NCBI GenBank assembly: GCA_014729085.1
Contig: WJKM01000008.1
Location: 163 to 64,162, forward strand
DNA from: Candidatus Dojkabacteria bacterium
GTDB taxonomy: Bacteria > Patescibacteriota > Dojkabacteria > B142 > WJKM01
Length of the DNA stretch: 64,000 nucleotides
Reading direction: 5' to 3'
Shown here one piece after another: positions 1 through 64,000 of this stretch. Position 1 is the stretch's first letter, and every line of letters begins with the position of its first letter. The position numbers were made by a program, and so were the translations under genes. The notes beneath the pieces were generated by a model that was given only the letters and a program-made list of their open reading frames with translations, ran no database searches and was not told the origin of the DNA.

Positions 1-153
1 ATAATTTGATTGACTTGCTTCACTTTTATCTGGAGCTTTACTTTCTCTAATGTTGTAAAGGATTCCAAATGTCAATAAAATTGTAACAAAAAGGATTATA
101 AAGATGAATACCACTTTTTTATTACTATTTTGAACTGTGAGAGAATTTTTCAT
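1..153 (-). CDS. N-terminal fragment of a membrane-anchored secreted protein (signal-anchor, then a KSEAS motif); the 3' part lies beyond the window
   Basis: Reverse complement of 1-153 is one open frame: MKNSLTVQNSNKKVVFIFIILFVTILLTFGILYNIRESKAPDKSEASQSNY. It has a basic N-terminus, a TM helix and the same post-TM SEAS motif seen in 176..1327 and the 39922-43289 family. The ATG is at 153..151. Confidence 0.4.
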   Translation of the reverse strand, partial: MKNSLTVQNSNKKVVFIFIILFVTILLTFGILYNIRESKAPDKSEASQSNY

Positions 154-175
154 AATTTAAAATTTGAATATTTAC

Positions 176-1327
176 TTAACAACCATTTTTATATTTGTCT
201 ATAAAATTTTTAAAGTCATTTATGTCAATTATTTCATTCTCATCAGTATCTTTACTGCCACAATCTCCTATAGCTGTAGTATTACTACATGATTTCCCAT
301 ATAGTTCTTTAAAAGAGCTAAAGTCCGTAATATCTACCTGGAAATTTGAGTTTGTATCTATTGGACCACAACTGGGTTGAAGATTACTAGGTGAAGGAAT
401 GATAGTTGCTGAAATTACTTCTGTTTGTGTTAGGGTTGGAGTATTTGGTTGGGTTACAGTTGGATCTGTTGTAGTTCCAGTATATTCCATCTTTGCGATA
501 ACTGGAAAGTGGTCAGAGGATTTCATATTGTGATCAATATAGGCTTCAACCACCTTCCATTCTGAATTCTTTGAAACAAAAATATGATCAATTGTGGTTG
601 AATTTTCTCCTTTGCCACCGGATAGCTTATGCCATACCTCATCATTTACGCTATCTGTACATTGATCTGCTAATACTGGATTACATGCCTCGTAGAAATT
701 GGTTAAAAAGTTAGTGTAACATGAGGCTTTTTCGGACATATTAAAATCACCCAATAGAAATTTATTGTTGTTTTCATAATTCTTTTGAATTTTCAGTAAT
801 TCAAGATTACTTTTACATGGGTTTTTTGTGTTTGGGTGTATATTAAATAATCTTACTATATGTCCGGAAGGAAGAGTAACCTGGAAAGTCATAATTCTAC
901 GATCTTGAGCATCTGAATACGTTTGATAGTCTTCTATTGGGTAACGGCTAAAAATTGCCATATAATCTAATTCTTGTTTGGAGTTCATCTCCCACCCTTT
1001 TTCCTTTAATTGTTTTTTTAAAGTTTTATAATTATTGTTTGTATATATTTCCTGCATACAAATAAAATCTGGTTGTTTTGAGGCTATGTAATCAGTAATT
1101 TCATTCATTCTTTGTTCCAACTTTTTATAAAGTACATTGAAAGACATGAGTGTTATTTCCTCTTTTGCGAAGGAGTCTGATGCCTCACTTAATTCCGGAG
1201 CAGTTGATTGGTTTCTAATACTTTGGGAAATAAGTAAGATAATAATTAGTAAGGCTATTAATAAAAATACTATTAAAACTGAAGAACCCATTCTTTTTCT
1301 ATTATATTTATTAAAAGAGTTCATCAT
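176..1327 (-). CDS. Secreted endonuclease/exonuclease/phosphatase (EEP) family protein with a C-terminal Cys-bracketed dockerin-like double EF-hand module
   Basis: N-terminal TM anchor. The EEP hallmarks are present (ITLMSFNVL, LGDFNMSE, SDHFPVIAKMEY). The C-terminus reads CGPIDTNSNFQVDITDF...CGSKDTDENEIIDINDFKNFIDKYKNGC, i.e. two DxNxNxxxDxxD calcium loops. Confidence 0.6.
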   Translation of the reverse strand: MMNSFNKYNRKRMGSSVLIVFLLIALLIIILLISQSIRNQSTAPELSEASDSFAKEEITLMSFNVLYKKLEQRMNEITDYIASKQPDFICMQEIYTNNNYKTLKKQLKEKGWEMNSKQELDYMAIFSRYPIEDYQTYSDAQDRRIMTFQVTLPSGHIVRLFNIHPNTKNPCKSNLELLKIQKNYENNNKFLLGDFNMSEKASCYTNFLTNFYEACNPVLADQCTDSVNDEVWHKLSGGKGENSTTIDHIFVSKNSEWKVVEAYIDHNMKSSDHFPVIAKMEYTGTTTDPTVTQPNTPTLTQTEVISATIIPSPSNLQPSCGPIDTNSNFQVDITDFSSFKELYGKSCSNTTAIGDCGSKDTDENEIIDINDFKNFIDKYKNGC

Positions 1328-1788
1328 TTACTTGTACAATTATTTAGTTTATTCATTCTTATAAATTCATGTAGGTCGACTATGTTGATTCGTCCATTTG
1401 AATCAGCATCTTTGGGTCCGCAACCGTTATATTTTGGTATGTCAGAACAAGTTTTCTGATATACTTTAGTGAAATTGGTAAAATCGTCCAGATCTATTTT
1501 TTCGTTTTGATTTTCATCAATTGGGCCACAAAGTACTTTTTTTTCTATAATTTCTCCACTTTGATCTAAAATTTCACCACTTTCAGAGAGTAAGTGTTTA
1601 TTAAAAGTATTGTCTATAGAGGCTAGATTTATATTTTCTGATACTTTGATTACTTCGTCTTCAACCTGCCTATTTTTTTTCATAGTTATACTCATAACTA
1701 TTGCAGGTAAACAAATTACTAAGGTAATCAATAAGCTTAAAGCTGGTTTTTTTAATTTCTGTTTTTGATTTTTCGTGAATTTGAACAT
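1324..1788 (-). CDS. Small membrane-anchored protein made essentially of a dockerin-like double EF-hand module
   Basis: N-terminal TM, then CGPIDENQNEKIDLDDFTNF...CGPKDADSNGRINIVDLHEFI. There is a 4-nt ATGA start/stop overlap with 176..1327, suggesting translational coupling. Confidence 0.5.
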   Translation of the reverse strand: MFKFTKNQKQKLKKPALSLLITLVICLPAIVMSITMKKNRQVEDEVIKVSENINLASIDNTFNKHLLSESGEILDQSGEIIEKKVLCGPIDENQNEKIDLDDFTNFTKVYQKTCSDIPKYNGCGPKDADSNGRINIVDLHEFIRMNKLNNCTSK

Positions 1789-1818
1789 AAACTTATCGTA
1801 TTATATTAAAAGCCGTAA

Positions 1819-3057
1819 CTAATCGCATCCATGTTTATATAAATTAATAAAATTTTGGAAATCTATGATATCAATCAAACCGTTTCCATCCGAATCTTTA
1901 CTTCCGCAACCTCCGATTTGAATTGTATCAGTGCAGTTCTTTCCGTATATATTTTTAAAGGATTCAAAGTCTGTTATATCTACTTCAAAATTTGAATTTG
2001 TATCTATTGGTCCACATGTTTGCCCAATAACAGTAGGAACCGGTGAGGAAGTTTCAGTTGGATTTAAAGATGAAGTTGGTTTTATACTTGAAGTTGGATT
2101 TAAAGATGAAGTTGGTTTTGTACTTGAAGTTGGACTTTGAGTTATTGTATTAGTTGGGCTTGTTGTGATGGAGTTTATTGAAAATCTTCCAATTACTGGG
2201 TAATGGTCAGAAATTTTTTGGTTGTAATCTGTTTTTACTTCGATTACTTGTAAGTTCGTATTATGGAAAATATAATCAATTGCATATCCTCCGGAACTGG
2301 GATCCCCTACAGTTACTTCACAAGTCTTATTGCTAGATTGAGTACATGCATCTGTATAAAGTTTAGATAATTCTGGATAACAATATCTATCTTTTGTGAA
2401 GTTATAATCTCCAAGTATAAATGTATTTCGATCTTGATATTGTTTAACTACTCCCTTAAATTGATCAAAATAATCGTGATCCTTATTACAAGCTGGTACT
2501 GGGTGAGGATGATGATTAATCACCCATATATTGTTTCCTGAATTAGGGCTAATTTTGGCAGCTTGAATTACATGTTGTTCTCCACCGTAGGGAGAATCAA
2601 AAATATAGTTTTTATGATCAAGAATTGGGTATTTACTAAATATCGCATTGGATAGTGTTATTCCATCAATTTTAAGATTTTTCCTTTTTTTTACAATCAC
2701 ATACATCGGATAATTTTTTTCCTCTAATTTGGGTATTAGAAATTCATTTAAAGGTTTCCCATCTCTATCAAAAGGAAATTCTTGGAAGCCAATAATATCT
2801 ATTTCATTGTTAATAATGTAGTCGGCAAGCCCGTTAATATAGTTAGCATAATTTTTATTTTGTGTGGGATGCGAAACACGTAGATTAAATGTCATAAATG
2901 TTAGTTCATTTTCTTTGTTTTCTGAAGCTTTATCTCTAAAATCTAAGTTTTGCCTAGATATTTGATTAGCAAAGACTATGAATATTAAAAGGATTATGAA
3001 TAGGCCTAAAACTATAAATGATTTATATTTGGATTTTATACTATGAATCGTTTTCAT
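1819..3057 (-). CDS. Secreted EEP-family nuclease/phosphatase paralog with a Ser/Thr/Pro linker and C-terminal dockerin-like module
   Basis: EEP motifs are LTFMTFNL, GFQEF, LGDYNFTKD and SDHYPVIGRF. The linker is TSSLNPTSSIKPTSSLNPT. The C-terminus reads CGPIDTNSNFEVDITDFESF...CGSKDSDGNGLIDIIDFQNFINLYKHGC. Confidence 0.6.
   Translation of the reverse strand: MKTIHSIKSKYKSFIVLGLFIILLIFIVFANQISRQNLDFRDKASENKENELTFMTFNLRVSHPTQNKNYANYINGLADYIINNEIDIIGFQEFPFDRDGKPLNEFLIPKLEEKNYPMYVIVKKRKNLKIDGITLSNAIFSKYPILDHKNYIFDSPYGGEQHVIQAAKISPNSGNNIWVINHHPHPVPACNKDHDYFDQFKGVVKQYQDRNTFILGDYNFTKDRYCYPELSKLYTDACTQSSNKTCEVTVGDPSSGGYAIDYIFHNTNLQVIEVKTDYNQKISDHYPVIGRFSINSITTSPTNTITQSPTSSTKPTSSLNPTSSIKPTSSLNPTETSSPVPTVIGQTCGPIDTNSNFEVDITDFESFKNIYGKNCTDTIQIGGCGSKDSDGNGLIDIIDFQNFINLYKHGCD
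2057..2137. repeat. Near-perfect 36-bp tandem direct repeat (2.25 copies, 1 mismatch) encoding the SSLNPTSSIKPT linker of 1819..3057
   Basis: Units at 2057-2092 and 2093-2128 differ at a single base; a partial third copy runs 2129-2137. The repeat is in frame (12 aa per unit). Confidence 0.7.
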
Positions 3058-4171
3058 ATTGTAATTTAATACTATCTATGGTTTTTTGAAAGTACGTTAG
3101 GTTGTGGATACTTGCTAGCCTCCAACCAACTGCATCGTTGATTTTTATAAGGTGTCTTAGATAGGCCCGAGTAACAGTTGAGCAACATTCACATTTACAA
3201 TTTGGATCTACAGGTTTATTTGAAAACTTATATCTTTTGCCTTTAATGTTTAAAACAGAATAATTATTAAAATCCTTATTTCCATGTCCTTTAGAAACAT
3301 ATAAGTATCCATGCCGTCCATTTCTTGTTGGTAAAACGGTATCAAAAATGTCCCATCCGACTTTTGTTGAAAAGATCATGTCGTCGGGTGACCCCACTCC
3401 CATAGCATATTTTATTTTATCATCAGGGATTAAATTAGACACATATTCCAGCATTTCATGATGAAATCCGCGAGGAGCATTTGAACGCCAGTCCTTTTCT
3501 TTATGGATTGGAGGTCCACCAAAGTTATAAAGATCAAAGCCAATTGAAAGAAGTTCTTCTGCACTTTGTTTTCTGAGATCTTTGTTGTTCCCACCTTGAA
3601 TAACAGCTCCTATTAAAGGTCTTTTAATTTTAGGATTATTAAAGTCTTGCTCGGTTAAATGATGTAGTTCGAGAAACTTGTCTTTTGATCTTTTAGCCCA
3701 TTGAGTATTTCTTTTTATAGCCTGTTTGAGCTGGGAGGTGGGGGCATCATGTTGAACAGGAACGTCCAATACAGTTACGATATCTGTTCCTAAATTGAAC
3801 TGTATAATCTGAGATATTTCAGGACTTAGAAAGTGGTATTTACCATTTTCTGGGTCTATAAACGAGCAACCCGCATCAGTTATTGCATTCTTATTGCCTG
3901 GCCTTCTATAAATTAAAGAGAATACCTGGTATCCTCCGCTGTCGGAAAGAATTGGTTTATTCAATCCAAAGAAGCCATGTACTCCTCCCATCTGATCTAT
4001 GTATTCACTTCCTCTCTTTTGTTCAAGATGCAAGGTTGTAGTAACAATTTGATTGGTGCCTGTTTTTTCCAAATCATCCCATGTTAATGCTTTTATAGTT
4101 CCATAAGTCGCATCTGGAAAGAAGGCCGGTGTTTCAATTTTTCCATGATTAGTATGAATAAATTTTTTCAT
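3041..4171 (-). CDS. tgt: Queuine tRNA-ribosyltransferase (tRNA-guanine transglycosylase)
   Basis: TIM-barrel TGT-like sequence with the C-terminal zinc site CKCECC...H (CxCxxC-x-H) and a typical length of 376 aa. The 3' end overlaps the start of 1819..3057 by 17 nt. Confidence 0.85.
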   Translation of the reverse strand: MKKFIHTNHGKIETPAFFPDATYGTIKALTWDDLEKTGTNQIVTTTLHLEQKRGSEYIDQMGGVHGFFGLNKPILSDSGGYQVFSLIYRRPGNKNAITDAGCSFIDPENGKYHFLSPEISQIIQFNLGTDIVTVLDVPVQHDAPTSQLKQAIKRNTQWAKRSKDKFLELHHLTEQDFNNPKIKRPLIGAVIQGGNNKDLRKQSAEELLSIGFDLYNFGGPPIHKEKDWRSNAPRGFHHEMLEYVSNLIPDDKIKYAMGVGSPDDMIFSTKVGWDIFDTVLPTRNGRHGYLYVSKGHGNKDFNNYSVLNIKGKRYKFSNKPVDPNCKCECCSTVTRAYLRHLIKINDAVGWRLASIHNLTYFQKTIDSIKLQYENDS

Positions 4172-4300
4172 TTTACTTAATTATGATTAAATACTTTATA
4201 ATTATATATAAAATTAACTTTTGCAAATAGGATAATAAAAGTTATTCGATTTTAATATAATTGGTAATAAATAGATATTTTAAAATTTGAGAATATAAAT

Positions 4301-5143
4301 ATGTATATTACAATAGATGTTGGAGGAACAAATTCAAGAATTACCTCATTTGAGTCATTAACCAATCCTGAAATTGGAGAGATAATAAGTTTTAAAAATG
4401 AAGATAGTTATAATTCGGACATGACAAAGATTATTAAGGCAATAGAGCAAATTGGGGGTTCAGGAGTAGATAAGATTGGAATATGTGTCCCGGCAGTTAT
4501 TGATAAGAAGAAGGAAAAAATCATTTCATGCAGTAATTTGATGGATTGGATAAATAAACCTATTAGAAATGATTTAATCCAGCGTTTTAATTGTCCTGTT
4601 TTTTTAGAAAATGATGCAGTAGCATCTGCTTTAGCGGAAGCTTATTTTGGATATGGAAAAAGAAAAGATTTTATACTGGTAATTTGGGGCACTGGAATTG
4701 GAGGCACAGCTGTAAAATTTTTCAAGGGAAATCCTTTAGTTGAACCATTTGAACCCGGGCATCATATATTAGATTTCGATGGTCCTGAGTGTACATGTGG
4801 TCAAAAAGGATGTATACAACTGAGTTGTGGCGGTTCTGGAATTCAATATACTTTTAAGAAAACAGCCGAAAATTTAAATGAGAAAGAATGGACCCTTGTA
4901 CTTAGAGATTTTGCTCATTGCCTTATGAATATTATCATGATGCGTCCTACGAATTTAATTATATTAGGTGGAGGTATAGCAATTAATCAATTTTCAAGAA
5001 TAAATAAACTAAAAAAAATACTTGAGGAAAAGTTAACTGTTTATCCTGTTCCTGAAATCAAGATATCAAAGTTAAGAGAAAATTTAGGGTTATTCGGTTC
5101 ATTAGCATTGATAAATTTAAATATTGAAAAGAAACATGTTTAA
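4301..5143 (+). CDS. ROK-family sugar kinase (glucokinase-like)
   Basis: N-terminal ITIDVGGTNSRI ATP-binding motif and the ROK zinc motif GHHILDFDGPECTCGQKGCIQ. Confidence 0.75.
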   Translation: MYITIDVGGTNSRITSFESLTNPEIGEIISFKNEDSYNSDMTKIIKAIEQIGGSGVDKIGICVPAVIDKKKEKIISCSNLMDWINKPIRNDLIQRFNCPVFLENDAVASALAEAYFGYGKRKDFILVIWGTGIGGTAVKFFKGNPLVEPFEPGHHILDFDGPECTCGQKGCIQLSCGGSGIQYTFKKTAENLNEKEWTLVLRDFAHCLMNIIMMRPTNLIILGGGIAINQFSRINKLKKILEEKLTVYPVPEIKISKLRENLGLFGSLALINLNIEKKHV

Positions 5144-5615
5144 GTATTTATTAAAGTTGTTTGAGAAGAGAGATATAGGTATTGAGTTGGATAAGTCTTT
5201 AGCACGTTGGGAAGTTCAAGGAATTAAAGATTACCCTTCTCTATTTAAAAATTTAGGTCAAATAATTCCTGATGATTCTGTTTTATATTTTGAAGGAGGT
5301 TCTCCAAGTAACGATTTGCTCGAATTCCTTCAGAAGAATAAGATTACTGATGATGTTAAAATTAAATTTGGTACAATATTTCCCAGACCAACAGTTTATA
5401 AAATACCGGCAACTAATAAAAACCTTCGTACATTATCAAAAATCACCGAAGGTTATGCAGAGCCTGAGGTAGCAGTCCATTTTCACGTTTATAAAGATGA
5501 TAAGCTATTAGTTGAATGGTTTGATGCATTTTTTCAATCAATGTTATTATCTTCTATTTTTTCCGAAAAAAAAGTACAAAATTTTACAAAGAGTATAGGA
5601 GCTACATATAAATAA
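5124..5615 (+). CDS. Hypothetical protein
   Basis: 163-aa ORF with no recognisable motif. It overlaps the ROK gene end by 20 nt; an alternative start is Met5 at about 5136. Confidence 0.4.
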   Translation: MKRNMFKYLLKLFEKRDIGIELDKSLARWEVQGIKDYPSLFKNLGQIIPDDSVLYFEGGSPSNDLLEFLQKNKITDDVKIKFGTIFPRPTVYKIPATNKNLRTLSKITEGYAEPEVAVHFHVYKDDKLLVEWFDAFFQSMLLSSIFSEKKVQNFTKSIGATYK

Positions 5616-5885
5616 AATAATTGCGAGATTTGAAATCATACCAAAGAGTACAACAACTCACGTACAAGTTGGATTATTAACAGAAATTGATAAAGATAAT
5701 AACTGAAAAAAATATGATTAGTGAAAGAGTGTCGATGTCTCTTGATGATATTAAGAATTCAATTTAGGAGAATAGTTTTAAATGGTCTAAAGCACAATAC
5801 AGGTTATAGGATCTCTTCACCAAAGTTAATAGAAAGTAAAATGATGATTTTAAAATTTGTTAATTAAATTAAAAAATTATTAATA

Positions 5886-6215
5886 ATGAAGTTAACTACA
5901 GCGGGTAATATTCAGAGCTCAAATGTCAGTGAAGAAGAATTAAGAGAAGCTTTTGCAAATGATAGGGAAAGAGGAGAATTCATAATTCTGAGTCAAGGGC
6001 CTCAGCAATATATCCAAGCAGCAGGTGAAGGAAATGATCCTTATACATTAGAGTATAGAGATGGAGACCGAGAAAGGCATTTTCAATGTACCTCTCCGGT
6101 AACCAAGGATAAGGTAGAAACTGTTTTTATTCAGTATTTGAAGAGAGATGAGTCCTGGAAAACCGATTTTTCATGGGAAAAAATGGATTTTAGACCTTGG
6201 TGGAAGTTTTGGTGA
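5886..6215 (+). CDS. Hypothetical small protein
   Basis: 109-aa ORF after a 270-bp intergenic region. No motif recognised. Confidence 0.35.
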   Translation: MKLTTAGNIQSSNVSEEELREAFANDRERGEFIILSQGPQQYIQAAGEGNDPYTLEYRDGDRERHFQCTSPVTKDKVETVFIQYLKRDESWKTDFSWEKMDFRPWWKFW

Positions 6216-6220
6216 ATTAA

Positions 6221-6844
6221 TTGTTTTTATTATTTACTATGGTTTTAAGCCTTTCAGACATAAGAGCAAATCCTGAAATTTTAACATTTAAAATTAGATT
6301 AAACTCTAAAGAAAAATTAACTCTTCGACCATTGGAGAAAGATGATTGCGAGTTATTGAATAGATTTCTTGAAGGTTTATCTGAACAGACTCGTGAATTC
6401 TACATCTATCCAAGTTATGATTTTTCTATGGCTAAAGAGTTATGTGATGCAATTAATCGTTATGATAAACTACGCTTTGTTCTCAATATTCATCCAAAGG
6501 AAGAGATTATTGCTCTTTTCGAATATAGTTTTGATATTCCCGAATCCGATCGAAATCGGTTTAAAAAATATGAAATAAATCTAAGTTTAGATAGGGATTG
6601 TAGGCTTGGCCCTTGTATCTCTGATGTTTTTCAAAATCGGGGTATTGGATCAGCCATTTTTCCTTATCTTATTGAAATAGCAAAACGTTTTCAGCAGAAG
6701 AGAATAATTCTCTGGGGAGGAGTATTTAAGGAAAATAAACTTGCAATAACCTTTTATGAAAATAATGGTTTTGAACATCTTGGGGAATTTGTTAACAGTG
6801 AAAATAAAGTATGTTTAGATATGATTTACAAAATATTCAATTAA
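6221..6844 (+). CDS. GNAT-family N-acetyltransferase
   Basis: Motif A is QNRGIGSAIFPYLIEIAKRF. The motif B region is AITFYENNGFEHLG. Confidence 0.6.
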   Translation: MFLLFTMVLSLSDIRANPEILTFKIRLNSKEKLTLRPLEKDDCELLNRFLEGLSEQTREFYIYPSYDFSMAKELCDAINRYDKLRFVLNIHPKEEIIALFEYSFDIPESDRNRFKKYEINLSLDRDCRLGPCISDVFQNRGIGSAIFPYLIEIAKRFQQKRIILWGGVFKENKLAITFYENNGFEHLGEFVNSENKVCLDMIYKIFN

Positions 6845-6893
6845 TTTAGATATTATATTTCATAGACATAATTTAGCTATTAGATAGATTAAG

Positions 6894-7520
6894 ATGAAAT
6901 TTTATCTTTCGTCATACAAATTAGGAAATGAGTATAAAAAATTGCAAAAAATGATATCAAAGACCAATCAAAAGCTCGCATATATCTCAAACGCTTTAGA
7001 TTTTTCAAATGATATTAATAGAAGAAAAAAAAGTGTAGAATCGGACATAAACGATTTACAGAGATTTAATGTTTCTATTCAAAAAGTTGATCTTAGAGAA
7101 TATTTTGGTAAAAGACAAAAATTACAGGAAATAATTCGCGAATATGATTTATTGTGGGTCAGAGGTGGTAATACCTTTGTTTTAAGACAAGCTATGAAAT
7201 TAAGTGGATTTGATGAAATATTATTAGCAATGTGGAAAAATCAAGAGAAAAAAATATATGGAGGGTATAGTGCAGGAGTATGCGTTCTAACTCAAACATT
7301 ACGAGGGATCGAATTAGTGGATGATGTAAGTCAAAAACCTTATGGTACAGATGTTGAAGTTATATGGAATGGTTTGGGAATTTTAGATTATCAAGTTGCT
7401 CCTCATTATAAGTCGGATCATCCAGAAACTGAGGATGTTGATAGATTGGTGAATTATTATATTGAAAATAAGATTTTATTTAAAGCTTTAAGGGATGGGG
7501 ATGTAATAACTATTGAGTAA
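6894..7520 (+). CDS. Peptidase S51 (dipeptidase E / cyanophycinase-like) family protein
   Basis: LWVRGGNTFVLRQAM and the nucleophile motif YGGYSAGVCVL, followed by a downstream His. Confidence 0.55.
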   Translation: MKFYLSSYKLGNEYKKLQKMISKTNQKLAYISNALDFSNDINRRKKSVESDINDLQRFNVSIQKVDLREYFGKRQKLQEIIREYDLLWVRGGNTFVLRQAMKLSGFDEILLAMWKNQEKKIYGGYSAGVCVLTQTLRGIELVDDVSQKPYGTDVEVIWNGLGILDYQVAPHYKSDHPETEDVDRLVNYYIENKILFKALRDGDVITIE

Positions 7521-7524
7521 GTTT

Positions 7525-8322
7525 TCAATCAAATTCATTGTAGATTTTAATCCAGGTTTTAAATTCAACTTCAGCTGACCTGAGGTTTTCATGGAGTTTA
7601 AGATTATTAAAAATAGTTTTCCAGTTTGTATCCTTATATATTGATTTTAATGTGTTTATAAGTTTTTTCCTTGGTGTCCGAAAAGCGTTTTTTAAAAATT
7701 TGGAGAAATTAACAGGATTGTCAATTTTTTCTAGACAATGTGGTCTAATTTGGATGACGGCTCCATGAACTTTAGGTCGAGGATGGAAATATTGTTTATC
7801 CACTGTGAATTCATATGTTATGTCCGAAAAGATGTGGGCGTAATTACTTAGAAATGTAGCTTTTGGGGGTTTTGCTGTGTAAGCTTCTGCAACTTCTTTT
7901 TGAATAATGAAGATACATTTTTTTGGTTTAAAGTTAGTTTCTACAAATTTGCTTATGATAGGCTTTGAAATATTGTAAGGTAATGAACCAAATACTTTAT
8001 AGGAAGTCCCTTTGTACCGTTTAAGATCGAAATTTAAGATATCTTCATTTATTATCTCAATATTACAATTAAACTGTTCGAGAAGAGCAGGACTAAATTT
8101 GTCTTTTAAAAATGATACGAGTTCTGAGTCGATTTCTACAAGATCTACTTGTGATACATTTGGGATTATACCTTCTGTAAAACGACCGTCCCCTGGACCA
8201 ATTTCTAAAATCGTGTCCGATTCCTTCATTTCTAGTAACTCCAAAGTATCAATAATTACTTTAAAATTCTTAATAAAGTTTTGCCCAAACTTTTTTTTAA
8301 AATCATGATTTTTTTTAAGCAT
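7525..8322 (-). CDS. rsmA: 16S rRNA (adenine1518/1519-N6)-dimethyltransferase
   Basis: KKKFGQNFIKN at the N-terminus and the SAM motif ILEIGPGDGRFTEGI, with KsgA-like length. Confidence 0.85.
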   Translation of the reverse strand: MLKKNHDFKKKFGQNFIKNFKVIIDTLELLEMKESDTILEIGPGDGRFTEGIIPNVSQVDLVEIDSELVSFLKDKFSPALLEQFNCNIEIINEDILNFDLKRYKGTSYKVFGSLPYNISKPIISKFVETNFKPKKCIFIIQKEVAEAYTAKPPKATFLSNYAHIFSDITYEFTVDKQYFHPRPKVHGAVIQIRPHCLEKIDNPVNFSKFLKNAFRTPRKKLINTLKSIYKDTNWKTIFNNLKLHENLRSAEVEFKTWIKIYNEFD

Positions 8323-8334
8323 ATATTTTTTAAC

Positions 8335-9132
8335 TTATTTTACGTATCGGTCTAGAATATATTTATGGGCTTGAATTTCTTCTTTATTGTCTAAAGGTTC
8401 AAGTTTAATACTTCTATCATTATATTTTCTTACTAATGCAAGCCATATCAAATAATCTGCAAAGTGCGGATTTTTCGGAAGAAAGGAGCCGTGCATATAG
8501 CTTCCAAATACATTTCTATATCTGGCACCTTCATATTTTGCCGAATAATTATTACCAAAGCCTTTGATTGTATTTGCAAGAGGCTTAACTTTGTCACTTG
8601 TGAAATAAGTTTGTCCCCAATGATTTTCAAATCCAACTAGAGTATGTAAAATTTTTATGTCCTTAGTATAGATTTTTTTTATTTCGTTATATATATCATG
8701 GTCTAATTCAGCAATTAGATTTCCTATACATCTGTTTTTTACTTCTTTTCCAGGCGCTTTAGTTTCTATATCTATTATGCCAAGTCCTTTTGTGTTTTTG
8801 CCATCCCCCATTAAAAAAGAATGTCCTATAAGTTGATACCCTCCGCAAACACCTAGTAATACTGTATTATTTTCAATATCTTCTTGAATAGTCTTGTATT
8901 TGGTTTTATGAAAGTCGTCAACTATTAGAATTTGGTCATTATCTTGTCCTCCCCCAATGAAATATATGTCTGTTTTTGATGGTTCTATTTTATCTTCTAA
9001 ACCCAGATTATTTATTTGAAAGTCAATCCCATGCCATTCACACCTTCGTTCTAAACATATAATATTTCCGATATCACCATAGAGATTTAGGTGTTTAGGA
9101 TAGAGATGTGCGATTGTTAAATTCAAGTTCAT
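8335..9132 (-). CDS. gatD: CobB/CobQ-type glutamine amidotransferase, lipid II isoglutaminyl synthase subunit GatD
   Basis: GATase1 nucleophile motif LLGVCGGYQLIGH and catalytic His in YMHGSFLP. It lies directly downstream of the MurT-like gene. Confidence 0.7.
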   Translation of the reverse strand: MNLNLTIAHLYPKHLNLYGDIGNIICLERRCEWHGIDFQINNLGLEDKIEPSKTDIYFIGGGQDNDQILIVDDFHKTKYKTIQEDIENNTVLLGVCGGYQLIGHSFLMGDGKNTKGLGIIDIETKAPGKEVKNRCIGNLIAELDHDIYNEIKKIYTKDIKILHTLVGFENHWGQTYFTSDKVKPLANTIKGFGNNYSAKYEGARYRNVFGSYMHGSFLPKNPHFADYLIWLALVRKYNDRSIKLEPLDNKEEIQAHKYILDRYVK

Positions 9133-9209
9133 GTTTTTAGATTAAAAGACGTAAAGCTATAAATTTTAAATAATGAAGCACATATATATTTTAATTGTTG
9201 TCGGGTAAG

Positions 9210-10514
9210 TTATTCCAGTTTTTTACCGAGTAATTTTCTAAACTTAAGCATGGCTGTATAAGTAGGCAATACAAAAATTGTGTCATTATTATTTGCATTA
9301 TTAAAGGATTTTTCTATACATTTGTTAATATCTTCATCTAGAAAATATTCGGAATATTCATTTAGAGCATATTTAAGCCTTACCTGTAAATCCTTTGCTC
9401 GTGTACCGCCTAAAATCATCCACGTTATATCAGATTTATTTAATAACTCAAATCTAGCATCCCATATCCAAGAAATATCTTTCCCATCAGCTGTGTTGTC
9501 ATTTAAAAGTAAAATCAGTTTTAAATTCTTAACACTTCGAATCAAATCAAGATTAAGACTATAACCCGCAGGGTTCTTGACAAGAAGCATTCTAAAATTT
9601 ACTGTTTTTTCTTTATCCTTTTTAGTAATTAGTTCCCCTCGTCCGAATGCCGGATTAAATTTATTTATTCCTTTCTTTATAATATTATTTTTAATGTCAA
9701 GCAGTTTTGAAACAGTGATTGCAATAAGAACATTATAAACATGAAAATATCCGTATGCATTTAAAGTTTGAGTGTCAAATTTTATTTGTTTGTTATTGAT
9801 TTTGCCTAAAACTTCAAATTCTGAAGTAAGATTAGGTGTAACTTTTAGATTTTTTGCTTTTATATAATTTGGTACTTTGGATTTTTGTTTTGTTCTTTCT
9901 CCCTCGTACGGTAGTTCTTTAGAGAATTGATCTGGTAACGAAACATAATATGTATCATTAGGTAGTTTTTTTGTTAACTGTGAAGTTCGGGGATCGTCAT
10001 AATTTAAAATTATTTTTGCATTCGGACATTGTTCGATACCCTTTCTAATATATTTTTGTGTAATGTCTACTTCTCCATAGGCATCTAATTGATCTCTATA
10101 TAGATTTGTAACGGCAATAATCTTAGGATTTAGAACTTTGGCTATTTTTGGTAAAGTACCCTCCTCTATTTCAAAAACAGCATGTGTGCAATCAATTTTT
10201 CCAGTCAAACTGCATTGTTTTAAGATCTCTGAAAGTATTCCTCTACTTAGATTTGCACCTGCAGAATTTATAATGATATTTATGTCCGCTTCCTTGAAAA
10301 TTGAATTTAAAAGGGTTTGCGTTGTTGTTTTTCCATTTGTCCCAGTAATAATAATAATGTTTGGAATTTGACTTACTAGTTTTTGTAAAGTCCTGGGAAA
10401 ATATTTTTCTATAATTCTACCAGGTAAAGCTGTTCCGGAGCCTTCACCGGTGACTTTAAGAAACCAAGTAAGTATTTTCGAAAAGATTATTATAGGTATT
10501 AGTGTTAAGTACAT
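9210..10514 (-). CDS. murT: Mur-ligase-family lipid II isoglutaminyl synthase subunit MurT
   Basis: Mur ligase P-loop ITGTNGKTTTQTLL, followed by a C-terminal DUF1727-like region. It is paired with gatD. Confidence 0.7.
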   Translation of the reverse strand: MYLTLIPIIIFSKILTWFLKVTGEGSGTALPGRIIEKYFPRTLQKLVSQIPNIIIITGTNGKTTTQTLLNSIFKEADINIIINSAGANLSRGILSEILKQCSLTGKIDCTHAVFEIEEGTLPKIAKVLNPKIIAVTNLYRDQLDAYGEVDITQKYIRKGIEQCPNAKIILNYDDPRTSQLTKKLPNDTYYVSLPDQFSKELPYEGERTKQKSKVPNYIKAKNLKVTPNLTSEFEVLGKINNKQIKFDTQTLNAYGYFHVYNVLIAITVSKLLDIKNNIIKKGINKFNPAFGRGELITKKDKEKTVNFRMLLVKNPAGYSLNLDLIRSVKNLKLILLLNDNTADGKDISWIWDARFELLNKSDITWMILGGTRAKDLQVRLKYALNEYSEYFLDEDINKCIEKSFNNANNNDTIFVLPTYTAMLKFRKLLGKKLE

Positions 10515-10616
10515 CTAATTTATTAATTTACAATAAATAATATTATACTTGTTTATTGTAACAGATAGTATGAAAATTCTTACGAAATTTATTAAGATTT
10601 AGGTTGTTTGAAAGTA

Positions 10617-11699
10617 TTATTCGTTTATGGTTGTAAAATTGATAGTAGGTGTAATGCTATCGGGAACCTCTTTACAGTATAAAGTTTCGGCAACTTCGAA
10701 TCCAGGCCTATAATTTAAATAATTCCTCCATTCTGCTGCTTCTCTTACAAATTCACAACGATTTTCGGGATTGCATAAATCATTTGTAATTAAATTTGAA
10801 GGTCCCAAAGCTCTCATATCTTCTTCGGTCAAGTAGCATAGTGTATGAAAATCAATTAATCCGTTTTCTGCAGTTATAAGTTCTTCATTTAAAACAACAG
10901 TTGCTAAGCCTAGTAATTCTTGCAATTGTGCATCTGAAAAAGTTTCGGAGTTTATTAGTACTTCTGTTTGGTCTGGTAACAAATTTTCAATATAGGATTG
11001 AAGTGCATCTGAATTTTCAGTTCCAAGATTTGCTAATGTTGTAAGATAAATTGCAAATAATTTGGCATCTTCTGGATCTTCTAGTGTAAAGGGCCTTAGA
11101 TAACTCTGAAGTTCAGTTTCAAATACTCCTGCGTTCTCTGTTGCTTCCATATATGTTCCGTAGGTTTCTTTAGCGAACGTAGCCGTAATTTCATTGTTTT
11201 CTGTTTCTTCCCAAACCCCTACGTGGTCAAAAATTATTCCTAACGGATCGGAATTAACATCCTCTTCTCCATAGCCAAATGGGGTATAAGTTGCATAACT
11301 TCCTTCTGGATCTAGATATCCGTCCCAATAGACATTATCTGGGAGTTGAGCATCTTCTCTGCCAAGTGCACATTTTGCGAATTCTGCAGTAAGGTCATAA
11401 CTTGGAACTCCAGTGTTTTCTCTATCAGCTATAGTTGTAATTATGTTTAAATATGATGCATCAACATAAGGATTAGAGCAAGGTTCACCTAAATTGGACA
11501 TAAATTCCTCTATTGGGTTAGGTGTTGGAGCCGTTTCTATTTCTACTGGTTCGGGCGATATAGGTGCAGAAGTCGATCTAGAGTCTTGAGTTTCTAATGC
11601 TTCTGAGGTCATAATCCCCTCACCAGCGCAAGCCAATCCTAGGCTAGATAAAAGAATTACCCATAATATTTTATTATCTAATAATTTTTCTTGTTCCAT
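10617..11699 (-). CDS. Secreted hypothetical protein (probable lipoprotein), acidic
   Basis: N-terminus is MEQEKLLDNKILWVILLSSLGLACAGEG, a signal peptide with a lipobox-like LAC. No catalytic motif recognised. Confidence 0.5.
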   Translation of the reverse strand: MEQEKLLDNKILWVILLSSLGLACAGEGIMTSEALETQDSRSTSAPISPEPVEIETAPTPNPIEEFMSNLGEPCSNPYVDASYLNIITTIADRENTGVPSYDLTAEFAKCALGREDAQLPDNVYWDGYLDPEGSYATYTPFGYGEEDVNSDPLGIIFDHVGVWEETENNEITATFAKETYGTYMEATENAGVFETELQSYLRPFTLEDPEDAKLFAIYLTTLANLGTENSDALQSYIENLLPDQTEVLINSETFSDAQLQELLGLATVVLNEELITAENGLIDFHTLCYLTEEDMRALGPSNLITNDLCNPENRCEFVREAAEWRNYLNYRPGFEVAETLYCKEVPDSITPTINFTTINE

Positions 11700-11795
11700 A
11701 GTGTTTATGCTAAATATATCCTTATTATATCTTGGTGGTTTTTATACTTTCAATTTGTTTGCATATTTGTAAACATAGTTTTAATAAGAAATAAA

Positions 11796-11822
11796 AAAGG
11801 GAGCCATTGGCTCCCTTTTAAG
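11796..11822 (-). terminator. Rho-independent terminator for 11838..12656
   Basis: Minus strand reads GGGAGCCAATGGCTCCC (7-bp GC-rich stem, 3-nt loop) followed by TTTTTTATTT. Confidence 0.6.
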
Positions 11823-11837
11823 TGTGAATCTCCTATA

Positions 11838-12656
11838 TTATTTCGTTTTATTTGTTAATGATTTGGTTAAGAAATTACTTAAAGTTTTCATATAGGAGTC
11901 TACCGGATAGTCTTCAGAATCTAATGGGTTTGTTCTTTCTTCTAATTCATCACCATCTTTAAATCCATCTCCGTCGGTATCCGCTAACGTTGGATCAGTA
12001 ATGTATCTGGCCCATGGTACAATATGCCCCCCTGTATGTCCTTCTTCACCATGATTAACCCAAGTTCCTTGTACCATTTTTCTAACCCATTCTACCTCTT
12101 CATTATCATCAATTCTGTCATTATCGCTATCTTTATCTTCTGGATCAGTACCTATTGCAACTTCATATCCATCAGGTAACCCATCTTCGTCAACATCTGG
12201 GTTGTATTCATCGGGATCTTCAGTTCCGATCAGTCCGTCTCTGTCATAATCTTCAGAGCTGGCATTTGGGTTGTTTGGATTAGTTCCTGCACGTAATTCA
12301 TCACCATCACTTACTCCATCCCCGTCACTATCCCATTTCAACGGATCAGTAATATATCTGGCATCTTCAACAAATCTACCGTCTACTGGTGTTCCGTTTA
12401 GTATCTTTTTATCCCAAAGTAATTCATCCCCATCAGTAATTCCATCTCCATCAGTATCAGGGTTTTCAGGATCAGTACCTATTGCAACTTCATATCCATC
12501 ACAAAGTCTGTCGCCATCTGAGTCCCAGTTGTTTGGATCTGGGTCTACCTCATTTAGTAAACCATCTAGATCATGATCAGTCGGCTGATAGGTTGGATCG
12601 TTGGTTGGAATATTTTCTAGTCTCCATTGCCACTGTGGTATTGGTAAATCCTCCAT
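11838..12656 (-). CDS. Thrombospondin type-3-like (TSP3) acidic calcium-binding repeat protein
   Basis: Many DxDxDGxxDxxE repeats ([48 protein letters not shown]). No N-terminal signal peptide in the called ORF. Confidence 0.6.
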
Positions 12657-12802
12657 TGTAATTAAAATTAAAAATTAAACTATGCTTTAATCCTAAATAT
12701 AGATATAATTGTTAGTAAATTAATTAAACTTAATATTATAGGATTATTAGATATATATCTATTCTATAGGTTTTTTTTAAGATCTTAAAATAGTTTGCAA
12801 AA

Positions 12803-13627
12803 ATGCACATAGACGCAATTAAAAATTTTCTTGAAAAGCTTGGACTTTCACAAGATGAAATTAAGATTTATCTAACATTGCTTATAAAAGGAAATTTATC
12901 AGTTTCTTCCATATCTCAAGAAAATAAAATTGAAAGAACAAAAGTTTATAGAATACTGGATAAGTTAATAAGTAAGGGATTTATCAATAAAATAGCCACT
13001 GAACTTGGAGATCTATTTCAGCCGGCTGGTTTTGAGGCTATTAAGTTAGCCGTATTAGCTAGAGAAAAAGAATTAGAGAGTCTTAAAGCGGAATTTTCAA
13101 ATTTTAAAAAGGATATAGAATTAGCTCAGAAAGCAGAAAAGACAATAGGTACAGATGTTAAATTTTATATGGGGAAGAGGGGAATAAAACAGATGGTTTG
13201 GAATGTAACTAAAGCAAATACTGAAATAAAAAAAATATTAAATAAAACGGCAATTAAATTTCTTGGTAAGAACTTCTGGAATGAGTTTCGAAATGCAAAT
13301 AGAATAAACGGACAATCTGCTCGAGCTCTTTACTCCAAGGAATACCTGGATAGTCTAGGTGAATTAAAAGCTGAATATACAGACGAAATGGTTGCACATT
13401 CAATACACCAAACTTACAAGTTTCTTCCCAAAGAAGTATTTGAAATTCGAAATTATGTTTTTCTATACAATGATAAGGTTGCAATCTTTAATTGGAGTCA
13501 AAACGAAATTTATGGAATAGAGATAAAGAGTAGAGATGTTTCTACCATGCTGAATCAAGTTTATGAGATGCTTTGGAATATTGCAGGCGAGGAACATACA
13601 ATCGATAAGATTTTAAAACAAGTATAG
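12803..13627 (+). CDS. TrmB-family transcriptional regulator (paralog 1 of 3)
   Basis: N-terminal wHTH reads IKIYLTLLIKGNLSVSSISQENKIERTKVYRILDKLISKGFINKI. The conserved C-terminus is VAIFNWS...IYGIEI. Confidence 0.65.
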   Translation: MHIDAIKNFLEKLGLSQDEIKIYLTLLIKGNLSVSSISQENKIERTKVYRILDKLISKGFINKIATELGDLFQPAGFEAIKLAVLAREKELESLKAEFSNFKKDIELAQKAEKTIGTDVKFYMGKRGIKQMVWNVTKANTEIKKILNKTAIKFLGKNFWNEFRNANRINGQSARALYSKEYLDSLGELKAEYTDEMVAHSIHQTYKFLPKEVFEIRNYVFLYNDKVAIFNWSQNEIYGIEIKSRDVSTMLNQVYEMLWNIAGEEHTIDKILKQV

Positions 13628-13661
13628 ATTATTTAATCATTATAAATTTAACAATATAAAT

Positions 13662-14489
13662 ATGCACCTAGATAAAGTAAGAAGTTTTCTAGAAAAGTTA
13701 GATTTAACTCATGAGGAAATAAAAATTTATTTAGCTTTGATTAAGCATGGGAATCTTTCCGCATCAGATTTGTCCAAGGAAACTAAGGTAGAAAGAACCA
13801 AAGTTTATCGTTTGTTGGATGATTTAATCGGGAGGGGTTTTGTTAATAAAATTGGGACTGAATCAGGTGATGTATTTCAAGCAGAAGGCGAAGAGTCCGT
13901 TAAATTAATTCTTTTAGAAAAAGAAAGAGAGTTAGAAAATTTAAAAAATTCTTTAGATGCAGTACAAGAAAATTACAAACTTCTTAAATCGGGAAGAGAA
14001 ATCAAAACAGATGTTAGATTCTTTATGGGTAAACGTGGTGTAAAACAAATGGTTTGGAATGTTACGAAAGCTAAATCAGAAGTTCGTAAAATGTTAAATA
14101 AAACTGCTTTAAAATATTTTGGACGAAAGTTTTGGAAGGAATATAAAAAGTCGGTAAAAAAGGGAGGACAACAGCATAAAGCATTATATTCAGAAGATTA
14201 TATCGAAAGTTTAAAAGGATTTAAGATCCAAAGTATTAAGCAGCAGGTTGTATCTCCTGAATATCAAACTTATAAATATATTTCAAAAGAATATCTGGAA
14301 ATTAACGATTATATATTAGTTTATGATAATAAAGTTGCTATTTTTAATTGGAGTGATGTTCATATTTATGGGATTGAGATATTAAGCGAAGGATTTGCTG
14401 CAATGCAGAAGCAGATGTTTGATATCTTATGGAATATGGGAAAAGAAGAACATAAGTTGGATAAAGTTCTAGCTAAAATTGAAGATTAA
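13662..14489 (+). CDS. TrmB-family transcriptional regulator (paralog 2 of 3)
   Basis: Clear paralog of 12803..13627 along the whole length (MHLDKVRSFLEKLDLTHEEIKIYLALIKHGNLSASDLSKETKVERTKVYRLLDDL). Confidence 0.65.
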   Translation: MHLDKVRSFLEKLDLTHEEIKIYLALIKHGNLSASDLSKETKVERTKVYRLLDDLIGRGFVNKIGTESGDVFQAEGEESVKLILLEKERELENLKNSLDAVQENYKLLKSGREIKTDVRFFMGKRGVKQMVWNVTKAKSEVRKMLNKTALKYFGRKFWKEYKKSVKKGGQQHKALYSEDYIESLKGFKIQSIKQQVVSPEYQTYKYISKEYLEINDYILVYDNKVAIFNWSDVHIYGIEILSEGFAAMQKQMFDILWNMGKEEHKLDKVLAKIED

Positions 14490-14543
14490 TAAAAACGAGA
14501 GCTTCAAAAGCTACTTTTTTTATCTATTTTTTCTCAAATATTA

Positions 14544-15083
14544 TTAAAAGCTGTTTGGATCAAGAGGATTTGTTTCATTATTTTTTTCTTCCTTGTCAGA
14601 TTTTCCGTCTCCGTCTGTATCATAGAGAGTTGGATCAGTATATACGTTAAAAATAGGACTTTGATATCTAACTTCGTCTCCATCAGTAATTCCATCTCCA
14701 TCTGTATCTGGATTTGAAGGATCGGTTGGTGAGAAATGTTTCCATATTCTTTCTCCAGCAGAATCGCGCCAACCTAGGTCTATAATACCGAAGTATTCGT
14801 CTTGATTATGTAAACCATCAGCGTCAGGGTCGTCTAGTAAGCCATAGTCAAGATTCCCAAAGTATTTAAGTTCCCATGAATCTTTAAGTCCATCGCCATC
14901 ACTATCAACATTGGCTCTGAAGTTTTCCACTGTGGCAGTCAAATCGGGGGTTGGTAATGGAGTTTCTGTTGGATCTTCAGTAGCTAGGGGAGTTTCAGTA
15001 GTAGCTCCAGTTGTACATCCTGCTATTAATAGTAATGATGCAAGTAAAGCGCTCCCCCATACTAATTTATTTTCCTGTTCCAT
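14544..15083 (-). CDS. Lipoprotein with TSP3-like calcium-binding repeats
   Basis: [26 protein letters not shown] has lipobox IAGC. Acidic repeats [24 protein letters not shown] and [12 protein letters not shown] follow. Confidence 0.6.
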
Positions 15084-15288
15084 AGTAAAAAATATTAAAA
15101 AATTAAATTATTATAAGTCTTATTGGTATATAAACATTCTATAAAGAAAGTTTGTTTTAATAAAACTGTTCACATTATTGTGTACACATGAATTTGCTGG
15201 GCTTGGGTAGTAGATTTGAGGAATTATTTCTTTATAAATTAATCTAGGGTATAATTTGTGATATATAAATATAGTTACACAATGGGAT

Positions 15289-16122
15289 ATGCATATAAAC
15301 ATTATTACTAGATTTCTAGAAAATTTAGATTTATCTAAGGAAGAAATCGAGGTATATGTTACCTTGCTTGATAATCCAGATATTTCTATTTCAGATTTAT
15401 CCCATGAACTAAGTATTAATAGATCAAAAGTATATAGAACACTGGATAGCCTTATTAATAAAGGATATGTGAATAAAGTATCATCGGAAAGTAAGGATTT
15501 ATTTAAAGCCAGAGGTTTTGAGTGTATAAAGCAGGCAGTATATGAAAAAGAAAAAGAGGTCGAAGCAATGAAAGAAGAATTAAACAAGATTGAACAGAAT
15601 TTTCAGTTGTTCGGATCAGGGGCAGATTTAAATATAGATGTAAAATTTTACCAGGGAAAACGGGGTATAAAACAGATGTATTGGAATGTCGCTAAATCCA
15701 AAACTGAAGTAAAAAAAATTTTGAATAAATCAGCTATTGGTTTTTTAGGAAGGCAGTATTGGGAAGATATGGTAAAGGAGCAAAAGTTAAATCAAACACA
15801 AATAAGGGTATTGTATTCCGAGAGTTTTTATAATTCAATAAAAAAAATAGATAAACAAAATTTCCGAAATTACTTTGCTCCTCCTAGCTTACAGACATAT
15901 AAATTTCTTCCAGAAGAAGTATTCAAGATAGAGAATTACTTCATATTATATGAAAATAGGACTACCGTGTTTAATTGGCATGAGAGAAGCATTTATGGGA
16001 TAGAAATTTTAAATCCGGAAGTTGCATCAATGTTATCGCAGATGTTCGACATCTTATGGAATATGGGAGGTAAGGAACATACAATTGAAGATTTGGAAAA
16101 AAGAATACTTCAAGAAAATTAG
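15289..16122 (+). CDS. TrmB-family transcriptional regulator (paralog 3 of 3)
   Basis: Paralog of the two upstream TrmB-like genes (EIEVYVTLLDNPDISISDLSHELSINRSKVYRTLDSLINKGYV). Confidence 0.65.
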   Translation: MHINIITRFLENLDLSKEEIEVYVTLLDNPDISISDLSHELSINRSKVYRTLDSLINKGYVNKVSSESKDLFKARGFECIKQAVYEKEKEVEAMKEELNKIEQNFQLFGSGADLNIDVKFYQGKRGIKQMYWNVAKSKTEVKKILNKSAIGFLGRQYWEDMVKEQKLNQTQIRVLYSESFYNSIKKIDKQNFRNYFAPPSLQTYKFLPEEVFKIENYFILYENRTTVFNWHERSIYGIEILNPEVASMLSQMFDILWNMGGKEHTIEDLEKRILQEN

Positions 16123-16123
16123 A

Positions 16124-19100
16124 TTAGATTTGATACTTTTTAATTATCTCCATTAGTTTAGCACTTGGCTTAATTTTTTTAACAATAGCATTTCTATTAG
16201 TGACACTACCGTATATAATTTTCAACGGAGTTTTTCCTTTATTCTGTATGATTAGTTTCTTGAGTTCCTCAATATTATTTTGGTCTTTTTCGTTGATGAT
16301 ATTGATGGTTATTGTCTTTGGATTCTTAATTTTATTTGCTTTATTTGCATCTTTTACAATCAAACTCAGTGATCCTTTCCGTTCATTTACGCGAACTGAA
16401 AGTATAAGAGGGGTAAATTCAGGTAAGTTATCTATCAATCTTTCGTAGGTTTTGGGAAACACTACCCCGTCTACATGTTCTAAAAGTCCTTCGATTCTTA
16501 CAAAAGCCATAGCTTTGGATCCTTTTTTAGTAAAAATAATTTTTTTGTCTGTAATCATTGCAAGTACTTTAGTGTCTCTTTCCTTGGAGGATTTCATTAC
16601 TGTTTCTATGGTTTCAATACTAGGGTTAAGAGCTTTGTTAAGATGTTTTTCCAAGGGATGATGAGATAAAAATGTTCCAAGAAGTTCTTGTTCCCATAGA
16701 ATTTTCTCCCTGTCTGTTTCAAGTTCAATTCCTTTTGGAAAGGGTGTAGCTTTAACTTCAGGTTCTTCGCCACCATTCATTAATGTAAATATTCCGGTTT
16801 GTCCACCTAATGCTCTTCGTTCATCATTTTGGATTTTTTCAAATACATCTGGAATAACTGCTAATAATTGTTTTCTTGCTCCAAATTGGTCCATAGCGCC
16901 TACTTTGGTTAAATATTCCAAATCTTTTTTTGTGATTTTTGAGGTCCCTACTCTTTTAATAAGATCATCTAAGTGTTTATACTTACCGTTTTTCTTTCTT
17001 TCATCTACTATGTTTTGCATGATTTTTTCACTTGTATTTTTTATAGCTCCCAATCCAAATCTTATAGATTTATTTTTTTCAATTTTAAAGTCAACATAAC
17101 TTTCGTTTATATCTGGGGATAATATGGGAATGCCCATTTCTTTAGCTTCGTTTAAATCCCTTGAGATTTTATCTGAGTTTCCTAAATCCGTCTGCATAAT
17201 TCCTGCCATAAATTCGAGTGGATAATGGGCTTTTAGATATGCTGTTTGATATGAAATTAACGAATAAGATGCTGCATGAGAACGGTTAAAACCATAATCA
17301 GCAAATGGTTCTAAATACGCAAATACTTCTTTGGCTAGTTTTTTTGAGTGTCCGTTTTTCTGTGCTCCTTGTATAAATCTTTTCTTTTCTTTTTTCATTA
17401 TTTCTGGTTTTTTCTTTCCCATAGCACGTCTTAACATATCTGCTTGCCCAAGGCTATATCCAGCAAATTTTACTGCTATTTCCATTACCTGTTCTTGGTA
17501 GATTGCGAATCCATAGGTGGATTGTAAAATCGGTTCTAAGTCTTCATGTAAATAGGTTACTTCTTGTTCTCCTTGTTTTCTTTTAATATAGTCAGGAATA
17601 TATTCCATAGGTCCTGGCCTATAAGCTGATGTCATGAAGAAAAGATCCTCCATTTCTGTTGGTTTTAAATCTCGGAGATATTTTTTCATACCGCTTGATT
17701 CGAACTGGAAAATCCCTGTTGTATCTCCCCTCTGGAATAATTCAAAAGTACTTTTATCATCTAAAGGGATGGAATCAATATCTATTTTTTTATTTTGAGT
17801 ATATTCTATTTGTTTCAGAACATTTTTTATAATTGTAAGGTTGGCAAGACCTAAGAAGTCAAACTTCATTAATCCCATATATTCTGCTACCCAACCTTCG
17901 ATTTGAGTAATAATTCTATCGCCTCCCTTAGTTTCTCTTTGTACAGGAACATAGTCTGTAACGGGATTGGGAGTTACTAGATAACCGCATGCGTGAGTGG
18001 AGACATGTCGAGCTACATTTTCAAGTTTTCTTACATACCCAGCTAACTCTTGTAGTTCTGGGGATGCTTCGATCATTTTCTTGAATTCAGGGACTTCTTC
18101 CATCATTTTGTCTATTGAATAAACCCGGCCAAATTTTACAATCACCATCTTGGAAAGTTTATCTGCAATATCTAGCTCTATACCCATTACTCTTGCTACA
18201 TCTCTTATAGCAGCCTTAGTCTTTAATCTACCAAAAGTCCCTATAAAAGAAGTATTTTCTTTTCCATAAGTTTTAGACATATATTCAAAGAGATCATCTC
18301 GTCTATCATCTTGGAAATCTATATCAAAATCGGGAGGTGAATTCCTTTCAGGATTTAAAAATCTTTCGAAGATAAGATTCCATTTTAGTGGGTCTATATT
18401 TACTATTCCTAAGACATAAGCAACCAGACTTCCGGCACCAGATCCTCTTCCGGGACCAATCAAAATATTCTGGTTACGAGCCCATTTGCAGTAGTCCTGA
18501 ACAATTAGGAAATAATCGTCATATCCTTTTTGGTCAATAATTTCAAGTTCATAGTCTAATCTCTGTTTAATTTCTTCAGATAAATCACCATATTTTTCTT
18601 TAGCTTTTTGATATGTCATTTCTTTTAGATATTGTTTTGCTGTTTTGTTTTTTGGGAGAGCATAATATTCGGGTTGAATACGATCAAATGTTATGTCATA
18701 TTTTTCGACCATCTCAGCTATTTTATTGGTGTTTCTAACAGCATCAGGAATATCTGAAAATAAATCATACATTTCCTTGGGGGATTTTACATAGAATTCT
18801 TTAGAGTCGTATTGTCTTCTCTCAGGATCGGTAAGTAGATTTCCATCGGAAATACACCATGCAATTTCTTGTATTTTCCAATCCTCTTTATCCAGATAAT
18901 GAGAATCAACTGTAGCAACGTAAGGGAGATTAAATTTATTTATTAATTCAAATTGTTTTTTCTCCAATCCTTCTAGCTCTTTAATATTGATCCTCATAAG
19001 TTCAAAATAGAAATCATCAAATTCATTTCCTAAGAAATTTACCCAGTTTTCAGCTTCTTCCTCATTACCATTCAACAGAGCTTGATTAATTGGACTACCT

Positions 19101-19519
19101 GGGCACCCAGTTAGGCAGATAATTCCTTTAGAGTACATTGCCAGAAGTTCTCTGTCTACTCTGGGACGATAGTAAAAACCTTCCTTGTGGCCTCGTGAAA
19201 CAAGCTTTACAAGATTGTGGTAACCTTCTTTGTTTTTAGCGAGCAAAGTAAGGTGGTTGTATTTTGTTCCATCCTCATCACGTTTTTTTTCAAACCTAGA
19301 ATTTGGAGCTATATACATCTCACATCCGATAATTGGTTTAATATCCAGTTCTTTTGACATATTCCAAAACTCAAATGCACCATATAAAACTCCATGATCT
19401 GTAATAGCACACGAATCCATTTTTAAGTCTTTAACCTTTTTTAATAAAGGTTTGATTTTACTGACTCCGTCTAAAAGAGAATATTCAGTATGTAAATGTA
19501 GATGACAAAATTTTTTCAT
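16124..19519 (-). CDS. dnaE: DNA polymerase III alpha subunit
   Basis: N-terminal PHP domain HLHLHTEYSLLDG, 1131 aa, with the polymerase core and a C-terminal OB region. Confidence 0.9.
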   Translation of the reverse strand: MKKFCHLHLHTEYSLLDGVSKIKPLLKKVKDLKMDSCAITDHGVLYGAFEFWNMSKELDIKPIIGCEMYIAPNSRFEKKRDEDGTKYNHLTLLAKNKEGYHNLVKLVSRGHKEGFYYRPRVDRELLAMYSKGIICLTGCPGSPINQALLNGNEEEAENWVNFLGNEFDDFYFELMRINIKELEGLEKKQFELINKFNLPYVATVDSHYLDKEDWKIQEIAWCISDGNLLTDPERRQYDSKEFYVKSPKEMYDLFSDIPDAVRNTNKIAEMVEKYDITFDRIQPEYYALPKNKTAKQYLKEMTYQKAKEKYGDLSEEIKQRLDYELEIIDQKGYDDYFLIVQDYCKWARNQNILIGPGRGSGAGSLVAYVLGIVNIDPLKWNLIFERFLNPERNSPPDFDIDFQDDRRDDLFEYMSKTYGKENTSFIGTFGRLKTKAAIRDVARVMGIELDIADKLSKMVIVKFGRVYSIDKMMEEVPEFKKMIEASPELQELAGYVRKLENVARHVSTHACGYLVTPNPVTDYVPVQRETKGGDRIITQIEGWVAEYMGLMKFDFLGLANLTIIKNVLKQIEYTQNKKIDIDSIPLDDKSTFELFQRGDTTGIFQFESSGMKKYLRDLKPTEMEDLFFMTSAYRPGPMEYIPDYIKRKQGEQEVTYLHEDLEPILQSTYGFAIYQEQVMEIAVKFAGYSLGQADMLRRAMGKKKPEIMKKEKKRFIQGAQKNGHSKKLAKEVFAYLEPFADYGFNRSHAASYSLISYQTAYLKAHYPLEFMAGIMQTDLGNSDKISRDLNEAKEMGIPILSPDINESYVDFKIEKNKSIRFGLGAIKNTSEKIMQNIVDERKKNGKYKHLDDLIKRVGTSKITKKDLEYLTKVGAMDQFGARKQLLAVIPDVFEKIQNDERRALGGQTGIFTLMNGGEEPEVKATPFPKGIELETDREKILWEQELLGTFLSHHPLEKHLNKALNPSIETIETVMKSSKERDTKVLAMITDKKIIFTKKGSKAMAFVRIEGLLEHVDGVVFPKTYERLIDNLPEFTPLILSVRVNERKGSLSLIVKDANKANKIKNPKTITINIINEKDQNNIEELKKLIIQNKGKTPLKIIYGSVTNRNAIVKKIKPSAKLMEIIKKYQI

Positions 19520-19780
19520 TTATTATTATTTTTTGTTGAAAAATACGGAAAAGCTTCACTCTAGGCTATTTTGAGATATTGAATATCAGTGTTCAAGTTT
19601 TCTCCAAGGAAAATATCATTAATTTATACCAGAAAATTACAAGAAAGTTTAGTTATGAATAATTATTGAAAATTCATTCAGAACTTATACTAGTTCTATA
19701 TTTAATTGTACAAATCTATTTTTTGTATGAAAATTTTTTGTGATTTCTTCGGTATTTTGGTACTAAAATTTATTTCTCTA

Positions 19781-20374
19781 CTAGATTTTATATTTTGCAT
19801 ACAAAACTTTATTTTTCCAGGATGAAACATTATGTGCACCATATTTTGTACCCATTAATTCTATGTTCCACGCATATTTTGAAGTATATTGACGTGAAAC
19901 TTTTGCTGTTAATACCTCAAGTGCTTCTTCAAAGGAAGAGTAGTAAACATTGTTCATGTAACCATAGCAGTTAAAATTTTTCATCGGATGTTTACATATT
20001 CCGGATTCTGCAAGCATAATGCCAACATTTAAACGATAATCTACCCCATTTTGTTTTGAAGTCTCAATAATAATTTTTGAATATCTGGGTGAAGCTATTG
20101 GAGATCCATATCTTTTTAAAAATCTTGTGAGTCTTATTACTTCATTATCAAGTTTTGTATATTTTGACTCAAAGGAATGAATTTCATTTTTATTCAAGCA
20201 CAAGTTATCTGAAATCAATTCATATGTAATATTTTTTTCTGTATTTTTATAAATTTTATGATTATAAAATTTAGGATTAGTGGAAATTACTAGATAGAAA
20301 CAGATGTAAATAAACAATATAATTAGAAATTGGAAAATAAGAATTTTTGGAATAGTTTTCAAAAATTTTTTCAT
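19781..20374 (-). CDS. Membrane-anchored hypothetical protein, possibly glucosaminidase/FlgJ-like peptidoglycan hydrolase
   Basis: N-terminal TM. GIMLAESGICKHPMKNFNCYGYM and YSSFEEALEVL weakly resemble the LESGWG / NNLFGIK core of the glucosaminidase domain. Confidence 0.35.
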   Translation of the reverse strand: MKKFLKTIPKILIFQFLIILFIYICFYLVISTNPKFYNHKIYKNTEKNITYELISDNLCLNKNEIHSFESKYTKLDNEVIRLTRFLKRYGSPIASPRYSKIIIETSKQNGVDYRLNVGIMLAESGICKHPMKNFNCYGYMNNVYYSSFEEALEVLTAKVSRQYTSKYAWNIELMGTKYGAHNVSSWKNKVLYAKYKI

Positions 20375-20575
20375 TTCAAAAGCAGTAAGAATGGGTTAAA
20401 AGATAAGATCAGAATACAAGATTTAAATAGAAGATGCAACTTTTCCTAATTTTTCATTCTATTAAATTGAATAAAGAAGTAAATACTCGATATAGTAATA
20501 TTCAAATTTTATGCTATTCATGATATAAATATTTATTCTTAAGTTCATATATTTTAATTTTTATTGTAAATTCAT

Positions 20576-21172
20576 ATGGGTGCTGCATTATTTATTCCAT
20601 TGTGTCTAATCGGAATCCTAGTCTTAGTTGTATTAGGAATTGGAGGTTGGCTTTTGGGTTTATATAATGGTTTGGTCAGACTTAAAAATATTGTTGATGA
20701 GGCATGGAGTGGTATAGATGTTCAATTAAAGCGAAGATATGATTTGATCCCCAATTTGGTCGAGACAGTAAAGGGATATGCAAAACATGAGAAAGGAACA
20801 TTCGAGAAAATTGCACAGTTGAGGTCTACTGCAATGAAAGCAGATAGTGTCGAAAAAAGAGGAAAAGCAGAAGCTGAGTTAACGAATACTTTAAAAACTT
20901 TATTTGCGGTAGCAGAAAATTATCCAGAACTTAAAGCTAATGCAAATTTCATGAGTTTACAGGAAGAGTTGTCGAAAATCGAGACAGAGATTCAAGGTGC
21001 AAGAAGGTACTATAACGGTACAGTAAGAGATTTTAATACTAAAATACAGATGTTTCCTGCCAATTTAATTGCCGGAATGCTAGGATTTAAAAAACGAGAT
21101 TATTTTGAGGCTGATGAAGATGAACGCGAAAATGTAAAAGTTGATTTCAGTGAAAATGAAGAAAAGAAATAA
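20576..21172 (+). CDS. lemA: LemA family protein
   Basis: N-terminal TM plus the conserved LemA region NIVDEAWSGIDVQLKRRYDLIPNLVETVKGYAKHEK. Confidence 0.8.
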   Translation: MGAALFIPLCLIGILVLVVLGIGGWLLGLYNGLVRLKNIVDEAWSGIDVQLKRRYDLIPNLVETVKGYAKHEKGTFEKIAQLRSTAMKADSVEKRGKAEAELTNTLKTLFAVAENYPELKANANFMSLQEELSKIETEIQGARRYYNGTVRDFNTKIQMFPANLIAGMLGFKKRDYFEADEDERENVKVDFSENEEKK

Positions 21173-21190
21173 TAGTAATGTAATGAAAAA

Positions 21191-21712
21191 ATGCACATTA
21201 TGTTAAGGCTTGAGGAGCGACAATTAAATGAATCTGAAATTAGTTTATTGATGTCTGCAATAAAGCAAATTACTAGTATTTTTTACATAAAGAAGAGTAT
21301 GTGGTCTGCGTACAAATATGTCTATGTAATAATGAAAGAATCGGAATTTATTGGTGTTTGTGTAGTAGTCCCGTTTAAAAACTGGAAAAAAATTGGGCCA
21401 ATAATAATTCTCAATGAGTTCCGTGATCAAGGATTTGGAAGAAAGGTTTTTAAGGAAGTTATTAAAAGGAACCGAAAGAGCAATCTTTTTTTAGGTAGTT
21501 CAAATCCTAAAATTCACAATATTATCAAAGATTTTGGTTGTGAATACACTAGTAGTTTTTTTAAAATTCCAAAGGAAGGTAAATATTATATTCTAAAACA
21601 TCTCTTCAAAACAATGAGTTGGAATTTTATTTTAGAATTTTTCCAAAAGTTACCGAAACGTATTCAATCTGAATATAAGTATTTTTATAAATATGGTAAA
21701 AATGTCAATTGA
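21191..21712 (+). CDS. Hypothetical protein, possible GNAT-like acetyltransferase
   Basis: Motif-A-like ILNEFRDQGFGRKVFKEVIKR. Otherwise unrecognisable. Confidence 0.4.
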   Translation: MHIMLRLEERQLNESEISLLMSAIKQITSIFYIKKSMWSAYKYVYVIMKESEFIGVCVVVPFKNWKKIGPIIILNEFRDQGFGRKVFKEVIKRNRKSNLFLGSSNPKIHNIIKDFGCEYTSSFFKIPKEGKYYILKHLFKTMSWNFILEFFQKLPKRIQSEYKYFYKYGKNVN

Positions 21713-22466
21713 AAAATTAGATTTAACAAACTCCAAAGGGTCTAAAATAAGTACTGTTTTGTCTGATTTAGGTAAAGACTTTATAGTTTTATTGTGCCAT
21801 GGCTATCCATCAAACAAACAGAGGGAGAAGTATATTAATCTAGAAAAAGTATTGAACACAGTAAGTATTTCTACATTGAGATTTGATTTCTCGGGGCAAG
21901 GAGAAAGTGGGGGGGAATTTTCTGAATTCAATTTAAGTCAAGGAATCGATGATTTGCAATCTGTTATATCTTCAATAATAGATAAAGGTTTTCAAAACAT
22001 TGGGCTTTGGGGTAATAGTTTTGGTGGAAGCGTTGCGATACAAGTCACCCCAAAGTTTCCGGAAATTAATAGTTTATGTTTGACAGCTCCGGTTATTGAT
22101 TGGAAAGACCAAAAGTCAAAAACTAAAACTAAGGAAGAAATGAATGCTTGGAAAGAAAATGGTTTCATTAGGATAAAACAAAGAGAAGAAAGCAAAACTT
22201 TAGATATTCCCTATTCTTTCTATCAAGATAGTATCCAGTACAATGGCTATAAGGCATTTTCAGAGATTCAGGTTCCAATTCTCATAATTCATGGTAACAG
22301 AGATGAAAAAGTTCCGATTTCTTTGTCTAAGAAAGCTGAAGAGTTAAATTCTAATGCTAAATTAGTAATATTAGAAGGTGCTAATCATCATTTTTCTGAC
22401 AAGAAGCATTTAGATTTGTTAATGGGATTTTCAACAGAATTCTTTTTAAGAAATAAGTTATATTAA
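21693..22466 (+). CDS. Alpha/beta hydrolase (dienelactone hydrolase / S9-like esterase)
   Basis: Nucleophile elbow GLWGNSFGGSVAI (GxSxG) and an HGNRDEKVP acid/His region. Confidence 0.6.
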   Translation: MVKMSIEKLDLTNSKGSKISTVLSDLGKDFIVLLCHGYPSNKQREKYINLEKVLNTVSISTLRFDFSGQGESGGEFSEFNLSQGIDDLQSVISSIIDKGFQNIGLWGNSFGGSVAIQVTPKFPEINSLCLTAPVIDWKDQKSKTKTKEEMNAWKENGFIRIKQREESKTLDIPYSFYQDSIQYNGYKAFSEIQVPILIIHGNRDEKVPISLSKKAEELNSNAKLVILEGANHHFSDKKHLDLLMGFSTEFFLRNKLY

Positions 22467-22483
22467 TTTTTTAAAATATTACC

Positions 22484-24499
22484 TTGAAGATCAAACTGAC
22501 TAAAGTATTCTTTATAACGATACTATTTTTATTATCCCCTCTTTTCTTTTCTCTTGCACATGCTAGATCTTATGTTTATGAAGAGGTAAAAGTTGATATC
22601 GAAATCTTAGAAGATACTACGATGATAGTTGAAGAGGAAATGACTTATAAATTTAATGGGACCTATAGAGGAGTGTTTAGAGACATTACACTAACAGATT
22701 ATGAAGATTTAGAGTTTTGTAGAGAAAATCCCGAGTATCAGTGCGGAGGTTTTAACTCTATTGAGGTGCTTGAAGTTAGAGGAGATGAGGGAAAGGTCTT
22801 AAATGAAACTGAGTATACTGTTGAAGAATATTATAATGAAGACTATGCTCAGGATAGATTAAAAATTGACTGGATGTTTGCTCCAGATGGGAATTTTTTC
22901 AATGATGAACTCTTTAAATTTACAGTGAAATATAAAGTCTATGGAGGTGTTGGCTTTTTTGAGGATTATGATTTATTTTATTGGAATACGCTTTTTCCGG
23001 ATCGAGATGTTAATATTAATAATGCAATCGTCAATATTTCACTTCCAAAAAGTATGAGTTTCCAACAGGAAGATTTGAGAGTAGAATCCGATTATGAAGG
23101 AATGTATACCTATGAATATAAAGACTTAACAAATACTCTGGAACTTACAAAACAGGATATCGTTCCCTACGAGGATTTTACCGTTATTTGGAAACTACCA
23201 AAAGGATTATTAAAGGAACCTGCAGAAATTATCGTGAATACACCTTTTCTTCCAATAGATCCAACTTACTTCATAAATGGTACTGAAAGAAAGGCTTATA
23301 ATGGAAGAATAGAAGGAGTTCCGGCTGGAAATATAGAGTTCGAAGCAAGGAGGATAGGATATCAAACTTATAATGAAAGTCTTAATCTATCCGCTGGAGA
23401 AGAAAGGGAAGTTAATATTGATATGTCCCCTACTCTACCTTTCACTATCATCTTAATGTGTGTGATGATTGTCAATTTATTAGGATGTGTTGGAATTCCA
23501 GGAAGTATTCTCTGGATATACATGCATTGGAGACGAAGAGGTAGAGATGTAGATAAACCAACAACTGTTGTACCTATTTTTCAACCCCCAGATGATATAC
23601 CGCCTTATCTATTAGGTTCACTAAAAGATGAGAAGGTTGATATGGTTGATATAACATCTACGCTTATAGATGCCGCATATAAAGGTTACATTAAAATTGT
23701 TGAAATTTCCGAAAAATCCTTCTTCAAAGAGGCGGAGTTTGAATTCATCAAGAAGAGGAATTTTTCCGATCTTGATCATGTGGAAAAAAAGATATTGGAA
23801 GATATTTTTAGTTATAAAGACAGGGTTACAACGAAAAGTCTGAAAAATTCATTCTATCTAAAAATTCCTGGAATCAAGAAAGAAATTTATAAGGAAATGG
23901 TAAACAGAGGTTATTTTAATAAAAGACCAGACCAGGTAAGGAATAAATATATTGGTTTTGCAATATTAATTATTATATTTAGTTTAATTTTGCTAACAGG
24001 TGTTTCTTTTGCTGTTATAGTTTTCACTGGAGTGCCAATAGGTATATGTTTGCCCCAATGTGCTCTTTTATTGCTTGGTGTTGCAATGATTCCAGTAGCT
24101 TTTATTATGCCTGCTAAGACTGCTAAAGGTTCGGTAATCTATATGAAAACTTTAGGTTTTAGAATGTATATGCATCATGCAGAAAGATATCGAGTCCAGA
24201 ATTTGACTCCAAAAACATTTGAAAAATATTTAAGTTATGCAATTGTCTTTGGTTTAGAAGACAAATGGGCCGAAACCTTTAAGGATATATATAAAGGTCA
24301 ACCTGATTGGTATCAGGGACAGGGTAGTTTTTCACCTACAACATTTGTTCACTCTTTAAATAGTATGTCAAGTACCACTGCTTCGGCTATGAGAAGTACT
24401 CCTTCAAGTTCGAGCGGGAGTGGATGGTCTGGAGGAGGAGGTTTTTCTGGAGGTTTCTCTGGAGGCGGAGGCGGAGGTGGAGGAGGAGGAGCTTATTAA
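22484..24499 (+). CDS. DUF2207-family membrane protein with C-terminal Gly-rich tail
   Basis: Signal peptide, a large extracellular N-domain, TM helices, then SSSSGSGWSGGGGFSGGFSGGGGGGGGGGAY, the tail characteristic of DUF2207. Confidence 0.65.
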   Translation: MKIKLTKVFFITILFLLSPLFFSLAHARSYVYEEVKVDIEILEDTTMIVEEEMTYKFNGTYRGVFRDITLTDYEDLEFCRENPEYQCGGFNSIEVLEVRGDEGKVLNETEYTVEEYYNEDYAQDRLKIDWMFAPDGNFFNDELFKFTVKYKVYGGVGFFEDYDLFYWNTLFPDRDVNINNAIVNISLPKSMSFQQEDLRVESDYEGMYTYEYKDLTNTLELTKQDIVPYEDFTVIWKLPKGLLKEPAEIIVNTPFLPIDPTYFINGTERKAYNGRIEGVPAGNIEFEARRIGYQTYNESLNLSAGEEREVNIDMSPTLPFTIILMCVMIVNLLGCVGIPGSILWIYMHWRRRGRDVDKPTTVVPIFQPPDDIPPYLLGSLKDEKVDMVDITSTLIDAAYKGYIKIVEISEKSFFKEAEFEFIKKRNFSDLDHVEKKILEDIFSYKDRVTTKSLKNSFYLKIPGIKKEIYKEMVNRGYFNKRPDQVRNKYIGFAILIIIFSLILLTGVSFAVIVFTGVPIGICLPQCALLLLGVAMIPVAFIMPAKTAKGSVIYMKTLGFRMYMHHAERYRVQNLTPKTFEKYLSYAIVFGLEDKWAETFKDIYKGQPDWYQGQGSFSPTTFVHSLNSMSSTTASAMRSTPSSSSGSGWSGGGGFSGGFSGGGGGGGGGGAY

Positions 24500-24525
24500 G
24501 TTTAAATTACCATGGATTAGAAGAA

Positions 24526-24957
24526 ATGGATCATTTAGCAATAATGAAAAAAAGCTGGGGACTTATTGACAAAATTATCAAAGGAGCAAAGATTGCGGAG
24601 TCAAGATGGTATAAAACAAAAAAAGCACCTTGGAATAGAATTACAGTTGGTGATAATCTATATTTCAAAGATTCAGGGGAAGAAGTTAAAGTTAAAGCTG
24701 ATGTAACCAAGGTTCTTCAGTTTGATAATTTGAATCCATCAAAAAGAAAAGAAATATTAGATCAATATGGTAAGGATGATTTAGGAACTTCAGATCTAGA
24801 AAACCAAATTAGGGAATATACCAAGGATAAAAAGTATTGTATTATTGTATATTTTGAGAATGTAAGGATTCTGAAATCTTTTAAAATAGATAAGACAGGG
24901 TATGGCGCAATGAGCGCTTGGATAGTCGTAGATAATATAAATAAAATTAAAATATAA
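24526..24957 (+). CDS. ASCH/PUA-like domain protein
   Basis: KIIKGAKIAESRWYKTKKAPWNRITVGDNLYF resembles the ASCH beta-barrel N-terminal motif. The track ORF begins at 24424, but that N-terminal extension (RRRFFWRFLWRRRRRW) is an alternate frame of the GGN repeat. Start chosen at ATG 24526. Confidence 0.4.
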   Translation: MDHLAIMKKSWGLIDKIIKGAKIAESRWYKTKKAPWNRITVGDNLYFKDSGEEVKVKADVTKVLQFDNLNPSKRKEILDQYGKDDLGTSDLENQIREYTKDKKYCIIVYFENVRILKSFKIDKTGYGAMSAWIVVDNINKIKI

Positions 24958-24967
24958 TATATTTATT

Positions 24968-25342
24968 ATGGATATTAAGCAGTATTTACTAGAAAGCGAG
25001 AAAACTAATTCGCATTTATTTAACCCCGATGAGAGAGCAAAAAATTTACTTCATGGTTCTATAGGTATTTCTACTGAGGCAGGTGAGTTACTTGATCATA
25101 TGAAAAAACATATATATCAGGATAGAGATTTAGATGTGGTTAATATAAAAGAGGAATTGGGCGATATAATGTGGTATATGGCAATAATTCTACGGGCCTT
25201 GAATCTTGATTTTGAAGAGATTTTAGATTTGAATATTCAAAAGTTGCGAAAAAGATATGGAGAAGAGTTTGATGAGCAGAAGGCTTTACTACGAGATTTA
25301 GATGAGGAAAGAAAAATTTTAGAGGGAAAAGAAACTAAATAA
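24968..25342 (+). CDS. MazG-like nucleoside triphosphate pyrophosphohydrolase
   Basis: EAGELLDHMKK and EELGDIMWYMAII are the classic MazG/NTP-PPase EExGD motifs. Confidence 0.7.
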   Translation: MDIKQYLLESEKTNSHLFNPDERAKNLLHGSIGISTEAGELLDHMKKHIYQDRDLDVVNIKEELGDIMWYMAIILRALNLDFEEILDLNIQKLRKRYGEEFDEQKALLRDLDEERKILEGKETK

Positions 25343-25368
25343 ATTTAATTATTTAACTAAACTACATA

Positions 25369-26232
25369 ATGTCAATAAAACAAGCTGTAATTAGCGATGC
25401 AGGTATTTCCAGTAGATTTCTACCAATTGTAAAAACTATTCCCAAATCTTTTCTTCCAATAGGTAATAAACCAATTATTCATTATTTGGTTGAAGAATGC
25501 GCGGAAGCCGGAGTGGAAAAAGTTATCATTGTTGCACGAGAAGAAACAAAAACTTTTTTTGATGATTACTTTCATAATAGCTGTGATGAGTTGGAAGAAC
25601 TATTAAAGAATATGAATAAACTTAATCGATTTAAAAGTGTTAAAAATGTATTCGATTTACCTAAGGTACAGGTGATAACTCAGGACTTAGACTTACCTTA
25701 TGGAACTGCAGCTCCTGTAATCTCTGCAAGGTCATATCTAACAGAAGAAGAGCCGTTTCTTTTTTTACATGCTGATGATTTAGTAATTGCTGATAACAAA
25801 GACTGTAAAGTTTTAGTAGATGAGTATGAAGAAAATTCTGATTATGCGGGTTATATGATTACTGAAGAAATTAGTTTAGAAAGGGTGCATCTATATGGGA
25901 TGGTAAAAACAAAGGGGCAAAACAAAGATCAATTAGATAGAATTGTGGAAAAACCAACCCAGAAAGACACTCCTTCACTTTTAGCATCTTATGGCAGATT
26001 TTTATATAAATACAAAATCTTCGAATATTTGGACATAGATAGACTTGGTAAAGATAATGAATTATGGAATGTTGATGCTTTGACTGCAATGGCACAAGAG
26101 TATCCAGTTAAAGTAGTTAAAAATAAGGGTACTTGGGTAACGACAGGAGATCCTTTGAATTATTTTAAAGCCCAGATTCTTTTTAGTAGAACGAAAAAGA
26201 AGTATTCTGAAATACTAGATAAGCCAAGCTAA
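25369..26232 (+). CDS. Sugar-phosphate nucleotidyltransferase (UTP-glucose-1-phosphate uridylyltransferase-like)
   Basis: N-terminal AVISDAGISSRFLPIVKTIPKSFLPIGNKPIIHY, the GxGxR/K nucleotidyltransferase signature. Confidence 0.65.
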   Translation: MSIKQAVISDAGISSRFLPIVKTIPKSFLPIGNKPIIHYLVEECAEAGVEKVIIVAREETKTFFDDYFHNSCDELEELLKNMNKLNRFKSVKNVFDLPKVQVITQDLDLPYGTAAPVISARSYLTEEEPFLFLHADDLVIADNKDCKVLVDEYEENSDYAGYMITEEISLERVHLYGMVKTKGQNKDQLDRIVEKPTQKDTPSLLASYGRFLYKYKIFEYLDIDRLGKDNELWNVDALTAMAQEYPVKVVKNKGTWVTTGDPLNYFKAQILFSRTKKKYSEILDKPS

Positions 26233-26243
26233 TATGGACTCTA

Positions 26244-27653
26244 ATGGCTAAATTGTTTTCTAAGAAAAAGACAAGTCTAATTTTAACTATGTTTTTAGTT
26301 ATTTTTTCAGTATTGATTGTGTTTGTTCTAAGCAGAAGAAACAAGGAGTTAAATACTAGGACAAACGCCTCAAATCAACTATCAAATTATATTATTCCAA
26401 AGAAAGTATATGTGTTGATATATAATCCAACTTTACAGCTGGAAGGTAATCCTACTCTTGTAGAATTTAAAAATTGGAATAATCCTAATGAACTAGTCCA
26501 ACAACTTGAGAATTGGTTTTTGGTCACTTCCGAAGAAAGAGTTCGTTATAACATAGTCTCTATCGAAGAAATTGATGCTATCCCTATCAAAGAAGATGGA
26601 TTTGAATATACTCAAGCTTCCTATTTAGAATGTTTAGAGGACGAAACTGAGTGTCACAAACCGGACATAGCAGATTATTCGGAAATTTTTAATAATAATT
26701 CTATATGTGAAAAATTTAATAACGGTGAGTTTGATGAATTATGGATGATTGCAGGTCCGTGGTTTGGATTTTATGAATCTAGACTAACTGGTCCAAATGC
26801 ATTTTATTATAATTCCCCTCCATTAAGAGGCACAAGTTGTAATAAACTTTTACCAATTATGGGTTTTAATTATGAAAGAGGTCTTGAGAATATGGTTCAT
26901 GATTATGGACACAGATTAGAGGATACGATGAAAAAAGTATATGGTTCATGGGATAGAAATTCATCAGCACATAATTGGAACAAGTTTGCATTAGTTGACT
27001 CCCAAGCTAATAGTTTTGATTTTAGTGGATGCGGTTTCTGTCATTTTCCACCTAATGCTATTGATGATTATGCTTATTCAGACACGAGAAACGTAAGATC
27101 TTATTGTAATCAATTTTACAATTATCCCAATTTGGACAACTTGAGTGATAATACAGATACTATTTCCTGCGATGTTTGGGGTTGTAATGAACTTGGATAT
27201 TTTAGATGGTTGTTTAGGCATATGCCGAAATATCAAGGCTATGGTCCAGATAAAAAATTAAATGATTGGTGGATGTATCTTATTGATCCCAATATTGTTC
27301 TTACAAACATAGTCCCAGATTATTGCCCAACTATTACTCCTACTCCTACTCCTACTAAAACTGCAACTAGTAGTCCCGTGATTACTGGTACCTCTACAGA
27401 AGACTCGACGCCTACAGAAGATCCGGAAACAACTATTACATATATTCCTACTTCAACTGAAATGGTTACAGAATCACCTATTGATAAAAAATCTGATTTT
27501 AACAAAGATGGAAAGGTTAATATAGTTGATTTTAGAATATTTATCGAATGCTATAAAGCTGAAACTTCGGAATGTGATTTAAATCGGGATACAAAAGTTG
27601 ATCTATATGATTTTGTTGAATTTCGCATGGATTATCTTCAAGAAAATAGTTAA
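26244..27653 (+). CDS. Membrane-anchored secreted protein with Thr/Pro linker and canonical C-terminal dockerin
   Basis: TM anchor and an unknown ~320-aa domain, then linker TITPTPTPTKTATSSPVITGTSTEDSTPTEDPETT. The dockerin reads DFNKDGKVNIVDFRIF...DLNRDTKVDLYDFVEF, a textbook DxNxDGxVNxxD pair. Confidence 0.55.
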   Translation: MAKLFSKKKTSLILTMFLVIFSVLIVFVLSRRNKELNTRTNASNQLSNYIIPKKVYVLIYNPTLQLEGNPTLVEFKNWNNPNELVQQLENWFLVTSEERVRYNIVSIEEIDAIPIKEDGFEYTQASYLECLEDETECHKPDIADYSEIFNNNSICEKFNNGEFDELWMIAGPWFGFYESRLTGPNAFYYNSPPLRGTSCNKLLPIMGFNYERGLENMVHDYGHRLEDTMKKVYGSWDRNSSAHNWNKFALVDSQANSFDFSGCGFCHFPPNAIDDYAYSDTRNVRSYCNQFYNYPNLDNLSDNTDTISCDVWGCNELGYFRWLFRHMPKYQGYGPDKKLNDWWMYLIDPNIVLTNIVPDYCPTITPTPTPTKTATSSPVITGTSTEDSTPTEDPETTITYIPTSTEMVTESPIDKKSDFNKDGKVNIVDFRIFIECYKAETSECDLNRDTKVDLYDFVEFRMDYLQENS

Positions 27654-27668
27654 ATGTTTATTGATAAT

Positions 27669-28871
27669 CTATCTATTGTTTAAATTTGCTTGTCTGCTTA
27701 TATTTAATAGAATTCCAAGAGCAATAAAAATAGTCACAGTTGAACTTCCCCCATAACTTATAAAAGGAAGAGGTATTCCAGTAACCGGTATAAGTCCGAT
27801 ATTTGCTCCTATATGTAAAAAAGCTTGTAGGGTTATCCAAATTACAATTCCACTGGATAGAAGCCTTCCGAAACGATCGGGAACTTTTTCGGCAATTTTT
27901 AAACCTCTAAAAAGTATATAAAAATAAATTGAAGTAAGGATCAGGCTTCCAACTAACCCAAACTCTTCGGCAATAACTGCAAATATATTATCGCTAAATG
28001 CTGTTTGTCCTAAATAATGAAATTTTTGTCTGGATTCGCCAAACCCCACACCAAAAAGGCCTCCGCTTCCTACTGCAATAAGTATGTTTTGTAATTGATA
28101 GCCTGTTCCTTTTGGATCCTGAACTTCTCCAGTTATTAAAAAATCTTTGTAAGTATTAACTCTTTTATATCTATAAGGAGCTAATATTGCTGCAAATATA
28201 CCGAAAAGGATTAGTATAACTAAAATAAATGCTGTCCCAATATTATGTAAGTAATCTCTTCCTGATAAAAAGTAAACAGCTAAAGATGTAAGTCCTATGA
28301 TTCCAGTTGTTGCTAAATCAGGTTCAAGTAATATTAATAAAGATATTAAAGTAAGAATTGTAATAAAAGGTATGAGATCCTTTTTAAGGTATTTTTCAAT
28401 ATCAACATTTTTAGTTTGAGATTTTTGTTTACTTGTCCAAGCAGCTAAATATATTAGAAAAGTAAGTTTGGTCAATTCGGACGGTTGAAGGTCAAATAAC
28501 TTCAGATCTATCCATCGGGTTGCACCGTTTATTGTTTTTCCTATTCCTGGAATTAATACTAGTATTAATAGTAGTATTGAAATACCCAAGCCTATGGCAA
28601 TATACTTGGGGTATTGTTTATAATCAATTATATACACAAAAAAACAGCATATAAGTCCTATTATTATATAAATACTTTGTCGGAAGAAAAAATAAAAGGG
28701 ATTATCTTTAACAGTTATGAAACTTGAACTATAAACCATTAATAACCCAAAAATTGAAAGTCCTAATATTAAAAAAAGTAATGTTTTATCAGGAGTACTC
28801 TTGGTAATTCGTCGTAAATTTTTTCTCCTTTTTAGTATTGTTTTCTTTCCTCTGACCATCTTGGCAATCAC
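27669..28871 (-). CDS. SEDS-family peptidoglycan glycosyltransferase (FtsW/RodA)
   Basis: Ten TM segments and a conserved C-terminal region PLPFISYGGSS. Confidence 0.8.
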   Translation of the reverse strand: MIAKMVRGKKTILKRRKNLRRITKSTPDKTLLFLILGLSIFGLLMVYSSSFITVKDNPFYFFFRQSIYIIIGLICCFFVYIIDYKQYPKYIAIGLGISILLLILVLIPGIGKTINGATRWIDLKLFDLQPSELTKLTFLIYLAAWTSKQKSQTKNVDIEKYLKKDLIPFITILTLISLLILLEPDLATTGIIGLTSLAVYFLSGRDYLHNIGTAFILVILILFGIFAAILAPYRYKRVNTYKDFLITGEVQDPKGTGYQLQNILIAVGSGGLFGVGFGESRQKFHYLGQTAFSDNIFAVIAEEFGLVGSLILTSIYFYILFRGLKIAEKVPDRFGRLLSSGIVIWITLQAFLHIGANIGLIPVTGIPLPFISYGGSSTVTIFIALGILLNISRQANLNNR

Positions 28872-29021
28872 AAGTAGTAAAAAGTAAAAAGTGCCTGTTA
28901 AGAAGTATGAATTCTCTTACTTTATTATTTAAATTAATTATAACTTATTGTTTAATAATTTAAAATTATATGTACAAACGTAAATTACCATTAAGCTAAA
29001 TCTAGGTGTATAATACTATCT

Positions 29022-29264
29022 ATGTCTAAAGATAATAAAAAGCATAAACCCCAATCAAAATATAAAATAAATTCCGATACAATAATCTCAGATATTGTAG
29101 AGTTATATCCAAAAGCTGCAGAATTGCTTCTAGAGGAGTATGGACTTTATTGTATTAATTGTTTTATGTCTGAATTTGAAACACTTGAGGAAGGAGCAAT
29201 ACGTCATGGTATCGATGGCAAGGATTTTGAGAAACTCTTGGAAGAAGTTAATAATCTTACCTAA
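29022..29264 (+). CDS. DUF1858 (hybrid-cluster-protein-associated redox disulfide) domain protein
   Basis: TIISDIVELYPKAAELLLEEYGLYCINCFMSEFETLEEGAIRHGID matches the DUF1858 CxxC core. Confidence 0.5.
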   Translation: MSKDNKKHKPQSKYKINSDTIISDIVELYPKAAELLLEEYGLYCINCFMSEFETLEEGAIRHGIDGKDFEKLLEEVNNLT

Positions 29265-29397
29265 TTATCCCTTTTACGCTCTAAGTTTAATCCGTTTATA
29301 TATTCTTGTATACTGGATATAGTTAAGGAACTAACGAGCTGAATATATAGAGTAATAAACTGTTAAGAATTCACTATGTTATTTAGGATCTTTTTAT

Positions 29398-31155
29398 ATG
29401 TTTAGAGTATTAAAAAGCATTTTCCGCTTAATCTACAAATACCGATATGTTTATCTAGCAGCGTTGTTATTAATTGTTATTGCGTCTATATTAACAAATA
29501 TTAGACCTCTAATAATTAGGGAAATTGTAAATGAGATAGAAAATGAGATCTACACAGATGGGTATAAACTTTTTATAATTTTAATATTTATTACTTTTAT
29601 CCAGATAATAATTAGAAGTATAGCAATATATGTATCGGATATTGTTTTATTGAAAGCTACTAAGGATCTAAGGGTGAAGGTATTTGAACATCTCCATAAA
29701 TTAGATTTTGCATATCATTCAGATAAATCTTCAGGTTCCTTAATTAGTTTATTCAAAAGAGGTGAAGGTGCTTTTCTAAGTTTTTATGACCATATAAATC
29801 TGTGGGCTTTAGAAACAATCTTAGATTTTGTTTTTATGACTTTTATTTTTTTCAGCTTGTATCCGAAATTGGTAATTGTATCCGTTTTAACTTTTGTTAT
29901 CAACGCAGTATTTATGGTATTTACTGTAAGATTGAATGTTAAAAAGAGAAAAGAAGTAAACAACTGGGAGGATAAAATAACTGGTATAACGGTTGACAAC
30001 ATGGTTGCGTTTGATACAGTAAAACATTTTGCAAACGAAAGATATGAACAATCAAGACTTGAGAAAATCATAGAAAAATGGAGACAATCTGTTATGCTTT
30101 ACTCCCAAACTTTTAGAGTCATTGATCTTTCTAATGGAGGAATTGTTACCTTGGGAATGTTGACAGTTATAGGGGTTGCACTTTTCGATTTAGTGAATGG
30201 AAATATAAATACTGGAGATTTTGTACTGGCATTAAGTTTTGCAACTTTATTTTTTCCGAAAATGATTCATCTAGTTTTTAATTTCCGAGAAGTAGCAAAA
30301 CACTATGTTGACTTAAAAAGATATCTATCTGTTTTAGAAGAACCGGTACGAATTAAAGAGACGCCTAAACCTATCGCAATAAGAAAATGGAAAGAACTTG
30401 AGCGCGAGAATAAATATGATATTAAAATGCAGGACGTCGATTTTTCTTTTGACGGAAAAGTTGATGTTTTATCGGATATTAATATAGAAATTAAGTCTGG
30501 AGAGTCGGTTGCTTTAGTAGGAAAATCAGGTGCGGGCAAAACCACAATAACTAAGCTTTTGATGAGATTTTATGATCCACAGAAAGGACAAATTAAGATT
30601 GGTGGTATTGATATTAAAGACTTACCTAAAGAGAATTTTAGAAAGAAGATAGGCTTTGTACCTCAGGAAGCAATTCTTTTTAATGATACGATTGGTTATA
30701 ACTTGGCATATGGAAGAGAGGAATTCACAATGAATGAACTTATAGGAGCTGCTAAGATTGCTAATTTACATGATTTCATTAAAAGTCTACCTGAAGGTTT
30801 TCAAACAATTGTTGGAGAAAGAGGGATTAAGCTCTCTGGTGGTCAGAAGCAAAGGCTTGCAATTGCTCGAGTTGTAATGGAGAATGCCCCAATTATTATA
30901 TTTGACGAAGCAACAAGTAATCTAGATTCAGAATCTGAAAAGATGATACAGGAGGCATTTTGGAATATTGCAAAAACTAAAACGACAATCATAATTGCAC
31001 ATCGGCTTTCTACAGTTAGGAAATCAGATCGAATAATTGTTATGGATTCAGGTAAGATTGTGGAAATTGGAACTCATAAGCAGCTTACAAATAAACAATC
31101 AGGTATCTATAAACATCTTTGGGAGTTGCAAACAAGCGGAGAGTTGAGTGAATAA
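29398..31155 (+). CDS. ABC transporter, fused permease/ATPase (ABCB-type exporter)
   Basis: Six-TM N-domain, then Walker A GKSGAGKTT, signature LSGGQKQR, Walker B IIIFDEATS and an H-loop. Confidence 0.85.
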   Translation: MFRVLKSIFRLIYKYRYVYLAALLLIVIASILTNIRPLIIREIVNEIENEIYTDGYKLFIILIFITFIQIIIRSIAIYVSDIVLLKATKDLRVKVFEHLHKLDFAYHSDKSSGSLISLFKRGEGAFLSFYDHINLWALETILDFVFMTFIFFSLYPKLVIVSVLTFVINAVFMVFTVRLNVKKRKEVNNWEDKITGITVDNMVAFDTVKHFANERYEQSRLEKIIEKWRQSVMLYSQTFRVIDLSNGGIVTLGMLTVIGVALFDLVNGNINTGDFVLALSFATLFFPKMIHLVFNFREVAKHYVDLKRYLSVLEEPVRIKETPKPIAIRKWKELERENKYDIKMQDVDFSFDGKVDVLSDINIEIKSGESVALVGKSGAGKTTITKLLMRFYDPQKGQIKIGGIDIKDLPKENFRKKIGFVPQEAILFNDTIGYNLAYGREEFTMNELIGAAKIANLHDFIKSLPEGFQTIVGERGIKLSGGQKQRLAIARVVMENAPIIIFDEATSNLDSESEKMIQEAFWNIAKTKTTIIIAHRLSTVRKSDRIIVMDSGKIVEIGTHKQLTNKQSGIYKHLWELQTSGELSE

Positions 31156-31292
31156 GTATCCTAGGTAGATCTGTTTCATGAATAGAAAGAAGTTTACTAG
31201 TTGTGTACTAAGGATTTGGTGATTTTAAGCCCATTTAATTTTTGATTGGATTGTTATTGTTTTATTTATAATTCTTATTTAGTTAATAAAGA

Positions 31293-31892
31293 ATGAAATA
31301 TATTTTAGTACGACATGGAGAAACGAAGGAAAATAAAGAAGGTATTTTTCAAGGTCAAAATGATGGAACCCTGACTAGAAAGGGTTTAGAACAAACAGAG
31401 AGAGTTGCTTCAAGACTTAAAAAGGAGAAAATTGATGCGATATTTTCGAGTGATTTAGGTAGAACAGCATATATGGCTAGAACTATTGGGAAGTATCATC
31501 CAGAAATACCTATATATTTTAATAAAAAGTTAAGAGAGAGGGATTTAGGAAGTTTTGTTGGTAAAAAGAAATCTTTAGTTGATTGGATGAATCCGCCACC
31601 TGATATAGAAACTAAAGAAGAGATGAGATATCGTCTTTCTCAGATTTTTAGAAAAATTTGTGAAGCGGATTTTGGTCAAAATATACTTTTCGTAGGTCAC
31701 AGTGGCACAAACAAACTACTCATAACTTTAATATTAGACAAACCTCTAAGCTATCTTGCAAAGATAGAGTCCCAACCAAATGCTTCAATTACAATCATAA
31801 GTGATGATGGTGAGGGAAATAACGAAATTCAAACTTTAAATGATATTAGTTATTTAAATGAAGGGGAGAAAGATATTTATTTCTCCCCTTAG
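31293..31892 (+). CDS. Histidine phosphatase (phosphoglycerate mutase-like) family protein
   Basis: ILVRHGETKEN RHG motif and the downstream GHSG His. Confidence 0.7.
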   Translation: MKYILVRHGETKENKEGIFQGQNDGTLTRKGLEQTERVASRLKKEKIDAIFSSDLGRTAYMARTIGKYHPEIPIYFNKKLRERDLGSFVGKKKSLVDWMNPPPDIETKEEMRYRLSQIFRKICEADFGQNILFVGHSGTNKLLITLILDKPLSYLAKIESQPNASITIISDDGEGNNEIQTLNDISYLNEGEKDIYFSP

Positions 31893-31903
31893 ACGATTTA
31901 AAC

Positions 31904-32563
31904 CTAGTTCAATTGGAACATACTCATAGCAGATTGAAGGTCTTGAATTTCCTCTTTTGTACTATCTTCTTCGTAAGCTGTTGCGGCGGTATATATTGTT
32001 GATTCATCAGCTTTCCATAGAGCTTTAGTTTCGATTACCATGATGAAACCATCTCCCATATCAGCGGTTACCTTCGAAGTACACATTTCAGTTCCACCCT
32101 TTGAAGAATGTTCAGAGGATAGTATTTCACCAGTATAGACTGAGGATACTCCATTAGCCATTTCATCGCAAGCATTCTTGTCCCCCTCACCTATTTCTGA
32201 TCCAAGATCCATTTGGTTGGCTCCAATATTATTAGCACCACCAAGGTCATTCATCTCAGTTGATCGGAAGGATAGTTCTTGTTGAGGGTTATCATAGGCT
32301 TCATAGTAGCTTGGATAGTAAAAAGTGTATCCATCTCCAGCTGTAGAGTCAAGATTCTCATTATCTGTCTCAACCTCTTCAGAATCGTCTGCATCCATAT
32401 CTTCCTCGTCCTCAATATCTGCTTCGGTTTCAATTGGAGTTTCGTCTTCTGGGTTTCTGTCCGTTGTATCATCTGATCCAGGTGTACAACCTAAAACAAG
32501 AAAAGCAAGAAGAGCAACGAAAATTGCAAGCACTATGCTTAATCGTTTCTTTTTGATTTGCAT
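31904..32563 (-). CDS. Acidic lipoprotein, hypothetical
   Basis: MQIKKKRLSIVLAIFVALLAFLVLGCTPG has lipobox VLGC. It is followed by an extremely acidic D/E-rich region. Confidence 0.5.
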   Translation of the reverse strand: MQIKKKRLSIVLAIFVALLAFLVLGCTPGSDDTTDRNPEDETPIETEADIEDEEDMDADDSEEVETDNENLDSTAGDGYTFYYPSYYEAYDNPQQELSFRSTEMNDLGGANNIGANQMDLGSEIGEGDKNACDEMANGVSSVYTGEILSSEHSSKGGTEMCTSKVTADMGDGFIMVIETKALWKADESTIYTAATAYEEDSTKEEIQDLQSAMSMFQLN

Positions 32564-32760
32564 TTAAATTATTTAAAAATTAAATTAGCTTCTTTCTGCT
32601 AGTTATTTACTAATATTAGCAGATTAGATTAAGAAAAGCACATAATCCTCGCTACGCTCGGAATTATTTGCCTTCATCCCGTAAAACAGGATTTCGGCAG
32701 CTTGTATGTAAAAATGTAAATTTTACAAAATTTCTAATTTCCGTAACAAGCAACTATGTA

Positions 32761-34416
32761 TTATACATTAGTAAATTCATAGACTCGTTTTAGTATTTGT
32801 TGGTATGAAGGATGATCCTCTTTTAGTTTTTTAGGTTGCCAATATACGCACCCCTTAGATTCGTCAGCTGTATAGACTTCTTCTAAATCAATTTTTTCAT
32901 CGAGTAAGGCTTGGGTTATATCAGTTGACGTTTGATGATAACCACATATTTGGTGGGGTATTAATTCGATGTTTTTTAATTTTTCATTATAGTAATGAAG
33001 ATTTACTGCTATACCTTGTCTTGTTTCGAGTTCATGAGTTTGGTCAAATATAAAATTTCCAAGGCTGTAAATTATGGGAGTATTTTTGTAAAATTCAATA
33101 CTTTGCACCCAATGAGGATGGCTACCAATTATTAAATCAGCCCCATTGTCAACGAGAGCATGAGCGAGTTCGATTTGATGTTTGGTTGGTTTATTCGTAT
33201 ATTCGACTCCCCAGCTCATGTAAATTATGGAGTAGTCAGCATTATACCCATAATCTGCTTCTTGTGATTTTAATCTTTTAATTGCTTCAACGTTTGTTTT
33301 ATTTACAGACAGCATACTCTCAGAAATTTTTGAAAAGGTATAAGTACCATATCTTTCATTTTTATCTATAGGTTCTGGAAGTCCAGTTTCTGGGTTCTCT
33401 TTAAAATTCCAAGGCCAAGTGGGTATCCAGTAGTAGGAAGCAACATCTTCAGCTCCAATCATTGCATATGTTTTCCCATTTAAAGTTTTTGTCGCAATAT
33501 TTAAGTTATTAGATGGTGATACTTTGGTACTTATGAAACCTGTACCGGTGACTTCAATAGTATTTTTTTCTAATAGTTCAATAGTATTTTGCATCGCTTT
33601 TTGACCAGCATCTCCAGCATGATTTCCTGCAGTTGAAATGAAATCGAATCCTACTTCTCCGAGACCTTCTGCTACTTTCTCATCCCCAGTAAACATCATA
33701 CACCCGGTGCATGGGGTTGGATCTCCAAGAAGCGAATTTTCCAGTAGAGCAATTGAAATATCTGCAGATTCAATGTCTTTTCTGAAAAAATCGAAAAGAT
33801 ATGTGTAGTCTTCATATTTATTTAATCCTAAACGATCCACTGCTCTGGCCGGTATGATTTCTCCTGCAGCAAAAAAAGTCATAATTTGTTCACGGTCTGT
33901 AATGTAATCCTCATTAATTTCTTGGTATCTTTTTATTGTATTCTGTAAAGGATATTTAGACGCTTGAAATCCTTCCGACCAGAAATATTGATTGTCGATA
34001 CTTATAGTTTTGTAATTAGGTTTAACTTGGCTAGGTGTCAACAATGCAATATTCCCTTTCTCTAATTCCGTTTCAATTTCAGAATAGTCAACTATTGAAA
34101 CAAGGTTTATTAATTTATTTGGAAGAAATTCTTTATTTATATATGGGGTTATAAGATTTTGTTTTTTAAGTTCAGAATAAGTGTAGTTGTTTTTGGGATT
34201 GGTAAATTTTGTAACTGCTAGAAAAAAAATGTTGTAATTTTTAAGATTATCTTCGATTTCTCTCAGGTACACTGCCTTTTCGTTTTCAATATCTATCATT
34301 GCCTTCCCTTTTTCTTGAATGAAAAAAAATATTAAAACAACAAAGCTTGCACCTATTACAATTAGTAAAATTGTTTTAATAACTTTCTTAATGTTTACTG
34401 ATTTATATTCACGCAA
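32761..34416 (-). CDS. CapA-family (PGA_cap) metallophosphatase-like protein
   Basis: N-terminal TM. Motifs are GDPTPCTGCMMFTGDE, TAGNHAGDAG, GSHPHWVQ and LGNFIFDQ, as in poly-gamma-glutamate CapA. Confidence 0.7.
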   Translation of the reverse strand: MREYKSVNIKKVIKTILLIVIGASFVVLIFFFIQEKGKAMIDIENEKAVYLREIEDNLKNYNIFFLAVTKFTNPKNNYTYSELKKQNLITPYINKEFLPNKLINLVSIVDYSEIETELEKGNIALLTPSQVKPNYKTISIDNQYFWSEGFQASKYPLQNTIKRYQEINEDYITDREQIMTFFAAGEIIPARAVDRLGLNKYEDYTYLFDFFRKDIESADISIALLENSLLGDPTPCTGCMMFTGDEKVAEGLGEVGFDFISTAGNHAGDAGQKAMQNTIELLEKNTIEVTGTGFISTKVSPSNNLNIATKTLNGKTYAMIGAEDVASYYWIPTWPWNFKENPETGLPEPIDKNERYGTYTFSKISESMLSVNKTNVEAIKRLKSQEADYGYNADYSIIYMSWGVEYTNKPTKHQIELAHALVDNGADLIIGSHPHWVQSIEFYKNTPIIYSLGNFIFDQTHELETRQGIAVNLHYYNEKLKNIELIPHQICGYHQTSTDITQALLDEKIDLEEVYTADESKGCVYWQPKKLKEDHPSYQQILKRVYEFTNV

Positions 34417-35462
34417 GGATTTGAATTTGCAAAATTAATATTTTCTTTTTCAACAAACTTTTTAATCTGCATATTGATTTCATCCTTAGTATTAATGAAA
34501 TCGTTGAAATTGTCGTTTTTCATATAATAGACAACTTCTGTAATAATTGAATATTGATTAATTTCTGAGATAGTAACTCTAATATTGTCTTTTTCCGTCA
34601 TTTTTTGATTATTAATAATTTCTGAGATGCGCGTCTTGAGATGAGAAATTTTTTGACTTTCAGTATTTGTATCTAGATATAGATTGAAGCTAACTCTACG
34701 TTTATCTCTATTACTAAAATTATATATTCTGGAATTTAAAATATCATCGTTTGGAATAAGTAGGTCTTCCCCGCTTATAGTTTTAATAGAGGTATTTTTG
34801 AACCCAATTTTTTCTACAGTTCCCTTTTGGTCTTTATCAAGTTTGATAAAGTCTCCAATTTTGAAAGGTTTATTGACGAGTATAATAAATCCACTAAAAA
34901 TATCTTTGAGAATATTCTGTACAGCTAGTGCTATTGCAACACCTCCTACTCCTATACTTGTGATTAAGGAACTAATGTCATAACCGATGTTTGAGAGGAA
35001 TAATAATATACCAAGAATCCAAACTACAATTATCAAAAATTTTGAAATGAAAGTATACAATGATCTGGACTCTGGATGTTGCGGTTCATGTTCTTCTGCA
35101 TAGGATTCAAAAAAGGCTTTGATTGCACCTTGAACTAAGAAAATAATCTGAAGAGTTAAGGCAGATTGGAAAACTAACGTTAAAAGTGTGTTCAAGCGTG
35201 CTTCGATTTTTAATGAGAAAGATATTAGATATCCAATGAGAATTAATAATAAAGGAAATTTAATTTGTTTTAATATCTCCATTAAAAATTTATTAATTCT
35301 AGAACCTGTTAGCAAAGTTTTTGTTTTTTGTTTCTTGATTAAATAATTCAGATAAATACGAAGCAATATTATAAACAAGAGTAAAAAAAGAATTGTGTTT
35401 AAAAGATCACGGGTAAGGTAAATCGAAATTTGTTTTTGAATCTGATAGGCTATTTCTGTCAT
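34395..35462 (-). CDS. Small-conductance mechanosensitive channel (MscS family)
   Basis: Multi-TM N-terminus, then the MscS beta-domain region FKIGDFIKLD...GTVEKIGFKNTSIKT. Confidence 0.7.
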   Translation of the reverse strand: MTEIAYQIQKQISIYLTRDLLNTILFLLLFIILLRIYLNYLIKKQKTKTLLTGSRINKFLMEILKQIKFPLLLILIGYLISFSLKIEARLNTLLTLVFQSALTLQIIFLVQGAIKAFFESYAEEHEPQHPESRSLYTFISKFLIIVVWILGILLFLSNIGYDISSLITSIGVGGVAIALAVQNILKDIFSGFIILVNKPFKIGDFIKLDKDQKGTVEKIGFKNTSIKTISGEDLLIPNDDILNSRIYNFSNRDKRRVSFNLYLDTNTESQKISHLKTRISEIINNQKMTEKDNIRVTISEINQYSIITEVVYYMKNDNFNDFINTKDEINMQIKKFVEKENINFANSNPCVNINQ

Positions 35463-35575
35463 GGTTTTTCTAGAAACTAAAAATTTACTAGTTATTATAT
35501 ATTAATCTAAATTTCTTGTTATATAAAGTTTAGCAGGTTAGAATTATTTAATATTTATTTAAGGTAGAGTTAGTT

Positions 35576-36739
35576 ATGAAGAATGACTTCAAGACTATAT
35601 CATTTGCTCATGCATCTTATGGAGTTCTTTCAAAGTTAATTAGTATTTTTGGTATTGTATTTTTTTATAAAATATTTGATTTTTCTCTATCTAAGACCTT
35701 ATTTCTTTTCGGTGTAATTTTTACATCTTATGGAATTTTAGTTAGATATTCTACCGGGATGCTGGGGAAGATAGGAATGAGCAAAAGTGCCCGTTTTGGT
35801 TTGATTGCATTTGGTCTCACTTTTTGCTGTCTTGCTCTTTTTGATAAAACTCAAAATACTCTATTTTTATTATTATTTATAATATCTAATGTACTTGGAA
35901 AATTGTTTTATCACATACCTTCACAAATTTTTAGAGTTGAGACCATAAAAAGCGGAGAGTTGGGAGATAAATTGGGTTTTATGAAGATCTTGTGGGATAT
36001 TGTCGGATTTTTAACACCAATAGCAGGAGGTTTTTTAAGTGAATACCTTGGAAGTGTAGGACTTCTGATATTAGTTTTTATTGCCTTGGTACCGTCAATG
36101 TATTTTTATTCCAAATTAGAAAATATTAAATATAACTTTACATTAAAGTCAGGACATTTTTTTAAGGATAGAACATATAGGAATTTACTGAAGCTTTCAT
36201 TTATTGCAAGTTTTCAGAATCCTGTAATTTATATTTGGCCTATCTGGATATTTGTTAGTTTGAATTCAAGTTTTAAAAATTTAGGAATCTTTTCTTCAAT
36301 TGTAATGTTTTTTTCATTAATCTTAATAAAAATTTTTGGTAAATATCTGGACAAACACAACAAAAAAGATGCATTAATTAAATTGATTTTTTTTAGAGGG
36401 CTTGATTTTATTTTGAAATTTCTAAGTATTAACCAAATTATTTTATTTGTATCTGATATATATGGAAAAATCAATCGAGCATTGTTCTCAATTGCACATG
36501 ATACATATCTTTTTAGTTGGTACGAACACCATGATTCAAAACAGCTGTTTGATGAGAGAATTGCACTAAGGGAATTTGCATTGAATATTTTAATAGGTTT
36601 GTATTTGCTTTCATTATCATTCTTGAATTTATTTTTTTACTTTTCCATCAATTCAATTTTTCTGCTGTTTGGAATAATATATTTTATATTATATTTGAAA
36701 TTTGAATTGTGGGATAGTTTTAGAAATGAAGGTTCCTAA
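35576..36739 (+). CDS. Polytopic membrane protein, hypothetical (transporter-like)
   Basis: About 10-12 predicted TM helices; no diagnostic motif. Confidence 0.45.
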   Translation: MKNDFKTISFAHASYGVLSKLISIFGIVFFYKIFDFSLSKTLFLFGVIFTSYGILVRYSTGMLGKIGMSKSARFGLIAFGLTFCCLALFDKTQNTLFLLLFIISNVLGKLFYHIPSQIFRVETIKSGELGDKLGFMKILWDIVGFLTPIAGGFLSEYLGSVGLLILVFIALVPSMYFYSKLENIKYNFTLKSGHFFKDRTYRNLLKLSFIASFQNPVIYIWPIWIFVSLNSSFKNLGIFSSIVMFFSLILIKIFGKYLDKHNKKDALIKLIFFRGLDFILKFLSINQIILFVSDIYGKINRALFSIAHDTYLFSWYEHHDSKQLFDERIALREFALNILIGLYLLSLSFLNLFFYFSINSIFLLFGIIYFILYLKFELWDSFRNEGS

Positions 36740-39700
36740 TTTTTTTCATAACTTCTTTGATAAGCTTCTTCAGATTTTCAATATCTTGCCGAGGAATTTC
36801 GAAGCTAACTTTTTTGAAATCCTTTTTTTTGCTTTTTATGAAGTCAAGTTCGCATTTTCTAACTACATATGGAAATCTGGAATCAAGTTCAGAAATTAAC
36901 TTATAAAATACAAGTTGCCGATATAGATTTGATTTTTCATCTCCATCTATTGGCTTTGTTATTACGCCTTTAGTCTTAGGTTTGCTCGTTTTATAATCGA
37001 TAACTTTCACCTGTTTTGAGGTCTTATCAATCCATTCAATTTTATCTATCTTTGCGATTAGAGGAATATCTCCAAGATAAACTCCACTACCGTAGAAACT
37101 ATATTCTAAGGCAACTGGAATGACAAAATCATCTTTATAATAGTCGTACCAGTTGGAAAGGATATCATTTCCCTCAGATAGTGTTTCTTCAAACTCTTCA
37201 TGCCCTAGAAATTCTTTTTGTAGAGTCTTTTTAAAAAATTCAAGTAATATAGATTTATCTAGAATCTTATTGGAATTTTGTTTTGAAGAACGCATATAAT
37301 TTCTAAAAAAGAATTCCAATGCTGAATGTACAGCTGTTCCTAAGGCCTGGCCTTTTGTTTTGACTTTAGGCATTCGTAATAAATTATTATAAAGAAACTT
37401 TTGAGGATCCTCTAAATAATTATTTAGGGCTGTAACTGATAATTTGAAATCTTTAAGTATTTCTTTTAGATATATTCTTTCTTTTTTGTCCAGATTTAAT
37501 TTTGTTGGGGTGTTAAATTCTAGAAGTAGGACATCTTCTATTGTATTTTCTAAATCTTGAGTATCTGTTTTGTGAATTAAGTTTTTGTCCAGTTCTTCTA
37601 AAAATTGCGAGGGTGTTGCCTGTGAAGTTCGTTGATCCTTATTGTATTCTTCGGAAAAGCTTAAAAATATTTTGTTTTTTGCTCTTGTTAAGGCAACATA
37701 AAAAAGACGTCTCTCTTCTTCAAGTTTTTCTTTTTTGTCTATTCCTGGTAATAACTCTATCAAGTCAGGTTTTTCTATATTCTCTGTTGACTTATGATTT
37801 AAATTAGTATTAATAAGTTTAATTTTGTTTATAACCCGCATGTTGCTCCAAGTTTTCTCTATTACTTTTGGTATAAAGATATGTTCGAATTCGAGACCCT
37901 TTGCTGCATGAGCAGTAAGCATATTAACTCCTTTGTCCTGTGATTTAAATGTTTCTTTTTCAAGTTTGATATTTGCTTCTTCAAGAACATCACAGTCTTT
38001 TAGAAAGTTAGGCATTTTGTAATCTTTTTTCTCTCTAGTTCTGGTTTTTATAAAATCAAAAATTGTTTTTAAAGAATTTAGATCATCTAAATTTTTTGTA
38101 GACTTTATGAATTTCAAAAGGTTTGATTCATTAATTACTAAGTCAAAAAATTGTACAAAAGAGAGGTTTTGGTCAGCTTGTTTCCACTCAAGCATTTTTT
38201 CAGCTAGTTTCTTTATTTCTTTTGAGTGTTGAATTCCTGCCTCCTGGAGTAAGTTTTCATCTAACATACAATCAAATAGGGTTTTGTTTCTAATTTTTTT
38301 ATTGTATCCAACAAATCGATACAGTTTGAATACATCCAATCTATTTAGTTCTAAAAAATTAAAAAGAAGTATATCTATTAAATGGTCATTTATGTTCGGA
38401 TTATCAATTGCTTTAAATAGTTTAATAAGCTGAACTATAATTTCTTCTTCAAGGATGTTGCTTTTTGCAATCAAGTTAACAGGTATATCTGATCTTAATA
38501 AAAAGTCAAGAATTTCTTCTCCATCTGAATGTTTCCTGTAGATTATGGCTATTTCATTTGGATCTGTCCCCTTTTTAATTAAGGATTTGATTTTTTCACA
38601 GATAGCAAAGTATTCTATTTCGTTCCTTGAAAATTTGGACAAGACTATTGCCTCTTGGTTATCTGTCTGACGTCCGGAAGTCAAATTTTTATCCAGTTTT
38701 TTTATTTTATTTGTCAAACGTTGAGAATTTTTTTTGATTAGGGAGGAAGCAAAATCTATGATTTGTTGATTTGATCTGTAGTTTGTATGAATAGTTATTA
38801 CTTTTGATCTTGGATAAGTCTGCTTGAATTCTAGTATGTTTTCTAGATTGGCACCTTGAAATCTATATATTGACTGATCATCGTCTCCTACAACAAATAT
38901 ATTTGGATAATCATCCCAGCTTCCTAAAGTCTTAATAACTTCATTTTGTGCTCCATTAGTATCTTGGTATTCATCAACCAAAATATATAGATATTGCTCT
39001 TGATAGTAAGCAAGTAGTTCATCGTCGGTTTTCAATTTATCAGTTACAAAGGAAATCATATCTGTAAAGTCATATTTACCTTTCTCTTTTAAGTTTTTTT
39101 CATACAATTTATATAAATTTAGTAATTCAATATTTTTTGATATATCTTTATATGCTTTTGACCACTTCCCATAAGGTTTATTAGTTCTTGGATTGATTTT
39201 TTTTAGTTCATTAAATACTTTGATTGTTTGAATTATCATGTTTTCAAATTTTTCTATATTTATATATTCCCTTTTTAAGGTGGAAATGAGATGAACGATA
39301 TCCTTCTGGTAATAAAAAGGTGCATAGAATGGTTTTAAAATTTTCTTGTTAGAATTCTTTAAGTCTTTTTGAATATTTTTGTCTTTAAAATATTTACTGA
39401 ATTTTTTATATGTCTTGGAAGGATCATGATTATCTAATAATTGTTGAATTATTTTGTATTTATCTAATTCATCAAGTTGCGTTAGGTTATTATGAAAGGC
39501 AAATTTTTCCGGAAATGTTTGAATTACTTCGTTACAAAAGCTATGAAAAGTTGATATTTTTACTTTGTATGCATCACTCCCGATAAATTCTATAAGTCTT
39601 TGTCGCATATTGTAAGTAGCTGTTTCGGTAAAGGTCATTGCTAAAATATTTTGCGGTTTGGTATCAGTTTTTTTAAGAATATTGGCAATCCTTAGAGCAA

Positions 39701-39815
39701 GAATTTGCGTCTTCCCAGTTCCTGGACCTGCTACTACTAAAACGGGTCCTTGGAGTGAATCTACAGCTTTCTTTTGATCTTCGTTTAGTTGCTTATAAGC
39801 AGGTTTAAATTTCAT
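36720..39815 (-). CDS. UvrD/PcrA-type SF1 helicase fused to C-terminal RecB-family PD-(D/E)xK nuclease (AddA-like)
   Basis: Walker A VVAGPGTGKTQIL and UvrD motifs. The C-terminus has IAKIDKIE...VIDYKTSK (D...DxK) and the YRQLVFY QhxxY motif of RecB/Cas4 nucleases. Confidence 0.8.
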   Translation of the reverse strand: MKFKPAYKQLNEDQKKAVDSLQGPVLVVAGPGTGKTQILALRIANILKKTDTKPQNILAMTFTETATYNMRQRLIEFIGSDAYKVKISTFHSFCNEVIQTFPEKFAFHNNLTQLDELDKYKIIQQLLDNHDPSKTYKKFSKYFKDKNIQKDLKNSNKKILKPFYAPFYYQKDIVHLISTLKREYINIEKFENMIIQTIKVFNELKKINPRTNKPYGKWSKAYKDISKNIELLNLYKLYEKNLKEKGKYDFTDMISFVTDKLKTDDELLAYYQEQYLYILVDEYQDTNGAQNEVIKTLGSWDDYPNIFVVGDDDQSIYRFQGANLENILEFKQTYPRSKVITIHTNYRSNQQIIDFASSLIKKNSQRLTNKIKKLDKNLTSGRQTDNQEAIVLSKFSRNEIEYFAICEKIKSLIKKGTDPNEIAIIYRKHSDGEEILDFLLRSDIPVNLIAKSNILEEEIIVQLIKLFKAIDNPNINDHLIDILLFNFLELNRLDVFKLYRFVGYNKKIRNKTLFDCMLDENLLQEAGIQHSKEIKKLAEKMLEWKQADQNLSFVQFFDLVINESNLLKFIKSTKNLDDLNSLKTIFDFIKTRTREKKDYKMPNFLKDCDVLEEANIKLEKETFKSQDKGVNMLTAHAAKGLEFEHIFIPKVIEKTWSNMRVINKIKLINTNLNHKSTENIEKPDLIELLPGIDKKEKLEEERRLFYVALTRAKNKIFLSFSEEYNKDQRTSQATPSQFLEELDKNLIHKTDTQDLENTIEDVLLLEFNTPTKLNLDKKERIYLKEILKDFKLSVTALNNYLEDPQKFLYNNLLRMPKVKTKGQALGTAVHSALEFFFRNYMRSSKQNSNKILDKSILLEFFKKTLQKEFLGHEEFEETLSEGNDILSNWYDYYKDDFVIPVALEYSFYGSGVYLGDIPLIAKIDKIEWIDKTSKQVKVIDYKTSKPKTKGVITKPIDGDEKSNLYRQLVFYKLISELDSRFPYVVRKCELDFIKSKKKDFKKVSFEIPRQDIENLKKLIKEVMKKIRNLHF

Positions 39816-39921
39816 GTTGTATTTCCAACTTTAATTAAAGCTTTACCTTATAGGTAGATGATATTATAATTTGATTAAACAATAAAGCGTAAGAAATAAT
39901 TAAACCTACCAAGGTATCTTC

Positions 39922-40896
39922 ATGAAATTTAAATTCACAAATATTGGTGAAGATAGAAAAAGTAAACAGAAGTTAATTGTTGTTCTACTTTTATGTTTTC
40001 TTTTTTTAGTAATTGCCAATTCTATAGTTTTTGTTAGCAACTACTCAAAATATACAAGAACTGAAAAAACAGAAGCTTCCGATATAGAAAGTAAGTATTG
40101 GAATCATGATTTGTTTGATGGGCGATTGGAAGCGGTAAGCTGTGAACGTATAGTTGGATGGATAGGAACTAAAGATGATTTGATGGCACAGATGCCAGTT
40201 TTTTTTACTATAGGAGGTCCTTATGAGGGAAATGGAGTTGTGTTTAATCCCAATACAATAGCAGATATAAAACGAGAGAAAGCTGTATGTGATTTTTTGG
40301 ATGGTACTCTTAGTATGGCTGAAGAATGTGTTACCTGCGAAGGTACATCTTGTAATCATGGGTTCGAAATCAATCTTCCCAATTATACCGACTCTCCAAT
40401 TTTTAATAATAGCTCTAATAATAAGGTTTACGCTTATGGTGTTTATAAAGGACAAATTGCAGCTATTATGGATGGTCCTAGTTTTTCAAAATTTTTTCTT
40501 GAAATTCCGGAAAATTGTGGCGATGGATGGGATGGAAATTCAGATGAAATACCTACTTATACTGAAACTCCTACACCAGGCCCGGTTGAAATTCCCGAGG
40601 GCGTTAATTTTGATTTTAATTTAGATACTTTGATTGATCTGAATGATTTTACTTTATTTGCAAATGGTTATAGGGAGTGTAACAAACCGGATAATCCTGA
40701 CTCACAAAATTCTCCCGAATGCGAAATGTATAAAAGTACAGATGCTACTTTTGATTTCGATTTTAATGATGATCAAAAAGTTGATTTGAATGATTTCGTC
40801 ATTTTCGCACAAGTATATAAAGTTTGTAATAAACCAGGAGATACAGCAGCTCAAGACTCGACAGATTGTAATCAATATAAGGGAGGAGATAACTGA
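39922..40896 (+). CDS. Membrane-anchored secreted protein with C-terminal dockerin-like double EF-hand module (family member 1)
   Basis: TM, then the NYSKYTRTEKTEAS motif and an unknown ~190-aa domain. The dockerin-like part is DFNLDTLIDLNDFTLFANGY...DFNDDQKVDLNDFVIFAQVYKVC. Confidence 0.55.
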   Translation: MKFKFTNIGEDRKSKQKLIVVLLLCFLFLVIANSIVFVSNYSKYTRTEKTEASDIESKYWNHDLFDGRLEAVSCERIVGWIGTKDDLMAQMPVFFTIGGPYEGNGVVFNPNTIADIKREKAVCDFLDGTLSMAEECVTCEGTSCNHGFEINLPNYTDSPIFNNSSNNKVYAYGVYKGQIAAIMDGPSFSKFFLEIPENCGDGWDGNSDEIPTYTETPTPGPVEIPEGVNFDFNLDTLIDLNDFTLFANGYRECNKPDNPDSQNSPECEMYKSTDATFDFDFNDDQKVDLNDFVIFAQVYKVCNKPGDTAAQDSTDCNQYKGGDN

Positions 40897-41174
40897 TATA
40901 ATTCGATAAAATATTTATTGAAATTATTAGAAAAAAAAGGATTATTTTTACTAATCATAAACCAATTTAACCAACAACTATATTTTACTGATCGCAAATG
41001 CAATGTCTGGATTTCTAATAATACTGTGTAAATTATAATTTTTGGGGGTCCTAGTGCCGTTTTAAGATTAGAAGTTCGATTTGCTTACCTGTAGGTAGAT
41101 TGACCTACCGGAGAGGTACAATTGGACAATCTGATTTGAGAGAGGTATATATTTTTATAAGTAGAGTATAAAGT

Positions 41175-42566
41175 ATGAAGAAACTAAAATTCAAAAAAAT
41201 AGATGATAAGCAGACATATAGGAAACTTCTGCTGACAATATTTTTATTTGTCTTGGTAATTGTATTTTCAGTTTCAATTTATTTTGTACATAACTATTCA
41301 AAGTATAGTGAAATTAAAAAGAGTGAGGCAGCTGGCAATAATTGCTGTAATGAACCGGATTATAAAGTATGCGATGAAGACCATGAATGGGATGAAGGAT
41401 ATTATGCTTGTTTAAACGAAGAATGTGAGAAATGCGGTGGGGCTTCATGGGGTTCATGTAATGAAAATTGCAAGTGTGATCCTGGTGAGGATCATGTTAA
41501 GTGTCCTTCTGATTGTACAGATGAAGGTGTGGATGTACTAAAGCAAATAAATTTTGATTTTAATCTTGACGAAATTTTGGACTTATCTGATTTCACCCTA
41601 TTTGCTGAGGGATATAAGATTTGTAATTCAACGACAACAGAAAGTCCGCAAACAACCGAAGAATGTAAAGATTATAAAGAAGCAGACAGATCTTATGATT
41701 TTGATTTTAATGAAGATACTTGGCTTGACTTAAAAGATTTTGTTCATTTTGTTGAAGCATATAAAGTATGCAATTCAACGACACAAGACAATTCTCAAGA
41801 TAGTATCGAATGCAAGAAACTTAAGGGATTAGGACCTGAACCTACATGCGAAATTAGTCCAACATCTACTGCAGAACCCACTAGTGACCCAACAGATGAT
41901 CCTAGTCCAACAGCAGAACCAACAAATCCTCCTGATTTTGAGGATCCTGAAGGTAGTACTTCAATTGGTGGCGATTTTGAAGGTGAGTTCTATCATGATG
42001 GAGCTCCTGAATTGTATATTGCTAAGGACTGGAAAACCTGGTATGAAGATGGCTGTACAGCCGGGAAGTGTGGTACTTTTAATTGTGATGGGAGTCCAGC
42101 TTATTGCAGACGTCCTGAATTTAAAAAAGCGGATGGTACAAGGTTTAGAAATAGGGTAAGAACTGGACAGTATTCTCAGCAATGGTTTAATACTTTCGGT
42201 ACACATAATGCAGGTATTTATAGAAAAGTAAATGTTGGAACCGATAAACAGCTTAAAATGCAAGCATATGGATCGCAATGGACAGATGATGGTAGTGGTG
42301 GGTCAACCATTATGAATGGTAGAATTGGTATAGATCCAACTGGAGGCACGGATCCTAATAGTGATTCAGTTATATGGACAGACTGGACTCCCCTACCAAA
42401 TGTCAAACCCGAAGACAGTGGTGAATGGAAGAAGCTTGAAATAGAGGCTACGAGCGAAGTTGATGAAGTGACAATTTTCATTATGTCGAATAATCAGTAT
42501 CCCCTTACAAATAATGATGTCTATTGGGATGATGTTATATTATATATTGATGGTGAAAAAATCTAA
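41175..42566 (+). CDS. Membrane-anchored secreted Cys-rich protein with internal dockerin-like module and C-terminal CBM-like beta-sandwich domain (family member 2)
   Basis: TM and NYSKYSEIKKSEAA, then a Cys-rich EGF-like stretch. The dockerin-like part is DFNLDEILDLSDF...DFNEDTWLDLKDF. A PT linker follows, and the C-terminus ends ...NNDVYWDDVILYIDGEKI. Confidence 0.55.
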   Translation: MKKLKFKKIDDKQTYRKLLLTIFLFVLVIVFSVSIYFVHNYSKYSEIKKSEAAGNNCCNEPDYKVCDEDHEWDEGYYACLNEECEKCGGASWGSCNENCKCDPGEDHVKCPSDCTDEGVDVLKQINFDFNLDEILDLSDFTLFAEGYKICNSTTTESPQTTEECKDYKEADRSYDFDFNEDTWLDLKDFVHFVEAYKVCNSTTQDNSQDSIECKKLKGLGPEPTCEISPTSTAEPTSDPTDDPSPTAEPTNPPDFEDPEGSTSIGGDFEGEFYHDGAPELYIAKDWKTWYEDGCTAGKCGTFNCDGSPAYCRRPEFKKADGTRFRNRVRTGQYSQQWFNTFGTHNAGIYRKVNVGTDKQLKMQAYGSQWTDDGSGGSTIMNGRIGIDPTGGTDPNSDSVIWTDWTPLPNVKPEDSGEWKKLEIEATSEVDEVTIFIMSNNQYPLTNNDVYWDDVILYIDGEKI

Positions 42567-42581
42567 ATTATTTATTGATTA

Positions 42582-43289
42582 ATGAAGAAGTTATATCAAA
42601 AGAATCAGGTCAAAAAAATTTTGGTCATAATTCTATTTTCAATTCTCCTTATTACCTTATTTCTTTCTGCTTTATTTGTTCAAAATTATTCTAGATATAG
42701 TGAGGTTAAGGAATCTGAGGCCTCTTCCTCAAAACCGAATATAGATTTCAATACAGATAAGAATATAGACTTAAATGATTTCAGAAATTTTGTAGAGGTT
42801 TATAGAATATGTAATAGTTCTGACACAGATAATCCACAGAATAGCTCTCAATGTATCTCACAAAAAGCTGATTATGATTTAGATGATAATGGGAAAGTTG
42901 ATATTCAGGATTTTGTTGTATTTGCAGATGGATACAAGATTTGTAATAAGCCTGGAGATTCGAATGCACAGGATTCTAATGAATGTAAGGCATATAAAGG
43001 AAGTGAGGACGATATAACCATTGAACCTTCCCCTACTAGTACAGAAGACTTAGATGGAGAATGCACTTGCCATGTAACAGGTAAAGGTTGTGGGAAGAAG
43101 GGTTTATTTAAAGGTTGCGAAGATTTTGATGAAACTGAGTCAAGATGTGTGAAAGAGAACGAATGTACCGAATCCAATTGTTGTACTGAGGCAGAAAAGG
43201 TTGCTGAACAAGAAGCCGAAAATAGAGGAGCTGTTCTAGAAAGTTTTGAATGTAATGCAGAGGTGCAGTGGACAGAAGGGGGCTGTTGA
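42582..43289 (+). CDS. Membrane-anchored secreted protein with dockerin-like module and Cys-rich C-terminus (family member 3)
   Basis: TM and NYSRYSEVKESEAS. The dockerin-like part is DFNTDKNIDLNDFRNF...DYDLDDNGKVDIQDFVVF. The C-terminal 100 aa contain about 14 Cys. Confidence 0.5.
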   Translation: MKKLYQKNQVKKILVIILFSILLITLFLSALFVQNYSRYSEVKESEASSSKPNIDFNTDKNIDLNDFRNFVEVYRICNSSDTDNPQNSSQCISQKADYDLDDNGKVDIQDFVVFADGYKICNKPGDSNAQDSNECKAYKGSEDDITIEPSPTSTEDLDGECTCHVTGKGCGKKGLFKGCEDFDETESRCVKENECTESNCCTEAEKVAEQEAENRGAVLESFECNAEVQWTEGGC

Positions 43290-43355
43290 TGACTTTTAAT
43301 AATTAAATTGATTAAAACACGATTGAGTCGTGTTTTTGTTTTATAATAAGTTATT

Positions 43356-44912
43356 ATGGCTAATCGAATGAATTCGAGTTTAAAACAGAAAATAGAAGAA
43401 GCCCCTTCTCTACCAGGCTGTTATTTGTGGAAAGATAAAAAGGGTAAGATTCTATATATAGGTAAGGCCGTCAATCTATCAAACCGTGTTAATTCATATG
43501 TGCAAAATTATAAACGACTTGATCCGAAAATACGGAAAATGGTGGATAAGATTGCAGACATTGATTATTATACTGTTGATAGCGAAGTAGAGGCACTTAT
43601 TCTAGAAACTAATCTGATTAAAAAATACAAGCCTAGATATAATAAACTCATGAAAGATGATAAGAATTATTCATGGGTCATGATTGATTGGTATAACGAT
43701 CTTCCTTCAATAAATTTAGTTAGAGAAAAAGATGATAAGAAAGCAGAGTATTATGGTCCGTATCCCAATAGATCTCCTGTATTTAAAGTTCTAAGAAGAT
43801 TGAGAAAAATATTCCCTTATTGTGGAAAGCTCCCAAAGAACAATAAGAATAAAACGAAGCCCTGTTTTGATTATCATATTGGTTTGTGTTCAGGAATTTG
43901 TGCCGGATTAGTATCCAAAAAAGAACATAGACAGCATATTAATGCTATAAGGAAATTTTTTAAAGGAAAGAGAATGAAAATGATCAATAATATGAAGAAG
44001 CAGATGAATAAGAAATCAGATAAGTTAAATTTTGAAGAGGCTGCAGAGCTAAGAGATAAGATTAATGACTTGGAGTATGTTACTCAGAGAATTAAGATAG
44101 GTAAAGAGATAGATGAGATAAAGCTTCAAACACTAAAAAAGGACTATCCTAAAGAAGCATTGAAGACCTTGATTAATAAGTTAGATTTTTCTGGTTTAAA
44201 GTATAAGAGAAACTTTCGAATTGAATGTTACGACATTTCAAATATCTCAGGTACAAATGCAGTGGGAAGTATGATTGTTTTTCAAGATGGCAGACCTGTT
44301 AAAAATCAGTATAGAAAGTTTAAGATAAGAAATAAAGCAACACCGGATGATTTTGCAATGATGCAGGAAGTAATAAAAAGACGTTTGAAATATTTGAGTT
44401 CAAATTATAAAGCAAAAAAGAGTGATTCATCTTTTAGGACTAAACCTAATTTAATAATTGTTGATGGCGGTAAAGCTCAATTGTCATCTGCATATGAGGT
44501 TTTAAAACGGAAAGGGCTTGAAGACAAGATTTATACGATTGGACTTGCAAAAAAGTTTGAAGAAATATACAAAATTAAAATAAATAACAGGAAAGAAGAA
44601 GATAAATCAAAAATAGTCAAAATTAAATTTAAAAAGATTAGATTTTCTAAAAGGTCAAAGGAATTATATTTGATTCAAAGAATCCGGGATGAAGCACATA
44701 GATTTGCCATAGGCTATCACAGAAAGATTCGTAGTAAAGGGCAAACAAAATCCATACTTGATGATATTCCGGGAGTTGGGAAAGTCACTAAAAGGCGCTT
44801 GATTGAAGCTTTTGGAAATGTGAATAAGATAAGAAAAGCTAGTAAAGAGGAACTCCAAACAGTAATTAGAAACAAAAGGACTGTTGAAGCAATTAAGAAG
44901 ATCTTAACTTAA
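43356..44912 (+). CDS. uvrC: Excinuclease ABC subunit C
   Basis: GIY-YIG motif GCYLWKDKKGKILYIGKAVNLSNRVNSY, a central endonuclease region and a C-terminal HhH IPGVGKVTKRRLIEAFG. Confidence 0.8.
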   Translation: MANRMNSSLKQKIEEAPSLPGCYLWKDKKGKILYIGKAVNLSNRVNSYVQNYKRLDPKIRKMVDKIADIDYYTVDSEVEALILETNLIKKYKPRYNKLMKDDKNYSWVMIDWYNDLPSINLVREKDDKKAEYYGPYPNRSPVFKVLRRLRKIFPYCGKLPKNNKNKTKPCFDYHIGLCSGICAGLVSKKEHRQHINAIRKFFKGKRMKMINNMKKQMNKKSDKLNFEEAAELRDKINDLEYVTQRIKIGKEIDEIKLQTLKKDYPKEALKTLINKLDFSGLKYKRNFRIECYDISNISGTNAVGSMIVFQDGRPVKNQYRKFKIRNKATPDDFAMMQEVIKRRLKYLSSNYKAKKSDSSFRTKPNLIIVDGGKAQLSSAYEVLKRKGLEDKIYTIGLAKKFEEIYKIKINNRKEEDKSKIVKIKFKKIRFSKRSKELYLIQRIRDEAHRFAIGYHRKIRSKGQTKSILDDIPGVGKVTKRRLIEAFGNVNKIRKASKEELQTVIRNKRTVEAIKKILT

Positions 44913-45039
44913 AATTCTTCGAAAATATATTTGAAAAATCCGTTTTTTAGGCAACCTTCTCTCTTCGATATTCGTAAGCAAAGTTTAAGGAATCCATTTT
45001 AGGTGTAACATTTTTTTTTGCTTTACGTCTTATCATTAG

Positions 45040-46320
45040 TTGCGGAAAGAATTATTTAGGAATTTTCGCATATATTTAATATTTTATTTCAAAATTATGG
45101 AACAACTTCCAGTCTTTGATTTCTACAACGATCAAGCTATAGATACTCCAGATTTTCCCTCAAGTTTAATAGAAGCAGATATAGATGGAGATGGTGACTT
45201 AGACATCTTGGCATTAAATGCGCAGAGAGTAGACAGTGTAGATGGTGATTATTTTAATCACTATATTTTACTTAACGAAGAAGGCAAATTCCAATTCGAA
45301 AACCCTCTCATGTTTCAATCTGGTGAGAGACTTGGGGATGCAGCCTTTGGAGATTTAGATAACGACGGTGATTTAGATATTTACACAACATCCTATTGGA
45401 GAGGTGAAGATAGTGTATATCTAAACACAGGTAATCAGTTTAATATTTTAAATCAGAATGAGACTTATGAACATGAAGATGGTTTAGTTGAGCTTGTAGA
45501 TATAGATGATGATGGAGATTTGGATGCAATTGTGACAACGCAGTCTCATAATTACCAAGATCCACCTCAAAACCCAACCCAAGTAAGGTTGAATGATGGT
45601 AGTGGCCAGTTTGCAAATTCTGTAACCCTTGGTAGGAGCTCAAGGACTGTTGATACTGCAATTGCAGATGTGGACGGTGATGGTGATCAAGATTATTTTC
45701 AAAGATCATATGAGAGAGGTTTGGAATTTTTTGAAAATCAGGGGGATGGCAGTTTTGCTGAGGGTGAAGCTATAAATATAGGGACCACAATCTACTCTTT
45801 TGATTTAGGAGATATTGATGGAGATGGTAAGGATGATTTAGTTGTATTGCATCAAGATAAGCCTGAAGAAGTACTAGAGATGGGAGCTTTATCATGGTTG
45901 GAACGGAATGGAGATAGTTGGCAAATTGAAGGTGATCATTTTTGGAATGGATTAATTCCTTATAATCAGGATATAGAACTTGGAGATGTAGATGGAGATG
46001 GGGATTTTGATGTTTTAATTGGTGGTGGAGCAGAAAAAAGTTATTTTCCGGAAGTTCATTATGATGTTCAACCTGCGAGGGTGGTGCATAATGCCGGTTT
46101 ATCTCCCTTTGAAAATGTAGTGGAGAAAGAGTTAAAGAGAAATAATATAGAAACTCCAATAATTGATCCATATGATTTGAGTTTAGTTCTAGCTGATATT
46201 GATGGAGACGGTAAAGATGAACCGATTATATCTAGTTTTTTTAATGAAGGGCAGGATATAACAATATGGGATAATGATCCATTATTATTTTTACCGGTAG
46301 TAGTTAGAAATTTTAGCTAA
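45040..46320 (+). CDS. FG-GAP / VCBS-type repeat (beta-propeller) protein
   Basis: Repeated DIDGDGDLDI, DLDNDGDLDI, DIDDDGDLDA, DVDGDGDQD and DIDGDGKDD calcium-binding propeller repeats. The start is ambiguous: Met20 at 45097 is an alternative, and there is no obvious signal peptide. Confidence 0.55.
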   Translation: MRKELFRNFRIYLIFYFKIMEQLPVFDFYNDQAIDTPDFPSSLIEADIDGDGDLDILALNAQRVDSVDGDYFNHYILLNEEGKFQFENPLMFQSGERLGDAAFGDLDNDGDLDIYTTSYWRGEDSVYLNTGNQFNILNQNETYEHEDGLVELVDIDDDGDLDAIVTTQSHNYQDPPQNPTQVRLNDGSGQFANSVTLGRSSRTVDTAIADVDGDGDQDYFQRSYERGLEFFENQGDGSFAEGEAINIGTTIYSFDLGDIDGDGKDDLVVLHQDKPEEVLEMGALSWLERNGDSWQIEGDHFWNGLIPYNQDIELGDVDGDGDFDVLIGGGAEKSYFPEVHYDVQPARVVHNAGLSPFENVVEKELKRNNIETPIIDPYDLSLVLADIDGDGKDEPIISSFFNEGQDITIWDNDPLLFLPVVVRNFS

Positions 46321-46335
46321 GGCATTTGTAAAATA

Positions 46336-46367
46336 AAGTAGGTCTCGATATGGAGACCTACTTTTTT
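46336..46367. terminator. Bidirectional Rho-independent terminator between convergent genes
   Basis: AAGTAGGTCTC-GATATG-GAGACCTACTT forms a perfect 11-bp stem, followed by TTTTTT on the plus strand and by a T-rich run on the minus strand. Confidence 0.6.
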
Positions 46368-46384
46368 AGGGTTAGGATATCACA

Positions 46385-48178
46385 TTAACCACAATTCTTC
46401 TGTTTATATAAAATAATAAAATTTTTAAAGTCAATAATATCAACTTTTCCGTTTCTATCACTGTCTTTTGGTCCACAACCTTCCACAATAGGTGAGTCCG
46501 AACAGGTTTTACTGTAAACATCTTTAAAAGGCTCAAAGTCATAGAGATCGACTTTATTATTATTGTTATGGTCAAGTTGACCGCAAATTACTCCTATTGG
46601 TGTACTAACCGCTGAAGATGTTACAGTAACAGTTGGAGTTGGTGTTTTAACTGTCGAAGATGTTACAGTAACAGTTGCTGTTGGAGTATTAGTTACTGAT
46701 GGACTTGTGGTAGTAGTTAAGGTAGGGCTATGTGAAGGTTCACTTGTTTGTGTTGGTGAATTAAGTACTTTACCTATTGTTATAAGATTTCCCGTCGGTT
46801 TTGGAGAAGACCAGTGTGTATAATTTCCTTCTATAAATGTTCCAATTATATCAGTAGTGAAATTTCCAATAAAATTTAATTGGCCAACTGTTAGATTGGA
46901 ACTTGTATATATTTCAGTTTCCGAAATATTGGAATTACTAATTGAGTATTTAGTTATTGTCTGGTATTGATTATTTCGTCCGTATATCTGTTTAATTCCG
47001 TCTTCTATAATTATTTCATAAGGCTGGAAAAGACCTAGATGATGGTAATTATCGATTTCCCATTTACTACCATCCCAGCTAGCTATTTCTAAGTATGGTG
47101 TATAAGGCATATTGCCAACTGTATTTATTTGTTTGAACCTTGTGAATGCAATGACTGGCTTGTTATTATAAATATCAACAGCCATTCTGGTATTCCCGCC
47201 TTCTTTTCCAAATTCCAGTTTGTTTTCATAACCAAATATTTCACAGTGCTGTTCAAATTCACTTCTGGTTATAGTACTTCCAAGGTTATGCTTTGAGGCT
47301 GAATATATATTATTATCTTCGAAGTTGAAGAATATATAATAGTGCTTATTAAAATAGTCGTTGTGATTTTGATGGATTCCAAAAGTAATATGAAGTCCTT
47401 CGGGATCGCTTTCGTAATGTATGGCTTTTGTATAAACTGTATTCCAAACATCTTCACTTTTCCCAGGGTCAATCAATTTATGAGATGTCCAGGTTTCACC
47501 ATTATCAGTTGATTTTAAATAATACTCTGGTTCATACCAATTTGAAAGCGGAGGATTAATAACACCATTCCCTTTGGTTTTTCGAAATAAATAGTATAAA
47601 TCTCCGTTTTTTGCTTTATATGCAGCTCCATATGTAGCTTCATTTGTACCGTTTATTTCATTGATTTCCCAGTTCGTAATATCAGTTGTGGAAGAGCTTG
47701 TTGCTTGAATAACCTTATGATTTGCATGCATGGAATATAAAACATGTAGTCGTCCCATACTATCCTTTAAGATCTGAGGATAATTATGTGAGTCTGGTTG
47801 AACTGGGGAGTCTAGAATTTTATGTGGCTCTGACCAATTCTCTAGATTATGATCATAATACATAATATAAGGCGAACAAGATGATAGCCCTTCTTTTTGA
47901 TCATTTGAAAAAACCACAAATGTTCGATTTGAGTCTGTATCATAAATTCCAGAATATATTTGTGTTTTTTGTCTGGCATAAGTTTCAACTATATTTTCGG
48001 CTATTATCTGTGTTTCGTATTGATCAGACGAAATTTGAGCACCGGATTTTTTAATATTCAGTTCAGATTGTTTTTCGATTTTAAAGGAAATAAGTAGAGA
48101 TGTCCCAATTAAGAATACAACTATGAAAGATAACAGAATAACGAAATGAAATTTTTTAGATGTTTCAGCTTTATGCAT
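46385..48178 (-). CDS. Membrane-anchored BNR/Asp-box (sialidase/glycoside-hydrolase-like beta-propeller) protein with Thr/Pro linker and C-terminal dockerin-like module
   Basis: TM anchor and the Asp-box YLKSTDNGETW (SxDxGxTW). The linker is TSPSVTNTPTATVTVTSSTVKTPTPTVTVTSS. The C-terminus reads CGQLDHNNNNKVDLYDFEPF...CGPKDSDRNGKVDIIDFKNFIILYKQKNC. Confidence 0.6.
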   Translation of the reverse strand: MHKAETSKKFHFVILLSFIVVFLIGTSLLISFKIEKQSELNIKKSGAQISSDQYETQIIAENIVETYARQKTQIYSGIYDTDSNRTFVVFSNDQKEGLSSCSPYIMYYDHNLENWSEPHKILDSPVQPDSHNYPQILKDSMGRLHVLYSMHANHKVIQATSSSTTDITNWEINEINGTNEATYGAAYKAKNGDLYYLFRKTKGNGVINPPLSNWYEPEYYLKSTDNGETWTSHKLIDPGKSEDVWNTVYTKAIHYESDPEGLHITFGIHQNHNDYFNKHYYIFFNFEDNNIYSASKHNLGSTITRSEFEQHCEIFGYENKLEFGKEGGNTRMAVDIYNNKPVIAFTRFKQINTVGNMPYTPYLEIASWDGSKWEIDNYHHLGLFQPYEIIIEDGIKQIYGRNNQYQTITKYSISNSNISETEIYTSSNLTVGQLNFIGNFTTDIIGTFIEGNYTHWSSPKPTGNLITIGKVLNSPTQTSEPSHSPTLTTTTSPSVTNTPTATVTVTSSTVKTPTPTVTVTSSAVSTPIGVICGQLDHNNNNKVDLYDFEPFKDVYSKTCSDSPIVEGCGPKDSDRNGKVDIIDFKNFIILYKQKNCG

Positions 48179-48188
48179 TTAGTCACAT

Positions 48189-49235
48189 TTATCTATTGGC
48201 AAGTGAATATTTAGTTGCTCTCCCCTTCCCTTCTACTTTTATTAGCTTTTTTTTCAAAAGTTCATTTAGATCTCTATAAGCTGTCATTGTCGATACATCA
48301 AACATTTGAACATAATCCTGCCTTTTAACCGATGGTATAGTTTGCAGATACTTGAGGATTTTGAGTTGTCTTTTATTCAAATTTAAAAAGGGTTGATGTG
48401 TTCTTTTCTTGTTAGTTTCAATTTGCTTAGTAATTCTTTTATACCGATTTTCAAATTCAGCAGCTATATGTTCTGTAAATTTTTCGATCCAAAAGGTAAT
48501 ATTTCCAGTTGGAGAGTTTGATGACTTTTCCCATTGTTCCTTGAATTCGTCTTGATTTAAATCAAAAAGTTTTGGAACAGATAAATAAGTAATAGTTGAA
48601 TATTCATTTTTTTGTAAAAGAAAGTCACATATTGCAATAATTGTTAGTTTGTTCAAATTTGAAAAAGGAATTATCCTGATAAGTCTGTATATAGTTACAG
48701 CAGTTCTAATTATTGGATTAATTCTATCTGTATTGTTTTTGTACCATTCGAACGTGTTGTCCAGTTCGGCTTCTATTTCATTAGTTTTTATTGATTGATC
48801 CCCATAAGTTAACCAGTCATCAAATGAAGAGTCGATATCGGTTCCGACACGGAATTTTGCCTCCCAAGGTTCCTTCCAGGAATAAATTAATAATTTATTT
48901 AGATGAAGAACTAGATCTTTGTTTATATTTACATAATTATCGTAACGATTTGATCTAATGTATTCGATAGCATTCTTAAAATTATTTAAAATCTTATTTT
49001 TCAAGTCATTTTGAGTGTCTATCTTTCCAACTAAAAACTTTTCCGTATCTTTAAGTGTTATATTTAAACCAAGCATATGTGCTGTATGGAAAATATCGAT
49101 TTTCTTTTGTTTTTTATTTAATTGGGTTTGTATCTCGTCACTTAAATCTAATTGGGATATTTTACATTTAGTAGTCTCGAGATCTATTAAATTATTTACA
49201 ATTGTATTGGTCAATTGATAGTTAATTTGCCTCAT
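48189..49235 (-). CDS. Fic-like protein with degenerate Fic motif and C-terminal winged-helix DNA-binding domain
   Basis: The C-terminus KRQLKILKYLQTIPSVKRQDYVQMFDVSTMTAYRDLNELLKKKLIKVEGKGRATKYSL is the typical Fic C-terminal wHTH. In place of HPFxxGNGR the protein has IIPFSNLNKLTIIAI. Confidence 0.4.
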   Translation of the reverse strand: MRQINYQLTNTIVNNLIDLETTKCKISQLDLSDEIQTQLNKKQKKIDIFHTAHMLGLNITLKDTEKFLVGKIDTQNDLKNKILNNFKNAIEYIRSNRYDNYVNINKDLVLHLNKLLIYSWKEPWEAKFRVGTDIDSSFDDWLTYGDQSIKTNEIEAELDNTFEWYKNNTDRINPIIRTAVTIYRLIRIIPFSNLNKLTIIAICDFLLQKNEYSTITYLSVPKLFDLNQDEFKEQWEKSSNSPTGNITFWIEKFTEHIAAEFENRYKRITKQIETNKKRTHQPFLNLNKRQLKILKYLQTIPSVKRQDYVQMFDVSTMTAYRDLNELLKKKLIKVEGKGRATKYSLANR

Positions 49236-49372
49236 TAATTATAAGTTTTATAGATTTTATGTAAATCAAGATTTCTAATATATTATACATGAAATGCTAA
49301 TTAAGCAAATATTATAATTCAAAATTATTAGCTCAAATACATATAAAATTTATGAATTTTAATTACATCAAT

Positions 49373-49831
49373 TTATGAAGAAGATTGAAAACCTGTAGTT
49401 TCTGGAGATCGATTCACAACTAACCAATATAGACCTACTTTTTTTACAACCTCAGAAAACTTGTCAAAATCTACCGGTTTTTGGATAAAACTGTTTGCAC
49501 CAAGTTCATACCCTTTTTCTATATCTGCTTGAAGATTAGAGGAAGTGAGTATGATAACAGGTATATTTTTTGTTTTAGGATTGTCTTTTATTAGCTTTAG
49601 AACCTCTAAACCATGTAGTTTGGGAAGTTTGAGATCAAGAAGAATTAATTTGGGATTTTCGTTTTTATTTCTATCTGAATATTGATTTTTACAAAATAAA
49701 AAGTCTAGCGCTTCTTCGCCATCACTAACTAAATGAATATTATTAGATATATGGTTGTTTCGGAGAGATAATAGTATTAATTCTGCATCATTTGGATCGT
49801 CTTCGATTAATAAAATTTCAACTGTGTTCAT
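49373..49831 (-). CDS. Single-domain response regulator (CheY/Rcp1-like REC only)
   Basis: ILLIEDDPNDAELI, the phospho-acceptor LILLDLKLPKLHGLEVLK, and T/K residues in ILTSS...QKP. Confidence 0.8.
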   Translation of the reverse strand: MNTVEILLIEDDPNDAELILLSLRNNHISNNIHLVSDGEEALDFLFCKNQYSDRNKNENPKLILLDLKLPKLHGLEVLKLIKDNPKTKNIPVIILTSSNLQADIEKGYELGANSFIQKPVDFDKFSEVVKKVGLYWLVVNRSPETTGFQSSS

Positions 49832-49902
49832 ATTGAATTCTTAAGATGTAGGCTATATTAAACATTGCATATTAAACAGAATGATCTGTGTGTCAACTTG
49901 AT

Positions 49903-50328
49903 TTATTTTTGCACAAGAGACCAATATAAACCTGCTTGTTTTACTGCTTCTGAGAACTGGGTAAAATCAAGAGGTTTTTGAATATAGCTATTTGCTCCTA
50001 GTTTATATCCATCAATCATATCTTTATCAAGTTCGGATGAAGTAAAAATCGCGACCGGAATATTTTTAGTATTATCATTTTCTCTGATATTTTTGAGGAC
50101 TTCTAAACCGTTAATTTTGGGAAGTTTAAGATCTAGCAGAATCAGTTGTGGTTTGTTCTCGTCAGTCCTATTTGAATATTTTCCTTGGCAATGCAGGAAA
50201 TCCAAGGCTTCCTGACCGTCAGTAACCAGATGAATTTTATTTAGAATATTATTTCGGCGCAGGGTTAGAAGAGCAAGTTCAGCATCATTTGCATCATCTT
50301 CAACTAATAATATTTCAATATTTTCCAT
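49903..50328 (-). CDS. Single-domain response regulator (REC only), paralog
   Basis: ILLVEDDANDAELA...LILLDLKLPKINGLEVLK...IFTSS...QKP. It is a paralog of 49373..49831. Confidence 0.8.
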   Translation of the reverse strand: MENIEILLVEDDANDAELALLTLRRNNILNKIHLVTDGQEALDFLHCQGKYSNRTDENKPQLILLDLKLPKINGLEVLKNIRENDNTKNIPVAIFTSSELDKDMIDGYKLGANSYIQKPLDFTQFSEAVKQAGLYWSLVQK

Positions 50329-50342
50329 GACTACAATTAAAA

Positions 50343-52811
50343 TTACAAGTTAAACTTAATATAGAAAGTCGCCCCTTTACCGGGTTTTCCGACGGCTTTT
50401 ATACTACCATTATGTTTTTCAATAATTCGTTTCACTGTAGCAAGGCCTATGCCAATACCTTCAAAATCTTTTGCTTTATGCAATCTCTGGAAAATACCAA
50501 AGAGTTGATTTTGGTATTTCATATCGAAACCTGCTCCATTATCTTTGATATAGAAACCGGTTTCATTTTGTTTTAAAGGTCCTATCTCAATCTTAGCATT
50601 TTCTGTATTGCTTGTATATTTGATTGCATTGGAGATTAGGTTACGAAATACTGTTGTCATTAATATCTCATCACATTCTAAAGTAGGTAGTTCATGTATT
50701 ATTACTTTAATTTCGTATTCGGAAATTTCATCTTCAAATTCAGATACTACTTGAGTTACTATTTCGTTAAGATCAAGCTTGGTGAGAGTAAGCGCTTTTC
50801 TTCCAATTCTAGATAGATCGAGCAATCCATCAATTAGTTTATTCATCTTTGTTATGCCATTAATAATTTTTTCAAAATATGTTTTAGCTTTGTTAGGCAA
50901 TTTATCTTTATATTCAGTATTTATTATTTGCGAAAAACCCCCTATATGTCTCAGTGGGGCTCTTAAATCATGTGATACAGAGTAGGTAAAAGCTTCAAGC
51001 TCCTCATTTGCAATTTTTAATTCCTTGGTTCTTTTACGAACCCTTTCGTCTAACTCCTTACTTAGTTTTCTATATTTTGATTCACTCAATTTCAGCTCTT
51101 TAGATGCTGTTTTTAGTTCAACAATATTTCCTATTATTTCAGAAATAGTGGTTGTTAGATTGATTGCATTGTCCGAAAATAGGTTACTATTCTTATTATC
51201 TTGTTTCGTAAGTCTGGAAAGTTCAAGTTTACCTATTATTTTGTCATTCGAACTAATAGTATGAGATATTGAATTCTCACTCTCTGAATAATTTCTAGAT
51301 AAATAGGCCTGGTTATTTACTATTATGCGTGCTGTGATTTGATCATTATTTACTGAAATTTTTGGAATTATATCCGCAATTTTTTGAATAGTCTCATTGA
51401 TTGTAAGGTCAGTTTTTTGAAGAAGTTTAGTAATATTATATAGGCAATTCAGTTCTCTAACCCGCTGGAATAATTCTTGAGTCCGCTTTTCAAGGTTTTC
51501 TTTCAATTGTTGTTCTTCGGTTACATCTTTATAAATAGCTACTATTTCTCCGGTAGATAATTTATATACATAATTATCTCTCCATCCAGCTATTCTTTTA
51601 TCTTTATACATTTTTAAGGGAAAGTGTTTGGGTTTTCCAGTTTCCCATACTTTTTGAAAAACTTCAAAAAGTCCGAATTTTTTTATACTTGGGAATATTT
51701 GTAAAACGCTTTTGCCAATTATGTCTTCTCGTTTAATTTTTTCAGTTTTTTCTGCTGCTTTATTAAAATCTTTAAAGATAAAGTCACTTCCATTATCTCT
51801 AGCCTCATATATTGCTACACAGTTGCTCATATTATCAAATAGTTCTTTAAATTTTTGTTCTGTTAAAAGTAGTTTTTCTGAGGTTTCCTTTTCGAAAGTT
51901 ATATCTCTTATAATTAACGTAAAATAGATTTCGTTTTCAAATGTATATTTACTTGGAGAAATTTCAATATTAATTATTCTTCCATATCTATCCTTACCGT
52001 ATAATCTGCTTACATTATTCTTATTTTTTATATTAGTAATTATGTTTTGAAATTTAGTTTTATTTAGCAATATTTTGGATATGTGTTTATCTAAGAGTTC
52101 GGATTCATTGTAATTAAAGATTTTTTTTGCTGCTTCGTTTAAGGATTTGATTTTAAAAGAAGAGTCGATAGAAATAATTGCTTCATTAACATTTTCTATC
52201 ACTGAATTTACGAAGTTTTCGTGTTTAGTAAATTGCTTAACTCGAATATTATTTAATGTATTTGTATTCCATTTGTATATAAGAGTAATGATGACAATGA
52301 TACTAATAAAACTAAAAATTCCATAAAAAATATCCTCTAGGGTTAAGTTTGGATGAATATATGAATATAAAGGCAGAGTTAATAAAAAAAGTAGATATGT
52401 AAAAGACAATCTTTTGATATCCTGAAATATACAGGAAATTAATACTGGTACTGCTAGAAAAGTCAACATATCTGGTAAATCTAGTCCTATATATAAAATT
52501 AGTAGAAATAAAATCCAGACTAAAATCGTGGATCCCCAGAAAATATAATTTTTTTTACTTAAAATAAAAATAATAAATAAAATAAGAATTATTAGTAAAT
52601 TTTTATCTAATAATCTAAAACTGTAGGGATTAAATATATGAGAGGATATTGTAGATAAAATTAAGAAAGACATTAATGTAAAGGACGTAAGGCTTAAGAT
52701 TTGAGATTGACGACGTAATTTAGGATCAGGAATTGTTTTAGAAGGTTTAATAATAAACTTTTTAAATTTATTAATAAATCTGAGGATTGAATTTTTAAAT
52801 TTATCCTCCAT
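50343..52811 (-). CDS. Sensor histidine kinase with polytopic N-terminal sensor, PAS domains, HisKA and HATPase_c
   Basis: About 6 TM helices and two PAS-like regions. The H-box is SHDLRAPLRHI. The HATPase N-box is NLISNAIKY and the G-boxes are KDNGAGF / GIGIGLATV. Confidence 0.8.
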   Translation of the reverse strand: MEDKFKNSILRFINKFKKFIIKPSKTIPDPKLRRQSQILSLTSFTLMSFLILSTISSHIFNPYSFRLLDKNLLIILILFIIFILSKKNYIFWGSTILVWILFLLILYIGLDLPDMLTFLAVPVLISCIFQDIKRLSFTYLLFLLTLPLYSYIHPNLTLEDIFYGIFSFISIIVIITLIYKWNTNTLNNIRVKQFTKHENFVNSVIENVNEAIISIDSSFKIKSLNEAAKKIFNYNESELLDKHISKILLNKTKFQNIITNIKNKNNVSRLYGKDRYGRIINIEISPSKYTFENEIYFTLIIRDITFEKETSEKLLLTEQKFKELFDNMSNCVAIYEARDNGSDFIFKDFNKAAEKTEKIKREDIIGKSVLQIFPSIKKFGLFEVFQKVWETGKPKHFPLKMYKDKRIAGWRDNYVYKLSTGEIVAIYKDVTEEQQLKENLEKRTQELFQRVRELNCLYNITKLLQKTDLTINETIQKIADIIPKISVNNDQITARIIVNNQAYLSRNYSESENSISHTISSNDKIIGKLELSRLTKQDNKNSNLFSDNAINLTTTISEIIGNIVELKTASKELKLSESKYRKLSKELDERVRKRTKELKIANEELEAFTYSVSHDLRAPLRHIGGFSQIINTEYKDKLPNKAKTYFEKIINGITKMNKLIDGLLDLSRIGRKALTLTKLDLNEIVTQVVSEFEDEISEYEIKVIIHELPTLECDEILMTTVFRNLISNAIKYTSNTENAKIEIGPLKQNETGFYIKDNGAGFDMKYQNQLFGIFQRLHKAKDFEGIGIGLATVKRIIEKHNGSIKAVGKPGKGATFYIKFNL

Positions 52812-52880
52812 ATAAATATTTAAGATTGAAAAATATATTTCATTTTAGCCTAATACTAATTTCATGAAAAGCTATAAATA

Positions 52881-52952
52881 AGCTGGCTATGAGATTTGAA
52901 CTCATAACCTTTCCCTTACGAAGGGAATGCTCTACCATTGAGCTAAGCCAGC
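52881..52952 (-). tRNA. tRNA-Thr (anticodon CGU)
   Basis: Minus strand: GCTGGCT-TA-GCTC-AATGGTA-GAGC-A-TTCCC-TTCGTAA-GGGAA-AGGTT-ATGAG-TTCAAAT-CTCAT-AGCCAGC-T. All four stems pair perfectly. The T-loop is TTCAAAT and the anticodon loop has CGT at positions 34-36. No CCA is encoded. Confidence 0.8.
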
Positions 52953-52998
52953 ATTTGTTGAAAATCTATTTTAATAACTAATGGGGTTTATCGTTATT

Positions 52999-53037
52999 TT
53001 CATGTCATCTAAGAATAATATCTAAGATGACATGAAA
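52999..53037. repeat. Perfect 11-bp inverted repeat (TTCATGTCATC ... GATGACATGAA) with 17-nt loop, between tRNA-Thr and the zinc-ribbon gene
   Basis: Read directly: 52999-53009 is the exact reverse complement of 53027-53037. It lies 13 nt downstream of the stop of 53051..53242 (minus) and 47 nt upstream of the tRNA 5' end. Confidence 0.5.
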
Positions 53038-53050
53038 TATGTGGAATAAT

Positions 53051-53242
53051 TTATTTTTCTTCCTCAAGCATTTCTAATGTAAAATTTTCACTCTCATCTT
53101 GATCAATTAGGGTGTATTCGATACCGCAAAATTCACATTCTACTATATCTTTGATTTTTTTTTCTTCAGAAATGGTATTTTCATTTTTACATTCATCACA
53201 GACGTAATTATTTCCATTTGATTTGATTTGAACTTCATCCAT
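53051..53242 (-). CDS. Small zinc-ribbon protein with acidic C-terminal tail (LysW/amino-group-carrier-like architecture)
   Basis: 63 aa with CDEC and CEFC (two CxxC pairs, 18 residues apart), then the acidic tail TLIDQDESENFTLEMLEEEK. It is divergent from the PLP/ATP-grasp genes. Confidence 0.45.
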   Translation of the reverse strand: MDEVQIKSNGNNYVCDECKNENTISEEKKIKDIVECEFCGIEYTLIDQDESENFTLEMLEEEK

Positions 53243-53368
53243 ATTGCTGATAAGTTTGTAATATATTAAATAGTAATGAGTTATATAGACAGTAACTTAA
53301 ATATTATACACAATAGTATAATATCATTATTTTAGATCAATTTAGTTTATACAATTATATAACATTTT

Positions 53369-54295
53369 ATGTTCAAGAAAGGAATTTGGACCTACAGTCA
53401 AATATCTGAGCTTATAGAACCTAAATATCATATTTCTTTGGGGGAAGGCGGAACTGGTATTAATGAAATTAGTTTTGAAGATCAAAAGGTATGCCTTAAA
53501 AGAGAAGATAAAAATCCAAATCAGTCATTTAAGGATAGAAGCTTGGTCTTTCAAATTGCTTTTTATTTACAGCAAGGAAAAAAACGTTTTGTAATTAGTT
53601 CTTCTGGGAATGCCGCAATAAGTGCTCTTTCCTGTTGTCAAAAGTATAATCTAGAACTTGATATATTCGTATCTAACAAAATTGAAGATTATAAATTGAA
53701 AAAAATAACTGATATTATAGATATAAAATTTGTTCATAAATCAAAGAGGCCAAAATCCGATGCAATGAAGTTTTCGAGGAAAACTGGAGCTGTTAACTTA
53801 AGAGGTTCCAAGGATGAAAAGGCGGTAATTGGTTTTCAAACAATTGCCTTCGAACTTATTAAGCAGATGCCAAATGCCGATGCTGTATTCATCTGTTGTA
53901 GTTCGGGTACAAGTACTGTAGGCATTTGGCAGGGTTATCAAGTATATAATTTTGAGGGTATATATCCACAAATTCATATTGTCCAAACAAGTAAAATTCA
54001 TCCAATAGCAAAAGAGTTTGATACTGATTTTAAGATTACCAAATCATCATTAGCAGGAGCTGTTTGTGACCGTGTTGCACACAGAAAATTACAAGTATTG
54101 GAGATTATTAGAGAATCAAATGGATCGGGTTGGGTTGTTAGTGATCAAGAATTAATAATTGTAAAAAAAAATCTAAGTGCAAAGGGAATAGAGATTGAAG
54201 GATATAATGCATATGTTTCATTTGCAGGGTTACAAAAAGCATTAAAAAACGGATTCCAGTTTGATAATCCTGTTTGTATTATTTCGGGTATTTAA
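53369..54295 (+). CDS. PLP-dependent fold-type II enzyme, cysteine-synthase/SbnA/threonine-synthase-like (beta-replacement family)
   Basis: The PLP-lysine motif is LKREDKNPNQSFKDRS. GNAAISALSCC and the glycine loop CCSSGTSTVG match OASS-family positions. At 308 aa it has OASS-like size. Confidence 0.6.
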   Translation: MFKKGIWTYSQISELIEPKYHISLGEGGTGINEISFEDQKVCLKREDKNPNQSFKDRSLVFQIAFYLQQGKKRFVISSSGNAAISALSCCQKYNLELDIFVSNKIEDYKLKKITDIIDIKFVHKSKRPKSDAMKFSRKTGAVNLRGSKDEKAVIGFQTIAFELIKQMPNADAVFICCSSGTSTVGIWQGYQVYNFEGIYPQIHIVQTSKIHPIAKEFDTDFKITKSSLAGAVCDRVAHRKLQVLEIIRESNGSGWVVSDQELIIVKKNLSAKGIEIEGYNAYVSFAGLQKALKNGFQFDNPVCIISGI

Positions 54296-54378
54296 TCCGG
54301 TTATTCAAGAAGAAAAGTTTGCGAGCTAACGATTTTACTAATTCCTCACAGCTTGCTACAGGGTAGTTTATTTTATAA

Positions 54379-55770
54379 TTGAAATTTATGGATGATCTAA
54401 ATTCGATAGTAAAAAAGATCAATAATAAGATAGGGACACGGGACTATTTCTATATTAGTAATGAAGTGGAACATGGTTTAGGATTAGCAGATTTAATACA
54501 TAACTTTAAATCAGTCTGCCTGAATTACGTTGATATAGTAGATTATCTTTATGAGGATAAGAGGGATATATTCTGTTTATTACAGCACAATCAAAAGACA
54601 AAAGTTAGGACATCAGCAGGTTTATTATCCTATTTAACTAGCAATCCTCTACCCTCCTTAATTCATGACTGGAATTTCAATGGTGCATGTTTCCAGACAT
54701 TTAAGATATCTCCTAAGTTTGAAAATTTAGTTTCTGATCTGGGTGGTGTTTTAGTAAATACACCTGCAAGGTTAAATCGTTTGTTTGAATTAAAGATAAG
54801 TCAATCTAGATTACTGGGTAAGGGCAAGATTAATATTCCCAAAACATATATTGGCGTTTTAGGAAAGTTTGATTATGACGATTTGGTAAACAAATTAGGA
54901 AGTAATTTTGTAATTCAATATAATAGAGGCCATACTGGGCAAGGGACAAAGTTTATCAAATCCCAAAAGGCTTTTAATGAAATAAAGGACTTATTTCCCA
55001 AACGTGAAGTGAGAGTCTTAGAGTATATTAAAGGACAAACATATTCTATAAATTGCTGTATGGGCAAGAATAGAATTTTTATAGGAGGTATTTATAAACA
55101 AATTACAGGAATACCTGAATTAACTTCTAAAAAGGGAGCGACAGTTGGGGGAACATGGAATCATGGCCTTCCCGAAGAAATTTTAGAAAAACTAAAGATT
55201 GAAATTTCTAAATTAGAGATTTTATTCAAACAAAATAATTATTTAGGATTGTTTGGATTTGATTTTATTTATAATTCCGAAAATCAAGAGGTAAAAATAA
55301 TTGAAATAAATGCCAGACAACAAATGACTGTTGCATTTAATTCACAGATAAATTTGCTTCAAGGATTAATACCTCTCAATTTACTGCATATTGTACAGAT
55401 TTTAAATGTAGATATAGATGTGGATATTGATGAGTACAATAAAATAGGAATGGAAGAGATTGATGCAGGGCAGCTATATTTTAGAAATCAAGCAGATATA
55501 AGCACAGATATAAAAAAAGAGATAAGAACAGGTGAATACAAACCTCAAATAGATAGTTTTGATCATGATTCTATAATAAAACAAACTTATAAAATAAAAG
55601 AAATATCTGAAGAAAATGTCTTGTTGTATACTAGAAAATACCAAGAAGAAATTTCCCCAGGCCATGAAGTAGCTAGAATTCAAGTAAAAAATAACTTATT
55701 CGATAAATCGGGAAAATTAGATACTAAATATGTAAAGTTTGTTTCACAAGTTGGTAACAGTTGTATATAA
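54379..55770 (+). CDS. ATP-grasp superfamily ligase
   Basis: Motifs FVIQYNRGHTGQGTKFI (Gly-rich ATP loop), RVLEYIKG and GLFGFDFIYNSENQEVKIIEINARQQ (compare E-x-N motif of RimK/LysX). Confidence 0.6.
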   Translation: MKFMDDLNSIVKKINNKIGTRDYFYISNEVEHGLGLADLIHNFKSVCLNYVDIVDYLYEDKRDIFCLLQHNQKTKVRTSAGLLSYLTSNPLPSLIHDWNFNGACFQTFKISPKFENLVSDLGGVLVNTPARLNRLFELKISQSRLLGKGKINIPKTYIGVLGKFDYDDLVNKLGSNFVIQYNRGHTGQGTKFIKSQKAFNEIKDLFPKREVRVLEYIKGQTYSINCCMGKNRIFIGGIYKQITGIPELTSKKGATVGGTWNHGLPEEILEKLKIEISKLEILFKQNNYLGLFGFDFIYNSENQEVKIIEINARQQMTVAFNSQINLLQGLIPLNLLHIVQILNVDIDVDIDEYNKIGMEEIDAGQLYFRNQADISTDIKKEIRTGEYKPQIDSFDHDSIIKQTYKIKEISEENVLLYTRKYQEEISPGHEVARIQVKNNLFDKSGKLDTKYVKFVSQVGNSCI

Positions 55771-55787
55771 ATTAATTGATACAGTAA

Positions 55788-56561
55788 ATGCAAAAGATAC
55801 CTAAATTGCTACAAAAACAAATTGATAAGTATTTTAACCTCCAAATTGGGAGTAAATCGGTAGTTTGTCCTTATTATATTAATCCAAAAGTAATGGTTGG
55901 TAATTTGCGGGTTATGGCAGGTAAAGGAAGTCCGAGAGAAATTGAGCATGAGACAAAAGTATGGGCAAAAGTGAAAGGCTTTGATCTTAAGAAAGCAACT
56001 TCTAAAGAAATTAGAAAATTTATGATTGAAACACATATTGGTATAGATTGCTCAGGATTCATTTCTCAAGTCCTTTCTTTGTATTTGAAGGAAAATAATT
56101 TACCCCCTTTAATCAAACTATTAAAATTCAAGAATAATAATCTCGGTAGTAAAATAAGAAGGTTTCTTAGGCCTATCGAAAATATTGGGGCCAAGACCTT
56201 GACATCCAAGGCAAATACAGTAGAAATAAAAGATTTAAACGATATTTCTGCAGGAGACTTAATTAGAGCTAAAGGAAAACAAAGAAATGCATTTCATGTA
56301 GCAATGATTGTTGAAGTAAAGAGGAATTCGGCAGGTGAGATTCAAATTTTTGAATATGTTAATTCGCATAGATATTATGAGGATCAAAACGGTGTTAGGT
56401 ATGGAAAAGTAGAAATAACTGATCCTGATGGCGAGTTGAAAAAACAGAATTGGTTAGATGAGTTGAATGGGAGAAATTATTTTTTGGAGGATTTATTAGT
56501 GGATTACGAAGATAACGGAATTAGGAGGTTAAGATTTGCAGACGAGATAGGACTGTATTAG
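55788..56561 (+). CDS. NlpC/P60-like (papain-fold) cysteine hydrolase/amidase
   Basis: The catalytic Cys is in HIGIDCSGFISQVL. The downstream segment GDLIRAKGK...NAFHVAMIVEV supplies the His, in the C40-family order. Confidence 0.45.
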   Translation: MQKIPKLLQKQIDKYFNLQIGSKSVVCPYYINPKVMVGNLRVMAGKGSPREIEHETKVWAKVKGFDLKKATSKEIRKFMIETHIGIDCSGFISQVLSLYLKENNLPPLIKLLKFKNNNLGSKIRRFLRPIENIGAKTLTSKANTVEIKDLNDISAGDLIRAKGKQRNAFHVAMIVEVKRNSAGEIQIFEYVNSHRYYEDQNGVRYGKVEITDPDGELKKQNWLDELNGRNYFLEDLLVDYEDNGIRRLRFADEIGLY

Positions 56562-56841
56562 AAAAATATTGATTATCAAAGTTGCAGCAATGCTAGTAAG
56601 AAGATATACCCAAAATAGTTTGCCTAGCGTTGCCAAACAAATTAATTGATTAAAACTCCAAATTTATATAATAACTTGATTAATTAAAGCTTTATTTAAA
56701 ATTTGATTAAAATAAAGCTATTAATTGCAACACGTTTATGTTGTCTCTCTTTAAAGTTCTTTCTTCTGAGGTTAGAATCCTACAAAAATATGGTAAAAAC
56801 TTAGAATCTAATTGAAATAATTTTATTCTCATTAAAAATCT

Positions 56842-56868
56842 TTAGCACTTGACGTTTTGGACTGCTAA
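56842..56868. promoter_or_regulatory. CIRCE operator (HrcA binding site) overlapping a sigma70-like promoter of hrcA-grpE
   Basis: TTAGCACTT-N9-GACTGCTAA has one mismatch per arm against the consensus TTAGCACTC-N9-GAGTGCTAA. The -35 TTGACG is at 56849-56854; a 17-bp spacer precedes the -10 TATATT at 56872-56877. Confidence 0.7.
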
Positions 56869-56892
56869 TGATATATTTTGTTTGTATTTTAG

Positions 56893-57648
56893 TTGCAATT
56901 TTCTATGAACGATATTGAATTAACACAAAGACAAATAAAGCTTTTGAAAGCTATTTTGAGTGAATTTATGGATACAGCTGAAGCTGTCGGGTCTTCTCAT
57001 CTACCTACTAAATATAATATTAAAGTTAGTCCAGCAACCATAAGAAATGAAATGATGCAACTTGGCAATATGGGATTATTAAGTAAAAGCCATGTTTCTT
57101 CCGGACGAAAACCAACTTCAAGAGCTTTTAGGTTTTTTATTGATGAATTATTGGATGACTTAGAAGAGATTAAAGGAGAAAGAGAAGCGAAAATACGAGA
57201 AACTATATTTCAACATCGCTTTAGTGTTGATAGGCTTTTATATGAAGCAGTTAGAAAGCTAAACGAAATTACTAACAATATATCCATAGCTGTTTTTGAA
57301 GATAGGGTTTATCATTCTGGAATTTGTGAGCTTGTAAACTACCCTGAATATCAGCAACATAGACGGTTGAAAAGCTTATTACAAGTGCTAGAAGATGTAC
57401 AAACTTTAACTGATTTATTCCAAAAGCACGCTCAGGAAGATAATGATGTTTATATATTAATTGGAAAAGATGACACTGGACTAAGTTCATTTGAAAGAAC
57501 TTCAATTGTCTTTGGCAAACTTTATTTACATGGAAACCAGGTAGGTTATTTAGCTGTAATTGGTCCTGACAGAATAGATTATTCTCAAGTTATCCCATCA
57601 GTCAAATGGATGATTAAAACTGTCAATAAAAGTGTTCAAGGATGGTAA
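56893..57648 (+). CDS. hrcA: Heat-inducible transcription repressor HrcA
   Basis: N-terminal wHTH region IRNEMMQLGNMGLLSKSHVSSGRKPT and HrcA-like length. The track start at 56893 is TTG; the first ATG is 56905. Confidence 0.85.
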   Translation: MQFSMNDIELTQRQIKLLKAILSEFMDTAEAVGSSHLPTKYNIKVSPATIRNEMMQLGNMGLLSKSHVSSGRKPTSRAFRFFIDELLDDLEEIKGEREAKIRETIFQHRFSVDRLLYEAVRKLNEITNNISIAVFEDRVYHSGICELVNYPEYQQHRRLKSLLQVLEDVQTLTDLFQKHAQEDNDVYILIGKDDTGLSSFERTSIVFGKLYLHGNQVGYLAVIGPDRIDYSQVIPSVKWMIKTVNKSVQGW

Positions 57649-57694
57649 TTCTTCTTTTTAAATAACCAATAGATTAACTATTAAGTAAATATTT

Positions 57695-58261
57695 ATGTCT
57701 AAAAAACAAAAGGAAAAGTCAAATAAAAAAGAACAAAAAAAATCAGTCAAAAAAGATAAGGATCAAAAGGATGTAAGTAAAAAAGTTGATAATAAAAACT
57801 TAGAAGAAAAAATTAAAGATTTGGAAGAAAGACTGCAGGAAGAAAAAGAAAGTAGACTTGTTGCACTAGCAGATTTTGAAAACTATAAGAAGAGAGTTCA
57901 AGCTGAAAAGGAACAGCTTAATCTTCTTGCAAATGCGACAGTATTAAATCTTGTTCTCGAAGTACTTGATGATCTCCAAAGAGCAATGCAGGATATGGAG
58001 GAAGTTCCAGCAGGTTTGTCAATGATTGAGGGTAAGATTACTAATCTTTTAGAAGAACAAGGCTTAGAACAAATCAATGTAGAAGAAGGGGATGAATTCG
58101 ACCCCAAATTAATGGAGGCTCTTGGAACCGTAACTGTTGAAGATAAAGAGAAAGATGGAAAAGTAATTCATTTAGAAAGAAAAGGATATAAATTTAAAGA
58201 TAAAGATATAATTGTGAGAGGAGCGAGGGTGATTGTTGGAAAAAAAGAAACGAAATCTTAA
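57695..58261 (+). CDS. grpE: Nucleotide exchange factor GrpE
   Basis: Lys-rich N-terminus, coiled coil, ALADFENYKKRVQAEKEQ and a C-terminal beta-domain. Confidence 0.85.
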   Translation: MSKKQKEKSNKKEQKKSVKKDKDQKDVSKKVDNKNLEEKIKDLEERLQEEKESRLVALADFENYKKRVQAEKEQLNLLANATVLNLVLEVLDDLQRAMQDMEEVPAGLSMIEGKITNLLEEQGLEQINVEEGDEFDPKLMEALGTVTVEDKEKDGKVIHLERKGYKFKDKDIIVRGARVIVGKKETKS

Positions 58262-58282
58262 TTTAATTAATCCATTTGACTT

Positions 58283-58789
58283 ATGCAAGTATTAATCTAC
58301 TCAGATGTCCATGATAATGTTTTAAATTTACAAAGAGTATTTAGTAAGGCAAAAAACCTTGGTGTTAAGAAAGCTTTGGCTCTTGGAGATTTTGGAAGTC
58401 CTAATGCCATCCGAGCAATTATTGAAAACGGTTTACCAACCAAAGCGGTTTTCGGAAATACAGATGGAGAAAAAGTCATGAGTTTCAAACTGGCTTCTGA
58501 AAGTAATGGTATTTTGTCTATAACTCCTAAAACAAGCGATATTATTGAAATGAGTAATAAAAAGGTATACATTGATCATTTCCCGGATATTGCCCCTACC
58601 TTAGCTGTATCAGGAGAATTTGATGCGGTTTTTTATGGACATACTCATGAAATTGAATATGAAAAATTAGAGAATGGATGTATCCTTGCAAATCCTGGAG
58701 AAGTAGGGGGTTATATCACAGGCAAATCAACGTTTTTGGTTTGGAATACAAAACTGGATGAAATAAAGGAATATGAATTAAACATATAA
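58283..58789 (+). CDS. Metallophosphoesterase (YfcE/MJ0936-like phosphodiesterase)
   Basis: MQVLIYSDVHDN, LGDFGSP, GNTDGE and GHTHEIEY, the calcineurin-like metal-binding motifs. Confidence 0.7.
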   Translation: MQVLIYSDVHDNVLNLQRVFSKAKNLGVKKALALGDFGSPNAIRAIIENGLPTKAVFGNTDGEKVMSFKLASESNGILSITPKTSDIIEMSNKKVYIDHFPDIAPTLAVSGEFDAVFYGHTHEIEYEKLENGCILANPGEVGGYITGKSTFLVWNTKLDEIKEYELNI

Positions 58790-58825
58790 AATTCTCCGTT
58801 TCATTTTTTTAAATTAGACACTTAC

Positions 58826-59872
58826 ATGAAGGATCTAAATATAAACTTTACTTCTGAGAAGATCCGATCTGTTCAGTCTGTATATATTGCTTGTAAGTTG
58901 TTAATGGAAAGAAAATACTATACATATGGTTTTATTCCTGCGACAGACCATTTCTTTCAAAATCAAAAAACGATTGTTTTTCCGGATATTGAATACAGTT
59001 TATACAATAATTTTTGGGAAGCAATAAGGGAAATAAATTTGAAAAAACTTCCTGTAGATGGAAAACTGATTAAATTTTTAAGTGAATCCATAGATCATTA
59101 TTACAAGAAAAGTGAACTTGAAGAAAAAAGACTTGATCTTATTGAATTTTGGAATTCCATTGAAAATGAATTTATTGAATTCCTCAATAATAATTTTCCT
59201 GGATTAAAAGATAAAGAGATAAACCTGGATTTGGGTATTAAGTTATTTGGAGCTCCAATTGACTTTGAAAAGCCTTCCTGTTTTGCACAAAATAAATGTA
59301 AGGGGTATGCAGGAATTCGTTTTGATATGCCTGTTGAAAAAATAATTTTGTCAGTATTTTCCTTATTATTCTCAGATTATTTAAAAGAGAAACAAATCTA
59401 TAGATGGAGAGAACAAAAATCTATACTTGATTTTCTAACAAATACATTTATAGAGGTACTTGGTCTAGACTGCTCAAAGATATTAGGGACAATTGAGTCT
59501 TTAGAACAACTAAAGGTGGAAAAAAAATTAATTAGTAATTCCAGGGAATTCATAAATAAAAATAAAATACCAATTCAGCATATATTCTCTAAAGAGAAAG
59601 GAAAGATTATGCTTTTTGGGGCTTGTTTAAATGATGGTACTTACACTAAAGATGAAATTTCTATTTTAGATGAATTTTTAGAAAAAGATAATAATATATT
59701 AACTTATGATGAAATTGCAGATATAGTATGGGCAGAAAAAGCTACTGAGAGGTTTTCTTTATCTACTATTAGTAAACGTATAGAAAGGCTTAGAAACAAG
59801 CTCTTCGAAGATGGTTTACCAAAATCAGAAATTATTGCAGTCAGAGGAATAGGTTATTATTTGAAAAATTAG
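58826..59872 (+). CDS. Protein with unknown N-terminal domain and C-terminal OmpR/PhoB-type winged-helix DNA-binding domain
   Basis: The C-terminus LTYDEIADIVWAEKATERFSLSTISKRIERLRNKLFEDGLPKSEIIAVRGIGYYL matches trans_reg_C. There is no REC domain at the N-terminus. Confidence 0.5.
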   Translation: MKDLNINFTSEKIRSVQSVYIACKLLMERKYYTYGFIPATDHFFQNQKTIVFPDIEYSLYNNFWEAIREINLKKLPVDGKLIKFLSESIDHYYKKSELEEKRLDLIEFWNSIENEFIEFLNNNFPGLKDKEINLDLGIKLFGAPIDFEKPSCFAQNKCKGYAGIRFDMPVEKIILSVFSLLFSDYLKEKQIYRWREQKSILDFLTNTFIEVLGLDCSKILGTIESLEQLKVEKKLISNSREFINKNKIPIQHIFSKEKGKIMLFGACLNDGTYTKDEISILDEFLEKDNNILTYDEIADIVWAEKATERFSLSTISKRIERLRNKLFEDGLPKSEIIAVRGIGYYLKN

Positions 59873-59884
59873 TTAAGGTAAAAC

Positions 59885-60364
59885 TTAGGGTTCAGATTCG
59901 ATAATCCCTGGATTGCATTTTTCGGAAGAACCGCAATTTACAAATCTTATGTAATTCCCTGCGTCCAACTCTGACTGAAGAAAATCTGCGTAGCTTTGAG
60001 CCTGTGGATTAAAAGTATTATCCTCTGAATTGTATGGATCCCACATCTCCTGAAGTGGAACTCCTTCCTCAGAAAAATGGCCTAGAGTAATATTAGGGTC
60101 ATTTGTAATGCAAAGAGCGACATTGTCTCTAAGATCAATTGGACCGATATTTGCATCTCTTATAGGATCTGTAGCTATTTTTCCTTCATAACAAGTTACT
60201 CCTTCAGTCTCGAAAATTACATCTCCGGGAGCGCTTGATCCATTAACTGGATCTTGAGTTCCATCCGTACTGTCTTCGGGATTTGCTGAGGCACATGCAC
60301 CAAGTAAAGAAGACAAAAATAGTATTAATCCCATTTCTTTCCATGGCAATCTTTCTTGTTCCAT
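59885..60364 (-). CDS. Small secreted lipoprotein, hypothetical
   Basis: MEQERLPWKEMGLILFLSSLLGACASANPEDS has lipobox LGAC. Confidence 0.5.
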   Translation of the reverse strand: MEQERLPWKEMGLILFLSSLLGACASANPEDSTDGTQDPVNGSSAPGDVIFETEGVTCYEGKIATDPIRDANIGPIDLRDNVALCITNDPNITLGHFSEEGVPLQEMWDPYNSEDNTFNPQAQSYADFLQSELDAGNYIRFVNCGSSEKCNPGIIESEP

Positions 60365-60481
60365 ATTTTGAAATTAAAATTTAATATAAATATTATATAG
60401 GTTGTTTGTGTTTTTTTATTGACAATTAATCGACAGGAGTAATAAGATCAAAATTATTATTTCAATTGAAAATTTTAATAG

Positions 60482-60508
60482 TTAGCACTTGACTAAAGTG
60501 ACTGCTAA
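60482..60508. promoter_or_regulatory. CIRCE operator overlapping a sigma70-like promoter of dnaK
   Basis: TTAGCACTT-N9-GACTGCTAA, with the same arms as the hrcA copy. The -35 TTGACT is at 60489-60494; a 17-bp spacer precedes the -10 TATATT at 60512-60517. The 40 nt are nearly identical to 56842-56880. Confidence 0.7.
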
Positions 60509-60568
60509 TGATATATTTATTTTGCCTCAAAGACAATTTTTATAGTTAAATTATTATTATTAAGATTA

Positions 60569-62530
60569 ATGGCAAAAATAATCGGAATTGACCTTGGAAC
60601 CACAAATTCATGCATGGCTGCAGTTGAAGGTGGCTCTCCAAATGTTATTTCAAACAAAGAAGGTGGTAGGTTAACTCCTTCTGTAGTAGCACTTACAGCA
60701 GATGAAAAAGACGAAGTAGTTGTTGGTATTACTGCAAAAAATCAAATGGTTACAAACCCTGAACAGACTTTTTATTCAATAAAACGACTAATCGGGAGAA
60801 GATGGGATGATCCTGAAGTTAAAAAAGATAAGGATCTTCTACCATTTGAAATGCGTAAAAGCGATAAAGGCGGTCTTGAGATTCAATATGGAGATGAATG
60901 GGTTACACCAGAAGCAGTTTCTGCAAGAGTTTTAGCTAAACTAAAAGCTGATGCAGAGGCTTATTTCGGAGAAACAATAAATGAAGCAGTAATTACAGTA
61001 CCTGCATATTTTGACGACTCACAAAGACAAGCTACCAAAAATGCAGGAAAGATTGCTGGCTTTGATGTAAAGAGAATTATAAATGAACCAACTGCTGCTG
61101 CTATTGCATATGGTTTGAATGAATCAGAAGATAAGACTATATTAGTTTACGACCTTGGGGGAGGAACTTTTGACGTTTCTATTCTTGAGGTTGGTGAAGG
61201 TGTAGTTGAAGTATTATCTACGAACGGAGATACGCATTTAGGTGGAGACGATTTTGATCAAGAAATAATAAACATGCTTGTCAAGGATTTTAAAAATGAA
61301 CAAGGAATTGATCTTAAAGATGATGCTGCTGCTTTACAGAGATTAAAGGAAGCTGCTGAGGCTGCGAAGATAACATTGTCTTCTAGTGAGAAAACAGAAA
61401 TTAATCTTCCGTATATAACCGCAGATGCAAAAGGACCTAAACATCTAAAGAAAACTTTAACAAGGTCGGATCTTGAGAAACTAGTTGACGACTTGATACA
61501 GGAAACCTTGGAGCCTATTAAAAAAGCCATGAAAGATGCAAAGGTAGAGAATGATGATTTGGATGATATTGTGCTTGTTGGTGGTATGACCCGTATGCCA
61601 GCAATTAAGAGATTAGTAGAGGATTATTTTGGGAAAAAACCACATGAAGGGGTAAATCCAGATGAGGTTGTCGCAGTTGGTGCGGCAATTCAAGCTGCTG
61701 TTCTAGCAGGAGATAGTTCAGTAAAAGACATTACATTACTTGATGTTACACCGCTTACACTTGGAATTGAGACCATGGGAGGAGTTAGAACACCATTGAT
61801 TCCAAGAAATACAACTATTCCAACCGAGAAAACGCAAGTATTTTCTACTGCTGCTGATAATCAGCCAGCTGTTGAGGTGCATGTACTTCAAGGAGAAAGA
61901 GAAATGGCAGCAGACAATAAAACACTTGGTAAATTCATTTTAGATGGAATTCCACCGGCACCAAGAGGTGTTCCTCAAATTGAGGTTACTTATAAAATTG
62001 ATGCAAATGGTATTTTGAATGTTTCTGCAAAAGATAAGGCAACAGGCAAAGAGCAGAATATAACTATTAAAGCTTCTACGCAAATGGAGGAAGATGAGAT
62101 AGACAAAATGGTAGAAGAAGCATCAAAGCATGCAGCAGAAGACAAGAAAAAGAAAGAAAAGGCTGAGATAAAAAACAATGCTGATACATTGGTATTCCAG
62201 ACCAAAAAACTAATTGAAGATATGGGAGATAAAATTGACAAAAAAGACAAAAAGGAATTAGAAAAAGATTCCGAGGCCCTTCAAAAGTTAATTGCAGAAG
62301 AAGATTTTGATAAGGATGAGGTAAAGAAAAAGACAGAGGAGTTAACAAAGAAACTACAGGACAAAGGAGCTAAGATGTATGAAAAAGTAGCTAAAGAAGA
62401 AGCTGCAAAAAAGTCCAAAGAGGAAAAAAAAGAAAAAAAAGACAAGAAGAAAAAAGATAAAAAGAAGGCTAATGATAAAAAAGATGATGACGACGCAGAA
62501 GAAGGCGAAGTAGTTGATGAAGATAAATAA
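60569..62530 (+). CDS. dnaK: Molecular chaperone DnaK (Hsp70)
   Basis: [33 protein letters not shown] and a Lys/Glu-rich C-terminal tail. Confidence 0.95.
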
Positions 62531-62556
62531 GTAGTGTAAAAAGAGTAGTTATTGAT

Positions 62557-62596
62557 AAGCTGGAGCAATCTTGAAGATTGCTCCAGCTTTTGTTTT
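62557..62596 (+). terminator. Rho-independent terminator of dnaK
   Basis: AAGCTGGAGCAATCTT-GA-AAGATTGCTCCAGCTT forms a perfect 16-bp stem, followed by TTTGTTTT. Confidence 0.7.
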
Positions 62597-62705
62597 CAGA
62601 GGAAAAAATTAGTTTGCAGTTGGATGTCTAAATGTAAATTATGTAATTAAAAAATTATTATAAGTTATGATATAATTGTAAAGTTATTTATTAAATTAAT
62701 CAAAT

Positions 62706-62969
62706 ATGGAGCAAGACATAAGAGAATTGGATCTTCGAATGAATAGTGCTGAAGGAGGCGGGTTAGTTGCTACTTCCGTTAAACCGCCTTATTGTGCTCT
62801 AGCATGTAGCAATCCTGATGCAGAGGCAGTTATAGACTGTCCGACACTATCTATTAATTGTCTCGATTGCACCCGTCTTTCAAATTTAAGAGGTGATCGT
62901 TCTGATGAAAAACTATTTGAGATTATGGATGCAATTAGACAAGATGGTTATGCATATACTTCACCATAA
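62706..62969 (+). CDS. Small Cys-rich hypothetical peptide (87 aa) in a GC-elevated island
   Basis: MEQDIRELDLRMNSAEGGG-LVATSVKPPYCALACSNPDAEAVIDCPTLSINCLDCTRLS... has six Cys. A GGG follows an EL-containing N-terminal segment, which is leader-like. Local GC is about 44%. Confidence 0.3.
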   Translation: MEQDIRELDLRMNSAEGGGLVATSVKPPYCALACSNPDAEAVIDCPTLSINCLDCTRLSNLRGDRSDEKLFEIMDAIRQDGYAYTSP

Positions 62970-63324
62970 TAAATTTATAGCTCATATCATTCTTTTCATT
63001 TTTATAGAATTGTAAATTATGATCTACTTTCAATCAAATACTTGGAATATAGAAACTTTACAATGCGTCAGTTGCTATTTTGATTTATTACGGAGGATTG
63101 TCTTTGTCAACATTGTGGGGATGGTGGTGACTTTGGAAGAGTGAGAGAACAGTTGAAGAGTACAGATGAGAGATTGGTAATTTGTGCAACAAAGGGGAAA
63201 CGGTGTGAGGAAGTATGTGTTTTCGGCTTGGACTAAGTCAACTAACATCTGCAGGTTTAACTACAATTATGCCTGAGTTTGTATAGTATTATAACCTGAA
63301 ATTAATTGTACGAATAAAAGATAT

Positions 63325-64000
63325 TTAATTCTCCCTCATCTCAATATAATATTCAAATGAATCAATATCCCACGCAACTCTTTCTATTACATCGGTTAAT
63401 TTAAAATGAAATCCAAATGCATCTGCCTCCTGGGTACTATTGTTGGAGCAGTCTACCTGCAGGTGAATTCTTTGAGACTGTCCATCTTTTGCTACATTGA
63501 GTTCAATAAATTTCATTTTTTCGGACGTTGTACAGTGGATTCCAAAATTATGAGATGTCATACTTATACCCTCTTCCAAAATAGTATGGGAATCATTTCT
63601 TTTCATCATAAAATTATATACAGCTTTTGGTTTTTCAGGTTCTGGATCTAGAGGAGTATAACTGTTGTGAATGATTTGAATAATATGGGCTACTTCTCCC
63701 CTGTTGGTTATGTGTTTTACATTGGCTTCGGTAATAGTTGGAGGGCGAGCATTAAATAAATCCATACGGTTTAAGTATTCCATAAGTTCGGCATTTTTAT
63801 CTATATTATGATTTTCATCAAGTGTGCGCATTGCTATCTTCAAAGCTTCTCCGTATGTAATGTTATTTTCTGGTTTGAAAGTTCCATCTGTAAAGCCTTT
63901 AATTATGTCTTCTTCTTTTGCTACACAAATATATGTGGAAAATGGGTGGCCGTCATAATCCCAGTTTTGACATTCTTCTCGTTCCTGGAGTCCTGCTGTG
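63325..64000 (-). CDS. SLH (S-layer homology) domain-containing surface protein, N-terminus beyond window
   Basis: The reverse frame is open to position 64000: ...CQNWDYDGHPFSTYICVAKEEDIIKGFTDGTFKPENNITYGEALKIAMRTL matches the SLH consensus (GIIxGYxDGTFxPxxxITRAEfa). The track start at 63843 is an internal TTG. Confidence 0.5.
   Translation of the reverse strand, partial: TAGLQEREECQNWDYDGHPFSTYICVAKEEDIIKGFTDGTFKPENNITYGEALKIAMRTLDENHNIDKNAELMEYLNRMDLFNARPPTITEANVKHITNRGEVAHIIQIIHNSYTPLDPEPEKPKAVYNFMMKRNDSHTILEEGISMTSHNFGIHCTTSEKMKFIELNVAKDGQSQRIHLQVDCSNNSTQEADAFGFHFKLTDVIERVAWDIDSFEYYIEMREN

Follow-up and report, generated by a model that had tools for sequence, protein, structure and literature searches.

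A small tandem family of dockerin-like proteins in Candidatus Dojkabacteria with a family-specific leader motif and a candidate cleavage site

Organization and domain composition of the three tandem genes

Within the window, by which we mean the whole 64-kb stretch of Candidatus Dojkabacteria DNA that was analyzed, three consecutive + strand genes annotated by NCBI as "hypothetical" encode the proteins p1 (39922..40896; 324 aa; GF362_02290, MBD3362525.1), p2 (41175..42566; 463 aa; GF362_02295, MBD3362526.1) and p3 (42582..43289; 235 aa; GF362_02300, MBD3362527.1). The preliminary description of this locus was borne out: each ORF lies where it had been placed and each product has a basic N-terminus, a 21-aa hydrophobic helix, a shared motif and two calcium-loop segments, the other domains being different. 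The p2 and p3 genes are separated by 15 bp and are probably co-transcribed, and a terminator-like hairpin with a T-run (43314..43336, +) lies past p3 and ahead of uvrC. Upstream of p1 there is a promoter-like TTTACC-17-TATAAT element (39842..39870, +) containing the palindrome TACCTTATAGGTA, to be read against a promoter scan that overall showed no excess over chance; a related palindrome, TACCTGTAGGTA (41086..41097, +), is located in the 278-bp spacer between p1 and p2. In related Dojkabacteria the family has only one copy, flanked by uvrC and an AddA-like helicase gene; the trio appears to be a lineage-specific tandem expansion from one ancestral gene, and p1 is the ancestral member of the tandem family.

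The variable domains had been described as lying in the middle of each protein, and this is true of p1, in which the leader is followed by a beta-sandwich passenger (aa ~64-215) and then by two dockerin-like loops with Cys-bracketed linkers; this beta-sandwich is a low-confidence AF2 model that gave no significant fold match. It is not true of p3, where the leader runs directly into the dockerin-like loops (aa 55-111) and a Cys-rich acidic tail ending in GGC forms the C-terminus, nor of p2, whose variable domains flank the loops on both sides, the order being leader, Cys-rich module (aa 55-118; 41337..41528, +), dockerin-like loops (aa 128-189), a Pro/Thr/Ser-rich linker and a CBM-like jelly-roll (aa ~261-463; 41955..42563, +). 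The Cys-rich module of p2 is homologous to the module following the leader of P0015, a protein from the CPR-like contig L006 (BlastP E-value of 9e-20 over p2 residues 3-118); for its earlier designation as EGF-like there was no Pfam match, and AlphaFold confidence was low. The C-terminal domain of p2 has homologs in the N-terminal domains of P0002 and other LysM-repeat proteins (phmmer E-values down to 5e-24), with which it has the conserved segments GIDPTGGTDP and NDVYxDD in common. Its AF2 model (pLDDT >90) is a confident jelly-roll like those of the CBM4/16/22/61 superfamily, with Foldseek matches to CBM61, CBM4, CBM16 and CBM22 (E-values of 1e-8 to 1e-5) and also to a hyaluronan-binding module, in agreement with the CBM-like beta-sandwich originally proposed; a Pfam search gave no sequence-level match to CBM families for this domain.

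Dockerin-like loops

A regex search identified two DxNxDxxxDxxDF-type loops in each protein, as had been reported (starting at aa 231 and 280 in p1, 128 and 177 in p2, and 55 and 99 in p3); in p1 the pair consists of DFNLDTLIDLNDF (aa 231-243) and DFNDDQKVDLNDF (aa 280-292), and the feature (40612..40797, +) takes in the intervening helix and the C..C linker. While the loops themselves are thus present, the assignment of the trio to the dockerins is only sub-threshold: Pfam Dockerin_1, which requires 22.9 bits, gave 10.9 (p1) and 10.6, and NCBIfam dockerin_GC, which requires 29, gave 13.5, far under both thresholds. Secreted cellulosome-type proteins with dockerins (Pfam PF00404; GC-type, NCBIfam NF041540) start with a signal, continue with a catalytic or binding domain and then have a Pro/Thr-rich linker and the loop pair, and the dockerin-like proteins of the window have the same order of parts, each EF-hand-like DxNxDxxxDxxD loop being followed by a helix as in dockerins; several of them end in GC, and one, the product of 26244..27653, exceeds the Pfam cut-off (24.0 bits, with a cut-off of 22.9). 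However, the loops of p1-p3 are spaced 44-49 residues apart with Cys-bracketed inserts, as opposed to 27-36 in dockerins, and the module is internal or N-proximal in p2 and p3 whereas it is C-terminal in cellulosome-type proteins. True GC-type dockerins, such as those of contig L005, read DFDGSGFVD...FESGC and occur with ordinary signal peptides, unlike p1-p3. No cohesin was found within the 64-kb window.

The leader and its motif

In the alignment of p1-p3 a Lys-rich n-region is followed by the 21-residue helix and then by the motif FV(S/H/Q)NYS(K/R)Y(T/S)(R/E)(T/I/V)(E/K)(K/E)(T/S)EA(S/A), or in short form FVxNYS[KR]Y[ST]..[ST]EA[SA]. The motif is FVSNYSKYTRTEKTEA in p1 (aa 37-52; 40030..40077, +), FVHNYSKYSEIKKSEA in p2 (aa 37-52; 41283..41330, +) and FVQNYSRYSEVKESEA in p3 (aa 32-47; 42675..42722, +), and ends in the candidate -3/-1 sites TEA↓S, SEA↓A and SEA↓S, respectively, that of p2 being three residues ahead of the NNCC that opens the Cys-rich module. 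To call the motif almost invariant overstated the case: over its 16 residues p1 is 62% identical to p2 and 50% to p3, about equal to the 51-54% identity between the dockerin-like regions of the paralogs. The motif is nonetheless under purifying selection. Because six of its eight invariant residues are encoded by differing codons among p1-p3, it is a real, selected feature and not a by-product of recent duplication, and the nucleotide alignment of the paralogs, only 70% identical per column, argues against recent gene conversion.

The motif closes the leader on its outer side and consists of two parts of different standing. The FVxN[YFL][SN][KR]Y[STA][ER] part is family-specific, inherited and kept by purifying selection; a six-frame search of the window for its core, N[YFL][SN][KR]Y[STA][ER], gave no more than three occurrences. 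With its two Tyr, Asn and Lys, this family-specific part would sit at the membrane-water interface and act as a fixed-length spacer. Only the end of the motif, [S/T/A]-x-A and then S/A/G, also occurs in the other dockerin-like exported proteins of this genome, which are unrelated to p1-p3, and it falls right at the beginning of the first mature domain.

Orthologs and distribution of the motif

Three orthologs with 38-43% identity to p1 were identified in other assemblies, two of them (P0047 on contig L001 and P0048 on L004) single genes flanked by the helicase gene and uvrC, and the third (P0049 on L002) having uvrC two genes downstream. The leader sequences of the three, FVNQFSKYAETKQSEAS, FVNNLSKYSETEDASAS and FVANLNKYSETEDAEAG, respectively, keep a degenerate version of the motif, FVxN[YFL][SN]KY[SA]ET..xA, and the motif is also present in P0045, a p3-like fragment from another sample. 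The preliminary description had equated confinement to three recent duplicates with an artefact of paralogy; as the motif is found in orthologs from other assemblies, it extends beyond the duplicates. No other stretch of the leader is as well conserved in the orthologs, the motif being at 50-56% identity and the adjacent helix at 21-26%, although the motif is only slightly above the 42-48% of the globular passenger domain.

An N-terminal profile, run exhaustively with HMMER against 1.84 billion cluster representatives, gave eight matches (E ≤ 1e-3), seven belonging to the p1-p3 gene family and one being a spurious hydrophobic repeat; all family members are singleton clusters in the 15-billion-protein collection. 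No relative was identified when 185,579 species-representative genomes were scanned twice, and genome, metagenome and viral scans gave no additional member. Given seven proteins of one family in the profile search and no peptidase gene nearby, the NYSKY motif belongs to the leader of a single, very small family, as opposed to being a sorting signal of general use.

A small-x-Ala site at the leader end of dockerin-like proteins

Across the seven family members the -1 residue of the candidate site is invariably Ala, -3 is T/S/S/S/S/A/A, +1 is S/A/S/L/S/S/G, and -2 varies. The pattern [ST]EA[SA] occurs five times in the real proteins of the window, an edge-truncated gene included, against ~0.75 expected in 19,297 residues, a statistic that covers about five independent families in 64 kb of one genome. 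All five occurrences are at residues 44-50, 13-16 residues past the N-terminal helix of a dockerin-like protein, and two of the five are in an unrelated nuclease family. The recurrence of SEAS that had been noted in two genes at the edge of the window was borne out: the truncated gene (1..153, -) encodes a basic n-region, a 20-aa helix and then NIRESKAPDKSEA before Ser (...APDKSEASQ), and an endonuclease/exonuclease/phosphatase-family protein (176..1327, -), which has the same leader type ending in QSIRNQSTAPELSEA before Ser (...APELSEASD), also has a linker rich in Pro, Thr and Ser and, at its C-terminus, a dockerin-like module that contains Cys and ends in GC.

Related sites occupy the same position in a 469-aa protein with a C-terminal dockerin module (26244..27653, +; SRRNKELNTRTNA before Ser, TNA↓S) and in a BNR/sialidase-like protein with a C-terminal dockerin-like module (46385..48178, -; KIEKQSELNIKKSGA before Gln, SGA↓Q). 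In all cases the mature domain begins 2-10 residues past the candidate Ala. A good candidate site is absent from two of the nine dockerin-like proteins, namely a second endonuclease/exonuclease/phosphatase-family paralog with a C-terminal dockerin-like module (1819..3057, -), the leader of which, NQISRQNLDFRDKAS, has Ala at +14 but Asp at -3, and a 154-aa protein consisting of a leader-type N-terminus and a dockerin-like module only (1324..1788, -), in which no clear small-x-Ala was seen at +13-16. When 198 ORFs of the window were scored with a leader profile, the best six real-gene matches after p1-p3 were the six other dockerin-like proteins, which outscored every remaining N-terminally anchored protein; a spurious antisense ORF (29887-30051) was also among the top matches. 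The leader architecture is found in nine of nine dockerin-like proteins of the window and in none of its other exported proteins. Among the latter, the product of 22484-24499 has a canonical short signal peptide (...FFSLAHA↓RSY) and that of 31904-32563 a lipoprotein signal (...LVLGC), and the long leaders are therefore not simply the normal signal peptide of this lineage.

Proposed cleavage at the leader end and its alternatives

We regard a tandem family with a family-specific leader motif, candidate cleavage after the Ala and dockerin-mediated retention as the best explanation of these data, and put its chances at about even. The basic n-region and 21-residue helix would direct Sec-dependent insertion with the N-terminus inside, a cut after the Ala would free the ectodomain from the helix, made by an enzyme with the specificity of type I signal peptidase or by a membrane-proximal sheddase of like specificity, and the dockerin-like module would then keep the released protein attached to the surface, to a partner cell or to a glycan. 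A small residue, any residue and Ala, followed by a small residue, is ordinary type I signal peptidase specificity, so the end of the motif, which as a whole had not been recognized from any described sorting system, is recognizable, and the suggestion of a processing site there is plausible on sequence grounds. As in Sec signal peptides, p1-p3 combine a basic n-region and hydrophobic core with a small -3, Ala -1 and variable -2 that match the -3/-1 (Ala-X-Ala) rule, at the start of the mature domain. Against signal peptidase cleavage, the hydrophobic region has 21 residues, as compared with about 7-15 in Sec signal peptides; the site lies 13-16 residues past the core and ~35 from its start, outside the classical window of 12-20 residues from the h-region start (PMC6589146); and the 14-residue spacer, unlike that of Sec signal peptides, is conserved in sequence within the family and, unusually for a c-region, contains some five charged residues.

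With an h-region of 21 aa and a charged spacer of 14 aa, p1-p3 have the geometry of a signal anchor, and long h-regions are known to turn signal peptides into uncleaved anchors (PMC6589146). The main rival, which we hold to be less probable, is accordingly that p1-p3 are type II (N-in, C-out) membrane proteins, in which NYSKYSE..SEA would be a short juxtamembrane stalk that determines how far away or in which orientation the first ectodomain is held and is conserved for that reason; it might be a helical extension, with the recurring Ala a helix-capping or linker preference. The long helix near the N-terminus, the positive-inside n-region and the short polar segment after the helix are as in such anchors, AlphaFold models p2 residues 12-54 as a single unbroken helix in which the motif prolongs the membrane helix (the motif of p1, by contrast, is modeled as disordered, so that structure prediction is of no help in the choice), other exported proteins in the window carry canonical short signal peptides, and a discarded leader would not be expected to keep a sequence-specific NYSKY. 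An anchor, however, leaves unexplained why [ST]EA[SA] is restricted to one position and present in two unrelated families, and why -1 is invariably Ala, -3 always small and -2 variable across orthologs; in addition, a ~15-residue tether together with a distal Pro/Thr linker and dockerin-like module would fix the protein at both ends, which is unusual, the C-terminal linker-plus-dockerin layout of the window proteins being typical of released proteins. From these sequence patterns we prefer cleavage or shedding at the small-x-Ala site over an uncleaved anchor.

The preliminary description had favored a dedicated processing or sorting signal, and its conserved segment just outside a signal-anchor-like helix stands, as a feature under selection; the dedicated system does not. 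Such a signal, read by a special peptidase or factor to mark dockerin-like Dojkabacteria surface proteins, would agree with the motif being the best-conserved stretch of the ortholog leaders, with a leader architecture exclusive to dockerin-like proteins in the window, with the position-specific [ST]EA[SA] and with NCBIfam and Pfam searches that matched none of the signals described there. It would parallel the YSIRK-G/S and SipW-dependent (TasA/TapA, TIGR04088) signals, which likewise place a conserved motif in or beside the export signals that some surface proteins carry and are precedents for signal peptides with extra sorting information. Yet in Gram-positive surface proteins YSIRK-G/S precedes the hydrophobic core, being located in the n-region, and YSIRK and SipW-type motifs each occur on many unrelated substrates, while NYSKYSE is confined to a single gene family, of which 1.84 billion clusters yielded seven proteins; an NCBIfam search gave no match of the window leaders to SipW-type motifs. 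A signal with one to three homologous substrates per genome is indistinguishable from family inheritance, the expected peptidase, sortase or rhomboid gene is found neither in the 64-kb window nor adjoining the orthologs, and the distant homolog P0015 keeps helix, spacer and SxA site (SSA↓NVTNNCC) without NYSKY. As signal peptidase I specificity fits the shared leader end, no new enzyme is needed, and we consider a dedicated signal unlikely. Less probable still is a functionless motif whose apparent conservation reflects recent duplication or gene conversion; the tiny family and a paralog motif identity not above that of the dockerin-like region would suit it, but the synonymous differences noted above speak against it, and the orthologs, which keep the motif while the adjacent helix has fallen to 21-26% identity, largely refute it.

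Confined to one family and ending in an ordinary-looking signal-peptidase site, the leader motif of p1-p3 is thus no evidence for a novel sorting system. The three are better seen as putative exported surface proteins, in which a ~52-residue leader and a predicted calcium-binding dockerin/EF-hand-like pair are combined with exchangeable passengers: a beta-sandwich in p1, a Cys-rich module and carbohydrate-binding-like jelly roll in p2, and a Cys-rich tail in p3.

The p1-p3 family and its orthologs

Three neighboring genes on the plus strand, p1 (39922-40896, 324 aa, GF362_02290, MBD3362525), p2 (41175-42566, 463 aa, GF362_02295, MBD3362526) and p3 (42582-43289, 235 aa, GF362_02300, MBD3362527), are all annotated by NCBI as "hypothetical protein" on the 64,577-bp contig of a Candidatus Dojkabacteria MAG; the G+C content of the window is ~31%. 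The ORF calls and an alignment of their products confirmed the three-gene tandem family with a common post-helix motif reported in the preliminary description: each protein begins with a Lys-rich n-region and a 21-residue hydrophobic helix, followed in 3/3 by FVxNYS[KR]Y[ST]..[ST]EA[SA], and each carries two DxNxDxxxDxxDF loops (found by regular expression), with a short helix and a C..C linker after each loop. A search of the six reading frames of the window placed the motif core in p1-p3 only. The leaders of p1-p3 are only 70% identical per column in a nucleotide alignment, and different codons are used at six of the eight invariant motif residues (e.g., AAC/AAT, TAC/TAT, TCA/TCT, GAA/GAG, and GCT/GCA/GCC); these synonymous differences indicate purifying selection on the peptide, with no homogenization by recent gene conversion.

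An exhaustive HMMER search with a 59-position leader profile against 1.84 billion cluster representatives (E ≤ 1e-3) identified eight matches. These included p1-p3 themselves, a p3-like fragment carrying FVKNYSKYSEIKESQAL (P0045), and three orthologs of p1 with the leader segments FVNQFSKYAETKQSEAS (P0047), FVNNLSKYSETEDASAS (P0048), and FVANLNKYSETEDAEAG (P0049); the eighth, P0046, was a spurious repeat of hydrophobic segments and was rejected as a family member. Overall identity of the three orthologs to p1 is 38-43%. P0047 and P0048 are each the product of a single gene between a UvrD/PD-(D/E)XK helicase gene and uvrC, the same locus as that of p1-p3, and the P0049 gene lies two genes upstream of uvrC; p1 is thus ancestral, with p2 and p3 as extra tandem copies in this genome. 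The gene after uvrC varies among the relatives: in the P0049 locus it encodes an SLH-domain surface protein that has a classical signal peptide (L002, 13575-14882, minus strand), and in the window an FG-GAP repeat protein which, read from its called TTG start, shows no obvious signal (45040-46320, plus strand).

Between p1 and its three orthologs, identity is 21-26% in the membrane helix, 50-56% in the 16-residue motif, and 42-48% in the passenger domain (the region beyond the leader, residues ~64-215 of p1), such that no part of the leader is better conserved than the motif, which is itself only slightly above the globular domain. As the codons differ and the motif is kept in orthologs, it is not a mere artifact of recent paralogy, an explanation that had been allowed for when the motif was first noted. 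Each of the seven family members is a singleton in a 15-billion-protein collection, and we conclude that this is a very small, previously unannotated family of exported dockerin-like proteins of Dojkabacteria with a family-specific leader.

Distribution of the NYSKYSE motif

The motif had been proposed to mark an undescribed sorting signal. In the 1.84 billion clusters its carriers were seven proteins of one gene family only, and the exhaustive profile search found it on no non-homologous protein. Two scans of 185,579 species-representative genomes, the first with the patterns [LYV]FV[QHS]NYS[KR]Y and NFDFNLD and the second with GWAGTKSD and FNPGxxAD, gave pattern matches among which no relative was confirmed, and two scans of viral contigs found nothing. 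When metagenomes were scanned for the C-terminal dockerin-like module found in the window's nuclease family, a sole locus, L005, was returned and no further family member; we rejected L005 as a relative because the organism is high in GC and its true GC-type dockerins are combined with signal peptides of the ordinary kind. In a word-indexed search of 5.8 billion proteins, full-length p3 matched only itself, and the 59-aa leader profile returned 0 matches, not even the queries, which makes this search uninformative for queries of that length. In an assembly index, an exact query with p2 found nothing on record.

Pfam searches of essentially every gene in the 64-kb window identified no candidate processing enzyme, whether signal peptidase, sortase, rhomboid, or other, and the neighbors of p1-p3 are genes for DNA repair, cell division, transport, and stress; nor did a dedicated peptidase or sorting enzyme lie beside the orthologs in loci L001, L002, and L004. 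N-terminal sorting signals described to date include the lipobox, twin-arginine, prepilin class III, YSIRK, KxYKxGKxW, and SipW-type motifs. None of these was matched in p1-p3 by Pfam or NCBIfam models (SipW-type TIGR04088 included), and by inspection L-x-x-C, RR-x-F-L-K, G|F..E before the helix, and YSIRK are absent. Neither Pfam nor NCBIfam has a family for the leader, and in the literature we found no description of the NYSKYSE motif and nothing on GC-type dockerins. With the motif limited to one family and no peptidase in the window or the ortholog loci, the sequence evidence argues against NYSKYSE being a general sorting signal.

Dockerin-like modules and passenger domains

Nine proteins in the window have paired dockerin-like calcium loops. 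In addition to p1-p3 these are two endonuclease/exonuclease/phosphatase-family nucleases (176-1327 and 1819-3057), a 154-aa protein (1324-1788), and a BNR/sialidase-like protein (46385-48178), all on the minus strand, a 469-aa protein on the plus strand (26244-27653), and a truncated minus-strand gene (1-153), counted as probable; its C-terminal part lies outside the window, and the paralogy of its leader with that of 176-1327 suggests that it probably belongs to this set. The loops of p1-p3, two per protein as first described, are canonical, with 12 residues and an EF-hand-like pattern, and helices follow them in the AlphaFold models at low confidence; the family scores, however, fall well below the cut-offs. 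Against Pfam Dockerin_1 (PF00404), p1 and p3 scored 10.9 and 10.6 bits and p2 had no match (gathering cut-off 22.9 bits), whereas the 469-aa protein, which is unrelated to p1-p3, scored 24.0 bits. Against the GC-type dockerin model NF041540 of NCBIfam, p3 scored 13.5 bits, the two nucleases 19.3 (176-1327) and 19.5 bits (1819-3057), and the 469-aa protein 24.3 bits, all below the cut-off of 29. The two loops of p1-p3 are 44-49 residues apart, compared with 27-36 in dockerins, and we identified no cohesin among the window proteins; the dockerin label for p1-p3 is accordingly best read as one of resemblance. In contrast to these Dojkabacteria modules, the C-termini of the three tandem paralogs of L005 (3585-7624 of the high-G+C contig JAESFU010000399.1), which have ordinary signal peptides, read CPSDFDxSGFVD...FESGC and are textbook GC-type dockerins. 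The window also encodes two proteins with bacterial thrombospondin type 3 calcium-binding repeats (11838-12656 and 14544-15083, minus strand), their genes interleaved with three paralogous TrmB-family regulator genes (12803-13627, 13662-14489, and 15289-16122, plus strand).

For p2, a CBM-like beta-sandwich had been suggested and was borne out. Residues 261-463 are predicted to form a jelly roll (pLDDT >90), and Foldseek matched it to the solved structures 2xon (CBM61), 2y6j (CBM4-2), and 2zey (CBM16), with E-values of 1e-7 to 5e-6, as well as to CBM22 and a hyaluronan-binding module; the C-terminal 200 residues also have homologs among LysM-repeat proteins, many of which carry this domain at the N-terminus (E-values down to 5e-24). 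The label "EGF-like" for the Cys-rich module of p2 found no confirmation. The p1 passenger was modeled as a low-confidence beta-sandwich (pLDDT 54) with immunoglobulin-like fold matches only, none significant; it has no Pfam or NCBIfam family, and a PDB sequence search with a profile of p1 orthologs gave nothing meaningful.

A leader build common to the dockerin-like proteins

The sequence [ST]EA[SA] occurs five times in the 19,297 residues of the real proteins of the window (the truncated gene counted), against ~0.75 expected, and all five occurrences, in p1-p3 and two nuclease-family members, are at residues 44-50, in the position 13-16 residues after the helix. Of the motif, only this terminal part is shared with another family; the recurrence of SEAS noted earlier in 176-1327 and in the truncated gene is present in both. 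TNA|S in the gene at 26244 and SGA|Q in that at 46385 occupy the corresponding place. All nine dockerin-like proteins have a basic n-region, a hydrophobic helix of ~17-21 residues, and 13-16 polar or charged residues leading to a well-placed Ala. When the leader profile was run against 198 window ORFs, the six other dockerin-like proteins took the top six real-gene places after p1-p3 (4.5-9.6 bits) and outscored every other N-terminally anchored protein of the window; an ORF ranked among them (29887-30051, 8.0 bits) is spurious and antisense. Canonical signals also occur in the window, namely the short signal peptide of a DUF2207 protein (...FFSLAHA|RSY) and a lipoprotein (...LVLGC). The 3' end of the DUF2207 gene (22484-24499, plus strand) is overlapped by 76 bases by a 177-aa ORF without a family match (24424-24957, plus strand), which has either a miscalled start or is not a gene.

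A distant homolog, P0015, from a CPR-like contig of 50% G+C, matches residues 3-118 of p2 (BLASTP, E-value 9e-20), covering the leader position and the Cys-rich module. Where p2 has HNYSKYSEIKKSEA|AGNNCC, P0015 has LSNQRQEIRSSA|NVTNNCC, which retains the spacer and the small-x-Ala but lacks NYSKY. Its locus (L006, 6803-12593, Logan SRR25057012) encodes a series of exported proteins rich in Pro/Thr and in Cys, and two small single-pass proteins directly upstream resemble, by eye, PilN and PilO.

Expression signals

The p3 start is 15 bp after p2, and a hairpin with a T-run follows p3 (43314-43336). The palindrome TACCT-N2-4-AGGTA has four matches in the window (0.21 expected), at 39844-39856, 40332-40345, 41086-41097, and 25658-25668, three of them in the p1-p3 locus. 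One copy precedes p1, within a promoter-like spacer, and another precedes p2; these two have the form TACCT-N2-3-AGGTA(GAT), extend to TAGGTAGAT, and may represent a shared operator; the palindrome is absent from the loci of relatives. A promoter scan of the p1-p3 locus found 14 sites, not above chance (17.4 expected), and Rfam identified one tRNA and nothing else in the window. Elsewhere in the window, two stand-alone response-regulator receiver proteins of 141 and 152 aa, encoded in tandem, follow a PAS-domain histidine kinase (49373-52811, minus strand).

Cleavage site or membrane anchor

In all seven family members a candidate cleavage site has Ala at -1, Thr, Ser, or Ala at -3, a variable residue at -2, and a small residue at +1, which is the specificity of type I signal peptidase (small at -3, Ala at -1). 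A small residue at -3 with Ala at -1 is also found in 176-1327, 1-153, and the genes at 26244 and 46385, and the Ala precedes the first mature domain by 2-10 residues in every protein. The n-region is positive, p1-p3 and the orthologs having 4-8 Lys/Arg ahead of the helix. The simplest reading, and the one we prefer as a candidate, is that the proteins would be inserted Sec-dependently with the N-terminus inside, that cleavage after the Ala would then free the ectodomain, and that the dockerin-like module would retain the freed protein, a layout like that of cellulosome-type secreted proteins. FVxNYSKY places two Tyr, an Asn, and a Lys right behind the helix, and we infer that this stretch would sit at the interface of membrane and water and hold the spacer to a constant length. 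The earlier idea of a processing or sorting mark stands in part, the motif being a selected feature beside a likely processing site and not evidence of a new sorting system.

Classical Sec signal peptides have an h-region of ~7-15 residues and are cleaved 12-20 residues from its start, and lengthening of the h-region converts a signal peptide to an anchor (PMC6589146). The h-region of p1-p3 has 21 residues, with ~35 residues between its start and the candidate site, outside classical signal-peptide geometry; the N-proximal helix, with Kyte-Doolittle means of 2.9-3.1 in 19-residue windows and positive charge on its N-terminal side, has the features of a signal anchor. Given this distance and the charged spacer between helix and site, an uncleaved membrane anchor is a serious rival to cleavage after the Ala. 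The AlphaFold models start the helix at residue 12 in p1 and p2 and do not decide the matter, the motif being part of a helix (residues 12-54) in p2 and of a disordered stretch (residues 39-63, pLDDT <50) in p1. Cleavage within the helix at a conserved Ser, four residues before FV (ANS|IVFV, SVS|IYFV), would lie inside the classical 12-20 window; we set it aside because -3 is Phe in p3 and P0047, a helix breaker is absent, and the mature protein would start with four hydrophobic residues.

A bolder extension of the preferred cleavage reading, which we consider unlikely, is that the dockerin-like proteins of Dojkabacteria, and perhaps of other CPR, use a distinct class of processed leader, with a full-length helix, a 13-16-residue charged spacer, and [S/T/A]-x-A. 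Processing would then take place away from the membrane surface, by a signal peptidase of unusual reach or a separate sheddase, and the role of family-specific spacers, NYSKYSE being one, would be to adjust recognition or timing.

Implications for the CPR surface

Dojkabacteria and other CPR bacteria are thought to live in attachment to other cells, with surface proteins that probably serve for contact and feeding. In a cultivated Saccharibacterium a dockerin-domain protein is essential, and targeting of host glycans has been suggested (PMC10633639). What this analysis adds is a family of seven unannotated proteins with a candidate processing site, rather than a new sorting pathway. How a CPR secretome is read hinges on whether nucleases, sialidase-like, and carbohydrate-binding proteins are released and re-docked or tethered to the membrane, and the finding bears on the validity of standard signal-peptide rules in these lineages; were the distinct leader class to prove true, standard predictors would be misclassifying much of the CPR surface proteome as membrane-anchored.

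Follow-up and report, generated by a model that had tools for sequence, protein, structure and literature searches.

Among the CAZy polysaccharide lyase families, PL25 and PL42 (the former GH145) belong to the BNR_4 propeller superfamily, as does PL24 on the basis of its fold. The roles of the active-site residues in PL25 and PL42 have been described (PMC13193363, PMC8377490), and the PL24 ulvan lyase LOR_107 has a His/His/Tyr/Arg active site (PMC8377490). The PL25 enzymes, which come from marine Proteobacteria or Bacteroidota, are single-domain proteins (PMC13193363), in contrast to the protein considered here, MBD3362530.1, which comes from a CPR bacterium and carries, besides the propeller, a linker followed by a dockerin-like module.

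The gene lies in a 64,000-nucleotide stretch of contig WJKM01000008.1 (hereafter the window) from Candidatus Dojkabacteria bacterium. This uncultured bacterium belongs to the candidate phyla radiation (CPR), and its cell is ultra-small and probably host-dependent. Positions 46385..48178, as delimited in the initial annotation, are filled on the minus strand by one open reading frame (ORF), which runs from an ATG start to a stop codon at 46385-46387 and encodes 597 aa; an ORF scan of the opposite strand over the same interval found no rival of at least 80 aa. The product is identical to NCBI entry MBD3362530.1 (GF362_02315, Candidatus Dojkabacteria bacterium), for which NCBIfam has no model and whose record name is “hypothetical protein”. 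From N- to C-terminus it comprises a hydrophobic segment, a beta-propeller, a 56-residue Thr/Ser/Pro linker and a module with four Cys:

46385..48178, minus strand: complete gene (597 aa and stop), product identical to MBD3362530.1 (GF362_02315)
48083..48151, minus strand: N-terminal hydrophobic segment, residues 10-32 (FHFVILLSFIVVFLIGTSLLISF), by Kyte-Doolittle
46769..48019, minus strand: seven-bladed beta-propeller, residues about 54-470, Pfam BNR_4, PL25/PL42/PL24-like fold
47489..47512, minus strand: single Asp-box STDNGETW, residues 223-230, by pattern and family conservation
46595..46762, minus strand: Thr/Ser/Pro-rich linker, residues 473-528, 70% T+S+P
46388..46594, minus strand: dockerin-like module, residues 529-597, two repeats of Ca loop plus helix, four Cys

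A Lys-rich start precedes the hydrophobic residues 10-32, which peak at 2.9 at residue 12 (Kyte-Doolittle, 19-residue window) and which we predict to be a signal-anchor or signal peptide. Signal or lipoprotein-like peptides are also found at the N-terminus of the propeller relatives P0002, P0003, P0004, and P0006. The linker at residues 473-528 contains a degenerate internal repeat, TVTVTSSxVxTP.

The initial annotation described the body of the protein as a BNR-type beta-propeller of the sialidase/BNR superfamily, and this is borne out by Pfam, with BNR_4 (PF15892) passing at 52.0 bits against a cut-off of 27.3 (E 8.7e-14, residues 119-376) and BNR_2 barely doing so at 31.9 bits against 31.4. 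All close homologs of MBD3362530.1 contain PF15892. The AlphaFold model (pLDDT 82.3, pTM 0.87) has an all-beta body, matching the beta-rich character noted from the sequence, and its 28 strands fall into seven groups of four, giving seven blades. The top rank in Foldseek was taken by the PL25 ulvan lyase structures 5UAM/5UAS (E 7e-17, TM 0.73), followed by 7ESK of PL42 (TM 0.71), 5MUM/5MUL (0.62-0.65), and 6BYP of PL24 (0.60). The best PDB match by sequence was again 5UAM, found at E 1.8e-4 and over 130 residues only with a single-sequence phmmer search, at E 8.5e-22 with a subfamily profile, and aligned end to end at E 2.4e-56 with a 35-sequence family profile.

PLSV_3936, the PL25 enzyme of these structures, is thus the best match in both sequence and structure, being likewise secreted and alignable over the full length of its seven-bladed propeller, although identity to 5UAM is 20.7% over 353 columns. 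The PL42 L-rhamnose-alpha-1,4-D-glucuronate lyase FoRham1 (7ESK) and BT3686 (5MUK/5MUL) belong to the same Pfam family with TM values of 0.62-0.71, but the PL42 structures share 12-14% identity with the Dojkabacteria protein. LOR_107 (6BYP) also has a seven-bladed propeller and is matched by Foldseek at E about 6e-13; it differs in its lower TM of 0.60 with an rmsd of about 7 Å, and the sequence profile does not detect it. MBD3362530.1 is a new member of an already known family and represents no new kind of system.

A more specific identity, that of a sialidase or glycoside hydrolase, had been proposed in the initial annotation. An exo-sialidase or other GH33-type hydrolase would be a BNR propeller of six blades, hydrolyzing sialic acid by means of an Arg triad together with a Tyr/Glu nucleophile. 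The GH33 sialidases NanA and NanH belong to the same Pfam clan and carry Asp-boxes in their propeller blades, and the canonical STDNGETW, the BNR_2 score just over threshold and family-profile matches to sialidases (E 1e-8 to 1e-4, confined to a stretch of some 50 residues at the Asp-box) all recall such an enzyme. The Asp-box is not a chance motif, because its columns are conserved across the family (S 90%, D 84%, G 91%, and W 90% in 154 representatives), yet STDNGETW is the sole match to S.D.G..[WFY] in either the strict or the relaxed form of the pattern. GH33 sialidases typically carry three to five Asp-boxes. They also have six blades rather than the seven modeled here, and sialidase structures (NanA, NanH, P. 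gingivalis) align with TM values of 0.39-0.45 and rmsd of 9-13 Å, compared with 0.60-0.73 for the lyases and 0.73 for PL25 itself. A check for the catalytic Arg triad, Tyr and Glu found neither the triad nor the Tyr/Glu pair: of the propeller's eight Arg, Arg199 alone is conserved at 80% or more in the 154 representatives, none of the eight precedes Ile-Pro (no RIP motif), and there is no conserved Glu. What is conserved instead is a lyase set. Blade number, structural ranking and the missing catalytic residues largely refute the sialidase reading, which we regard as highly improbable. The initial annotation had held that a protein lacking catalytic residues would be purely binding or structural; the residues for sialidase chemistry are indeed lacking, but a purely structural role does not follow, since the protein has a complete catalytic set of another kind. 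A carbohydrate-active role for the propeller protein, as originally suggested, is plausible.

This set emerged from mapping the propeller onto PL25, a mapping validated with nine numbered PL25 residues. All five of PL25 H123/H143/Y188/R204/Y246 are kept, as H131/H151/Y183/R199/Y249, and each is 91-97% conserved over the 154 family representatives:

47786..47788, minus strand: His131, equivalent to PL25 His123 (catalytic acid/base) and BT3686 His90; 97% His
47726..47728, minus strand: His151, equivalent to PL25 His143, FoRham1 His105 and BT3686 His110 (supporting His; PMC8377490); 95% His
47630..47632, minus strand: Tyr183, equivalent to PL25 Tyr188 (catalytic base); 95% Tyr
47582..47584, minus strand: Arg199, equivalent to PL25 Arg204 (uronate carboxylate neutralizer); 95% Arg
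47432..47434, minus strand: Tyr249, equivalent to PL25 Tyr246 (substrate binding); 91% Tyr

The catalytic His123, Tyr188, and Arg204 of PL25 are thus retained together with the neighboring His143 and with Tyr246. In BT3686, whose chain numbering was verified against the His90 and His110 of PMC8377490, the columns of H131, H151, Y183, and R199 hold H/H/Y/R. The anterior set of PL42, comprising His85/His105/Arg166 in FoRham1 and His90/His110/Arg in BT3686, is present here in the same columns, together with the Tyr (PMC8377490). These alignments establish the five residues as sequence equivalents of the PL25 set, and the chemistry that we propose for them below is drawn by analogy from PL25 and PL42. 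The substrate-binding residues Asn122 and Lys125 of PL25 are not kept, their places being taken by Ser130 and Tyr133 in columns that vary across the family, and the structural Zn2+ site His208/His264/Cys266/His278 corresponds to Gly203/His263/Thr265/His272, so that two of the four ligands (His208 and Cys266) are replaced. Because Asn122, Lys125, and half of the Zn site have been replaced, the substrate is probably not ulvan, which PL25 lyases cleave by beta-elimination at Rha3S-1,4-GlcA/IdoA.

Kinship with BT3686 and further structures once classed as GH145 (profile E 1.6e-8 to 2.4e-14, TM 0.62-0.65) also raises a different chemistry, in which the protein would be a GH145-type hydrolase, a retaining alpha-L-rhamnosidase using a posterior His, or would carry out hydrolysis or some other non-eliminating reaction on uronate glycans in the anterior pocket. 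The catalytic His48 of BT3686 lies about 42 residues before His90 (PMC8377490), whereas the Dojkabacteria protein has no His in residues 12-109 and roughly Phe90 occupies the aligned position, the alignment being approximate there. The posterior function has moreover been characterized as an innovation that arose recently in Bacteroides (PMC8377490). A rhamnosidase dependent on the posterior His is rejected on the absence of His from residues 12-109, and for hydrolysis or another non-eliminating reaction as a whole we see little likelihood.

Residue conservation is not in itself proof of lyase activity, because Bacteroides GH145/PL42 proteins that keep the same anterior residues did not act as lyases on the substrates tried (PMC8377490). 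Such inactivity in vitro despite an intact anterior face would also suit a non-catalytic propeller, a lectin or adhesin whose glycan binding would keep the cell, or partner enzymes, attached to the surface of a host or polymer. Lectins with seven-bladed propellers (of the PLL, PHL, and RSL types) occur among the weaker structural and sequence matches, and surface proteins of epibiotic Patescibacteria with dockerin or VCBS domains have been proposed to function in host-glycan adhesion (PMC10633639). However, the lectins match much less well (TM 0.33-0.48), and it is a complete catalytic set, beyond binding residues, that is 91-97% conserved in 154 diverse representatives, the pattern expected under selection for catalysis. 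We therefore consider a purely binding propeller unlikely.

The C-terminal module (residues 529-597) has Cys532/559 and Cys568/596 bracketing two loops of the EF-hand type, of which DHNNNNKVDLYD starts at residue 536 and DSDRNGKVDIID at residue 572. Its fusion through a Thr/Pro linker, and its resemblance to modules in endonuclease/exonuclease/phosphatase (EEP) proteins, were correctly recognized in the initial annotation: the same module, with 24 invariant columns and 48-56% identity, terminates ORFs 176-1327(-) and 1819-3057(-), and it terminates ORF 1324-1788(-) as well. The first two match Pfam Exo_endo_phos (EEP family) at about 1e-14, and the third encodes a 154-aa protein ending in this Cys-bracketed module. 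By hhalign against canonical dockerins, in an alignment that took in the dockerin regions of PF00404-annotated proteins, the module scored a probability of 96.3% (E 1.5e-9, 55 columns over both repeats), which at the sequence level shows homology to dockerins, even though it falls below the Pfam PF00404 threshold (15.2 vs 22.9 bits) and EF-hand models are also subthreshold. A profile search of the PDB returned only EF-hand proteins (E 0.0025) along with weak dockerin matches. AlphaFold of the module alone, at low confidence (pLDDT 60.7), has exactly two helices, one behind each loop, and Foldseek with this low-confidence model gave nothing significant, the top place going to a C. cellulolyticum dockerin (E 1.7), ahead of calmodulin and troponin.

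Like a type I dockerin (PF00404, including noncellulosomal members), the module has about 65 aa with two tandem 12-residue Ca loops (D-x-N/D-x-N/D...D-x-x-D) and one helix for each, and it occupies the C-terminal place behind a Thr/Pro linker where propeller relatives bear canonical dockerins. It differs from type I dockerins in the four invariant Cys around the repeats, which probably form two stabilizing disulfides, and in loop 1, where an Asn stands in for the customary Asp/Gly. No further example of this variant turned up beyond the contig in a profile search of 5.8 billion proteins or in pattern/word-seeded searches of GTDB genome contigs and JGI metagenome contigs; the absence is weak evidence, as the query was short (69 aa) and the protein search did not recover its own sequence. 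No Cohesin Pfam match was obtained among the 20 window ORFs scanned, and PDB searches with three neighboring dockerin or “CBM-like” ORFs were without matches. We treat the dockerin-tethered toolkit envisaged in the initial annotation as putative, and the protein also has its N-terminal hydrophobic anchor.

Our preferred reading, which we hold to be reasonably likely, is that the gene codes for a predicted polysaccharide lyase of the cell surface, one from the BNR_4 superfamily of seven-bladed propellers. The N-terminal hydrophobic segment would export the protein and probably anchor it, and an acidic glycan would be bound on the anterior face of the propeller, as in its homologs. By analogy with PL25 and PL42, Arg199 is predicted to neutralize the carboxylate group on a uronic acid substituted at O-4, His131 (supported by His151) and Tyr183 to abstract H-5 and protonate the leaving O-4, and Tyr249 to help hold the substrate. 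The outcome would be a metal-independent beta-elimination yielding an unsaturated uronate. The Thr/Ser/Pro linker would hold out the C-terminal dockerin-type module with its two Ca2+ sites, and this module probably docks the enzyme, and likewise the EEP enzymes, to a protein partner or surface structure.

BNR_4 is a large family with about 3,300 cluster representatives, within which the clade of MBD3362530.1 is small, having about 18 representatives at E<1e-100 that are spread over several phyla. The 154 closest representatives all lie far from 5UAM, the best scoring 73 bits over 140 aa. A canonical dockerin is found at the C-terminus of P0004, P0006, and P0007, the last of which is flanked by other dockerin proteins, and the relative L007 ORF 5941-8481 combines BNR_4 with CBM_4_9 and Dockerin_1. 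Among other relatives, P0002 sits among transporters and regulators, P0003 has an F5/8 type C protein and a GH10 fragment nearby, and P0008 has two large proteins without assignment downstream. Genomic context is uninformative as a clue to the substrate. The window contains no partner genes that would use unsaturated uronates, and no uronate-utilization genes lie near 46385..48178. Because a promoter and terminator scan yielded no more sites than shuffled sequence, it is gene spacing that suggests operon structure.

A further proposal, for which we would claim only a small chance, is that the clade constitutes an uncharacterized polysaccharide lyase family with a new specificity. In this Dojkabacteria cell, a dockerin scaffold particular to the lineage and stapled by disulfides would present the lyase alongside the EEP phosphodiesterases, and its task would be to cut uronic acid-containing surface polymers (capsule, EPS, or cell-wall glycan) of a host or neighboring cell, whether to attach or to scavenge. 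In that case the dockerin-like modules might bind something besides a classical cohesin.

The comparison with PL25 and PL42 corrects the functional call for this protein: in place of the “hypothetical protein” of the record and a first “sialidase-like” reading, it indicates a PL25/PL42-like lyase active site. This shifts the substrates worth assaying away from 4-MU-Neu5Ac toward acidic, uronate-containing glycans (A235). Biochemical characterization within BNR_4 was found for PL25 and PL42 members only (PMC13193363, PMC8377490), and clades that keep the catalytic set intact but differ in the binding pocket are therefore reasonable targets for new lyase specificities. For the organism, a likely polysaccharide lyase joins the short list of surface enzymes in a reduced-genome CPR bacterium, and one Cys-bracketed dockerin-like module common to several secreted proteins of the contig hints at a common docking system.

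The ORF proposed in the initial annotation was recovered exactly, as a single reading frame of 597 aa at 46385..48178 (-) with no rival ORF of ≥80 aa on the opposite strand, and its product is identical to NCBI MBD3362530.1, encoded on a 64.6-kb contig. The G+C content of the gene (33%; window ~31% throughout) gives no sign of foreign origin. The protein has a Lys-rich start followed by a 23-residue hydrophobic segment, a feature absent from that annotation, and its further features include the Asp-box and Thr/Pro linker already described in that annotation:

Residues 223-230: Asp-box STDNGETW, the sole Asp-box by strict or relaxed pattern
Residues 473-528: linker of 56 residues, 70% Thr/Ser/Pro
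C-terminal 69 residues: module with Cys532, Cys559, Cys568 and Cys596 around two EF-hand-type loops, DHNNNNKVDLYD and DSDRNGKVDIID

Pfam places the protein in BNR_4 (PF15892; 52 bits, cut-off 27.3), with a marginal BNR_2 match (31.9 vs. cut-off 31.4); an NCBIfam search gave no match. The top solved structure by sequence is 5UAM, the PL25 ulvan lyase PLSV_3936, the E-value being 1.8e-4 for the sequence alone, 8.5e-22 for a subfamily profile of eight sequences and 2.4e-56, aligned end to end, for a 35-sequence family profile. It is followed by the Bacteroides GH145 (now PL42) structures 5MUK, 5MUM, 5MVH and 4IRT and by FoRham1 (7ESK), while sialidase matches to the family profile are confined to ~50 residues near the Asp-box. 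An AlphaFold2 model of residues 40-475, made from the subfamily alignment (pLDDT 82.3, pTM 0.87), is all-beta, bearing out the beta-rich body first noted, and its 28 strands form seven groups of four. Foldseek against the PDB ranked 5UAM/5UAS first (E 7e-17, TM 0.72-0.73), then PL42 7ESK (TM 0.71) and 5MUM/5MUL/5MUK (0.62-0.65); the PL24 structures 6BYP/6BYT/6JQ9 reached TM 0.60, and sialidases came in only at rank 23 and below (TM 0.39-0.45, rmsd 9-13 Å). Based on the sequence matches, the 28-strand model and the Foldseek ranking, the fold is the seven-bladed propeller of PL24/25/42 lyases, not the six-bladed propeller of GH33.

In PLSV_3936, Arg204 is the neutralizer, Tyr188 the base and His123 the acid; His143 lies adjacent, substrate is bound by Asn122, Lys125 and Tyr246, and His208, His264, Cys266 and His278 are structural Zn2+ ligands (PMC13193363; PMC8377490). 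The 5UAM sequence was rebuilt from the printed alignment (chain index + 24 gave the published residue at 9/9 numbered positions) and aligned by a single HMM with the target protein and 154 best-matching cluster representatives of its family.

Equivalent residues in PL25 and the target protein, with conservation among the 154 representatives
PL25 H123: target H131, His in 97%
PL25 H143: target H151, 95%
PL25 Y188: target Y183, 95%
PL25 R204: target R199, 95%
PL25 Y246: target Y249, 91%
PL25 H95: target H110, 94%

The columns of H131, H151, Y183 and R199 hold H, H, Y and R in the Bacteroides GH145/PL42 protein BT3686, whose His90 and His110 have been equated with FoRham1 His85 and His105 (PMC8377490), and the spacings H-20-H and Y-16-R are the same in PL25, FoRham1 and the target. 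Conserved polar residues of the family are essentially limited to the PL25-mapped active-site columns, Asp129 and the Asp-box. Only one Arg is conserved across the family, which excludes the sialidase Arg triad. A GH33-type sialidase was thus rejected on blade number (seven, not six), low structural rank and TM, and this single Arg. The observation of the initial annotation is confirmed and its interpretation partly supported: the propeller, the dockerin-like module and a plausible carbohydrate role stand, the sialidase identity does not. A GH145 rhamnosidase was likewise set aside, as catalytic His48 has no counterpart, there being no His within target residues 12-109.

Differences from PL25 lie in substrate residues Asn122 and Lys125, not conserved in the target (Ser130, Tyr133), and in Zn ligands His208 and Cys266, which are lost (Gly203, Thr265), whereas His264 and His278 are retained (His263, His272). 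Invariant in the close subfamily are instead EPE (216-218), H-x2-H-N (269-273) and His279 (window about 47342-47533), located in the area that houses part of the Zn site in PL25 (around His264/His278). Judged from sequence, these residues may make up a different site for metal or substrate.

When 1.84 billion cluster representatives were scanned exhaustively with HMMER, 3,299 relatives were recovered at E<=1e-3, with 145 at E<=1e-30 and only ~18 at E<1e-100. Eight close relatives (37-47% identity) came from a word-indexed search; the MAGs named as sources bear the labels Bacteroidetes, Planctomycetes, Deltaproteobacteria and Gammaproteobacteria, which makes the distribution of the clade across phyla sporadic. 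Because identity to 5UAM is 20.7% and the 154 best representatives include no close kin of it, we treat the protein as a BNR_4 member with a predicted PL25/PL42 catalytic apparatus and do not file it as PL25 or PL42. Relatives have the N-termini of secreted proteins or lipoproteins. Canonical dockerins occur at the C-termini of three (P0004, P0006 and P0007, the last flanked by other dockerin proteins), a paired Ca-loop pattern ends 12 of the 154 representatives, and an 846-aa relative on contig L007 combines BNR_4, CBM_4_9 (PF02018) and Dockerin_1, with an additional marginal CBM_4_9_1 match (27.8 vs. 27 bits). The pairing of propeller and dockerin thus recurs as an architecture, and its association with a CBM speaks for a carbohydrate-active role. 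Another relative, P0008 on groundwater metagenome contig L004, is followed by a pair of large ORFs of 803 and 672 aa (L004 2009-6435), neither with a Pfam match.

The Cys-bracketed C-terminal module is, as first observed, common to the target and the EEP proteins: 24 invariant columns are shared with ORFs 176-1327(-) and 1819-3057(-), each matching Pfam Exo_endo_phos at ~1e-14, and with the 154-aa ORF 1324-1788(-). Pfam EF-hand models (best 21.5 vs. 25 bits) and Dockerin_1 (15.2 vs. 22.9 bits) fall below threshold on it. A profile built from the four copies in the window nevertheless aligned by hhalign over both repeats (probability 96.3%, E 1.5e-9) with a profile of nine canonical dockerins, taken from relatives and from window ORF 26244-27653. 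Its loop-helix, loop-helix layout, with two helices in a low-confidence model, matches the dockerin F-hand arrangement and not a four-helix EF-hand pair. The module is of dockerin type with an unusual four-Cys bracket, whose cysteines may form disulfides. This variant was not found outside the contig in protein profile, GTDB and JGI contig searches, which are weak for a 69-aa query, and a scan of 20 non-housekeeping window ORFs revealed no cohesin domain.

The three adjacent genes with this module encode two proteins with N-terminal anchors and Thr/Ser/Pro linkers (176-1327, 1819-3057) and one that is hardly more than anchor and module (1324-1788); EEP membership alone is no proof of nuclease for the former two. 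ORF 26244-27653 (+) encodes an anchored 469-aa protein with a Thr/Glu/Pro linker, Dockerin_1 above threshold (24.0 vs. 22.9 bits) and a ~350-aa body matching nothing in Pfam or PDB; with the four-Cys module, this makes at least two dockerin flavours on the contig. ORFs 39922-40896, 41175-42566 and 42582-43289 (+) encode consecutive secreted or anchored proteins with an N-terminal TM followed by conserved NYS[KR]Y[ST]. At the end of the first is another type of paired dockerin-like repeat, also with Cys (...DLNDFTLFANGYRECNKP... / ...DLNDFVIFAQVYKVCNKP...), and the C-terminus of the second resembles a jelly-roll/CBM on reading; Pfam and PDB searches gave nothing significant (sub-threshold TMEM154 in 42582-43289, 17.7 vs. 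30.3 bits). Three paralogues of ~275 aa with near-identical N-termini (12803-13627, 13662-14489, 15289-16122) are interleaved with Ca-binding bacterial TSP3-repeat proteins (11838-12656, 14544-15083) across 11838-16122. Convergent with the target gene is an FG-GAP/VCBS-repeat protein (45040-46320 (+); FG-GAP_3, E 1e-32); in epibiotic Patescibacteria, VCBS-type proteins are proposed host-glycan adhesins (PMC10633639). Upstream of the target, a same-strand run spans 48189-52952:

52881-52952, minus: tRNA-Thr
50343-52811, minus: sensor histidine kinase, by sequence inspection
49903-50328 and 49373-49831, minus: two proteins resembling stand-alone receiver domains, by sequence inspection
48189-49235, minus: Fic + DeoR-HTH protein, by Pfam

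Only 10 nt separate the Fic stop codon from the target ATG, making co-transcription of the two genes possible. The top sigma70-like match (11/12) lies just upstream of the Fic gene at 49265..49238, promoter-like sites being no more frequent than in shuffles.

We propose that the N-terminal segment directs export and probably anchors the protein, and that the anterior face of the propeller would bind a glycan with a 4-O-substituted uronic acid. Arg199 would neutralize the uronate carboxylate while His131 and Tyr183, aided by His151, abstract the C-5 proton and protonate O-4, the beta-elimination leaving an unsaturated uronate end. The chief caveat on this mechanism is that Bacteroides GH145/PL42 proteins keep identical residues, yet acted as lyases on none of the substrates they were given (PMC8377490). 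The linker would hold out the Ca2+-dependent dockerin-type module toward a partner. The analysis establishes homology, fold, the equivalence and conservation of residues, and the recurring dockerin/CBM architecture; catalysis, the class of substrate, topology, disulfides and docking are predictions. MAGs of Dojkabacteria have been singled out as degraders of carbohydrate (PMC7038595), and Patescibacteria are already reported to have surface proteins with dockerin domains, for which host glycans have been proposed as targets (PMC10633639); the protein belongs to a known kind, and its dockerin variant is modestly unusual.

Follow-up and report, generated by a model that had tools for sequence, protein, structure and literature searches.

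A LysW-fold protein ending in lysine within a conserved four-gene module of Patescibacteria: a candidate amino-acid carrier system

Introduction

The closest described systems to the locus analyzed here are the LysW/AmCP amino-group carriers, which comprise LysW-LysX-LysZ-LysY-LysJ-LysK in Thermus, ArgW/LysW in Sulfolobus and Thermococcus, and the AmCP clusters of Streptomyces. The present locus lies on a contig of Candidatus Dojkabacteria, a CPR bacterium, within a window of 64,000 nucleotides (the whole stretch of DNA analyzed), and it encodes a mini-protein, a PLP enzyme, an ATP-grasp ligase and an NlpC/P60 protein. Similar to LysW, the mini-protein is very acidic and shares the zinc-ribbon globular fold (PF21344, with LysW structures as the top PDB matches), and the putative roles of its partners follow the same logic of an ATP-grasp loader, a PLP-dependent modifier and an unloading hydrolase. 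The differences begin at the carrier terminus, where LysW ends in the Glu of EDWGE and the module carrier ends in an invariant Lys, so that the handle of the module is likely an amine and not a γ-carboxylate. LysX is a RimK/LysX-type enzyme, which the module ATP-grasp is not; LysJ is a fold-type-I aminotransferase, whereas the module PLP enzyme is of fold-type II and ThrC-like; and LysK is an M20 metallopeptidase, in contrast to the predicted NlpC/P60 cysteine amidase of the module. In addition, the module has no kinase or reductase, and it is found amid cell-wall genes rather than those of lysine/arginine biosynthesis.

A carrier C-terminus that takes part in fold-type-II PLP β-replacement, an ATP-dependent activator and a releasing peptidase that regenerates the carrier are also features of CysO-CysM-Mec+ in Mycobacterium and of HcyS-MetY-HcyD, a likeness of general design and not of homology found in this analysis. 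In those systems the carrier is ubiquitin-like with a GG-thiocarboxylate, whereas that of the module is a zinc ribbon ending in Lys; activation there falls to an E1-like adenylyltransferase instead of an ATP-grasp enzyme, and the peptidase is a JAMM metalloprotease instead of an NlpC/P60 protein. The butirosin pathway (BtrI carrier, BtrJ ATP-grasp, BtrK PLP decarboxylase, BtrG release) likewise uses a tethered amino acid and γ-glutamyl protection, but BtrI, a phosphopantetheinyl ACP, binds its load as a thioester, the pathway is one of secondary metabolism, and no homology between it and the module was detected. PylC of pyrrolysine biosynthesis has a free acceptor lysine rather than one at a carrier end, and its identity to the module ATP-grasp is only ~12%. 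The D-aspartate ligase of Enterococcus faecium, Aslfm, differs by description in that its acceptor lysine belongs to UDP-MurNAc-pentapeptide and not to a carrier. Finally, glutathionylspermidine synthetase/amidase (GspSA) has the reverse domain order of the fusions seen in the module and acts on small molecules in redox buffering, with neither carrier protein nor PLP enzyme. No description of the four-gene module was found in the searchable literature, and none of its four proteins has been specifically annotated so far.

Results and Discussion

Organization of the locus

The four ORFs claimed in an earlier note on this DNA were each found at the positions given there, with the ATP-grasp gene at 54379-55770 (Table 1), and the motifs listed for them are all present in the translations: two CxxC pairs and LEMLEEEK in the mini-protein, NPNQSFKDR in the PLP enzyme, GHTGQGTKFI and KIIEINARQ in the ATP-grasp ligase, and GIDCSGF and HVAMIV in the NlpC/P60 protein. 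Since the NCBI call is 460 residues long, translation of the ATP-grasp gene more likely begins at the ATG at 54388. Only 17 bp separate the end of this gene from the start of the NlpC/P60 gene. The region between the divergent carrier and PLP genes is presumed to act as a shared promoter; promoter-like matches in it are weak, and Rfam elements were looked for there with none found. Defense-system models gave zero matches to the module.

Table 1. Features of the module and its flank, in window coordinates
Feature	Position	Strand	Remarks
tRNA-Thr(CGT)	52881-52952	-	downstream of mini-protein gene
LysW-fold carrier mini-protein gene ("LysW-K"), predicted	53051..53242	-	ORF, 63 aa
Divergent intergenic region, carrier/PLP genes	53243..53368	.	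126 bp, A+T-rich; shared promoter presumed
ThrC-like fold-type-II PLP enzyme gene, predicted	53369..54295	+	ORF, 308 aa; PALP match
Three-domain ATP-grasp ligase gene	54388..55770	+	460 aa; alternative TTG start 54379 = 463 aa
Cytoplasmic NlpC/P60 (C40) cysteine amidase/peptidase gene, predicted	55788..56561	+	257 aa; Cys88, His170

The carrier mini-protein

The mini-protein of the window contains 19 D+E against 6 K+R and has the tail ...LEEEK. It is thus strongly acidic while the module enzymes are net basic, and LysW systems likewise pair an acidic carrier with basic enzymes. The window copy matches LysW models at sub-threshold levels (PF21344, 7e-4; NF041070, 6e-5), and its homologues match PF21344. 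When the family profile is compared with structures, the top matches are LysW (5k2m_E, 2.4e-7; 3wwl_A, 8.9e-7), and zinc ribbons other than LysW score 0.008 or worse. The mini-protein is by these matches a true LysW-fold zinc ribbon with two CxxC pairs and not a member of an unrelated zinc-ribbon family, a possibility raised in the earlier note.

The C-terminal residue, Lys63 in the window copy, is invariant across the family. It is present in 58 of 59 carrier sequences derived from the loci, the remaining one being truncated by a contig end, in 120/120 database sequences, and as the final residue of all complete homologues read (~180), so that the Glu-terminated acidic tail that is the hallmark of LysW (EDWGE) is not found in this family. 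Tails include EEEK, DEGK, EEGK, EDEK, ETEK, xMMK and others, with E, G, M or I in the penultimate position; because the Lys is invariant while its neighbor varies, it is likely the functional group of the carrier. The terminal Lys, once counted against a carrier role, is therefore the defining feature of the family. Attachment of a substrate to the acidic C-terminus had also been proposed. The invariant Lys, an ATP-grasp enzyme that is not RimK/LysX-like, a ThrC-like PLP enzyme and the absence of LysZ/LysY/LysJ/LysK nearby make the C-terminal carboxylate an unlikely site and the Lys ε-amine the better candidate.

Small size and an invariant C-terminal residue would also suit a tag. By analogy with pupylation, the ATP-grasp enzyme would join the C-terminus of the mini-protein to an amine on a protein or wall precursor, the NlpC/P60 protein would be the de-conjugase, and the PLP enzyme would be a target or regulator. 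Braun lipoprotein is joined to peptidoglycan through a C-terminal Lys, and paired or fused ligases and papain-like hydrolases resemble PafA/Dop and Gsp synthetase/amidase by analogy. Such tagging is very improbable here: it gives no role to the tightly linked PLP enzyme, which in one locus is fused to the ligase; the mini-protein is a homologue of LysW proteins, which are metabolic carriers; and, being cytoplasmic, it cannot reach the sacculus.

The ATP-grasp ligase and the NlpC/P60 protein

The earlier identification of the third module enzyme as an ATP-grasp ligase is borne out by an ATP-grasp_3 match above the family cutoff. Its structural neighbors are PurK, PurT, L-amino-acid ligases, PylC, BesA and PGM1, at an identity of 9-16% to every one of them. 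A RimK/LysX type was rejected, the enzyme being nearer the group of PurK, L-amino-acid ligases and PylC. It shows no firm sequence grouping with the housekeeping D-Ala-D-Ala ligase, biotin carboxylase or carbamoyl-phosphate synthase: Dala_Dala_lig gave no match, the "biotin carboxylase" model NF005096 aligned over its full length with only 103 bits against a cutoff of 684, and the CPSase model reached 20 bits against 1027.

A papain-like fold with an intact Cys88-His170 pair confirms the NlpC/P60-like hydrolase that had been proposed. The protein lacks a signal peptide, its N-terminus showing no hydrophobic stretch (maximum KD19 = 1.01), and it carries no additional wall-binding domain. It is predicted to be a cytoplasmic NlpC/P60 amidase, unlike typical C40 members, which are secreted or wall-targeted; YkfC is a comparable cytoplasmic member.

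The PLP enzyme

The fold-type-II assignment of the PLP enzyme stands (PALP, 6e-36). The PLP-binding Lys55 of SFKDR, within NPNQSFKDR, is invariant among homologues, and an SSSGNAA loop and an SSGT phosphate loop are present. The cysteine synthase/SbnA type first suggested for it was rejected, with 25 bits against a cutoff of 350 for the SbnA model and 15.7 against 344 for cysKM (TIGR03945 and TIGR01136 families). In a profile search of the PDB, CysK and SbnA scored ~1e-13, dehydratases and racemases ~1e-20, and ThrC 3e-32, with alignments that run end to end along the ThrC structures 2zsj, 6cgq and 2d1f (3e-32 to 5e-27). Among curated models those for ThrC are best, yet all fall far under cutoff (NF004170, 115.9 against 421 bits; TIGR00260, 48 against 167). 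By these scores, the enzyme has a fold-type-II core of ThrC type with the SFKDR PLP-Lys and is threonine-synthase-like rather than cysteine-synthase/SbnA-like. In the 2zsj alignment, the "SvNpyR" stretch of ThrC becomes "LRGStDdka" and the Arg column, presumably that of the N-P-x-R motif by which ThrC binds the phosphate of O-phosphohomoserine, is unconserved; five residues upstream is a new, near-invariant Arg145.

Proposed pathway

The reading favored here, tentatively and at a level short of probable, sees in the module an "inverted LysW" carrier system whose task would be the supply or modification of an amino acid from which peptidoglycan is built. As its structural grouping suggests, the ATP-grasp enzyme would activate a small amino acid at its carboxylate by forming the acyl phosphate, and the acyl group would then pass to the ε-amino group of the terminal Lys of the carrier. 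Glutamate or aspartate tethered via the side-chain carboxylate is the simplest cargo candidate, since a free α-amino-acid head group remains. The ThrC-like enzyme would act on this head group, by epimerization to the D-form or by β/γ-replacement, and the NlpC/P60 amidase would hydrolyze the isopeptide, which would regenerate the carrier and release the product to the Mur ligases. In the NlpC/P60 fold family the typical bond is γ-D-glutamyl-Lys/DAP. In its fuller form, put forward with more reserve, the proposal is that a class of LysW-fold carriers of reversed polarity may exist in CPR, in which an amino acid held by the ε-amine is reshaped by the PLP enzyme (for example, L to D, or β-replacement) and released by the amidase; an ATP-driven route specific to the lineage would then lead to an essential building block of peptidoglycan and replace one of the canonical racemase, Ddl or DAP steps. 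Of the earlier LysW/amino-group-carrier-like reading, the outline is retained (LysW fold, four-gene conservation, fusions), and the attachment site and the family details of the ATP-grasp and PLP enzymes are replaced. None of the observations that the earlier note had named as refuting it was made.

Several points count against this carrier pathway. ThrC and its relative cysteate synthase eliminate phosphate, and the closeness of the PLP enzyme to ThrC speaks more for β-replacement than for epimerization. To use four proteins for something that a single racemase can make is not parsimonious in reduced genomes, and Saccharibacteria, at least, have a tested MurI, according to a reference cited in PMC11974145. 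The module of the window also lies away from Mur genes, and the NUDIX, methyltransferase and ATE/Bpt-like associates of the module are left unaccounted for.

Closeness to ThrC, whose lineage includes β-replacement enzymes such as cysteate synthase, is also the starting point for a route analogous to CysO/CysM/Mec+, in which the invariant Lys would itself be the substrate and the product a DAP surrogate for MurE. The ThrC-like enzyme would form an aminoacrylate from O-phosphoserine or similar, and the ε-amine of the α-N-protected terminal Lys would attack it to give a lysinoalanine-type diamino-dicarboxylic acid on the carrier; the NlpC/P60 enzyme would clip off the modified Lys, and the ATP-grasp ligase would re-ligate free Lys onto the shortened carrier. 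The need to block the α-amine would make chemical sense of a carrier, and variation of the penultimate residue is tolerable as long as nothing but its α-carboxylate counts. MurE genes near the module have DAP-type scores (NF001126 above cutoff in loci L005 and L028) and retain the Arg of the EDPR motif. This route is nonetheless unlikely, since enzymatic reloading of Lys predicts that some lineages would have lost the encoded residue, which none of the ~180 complete sequences has, the position of the ThrC phosphate-binding Arg is unconserved, and lysinoalanine exceeds DAP by three atoms.

Conservation and gene neighborhood

Of 85 non-redundant related CPR loci, 56 contain the complete set of four genes; where each flank extends for 5 kb or more, the set is complete in 46 of 54 loci. 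Such a grouping is far beyond chance. In 69 of 77 loci the ATP-grasp and NlpC/P60 genes lie side by side or are fused (fusions in L083, L089, P0285, P0388 and P0378), the carrier and PLP genes are divergent neighbors in 53 of the 59 loci having both, and a fusion of the PLP and ATP-grasp enzymes occurs in P0383. Relatives of the ATP-grasp enzyme are found in 332 species-representative CPR genomes, and in 881 representative clusters at E<=1e-30. The four proteins constitute one conserved, sometimes fused module that is widespread in Patescibacteria (CPR) and vertically conserved in hundreds of genome-reduced species.

Outside Dojkabacteria, the module is usually embedded in a Mur/MraY cluster, a peptidoglycan context absent from the earlier account. 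In 40 loci MraY is encoded no more than 8 kb from the module, and in 23 it is the gene that comes right after the NlpC/P60 gene; further neighbors are MurB, a MurC/Mpl-like ligase, MurD-like, MurE, MurF, MurG, FtsW, MurA and Fem/ATE-type transferases. In the window itself, the module is not beside Mur genes, and only MurT-like and FtsW/RodA genes are found elsewhere. The partner set of LysW, a RimK/LysX-type ATP-grasp enzyme with LysZ, LysY, LysJ and LysK in the cluster, does not accompany the module, with none of the latter four genes nearby.

This distribution bears on the dipeptide-type metabolite with a self-resistance amidase that had been offered as a second reading, in which a non-proteinogenic β-substituted alanine made by the PLP enzyme would enter a dipeptide antibiotic and the NlpC/P60 protein would serve maturation or self-resistance. 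The ATP-grasp enzyme does resemble natural-product ligases of the BesA, PGM1, RizA and BacD type, and PLP and ATP-grasp enzymes are paired in cycloserine and rhizocticin clusters. Vertical conservation in hundreds of CPR species, with stable synteny inside Mur/MraY clusters, makes a secondary-metabolite cluster very improbable, and no transporter, NRPS or resistance genes are consistently found near the module.

The same neighborhood raises the question of whether the enzymes act on free metabolites of wall synthesis. The PLP enzyme would then be a fold-type-II racemase, the ATP-grasp enzyme a non-orthologous D-Ala-D-Ala (or D-Ala-D-X) ligase, the NlpC/P60 protein a cytoplasmic LD-carboxypeptidase/endopeptidase for recycling or proofreading of stem peptides, and the LysW-like protein a mere regulatory or structural partner of the PLP enzyme. 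The module occupies a place where ddl is often found in dcw clusters and adjoins a MurC/Mpl-like paralogue, and an E. coli DdlB query found no Ddl homologue in the window or in ~90 loci, an absence that holds only within ~8 kb of the module and not genome-wide. The PLP profile also matches serine and aspartate racemases (~1e-20), its SSGN loop is similar to the one in those enzymes, and fusions of peptidoglycan enzymes are common (e.g., the MurC-Ddl and MurF-Alr models in NCBIfam). This reading is quite unlikely, as it leaves without a role a LysW-fold protein that invariably ends in Lys and is encoded so regularly beside the PLP gene, and does not account for the repeated ATP-grasp-NlpC/P60 fusions.

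A large part of bacterial diversity belongs to the CPR/Patescibacteria; most of them are uncultured, and their minimal genomes hold little that is dispensable. As it persists in several CPR classes within the Mur/MraY cluster, the module is probably important for building the cell wall. Were the favored carrier pathway true, LysW-type chemistry would extend from lysine/arginine biosynthesis in thermophiles and archaea to the cell-wall metabolism of CPR, with the attachment chemistry reversed and an enzyme set wholly different from that of LysW. The supply of peptidoglycan precursors would then include a non-canonical step, carrier-guided modification of amino acids would gain a new enzyme trio, and the module would offer a marker specific to CPR and a possible target. 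Also associated with the module are a NUDIX domain, a small methyltransferase and an ATE/Bpt-like transferase.

Organization and Conservation of the Module

The four genes form one conserved module that is associated with peptidoglycan precursor genes. In the window, the open reading frames coincide exactly with the coordinates proposed in the earlier note, and every motif quoted there is present in their translations (see the table). The NCBI model of the ATP-grasp ligase has 460 residues, making the ATG at 54388 the likelier start of that gene. All four proteins are predicted to be cytoplasmic, as a hydrophobic segment is absent from each. The carrier is strongly acidic (19 Asp and Glu versus 6 Lys and Arg), and the PLP enzyme and the NlpC/P60 amidase are net basic. 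The G+C content is uniform at ∼30% and so gives no sign of an island. A PAS-domain histidine kinase and a response regulator lie upstream of the module, and hrcA–grpE lies downstream. In Dojkabacteria, including the window, the four genes are contiguous and are often flanked by hrcA–grpE–dnaK; the position of hrcA–grpE(–dnaK) after the NlpC/P60 gene, also observed in other Dojkabacteria loci such as L003, is probably mere lineage synteny. No riboswitch or T-box that could name the metabolite was found in 52500–57000, and promoter and terminator scans were uninformative.

When one genome for each GTDB species was scanned by pattern, 332 relatives of the ATP-grasp ligase were retrieved, the best 80 of which all come from Patescibacteria/CPR metagenome-assembled genomes (Dojkabacteria, Magasanikbacteria, Uhrbacteria, Colwellbacteria, Nomurabacteria, unclassified lineages, and a few with dubious automatic labels). 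Module-bearing records labeled "uncultured Gammaproteobacteria" or "uncultured Candidatus Saccharibacteria" (L070, L074–L078, L083, L088, L011, L015, L016, and others; L numbers denote ATP-grasp relatives with their flanks) look unreliably named, their gene content and similarity fitting Magasanikbacteria- or Dojkabacteria-type CPR bacteria. Open reading frames were called in the ATP-grasp loci and searched iteratively with the four window proteins as queries. The complete set of four genes is present in 56 of 85 non-redundant loci and, where both flanks extend for at least 5 kb, in 46 of 54, so that the neighborhood conservation for which the earlier note proposed a check is borne out. Among the 77 loci with both an ATP-grasp and an NlpC/P60 gene, the two lie side by side, overlap, or are fused in 69; in 53 of the 59 loci that encode both a carrier and a PLP enzyme, these genes are neighbors with divergent orientation. 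When three distant carrier homologues served as the starting point, the same four genes were recovered every time. The families are large, with 881 representative clusters for the ATP-grasp ligase (E ≤ 1e-30) and up to 1662 for the carrier.

Natural fusions provide Rosetta-stone links, by which the three enzymes are assigned to a single pathway. The ATP-grasp ligase is fused to a module-type NlpC/P60 domain in L083 (676 residues), L089 (681 residues), and the homologous protein P0285; its fused NlpC/P60 partner in P0388 and P0378 is more canonical. In P0383, it is joined to a module-type PLP domain that keeps the NLxxSxD segment and shares 30% identity with the window enzyme across 224 residues. 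Carrier-independent enzymes that replace a racemase, Ddl, or peptide recycling are an improbable explanation of the module, as both the carrier and these fusions would be left unaccounted for.

In a Magasanikbacteria-type clade, the ATP-grasp ligase continues at its C terminus into a NUDIX domain whose Nudix box is intact. A stand-alone NUDIX gene (Pfam) is located between a MurC/Mpl-like ligase and the carrier gene in L008, and a 182-residue unannotated open reading frame near the module in L074 is probably another. The NUDIX association hints that a nucleotide-linked substrate, e.g., a UDP-MurNAc-peptide, is involved. ATP-grasp homologues with no carrier and PLP genes within 8 kb (L050, L053, L056, L071, L073, and L006/L007) may be paralogues with another role; in L050 and L056, an NlpC/P60 gene is ∼3 kb away on the opposite strand, and the L006 homologue has a type-IV-secretion-like context. 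The module tolerates interruption, since histidine-phosphatase and DUF772 transposase-like genes split the PLP gene from the ATP-grasp gene in one Dojkabacteria contig (L001).

Cell-Wall Gene Context

Clustering and annotation of the neighboring genes place MraY within 8 kb of the module in 40 loci, immediately after the NlpC/P60 gene in 23. A ligase cluster composed of MurC/Mpl-like paralogues and a few MurE, MurF, and true MurC proteins is represented in 27 loci, and a member adjoins the carrier gene in 15. An ATE/Bpt-like aminoacyl-tRNA transferase is present in 22 loci and MurB in 20; FtsW, MurG, MurA, true MurC, a MurD-like ligase, MurE, MurF, and FemAB are also observed. Outside Dojkabacteria, the common order is ATE-like, MurC/Mpl-like, carrier (−), PLP, ATP-grasp, NlpC/P60, MraY, FtsW, MurG. 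The MurC/Mpl-like paralogue, which scores about equally with the MurC and Mpl models, short of either cutoff, is found in L064, L080, L090, and ∼20 more loci, and pairs with the ATE/Bpt-like transferase immediately upstream of the carrier gene. L064 contains a separate true MurC and, after murG–murC, a fold-type-III PLP decarboxylase of the speA/lysA-like type (arginine decarboxylase model, 1.6e-53; DAP decarboxylase model, 1e-39).

The MurE proteins near the module score as DAP-type, with the NF001126 cutoff passed only in L005 and L028 and L047 just under it. Their specificity motif is EDPR, which is ambiguous, being neither a Lys-type motif nor the DNPR of DAP-adding MurE, and the residue at stem-peptide position 3 is thus uncertain in these CPR bacteria. 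A gene for a 171-residue class-I SAM methyltransferase with weak similarity to Erm, KsgA, and CARME separates the PLP gene from the ATP-grasp gene in 25 loci (L046 and 24 other Dojkabacteria loci; also L003). It is absent from the window module, and its sole match in the window is an ordinary KsgA/RsmA-type gene. Elsewhere in the window are an FtsW/RodA homologue and a MurT-like ligase (MurT_C, 1.6e-31), the latter implying that the stem-peptide D-isoglutamate would be amidated in this Dojkabacteria bacterium. No Ddl homologue was detected in ∼90 loci or in the window by jackhmmer with an E. coli DdlB query, which is weak evidence for the absence of Ddl given the ∼8 kb covered around the module.

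Coordinates of the window features and of selected features of related loci
Feature	Locus	Position	Strand	Remarks
KsgA/RsmA-type gene	window	7525-8322
MurT-like ligase	window	9210-10514	-
FtsW/RodA homologue	window	27669-28871	-
Histidine kinase, response regulator	window	49903-52811	-
tRNA-Thr(CGT)	window	52881-52952	-
Carrier mini-protein	window	53051-53242	-	63 aa; CDEC and CEFC pairs; tail LEMLEEEK
PLP enzyme (PALP protein)	window	53369-54295	+	308 aa; NPNQSFKDR
ATP-grasp	window	54379-55770	+	GHTGQGTKFI, KIIEINARQ
NlpC/P60 protein	window	55788-56561	+	257 aa; GIDCSGF, HVAMIV
hrcA-grpE	window	56893-58261	+
Long carrier	L033	6014-6442
Long carrier	L040	5766-6146
Long carrier	L049	6120-6500
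Long carrier	L052	6086-6454
Long carrier	L058	5996-6316
Long carrier	L065	6018-6425
ATP-grasp-NUDIX	L084	7677-9293
ATP-grasp-NUDIX	L085	7950-9665
ATP-grasp-NUDIX	L087	7719-9383
Stand-alone NUDIX	L008	13892-14440
Inserted genes	L001	3225-5242
MurC/Mpl-like paralogue	L064	4277-6525
MurC/Mpl-like paralogue	L080	12904-14313
MurC/Mpl-like paralogue	L090	9636-11814
True MurC	L064	13680-15086
PLP decarboxylase	L064	15117-16508
SAM methyltransferase	L046	6259-6774
SAM methyltransferase	L003	5440-5955
MurE	L005	13166-14449
MurE	L028	15867-17165
MurE	L047	11478-12896
MurE	L026	14470-15756
MurE	L035	7674-8972

The Carrier and Its Terminal Lysine

The globular consensus of the carrier, CPECxNEIxL...GDIxECxxCGIELEV, resembles LysW. 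The window carrier alone matches LysW models below threshold (PF21344, 7e-4; NF041070, 6e-5), and its homologues bear PF21344 in precomputed annotation. With a 20-sequence carrier profile, the LysW structures 5k2m_E (2.4e-7) and 3wwl_A (8.9e-7) lead the matches, and RNA-polymerase and ribosomal zinc ribbons score 0.008 or worse. An unrelated zinc ribbon of this kind, which the earlier note had named as grounds for abandoning its proposal, is rejected: such matches have E ≥ 0.01, versus ∼1e-7 for LysW with the family profile.

In LysW, the attachment point is the γ-carboxylate of the terminal Glu. The defining difference of the present family is a terminal Lys, observed in 58 of 59 distinct locus-derived carriers, the remaining one being interrupted by a contig end, and in all of the 120 best database matches (EEEK, 64; DEGK, 50; EEGK, 6). 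Further tails in the loci are EDEK, ETEK, QEEK, DREK, DMMK, EMMK, and DMIK. The final Lys never varies while the penultimate residue does (Glu, Gly, Met, or Ile), which argues that Lys itself would be the working group of the carrier. A long variant of 106–142 residues has a low-complexity N-terminal extension and a ∼20-residue insertion between the CxxC pairs; its tails, DMMK, EMMK, DMIK, and DREK among others, still end in Lys.

The PLP Enzyme and the ATP-Grasp Ligase

The PLP enzyme is of fold-type II, with threonine synthase as its nearest relative. ThrC models score 1.6e-33 to 9e-13 in NCBIfam, dehydratases ∼1e-11, SbnA 9e-6, and cysKM 7e-3, all far under the family cutoffs. A PLP profile searched against the PDB gives ThrC at 3e-32, Thr dehydratase and Ser/Asp racemases at ∼1e-19 to 1e-21, and CysK/SbnA at ∼1e-13. 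Both searches rule out the cysteine synthase/SbnA identity originally assigned. The enzyme is not called a threonine synthase because of its sub-cutoff ThrC scores and because the ThrC segment containing the phosphate-binding Arg is remodeled, being replaced by LRGStD, where Arg145 and Asp149 are new and near-invariant.

The ATP-grasp ligase is confidently predicted to be a three-domain enzyme (pLDDT 93.9). In comparisons, Ddl and VanA score 17–19; LysX, ArgX, and RimK reach just 16.6–17.1, with ∼100 fewer aligned residues. By sequence, the sole model passed is the generic ATP-grasp_3, and NF005096, whose cutoff is 684 bits, aligns over the full length with a score of 103. The enzyme belongs to a class that activates small-molecule carboxylates.

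Proposed Mechanism

A load–modify–unload carrier cycle, LysW-like but reversed in polarity, is our tentative proposal, to which we give somewhat less than an even chance. The ATP-grasp ligase would acylate the ε-amine of the carrier Lys with an amino-acid carboxylate. PylC performs such an acylation on free lysine; the product of BesA is a γ-glutamyl amide, and PGM1 transfers the acyl group to the amine of a peptide. The PLP enzyme would work on the head group of the tethered residue, because a free α-amine is required, and the NlpC/P60 amidase would hydrolyze the isopeptide. For glutamate, our guess is tethering through the γ-carboxylate, epimerization, and release as D-Glu, which would fit the usual γ-D-glutamyl specificity of the NlpC/P60 family and the Mur context.

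In a scheme resembling CysO/CysM/Mec+, the ε-amine of an α-N-protected Lys would instead attack a PLP-aminoacrylate, and the modified Lys would be clipped and then reloaded. This scheme matches ThrC-like chemistry better than the acylation cycle does, but the absolute retention of the encoded Lys and the class of the ATP-grasp ligase make it rather unlikely. A tagging system is highly unlikely, and a role in secondary metabolism marginally more so. An anti-phage defense system is rejected, the PADLOC matches being zinc-ribbon noise alone.

Comparison with Known Systems

LysW/AmCP is the nearest known system, sharing the carrier fold and overall logic with the module, which differs in having no terminal Glu, LysX-type ligase, or Z/Y/J/K enzymes. 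The LysW-like pathway first suggested is supported in its carrier fold and in the joint conservation of the four genes. Canonical LysW lysine/arginine biosynthesis is rejected given the terminal Lys, the absence of LysX, LysZ, LysY, LysJ, and LysK, and the cell-wall context. CysO/CysM/Mec+, PylC/Aslfm, GspSA, and butirosin BtrI/J/K/G are alike by analogy only. We rate the module as a putative part of carrier-protein-guided amino-acid metabolism, near the boundary of something new. A full-text literature search found no description of the module, and its proteins are named in the source records "hypothetical", "ATP-grasp domain-containing", "C40 family peptidase", "sulfonate ABC transporter", and "LysW".
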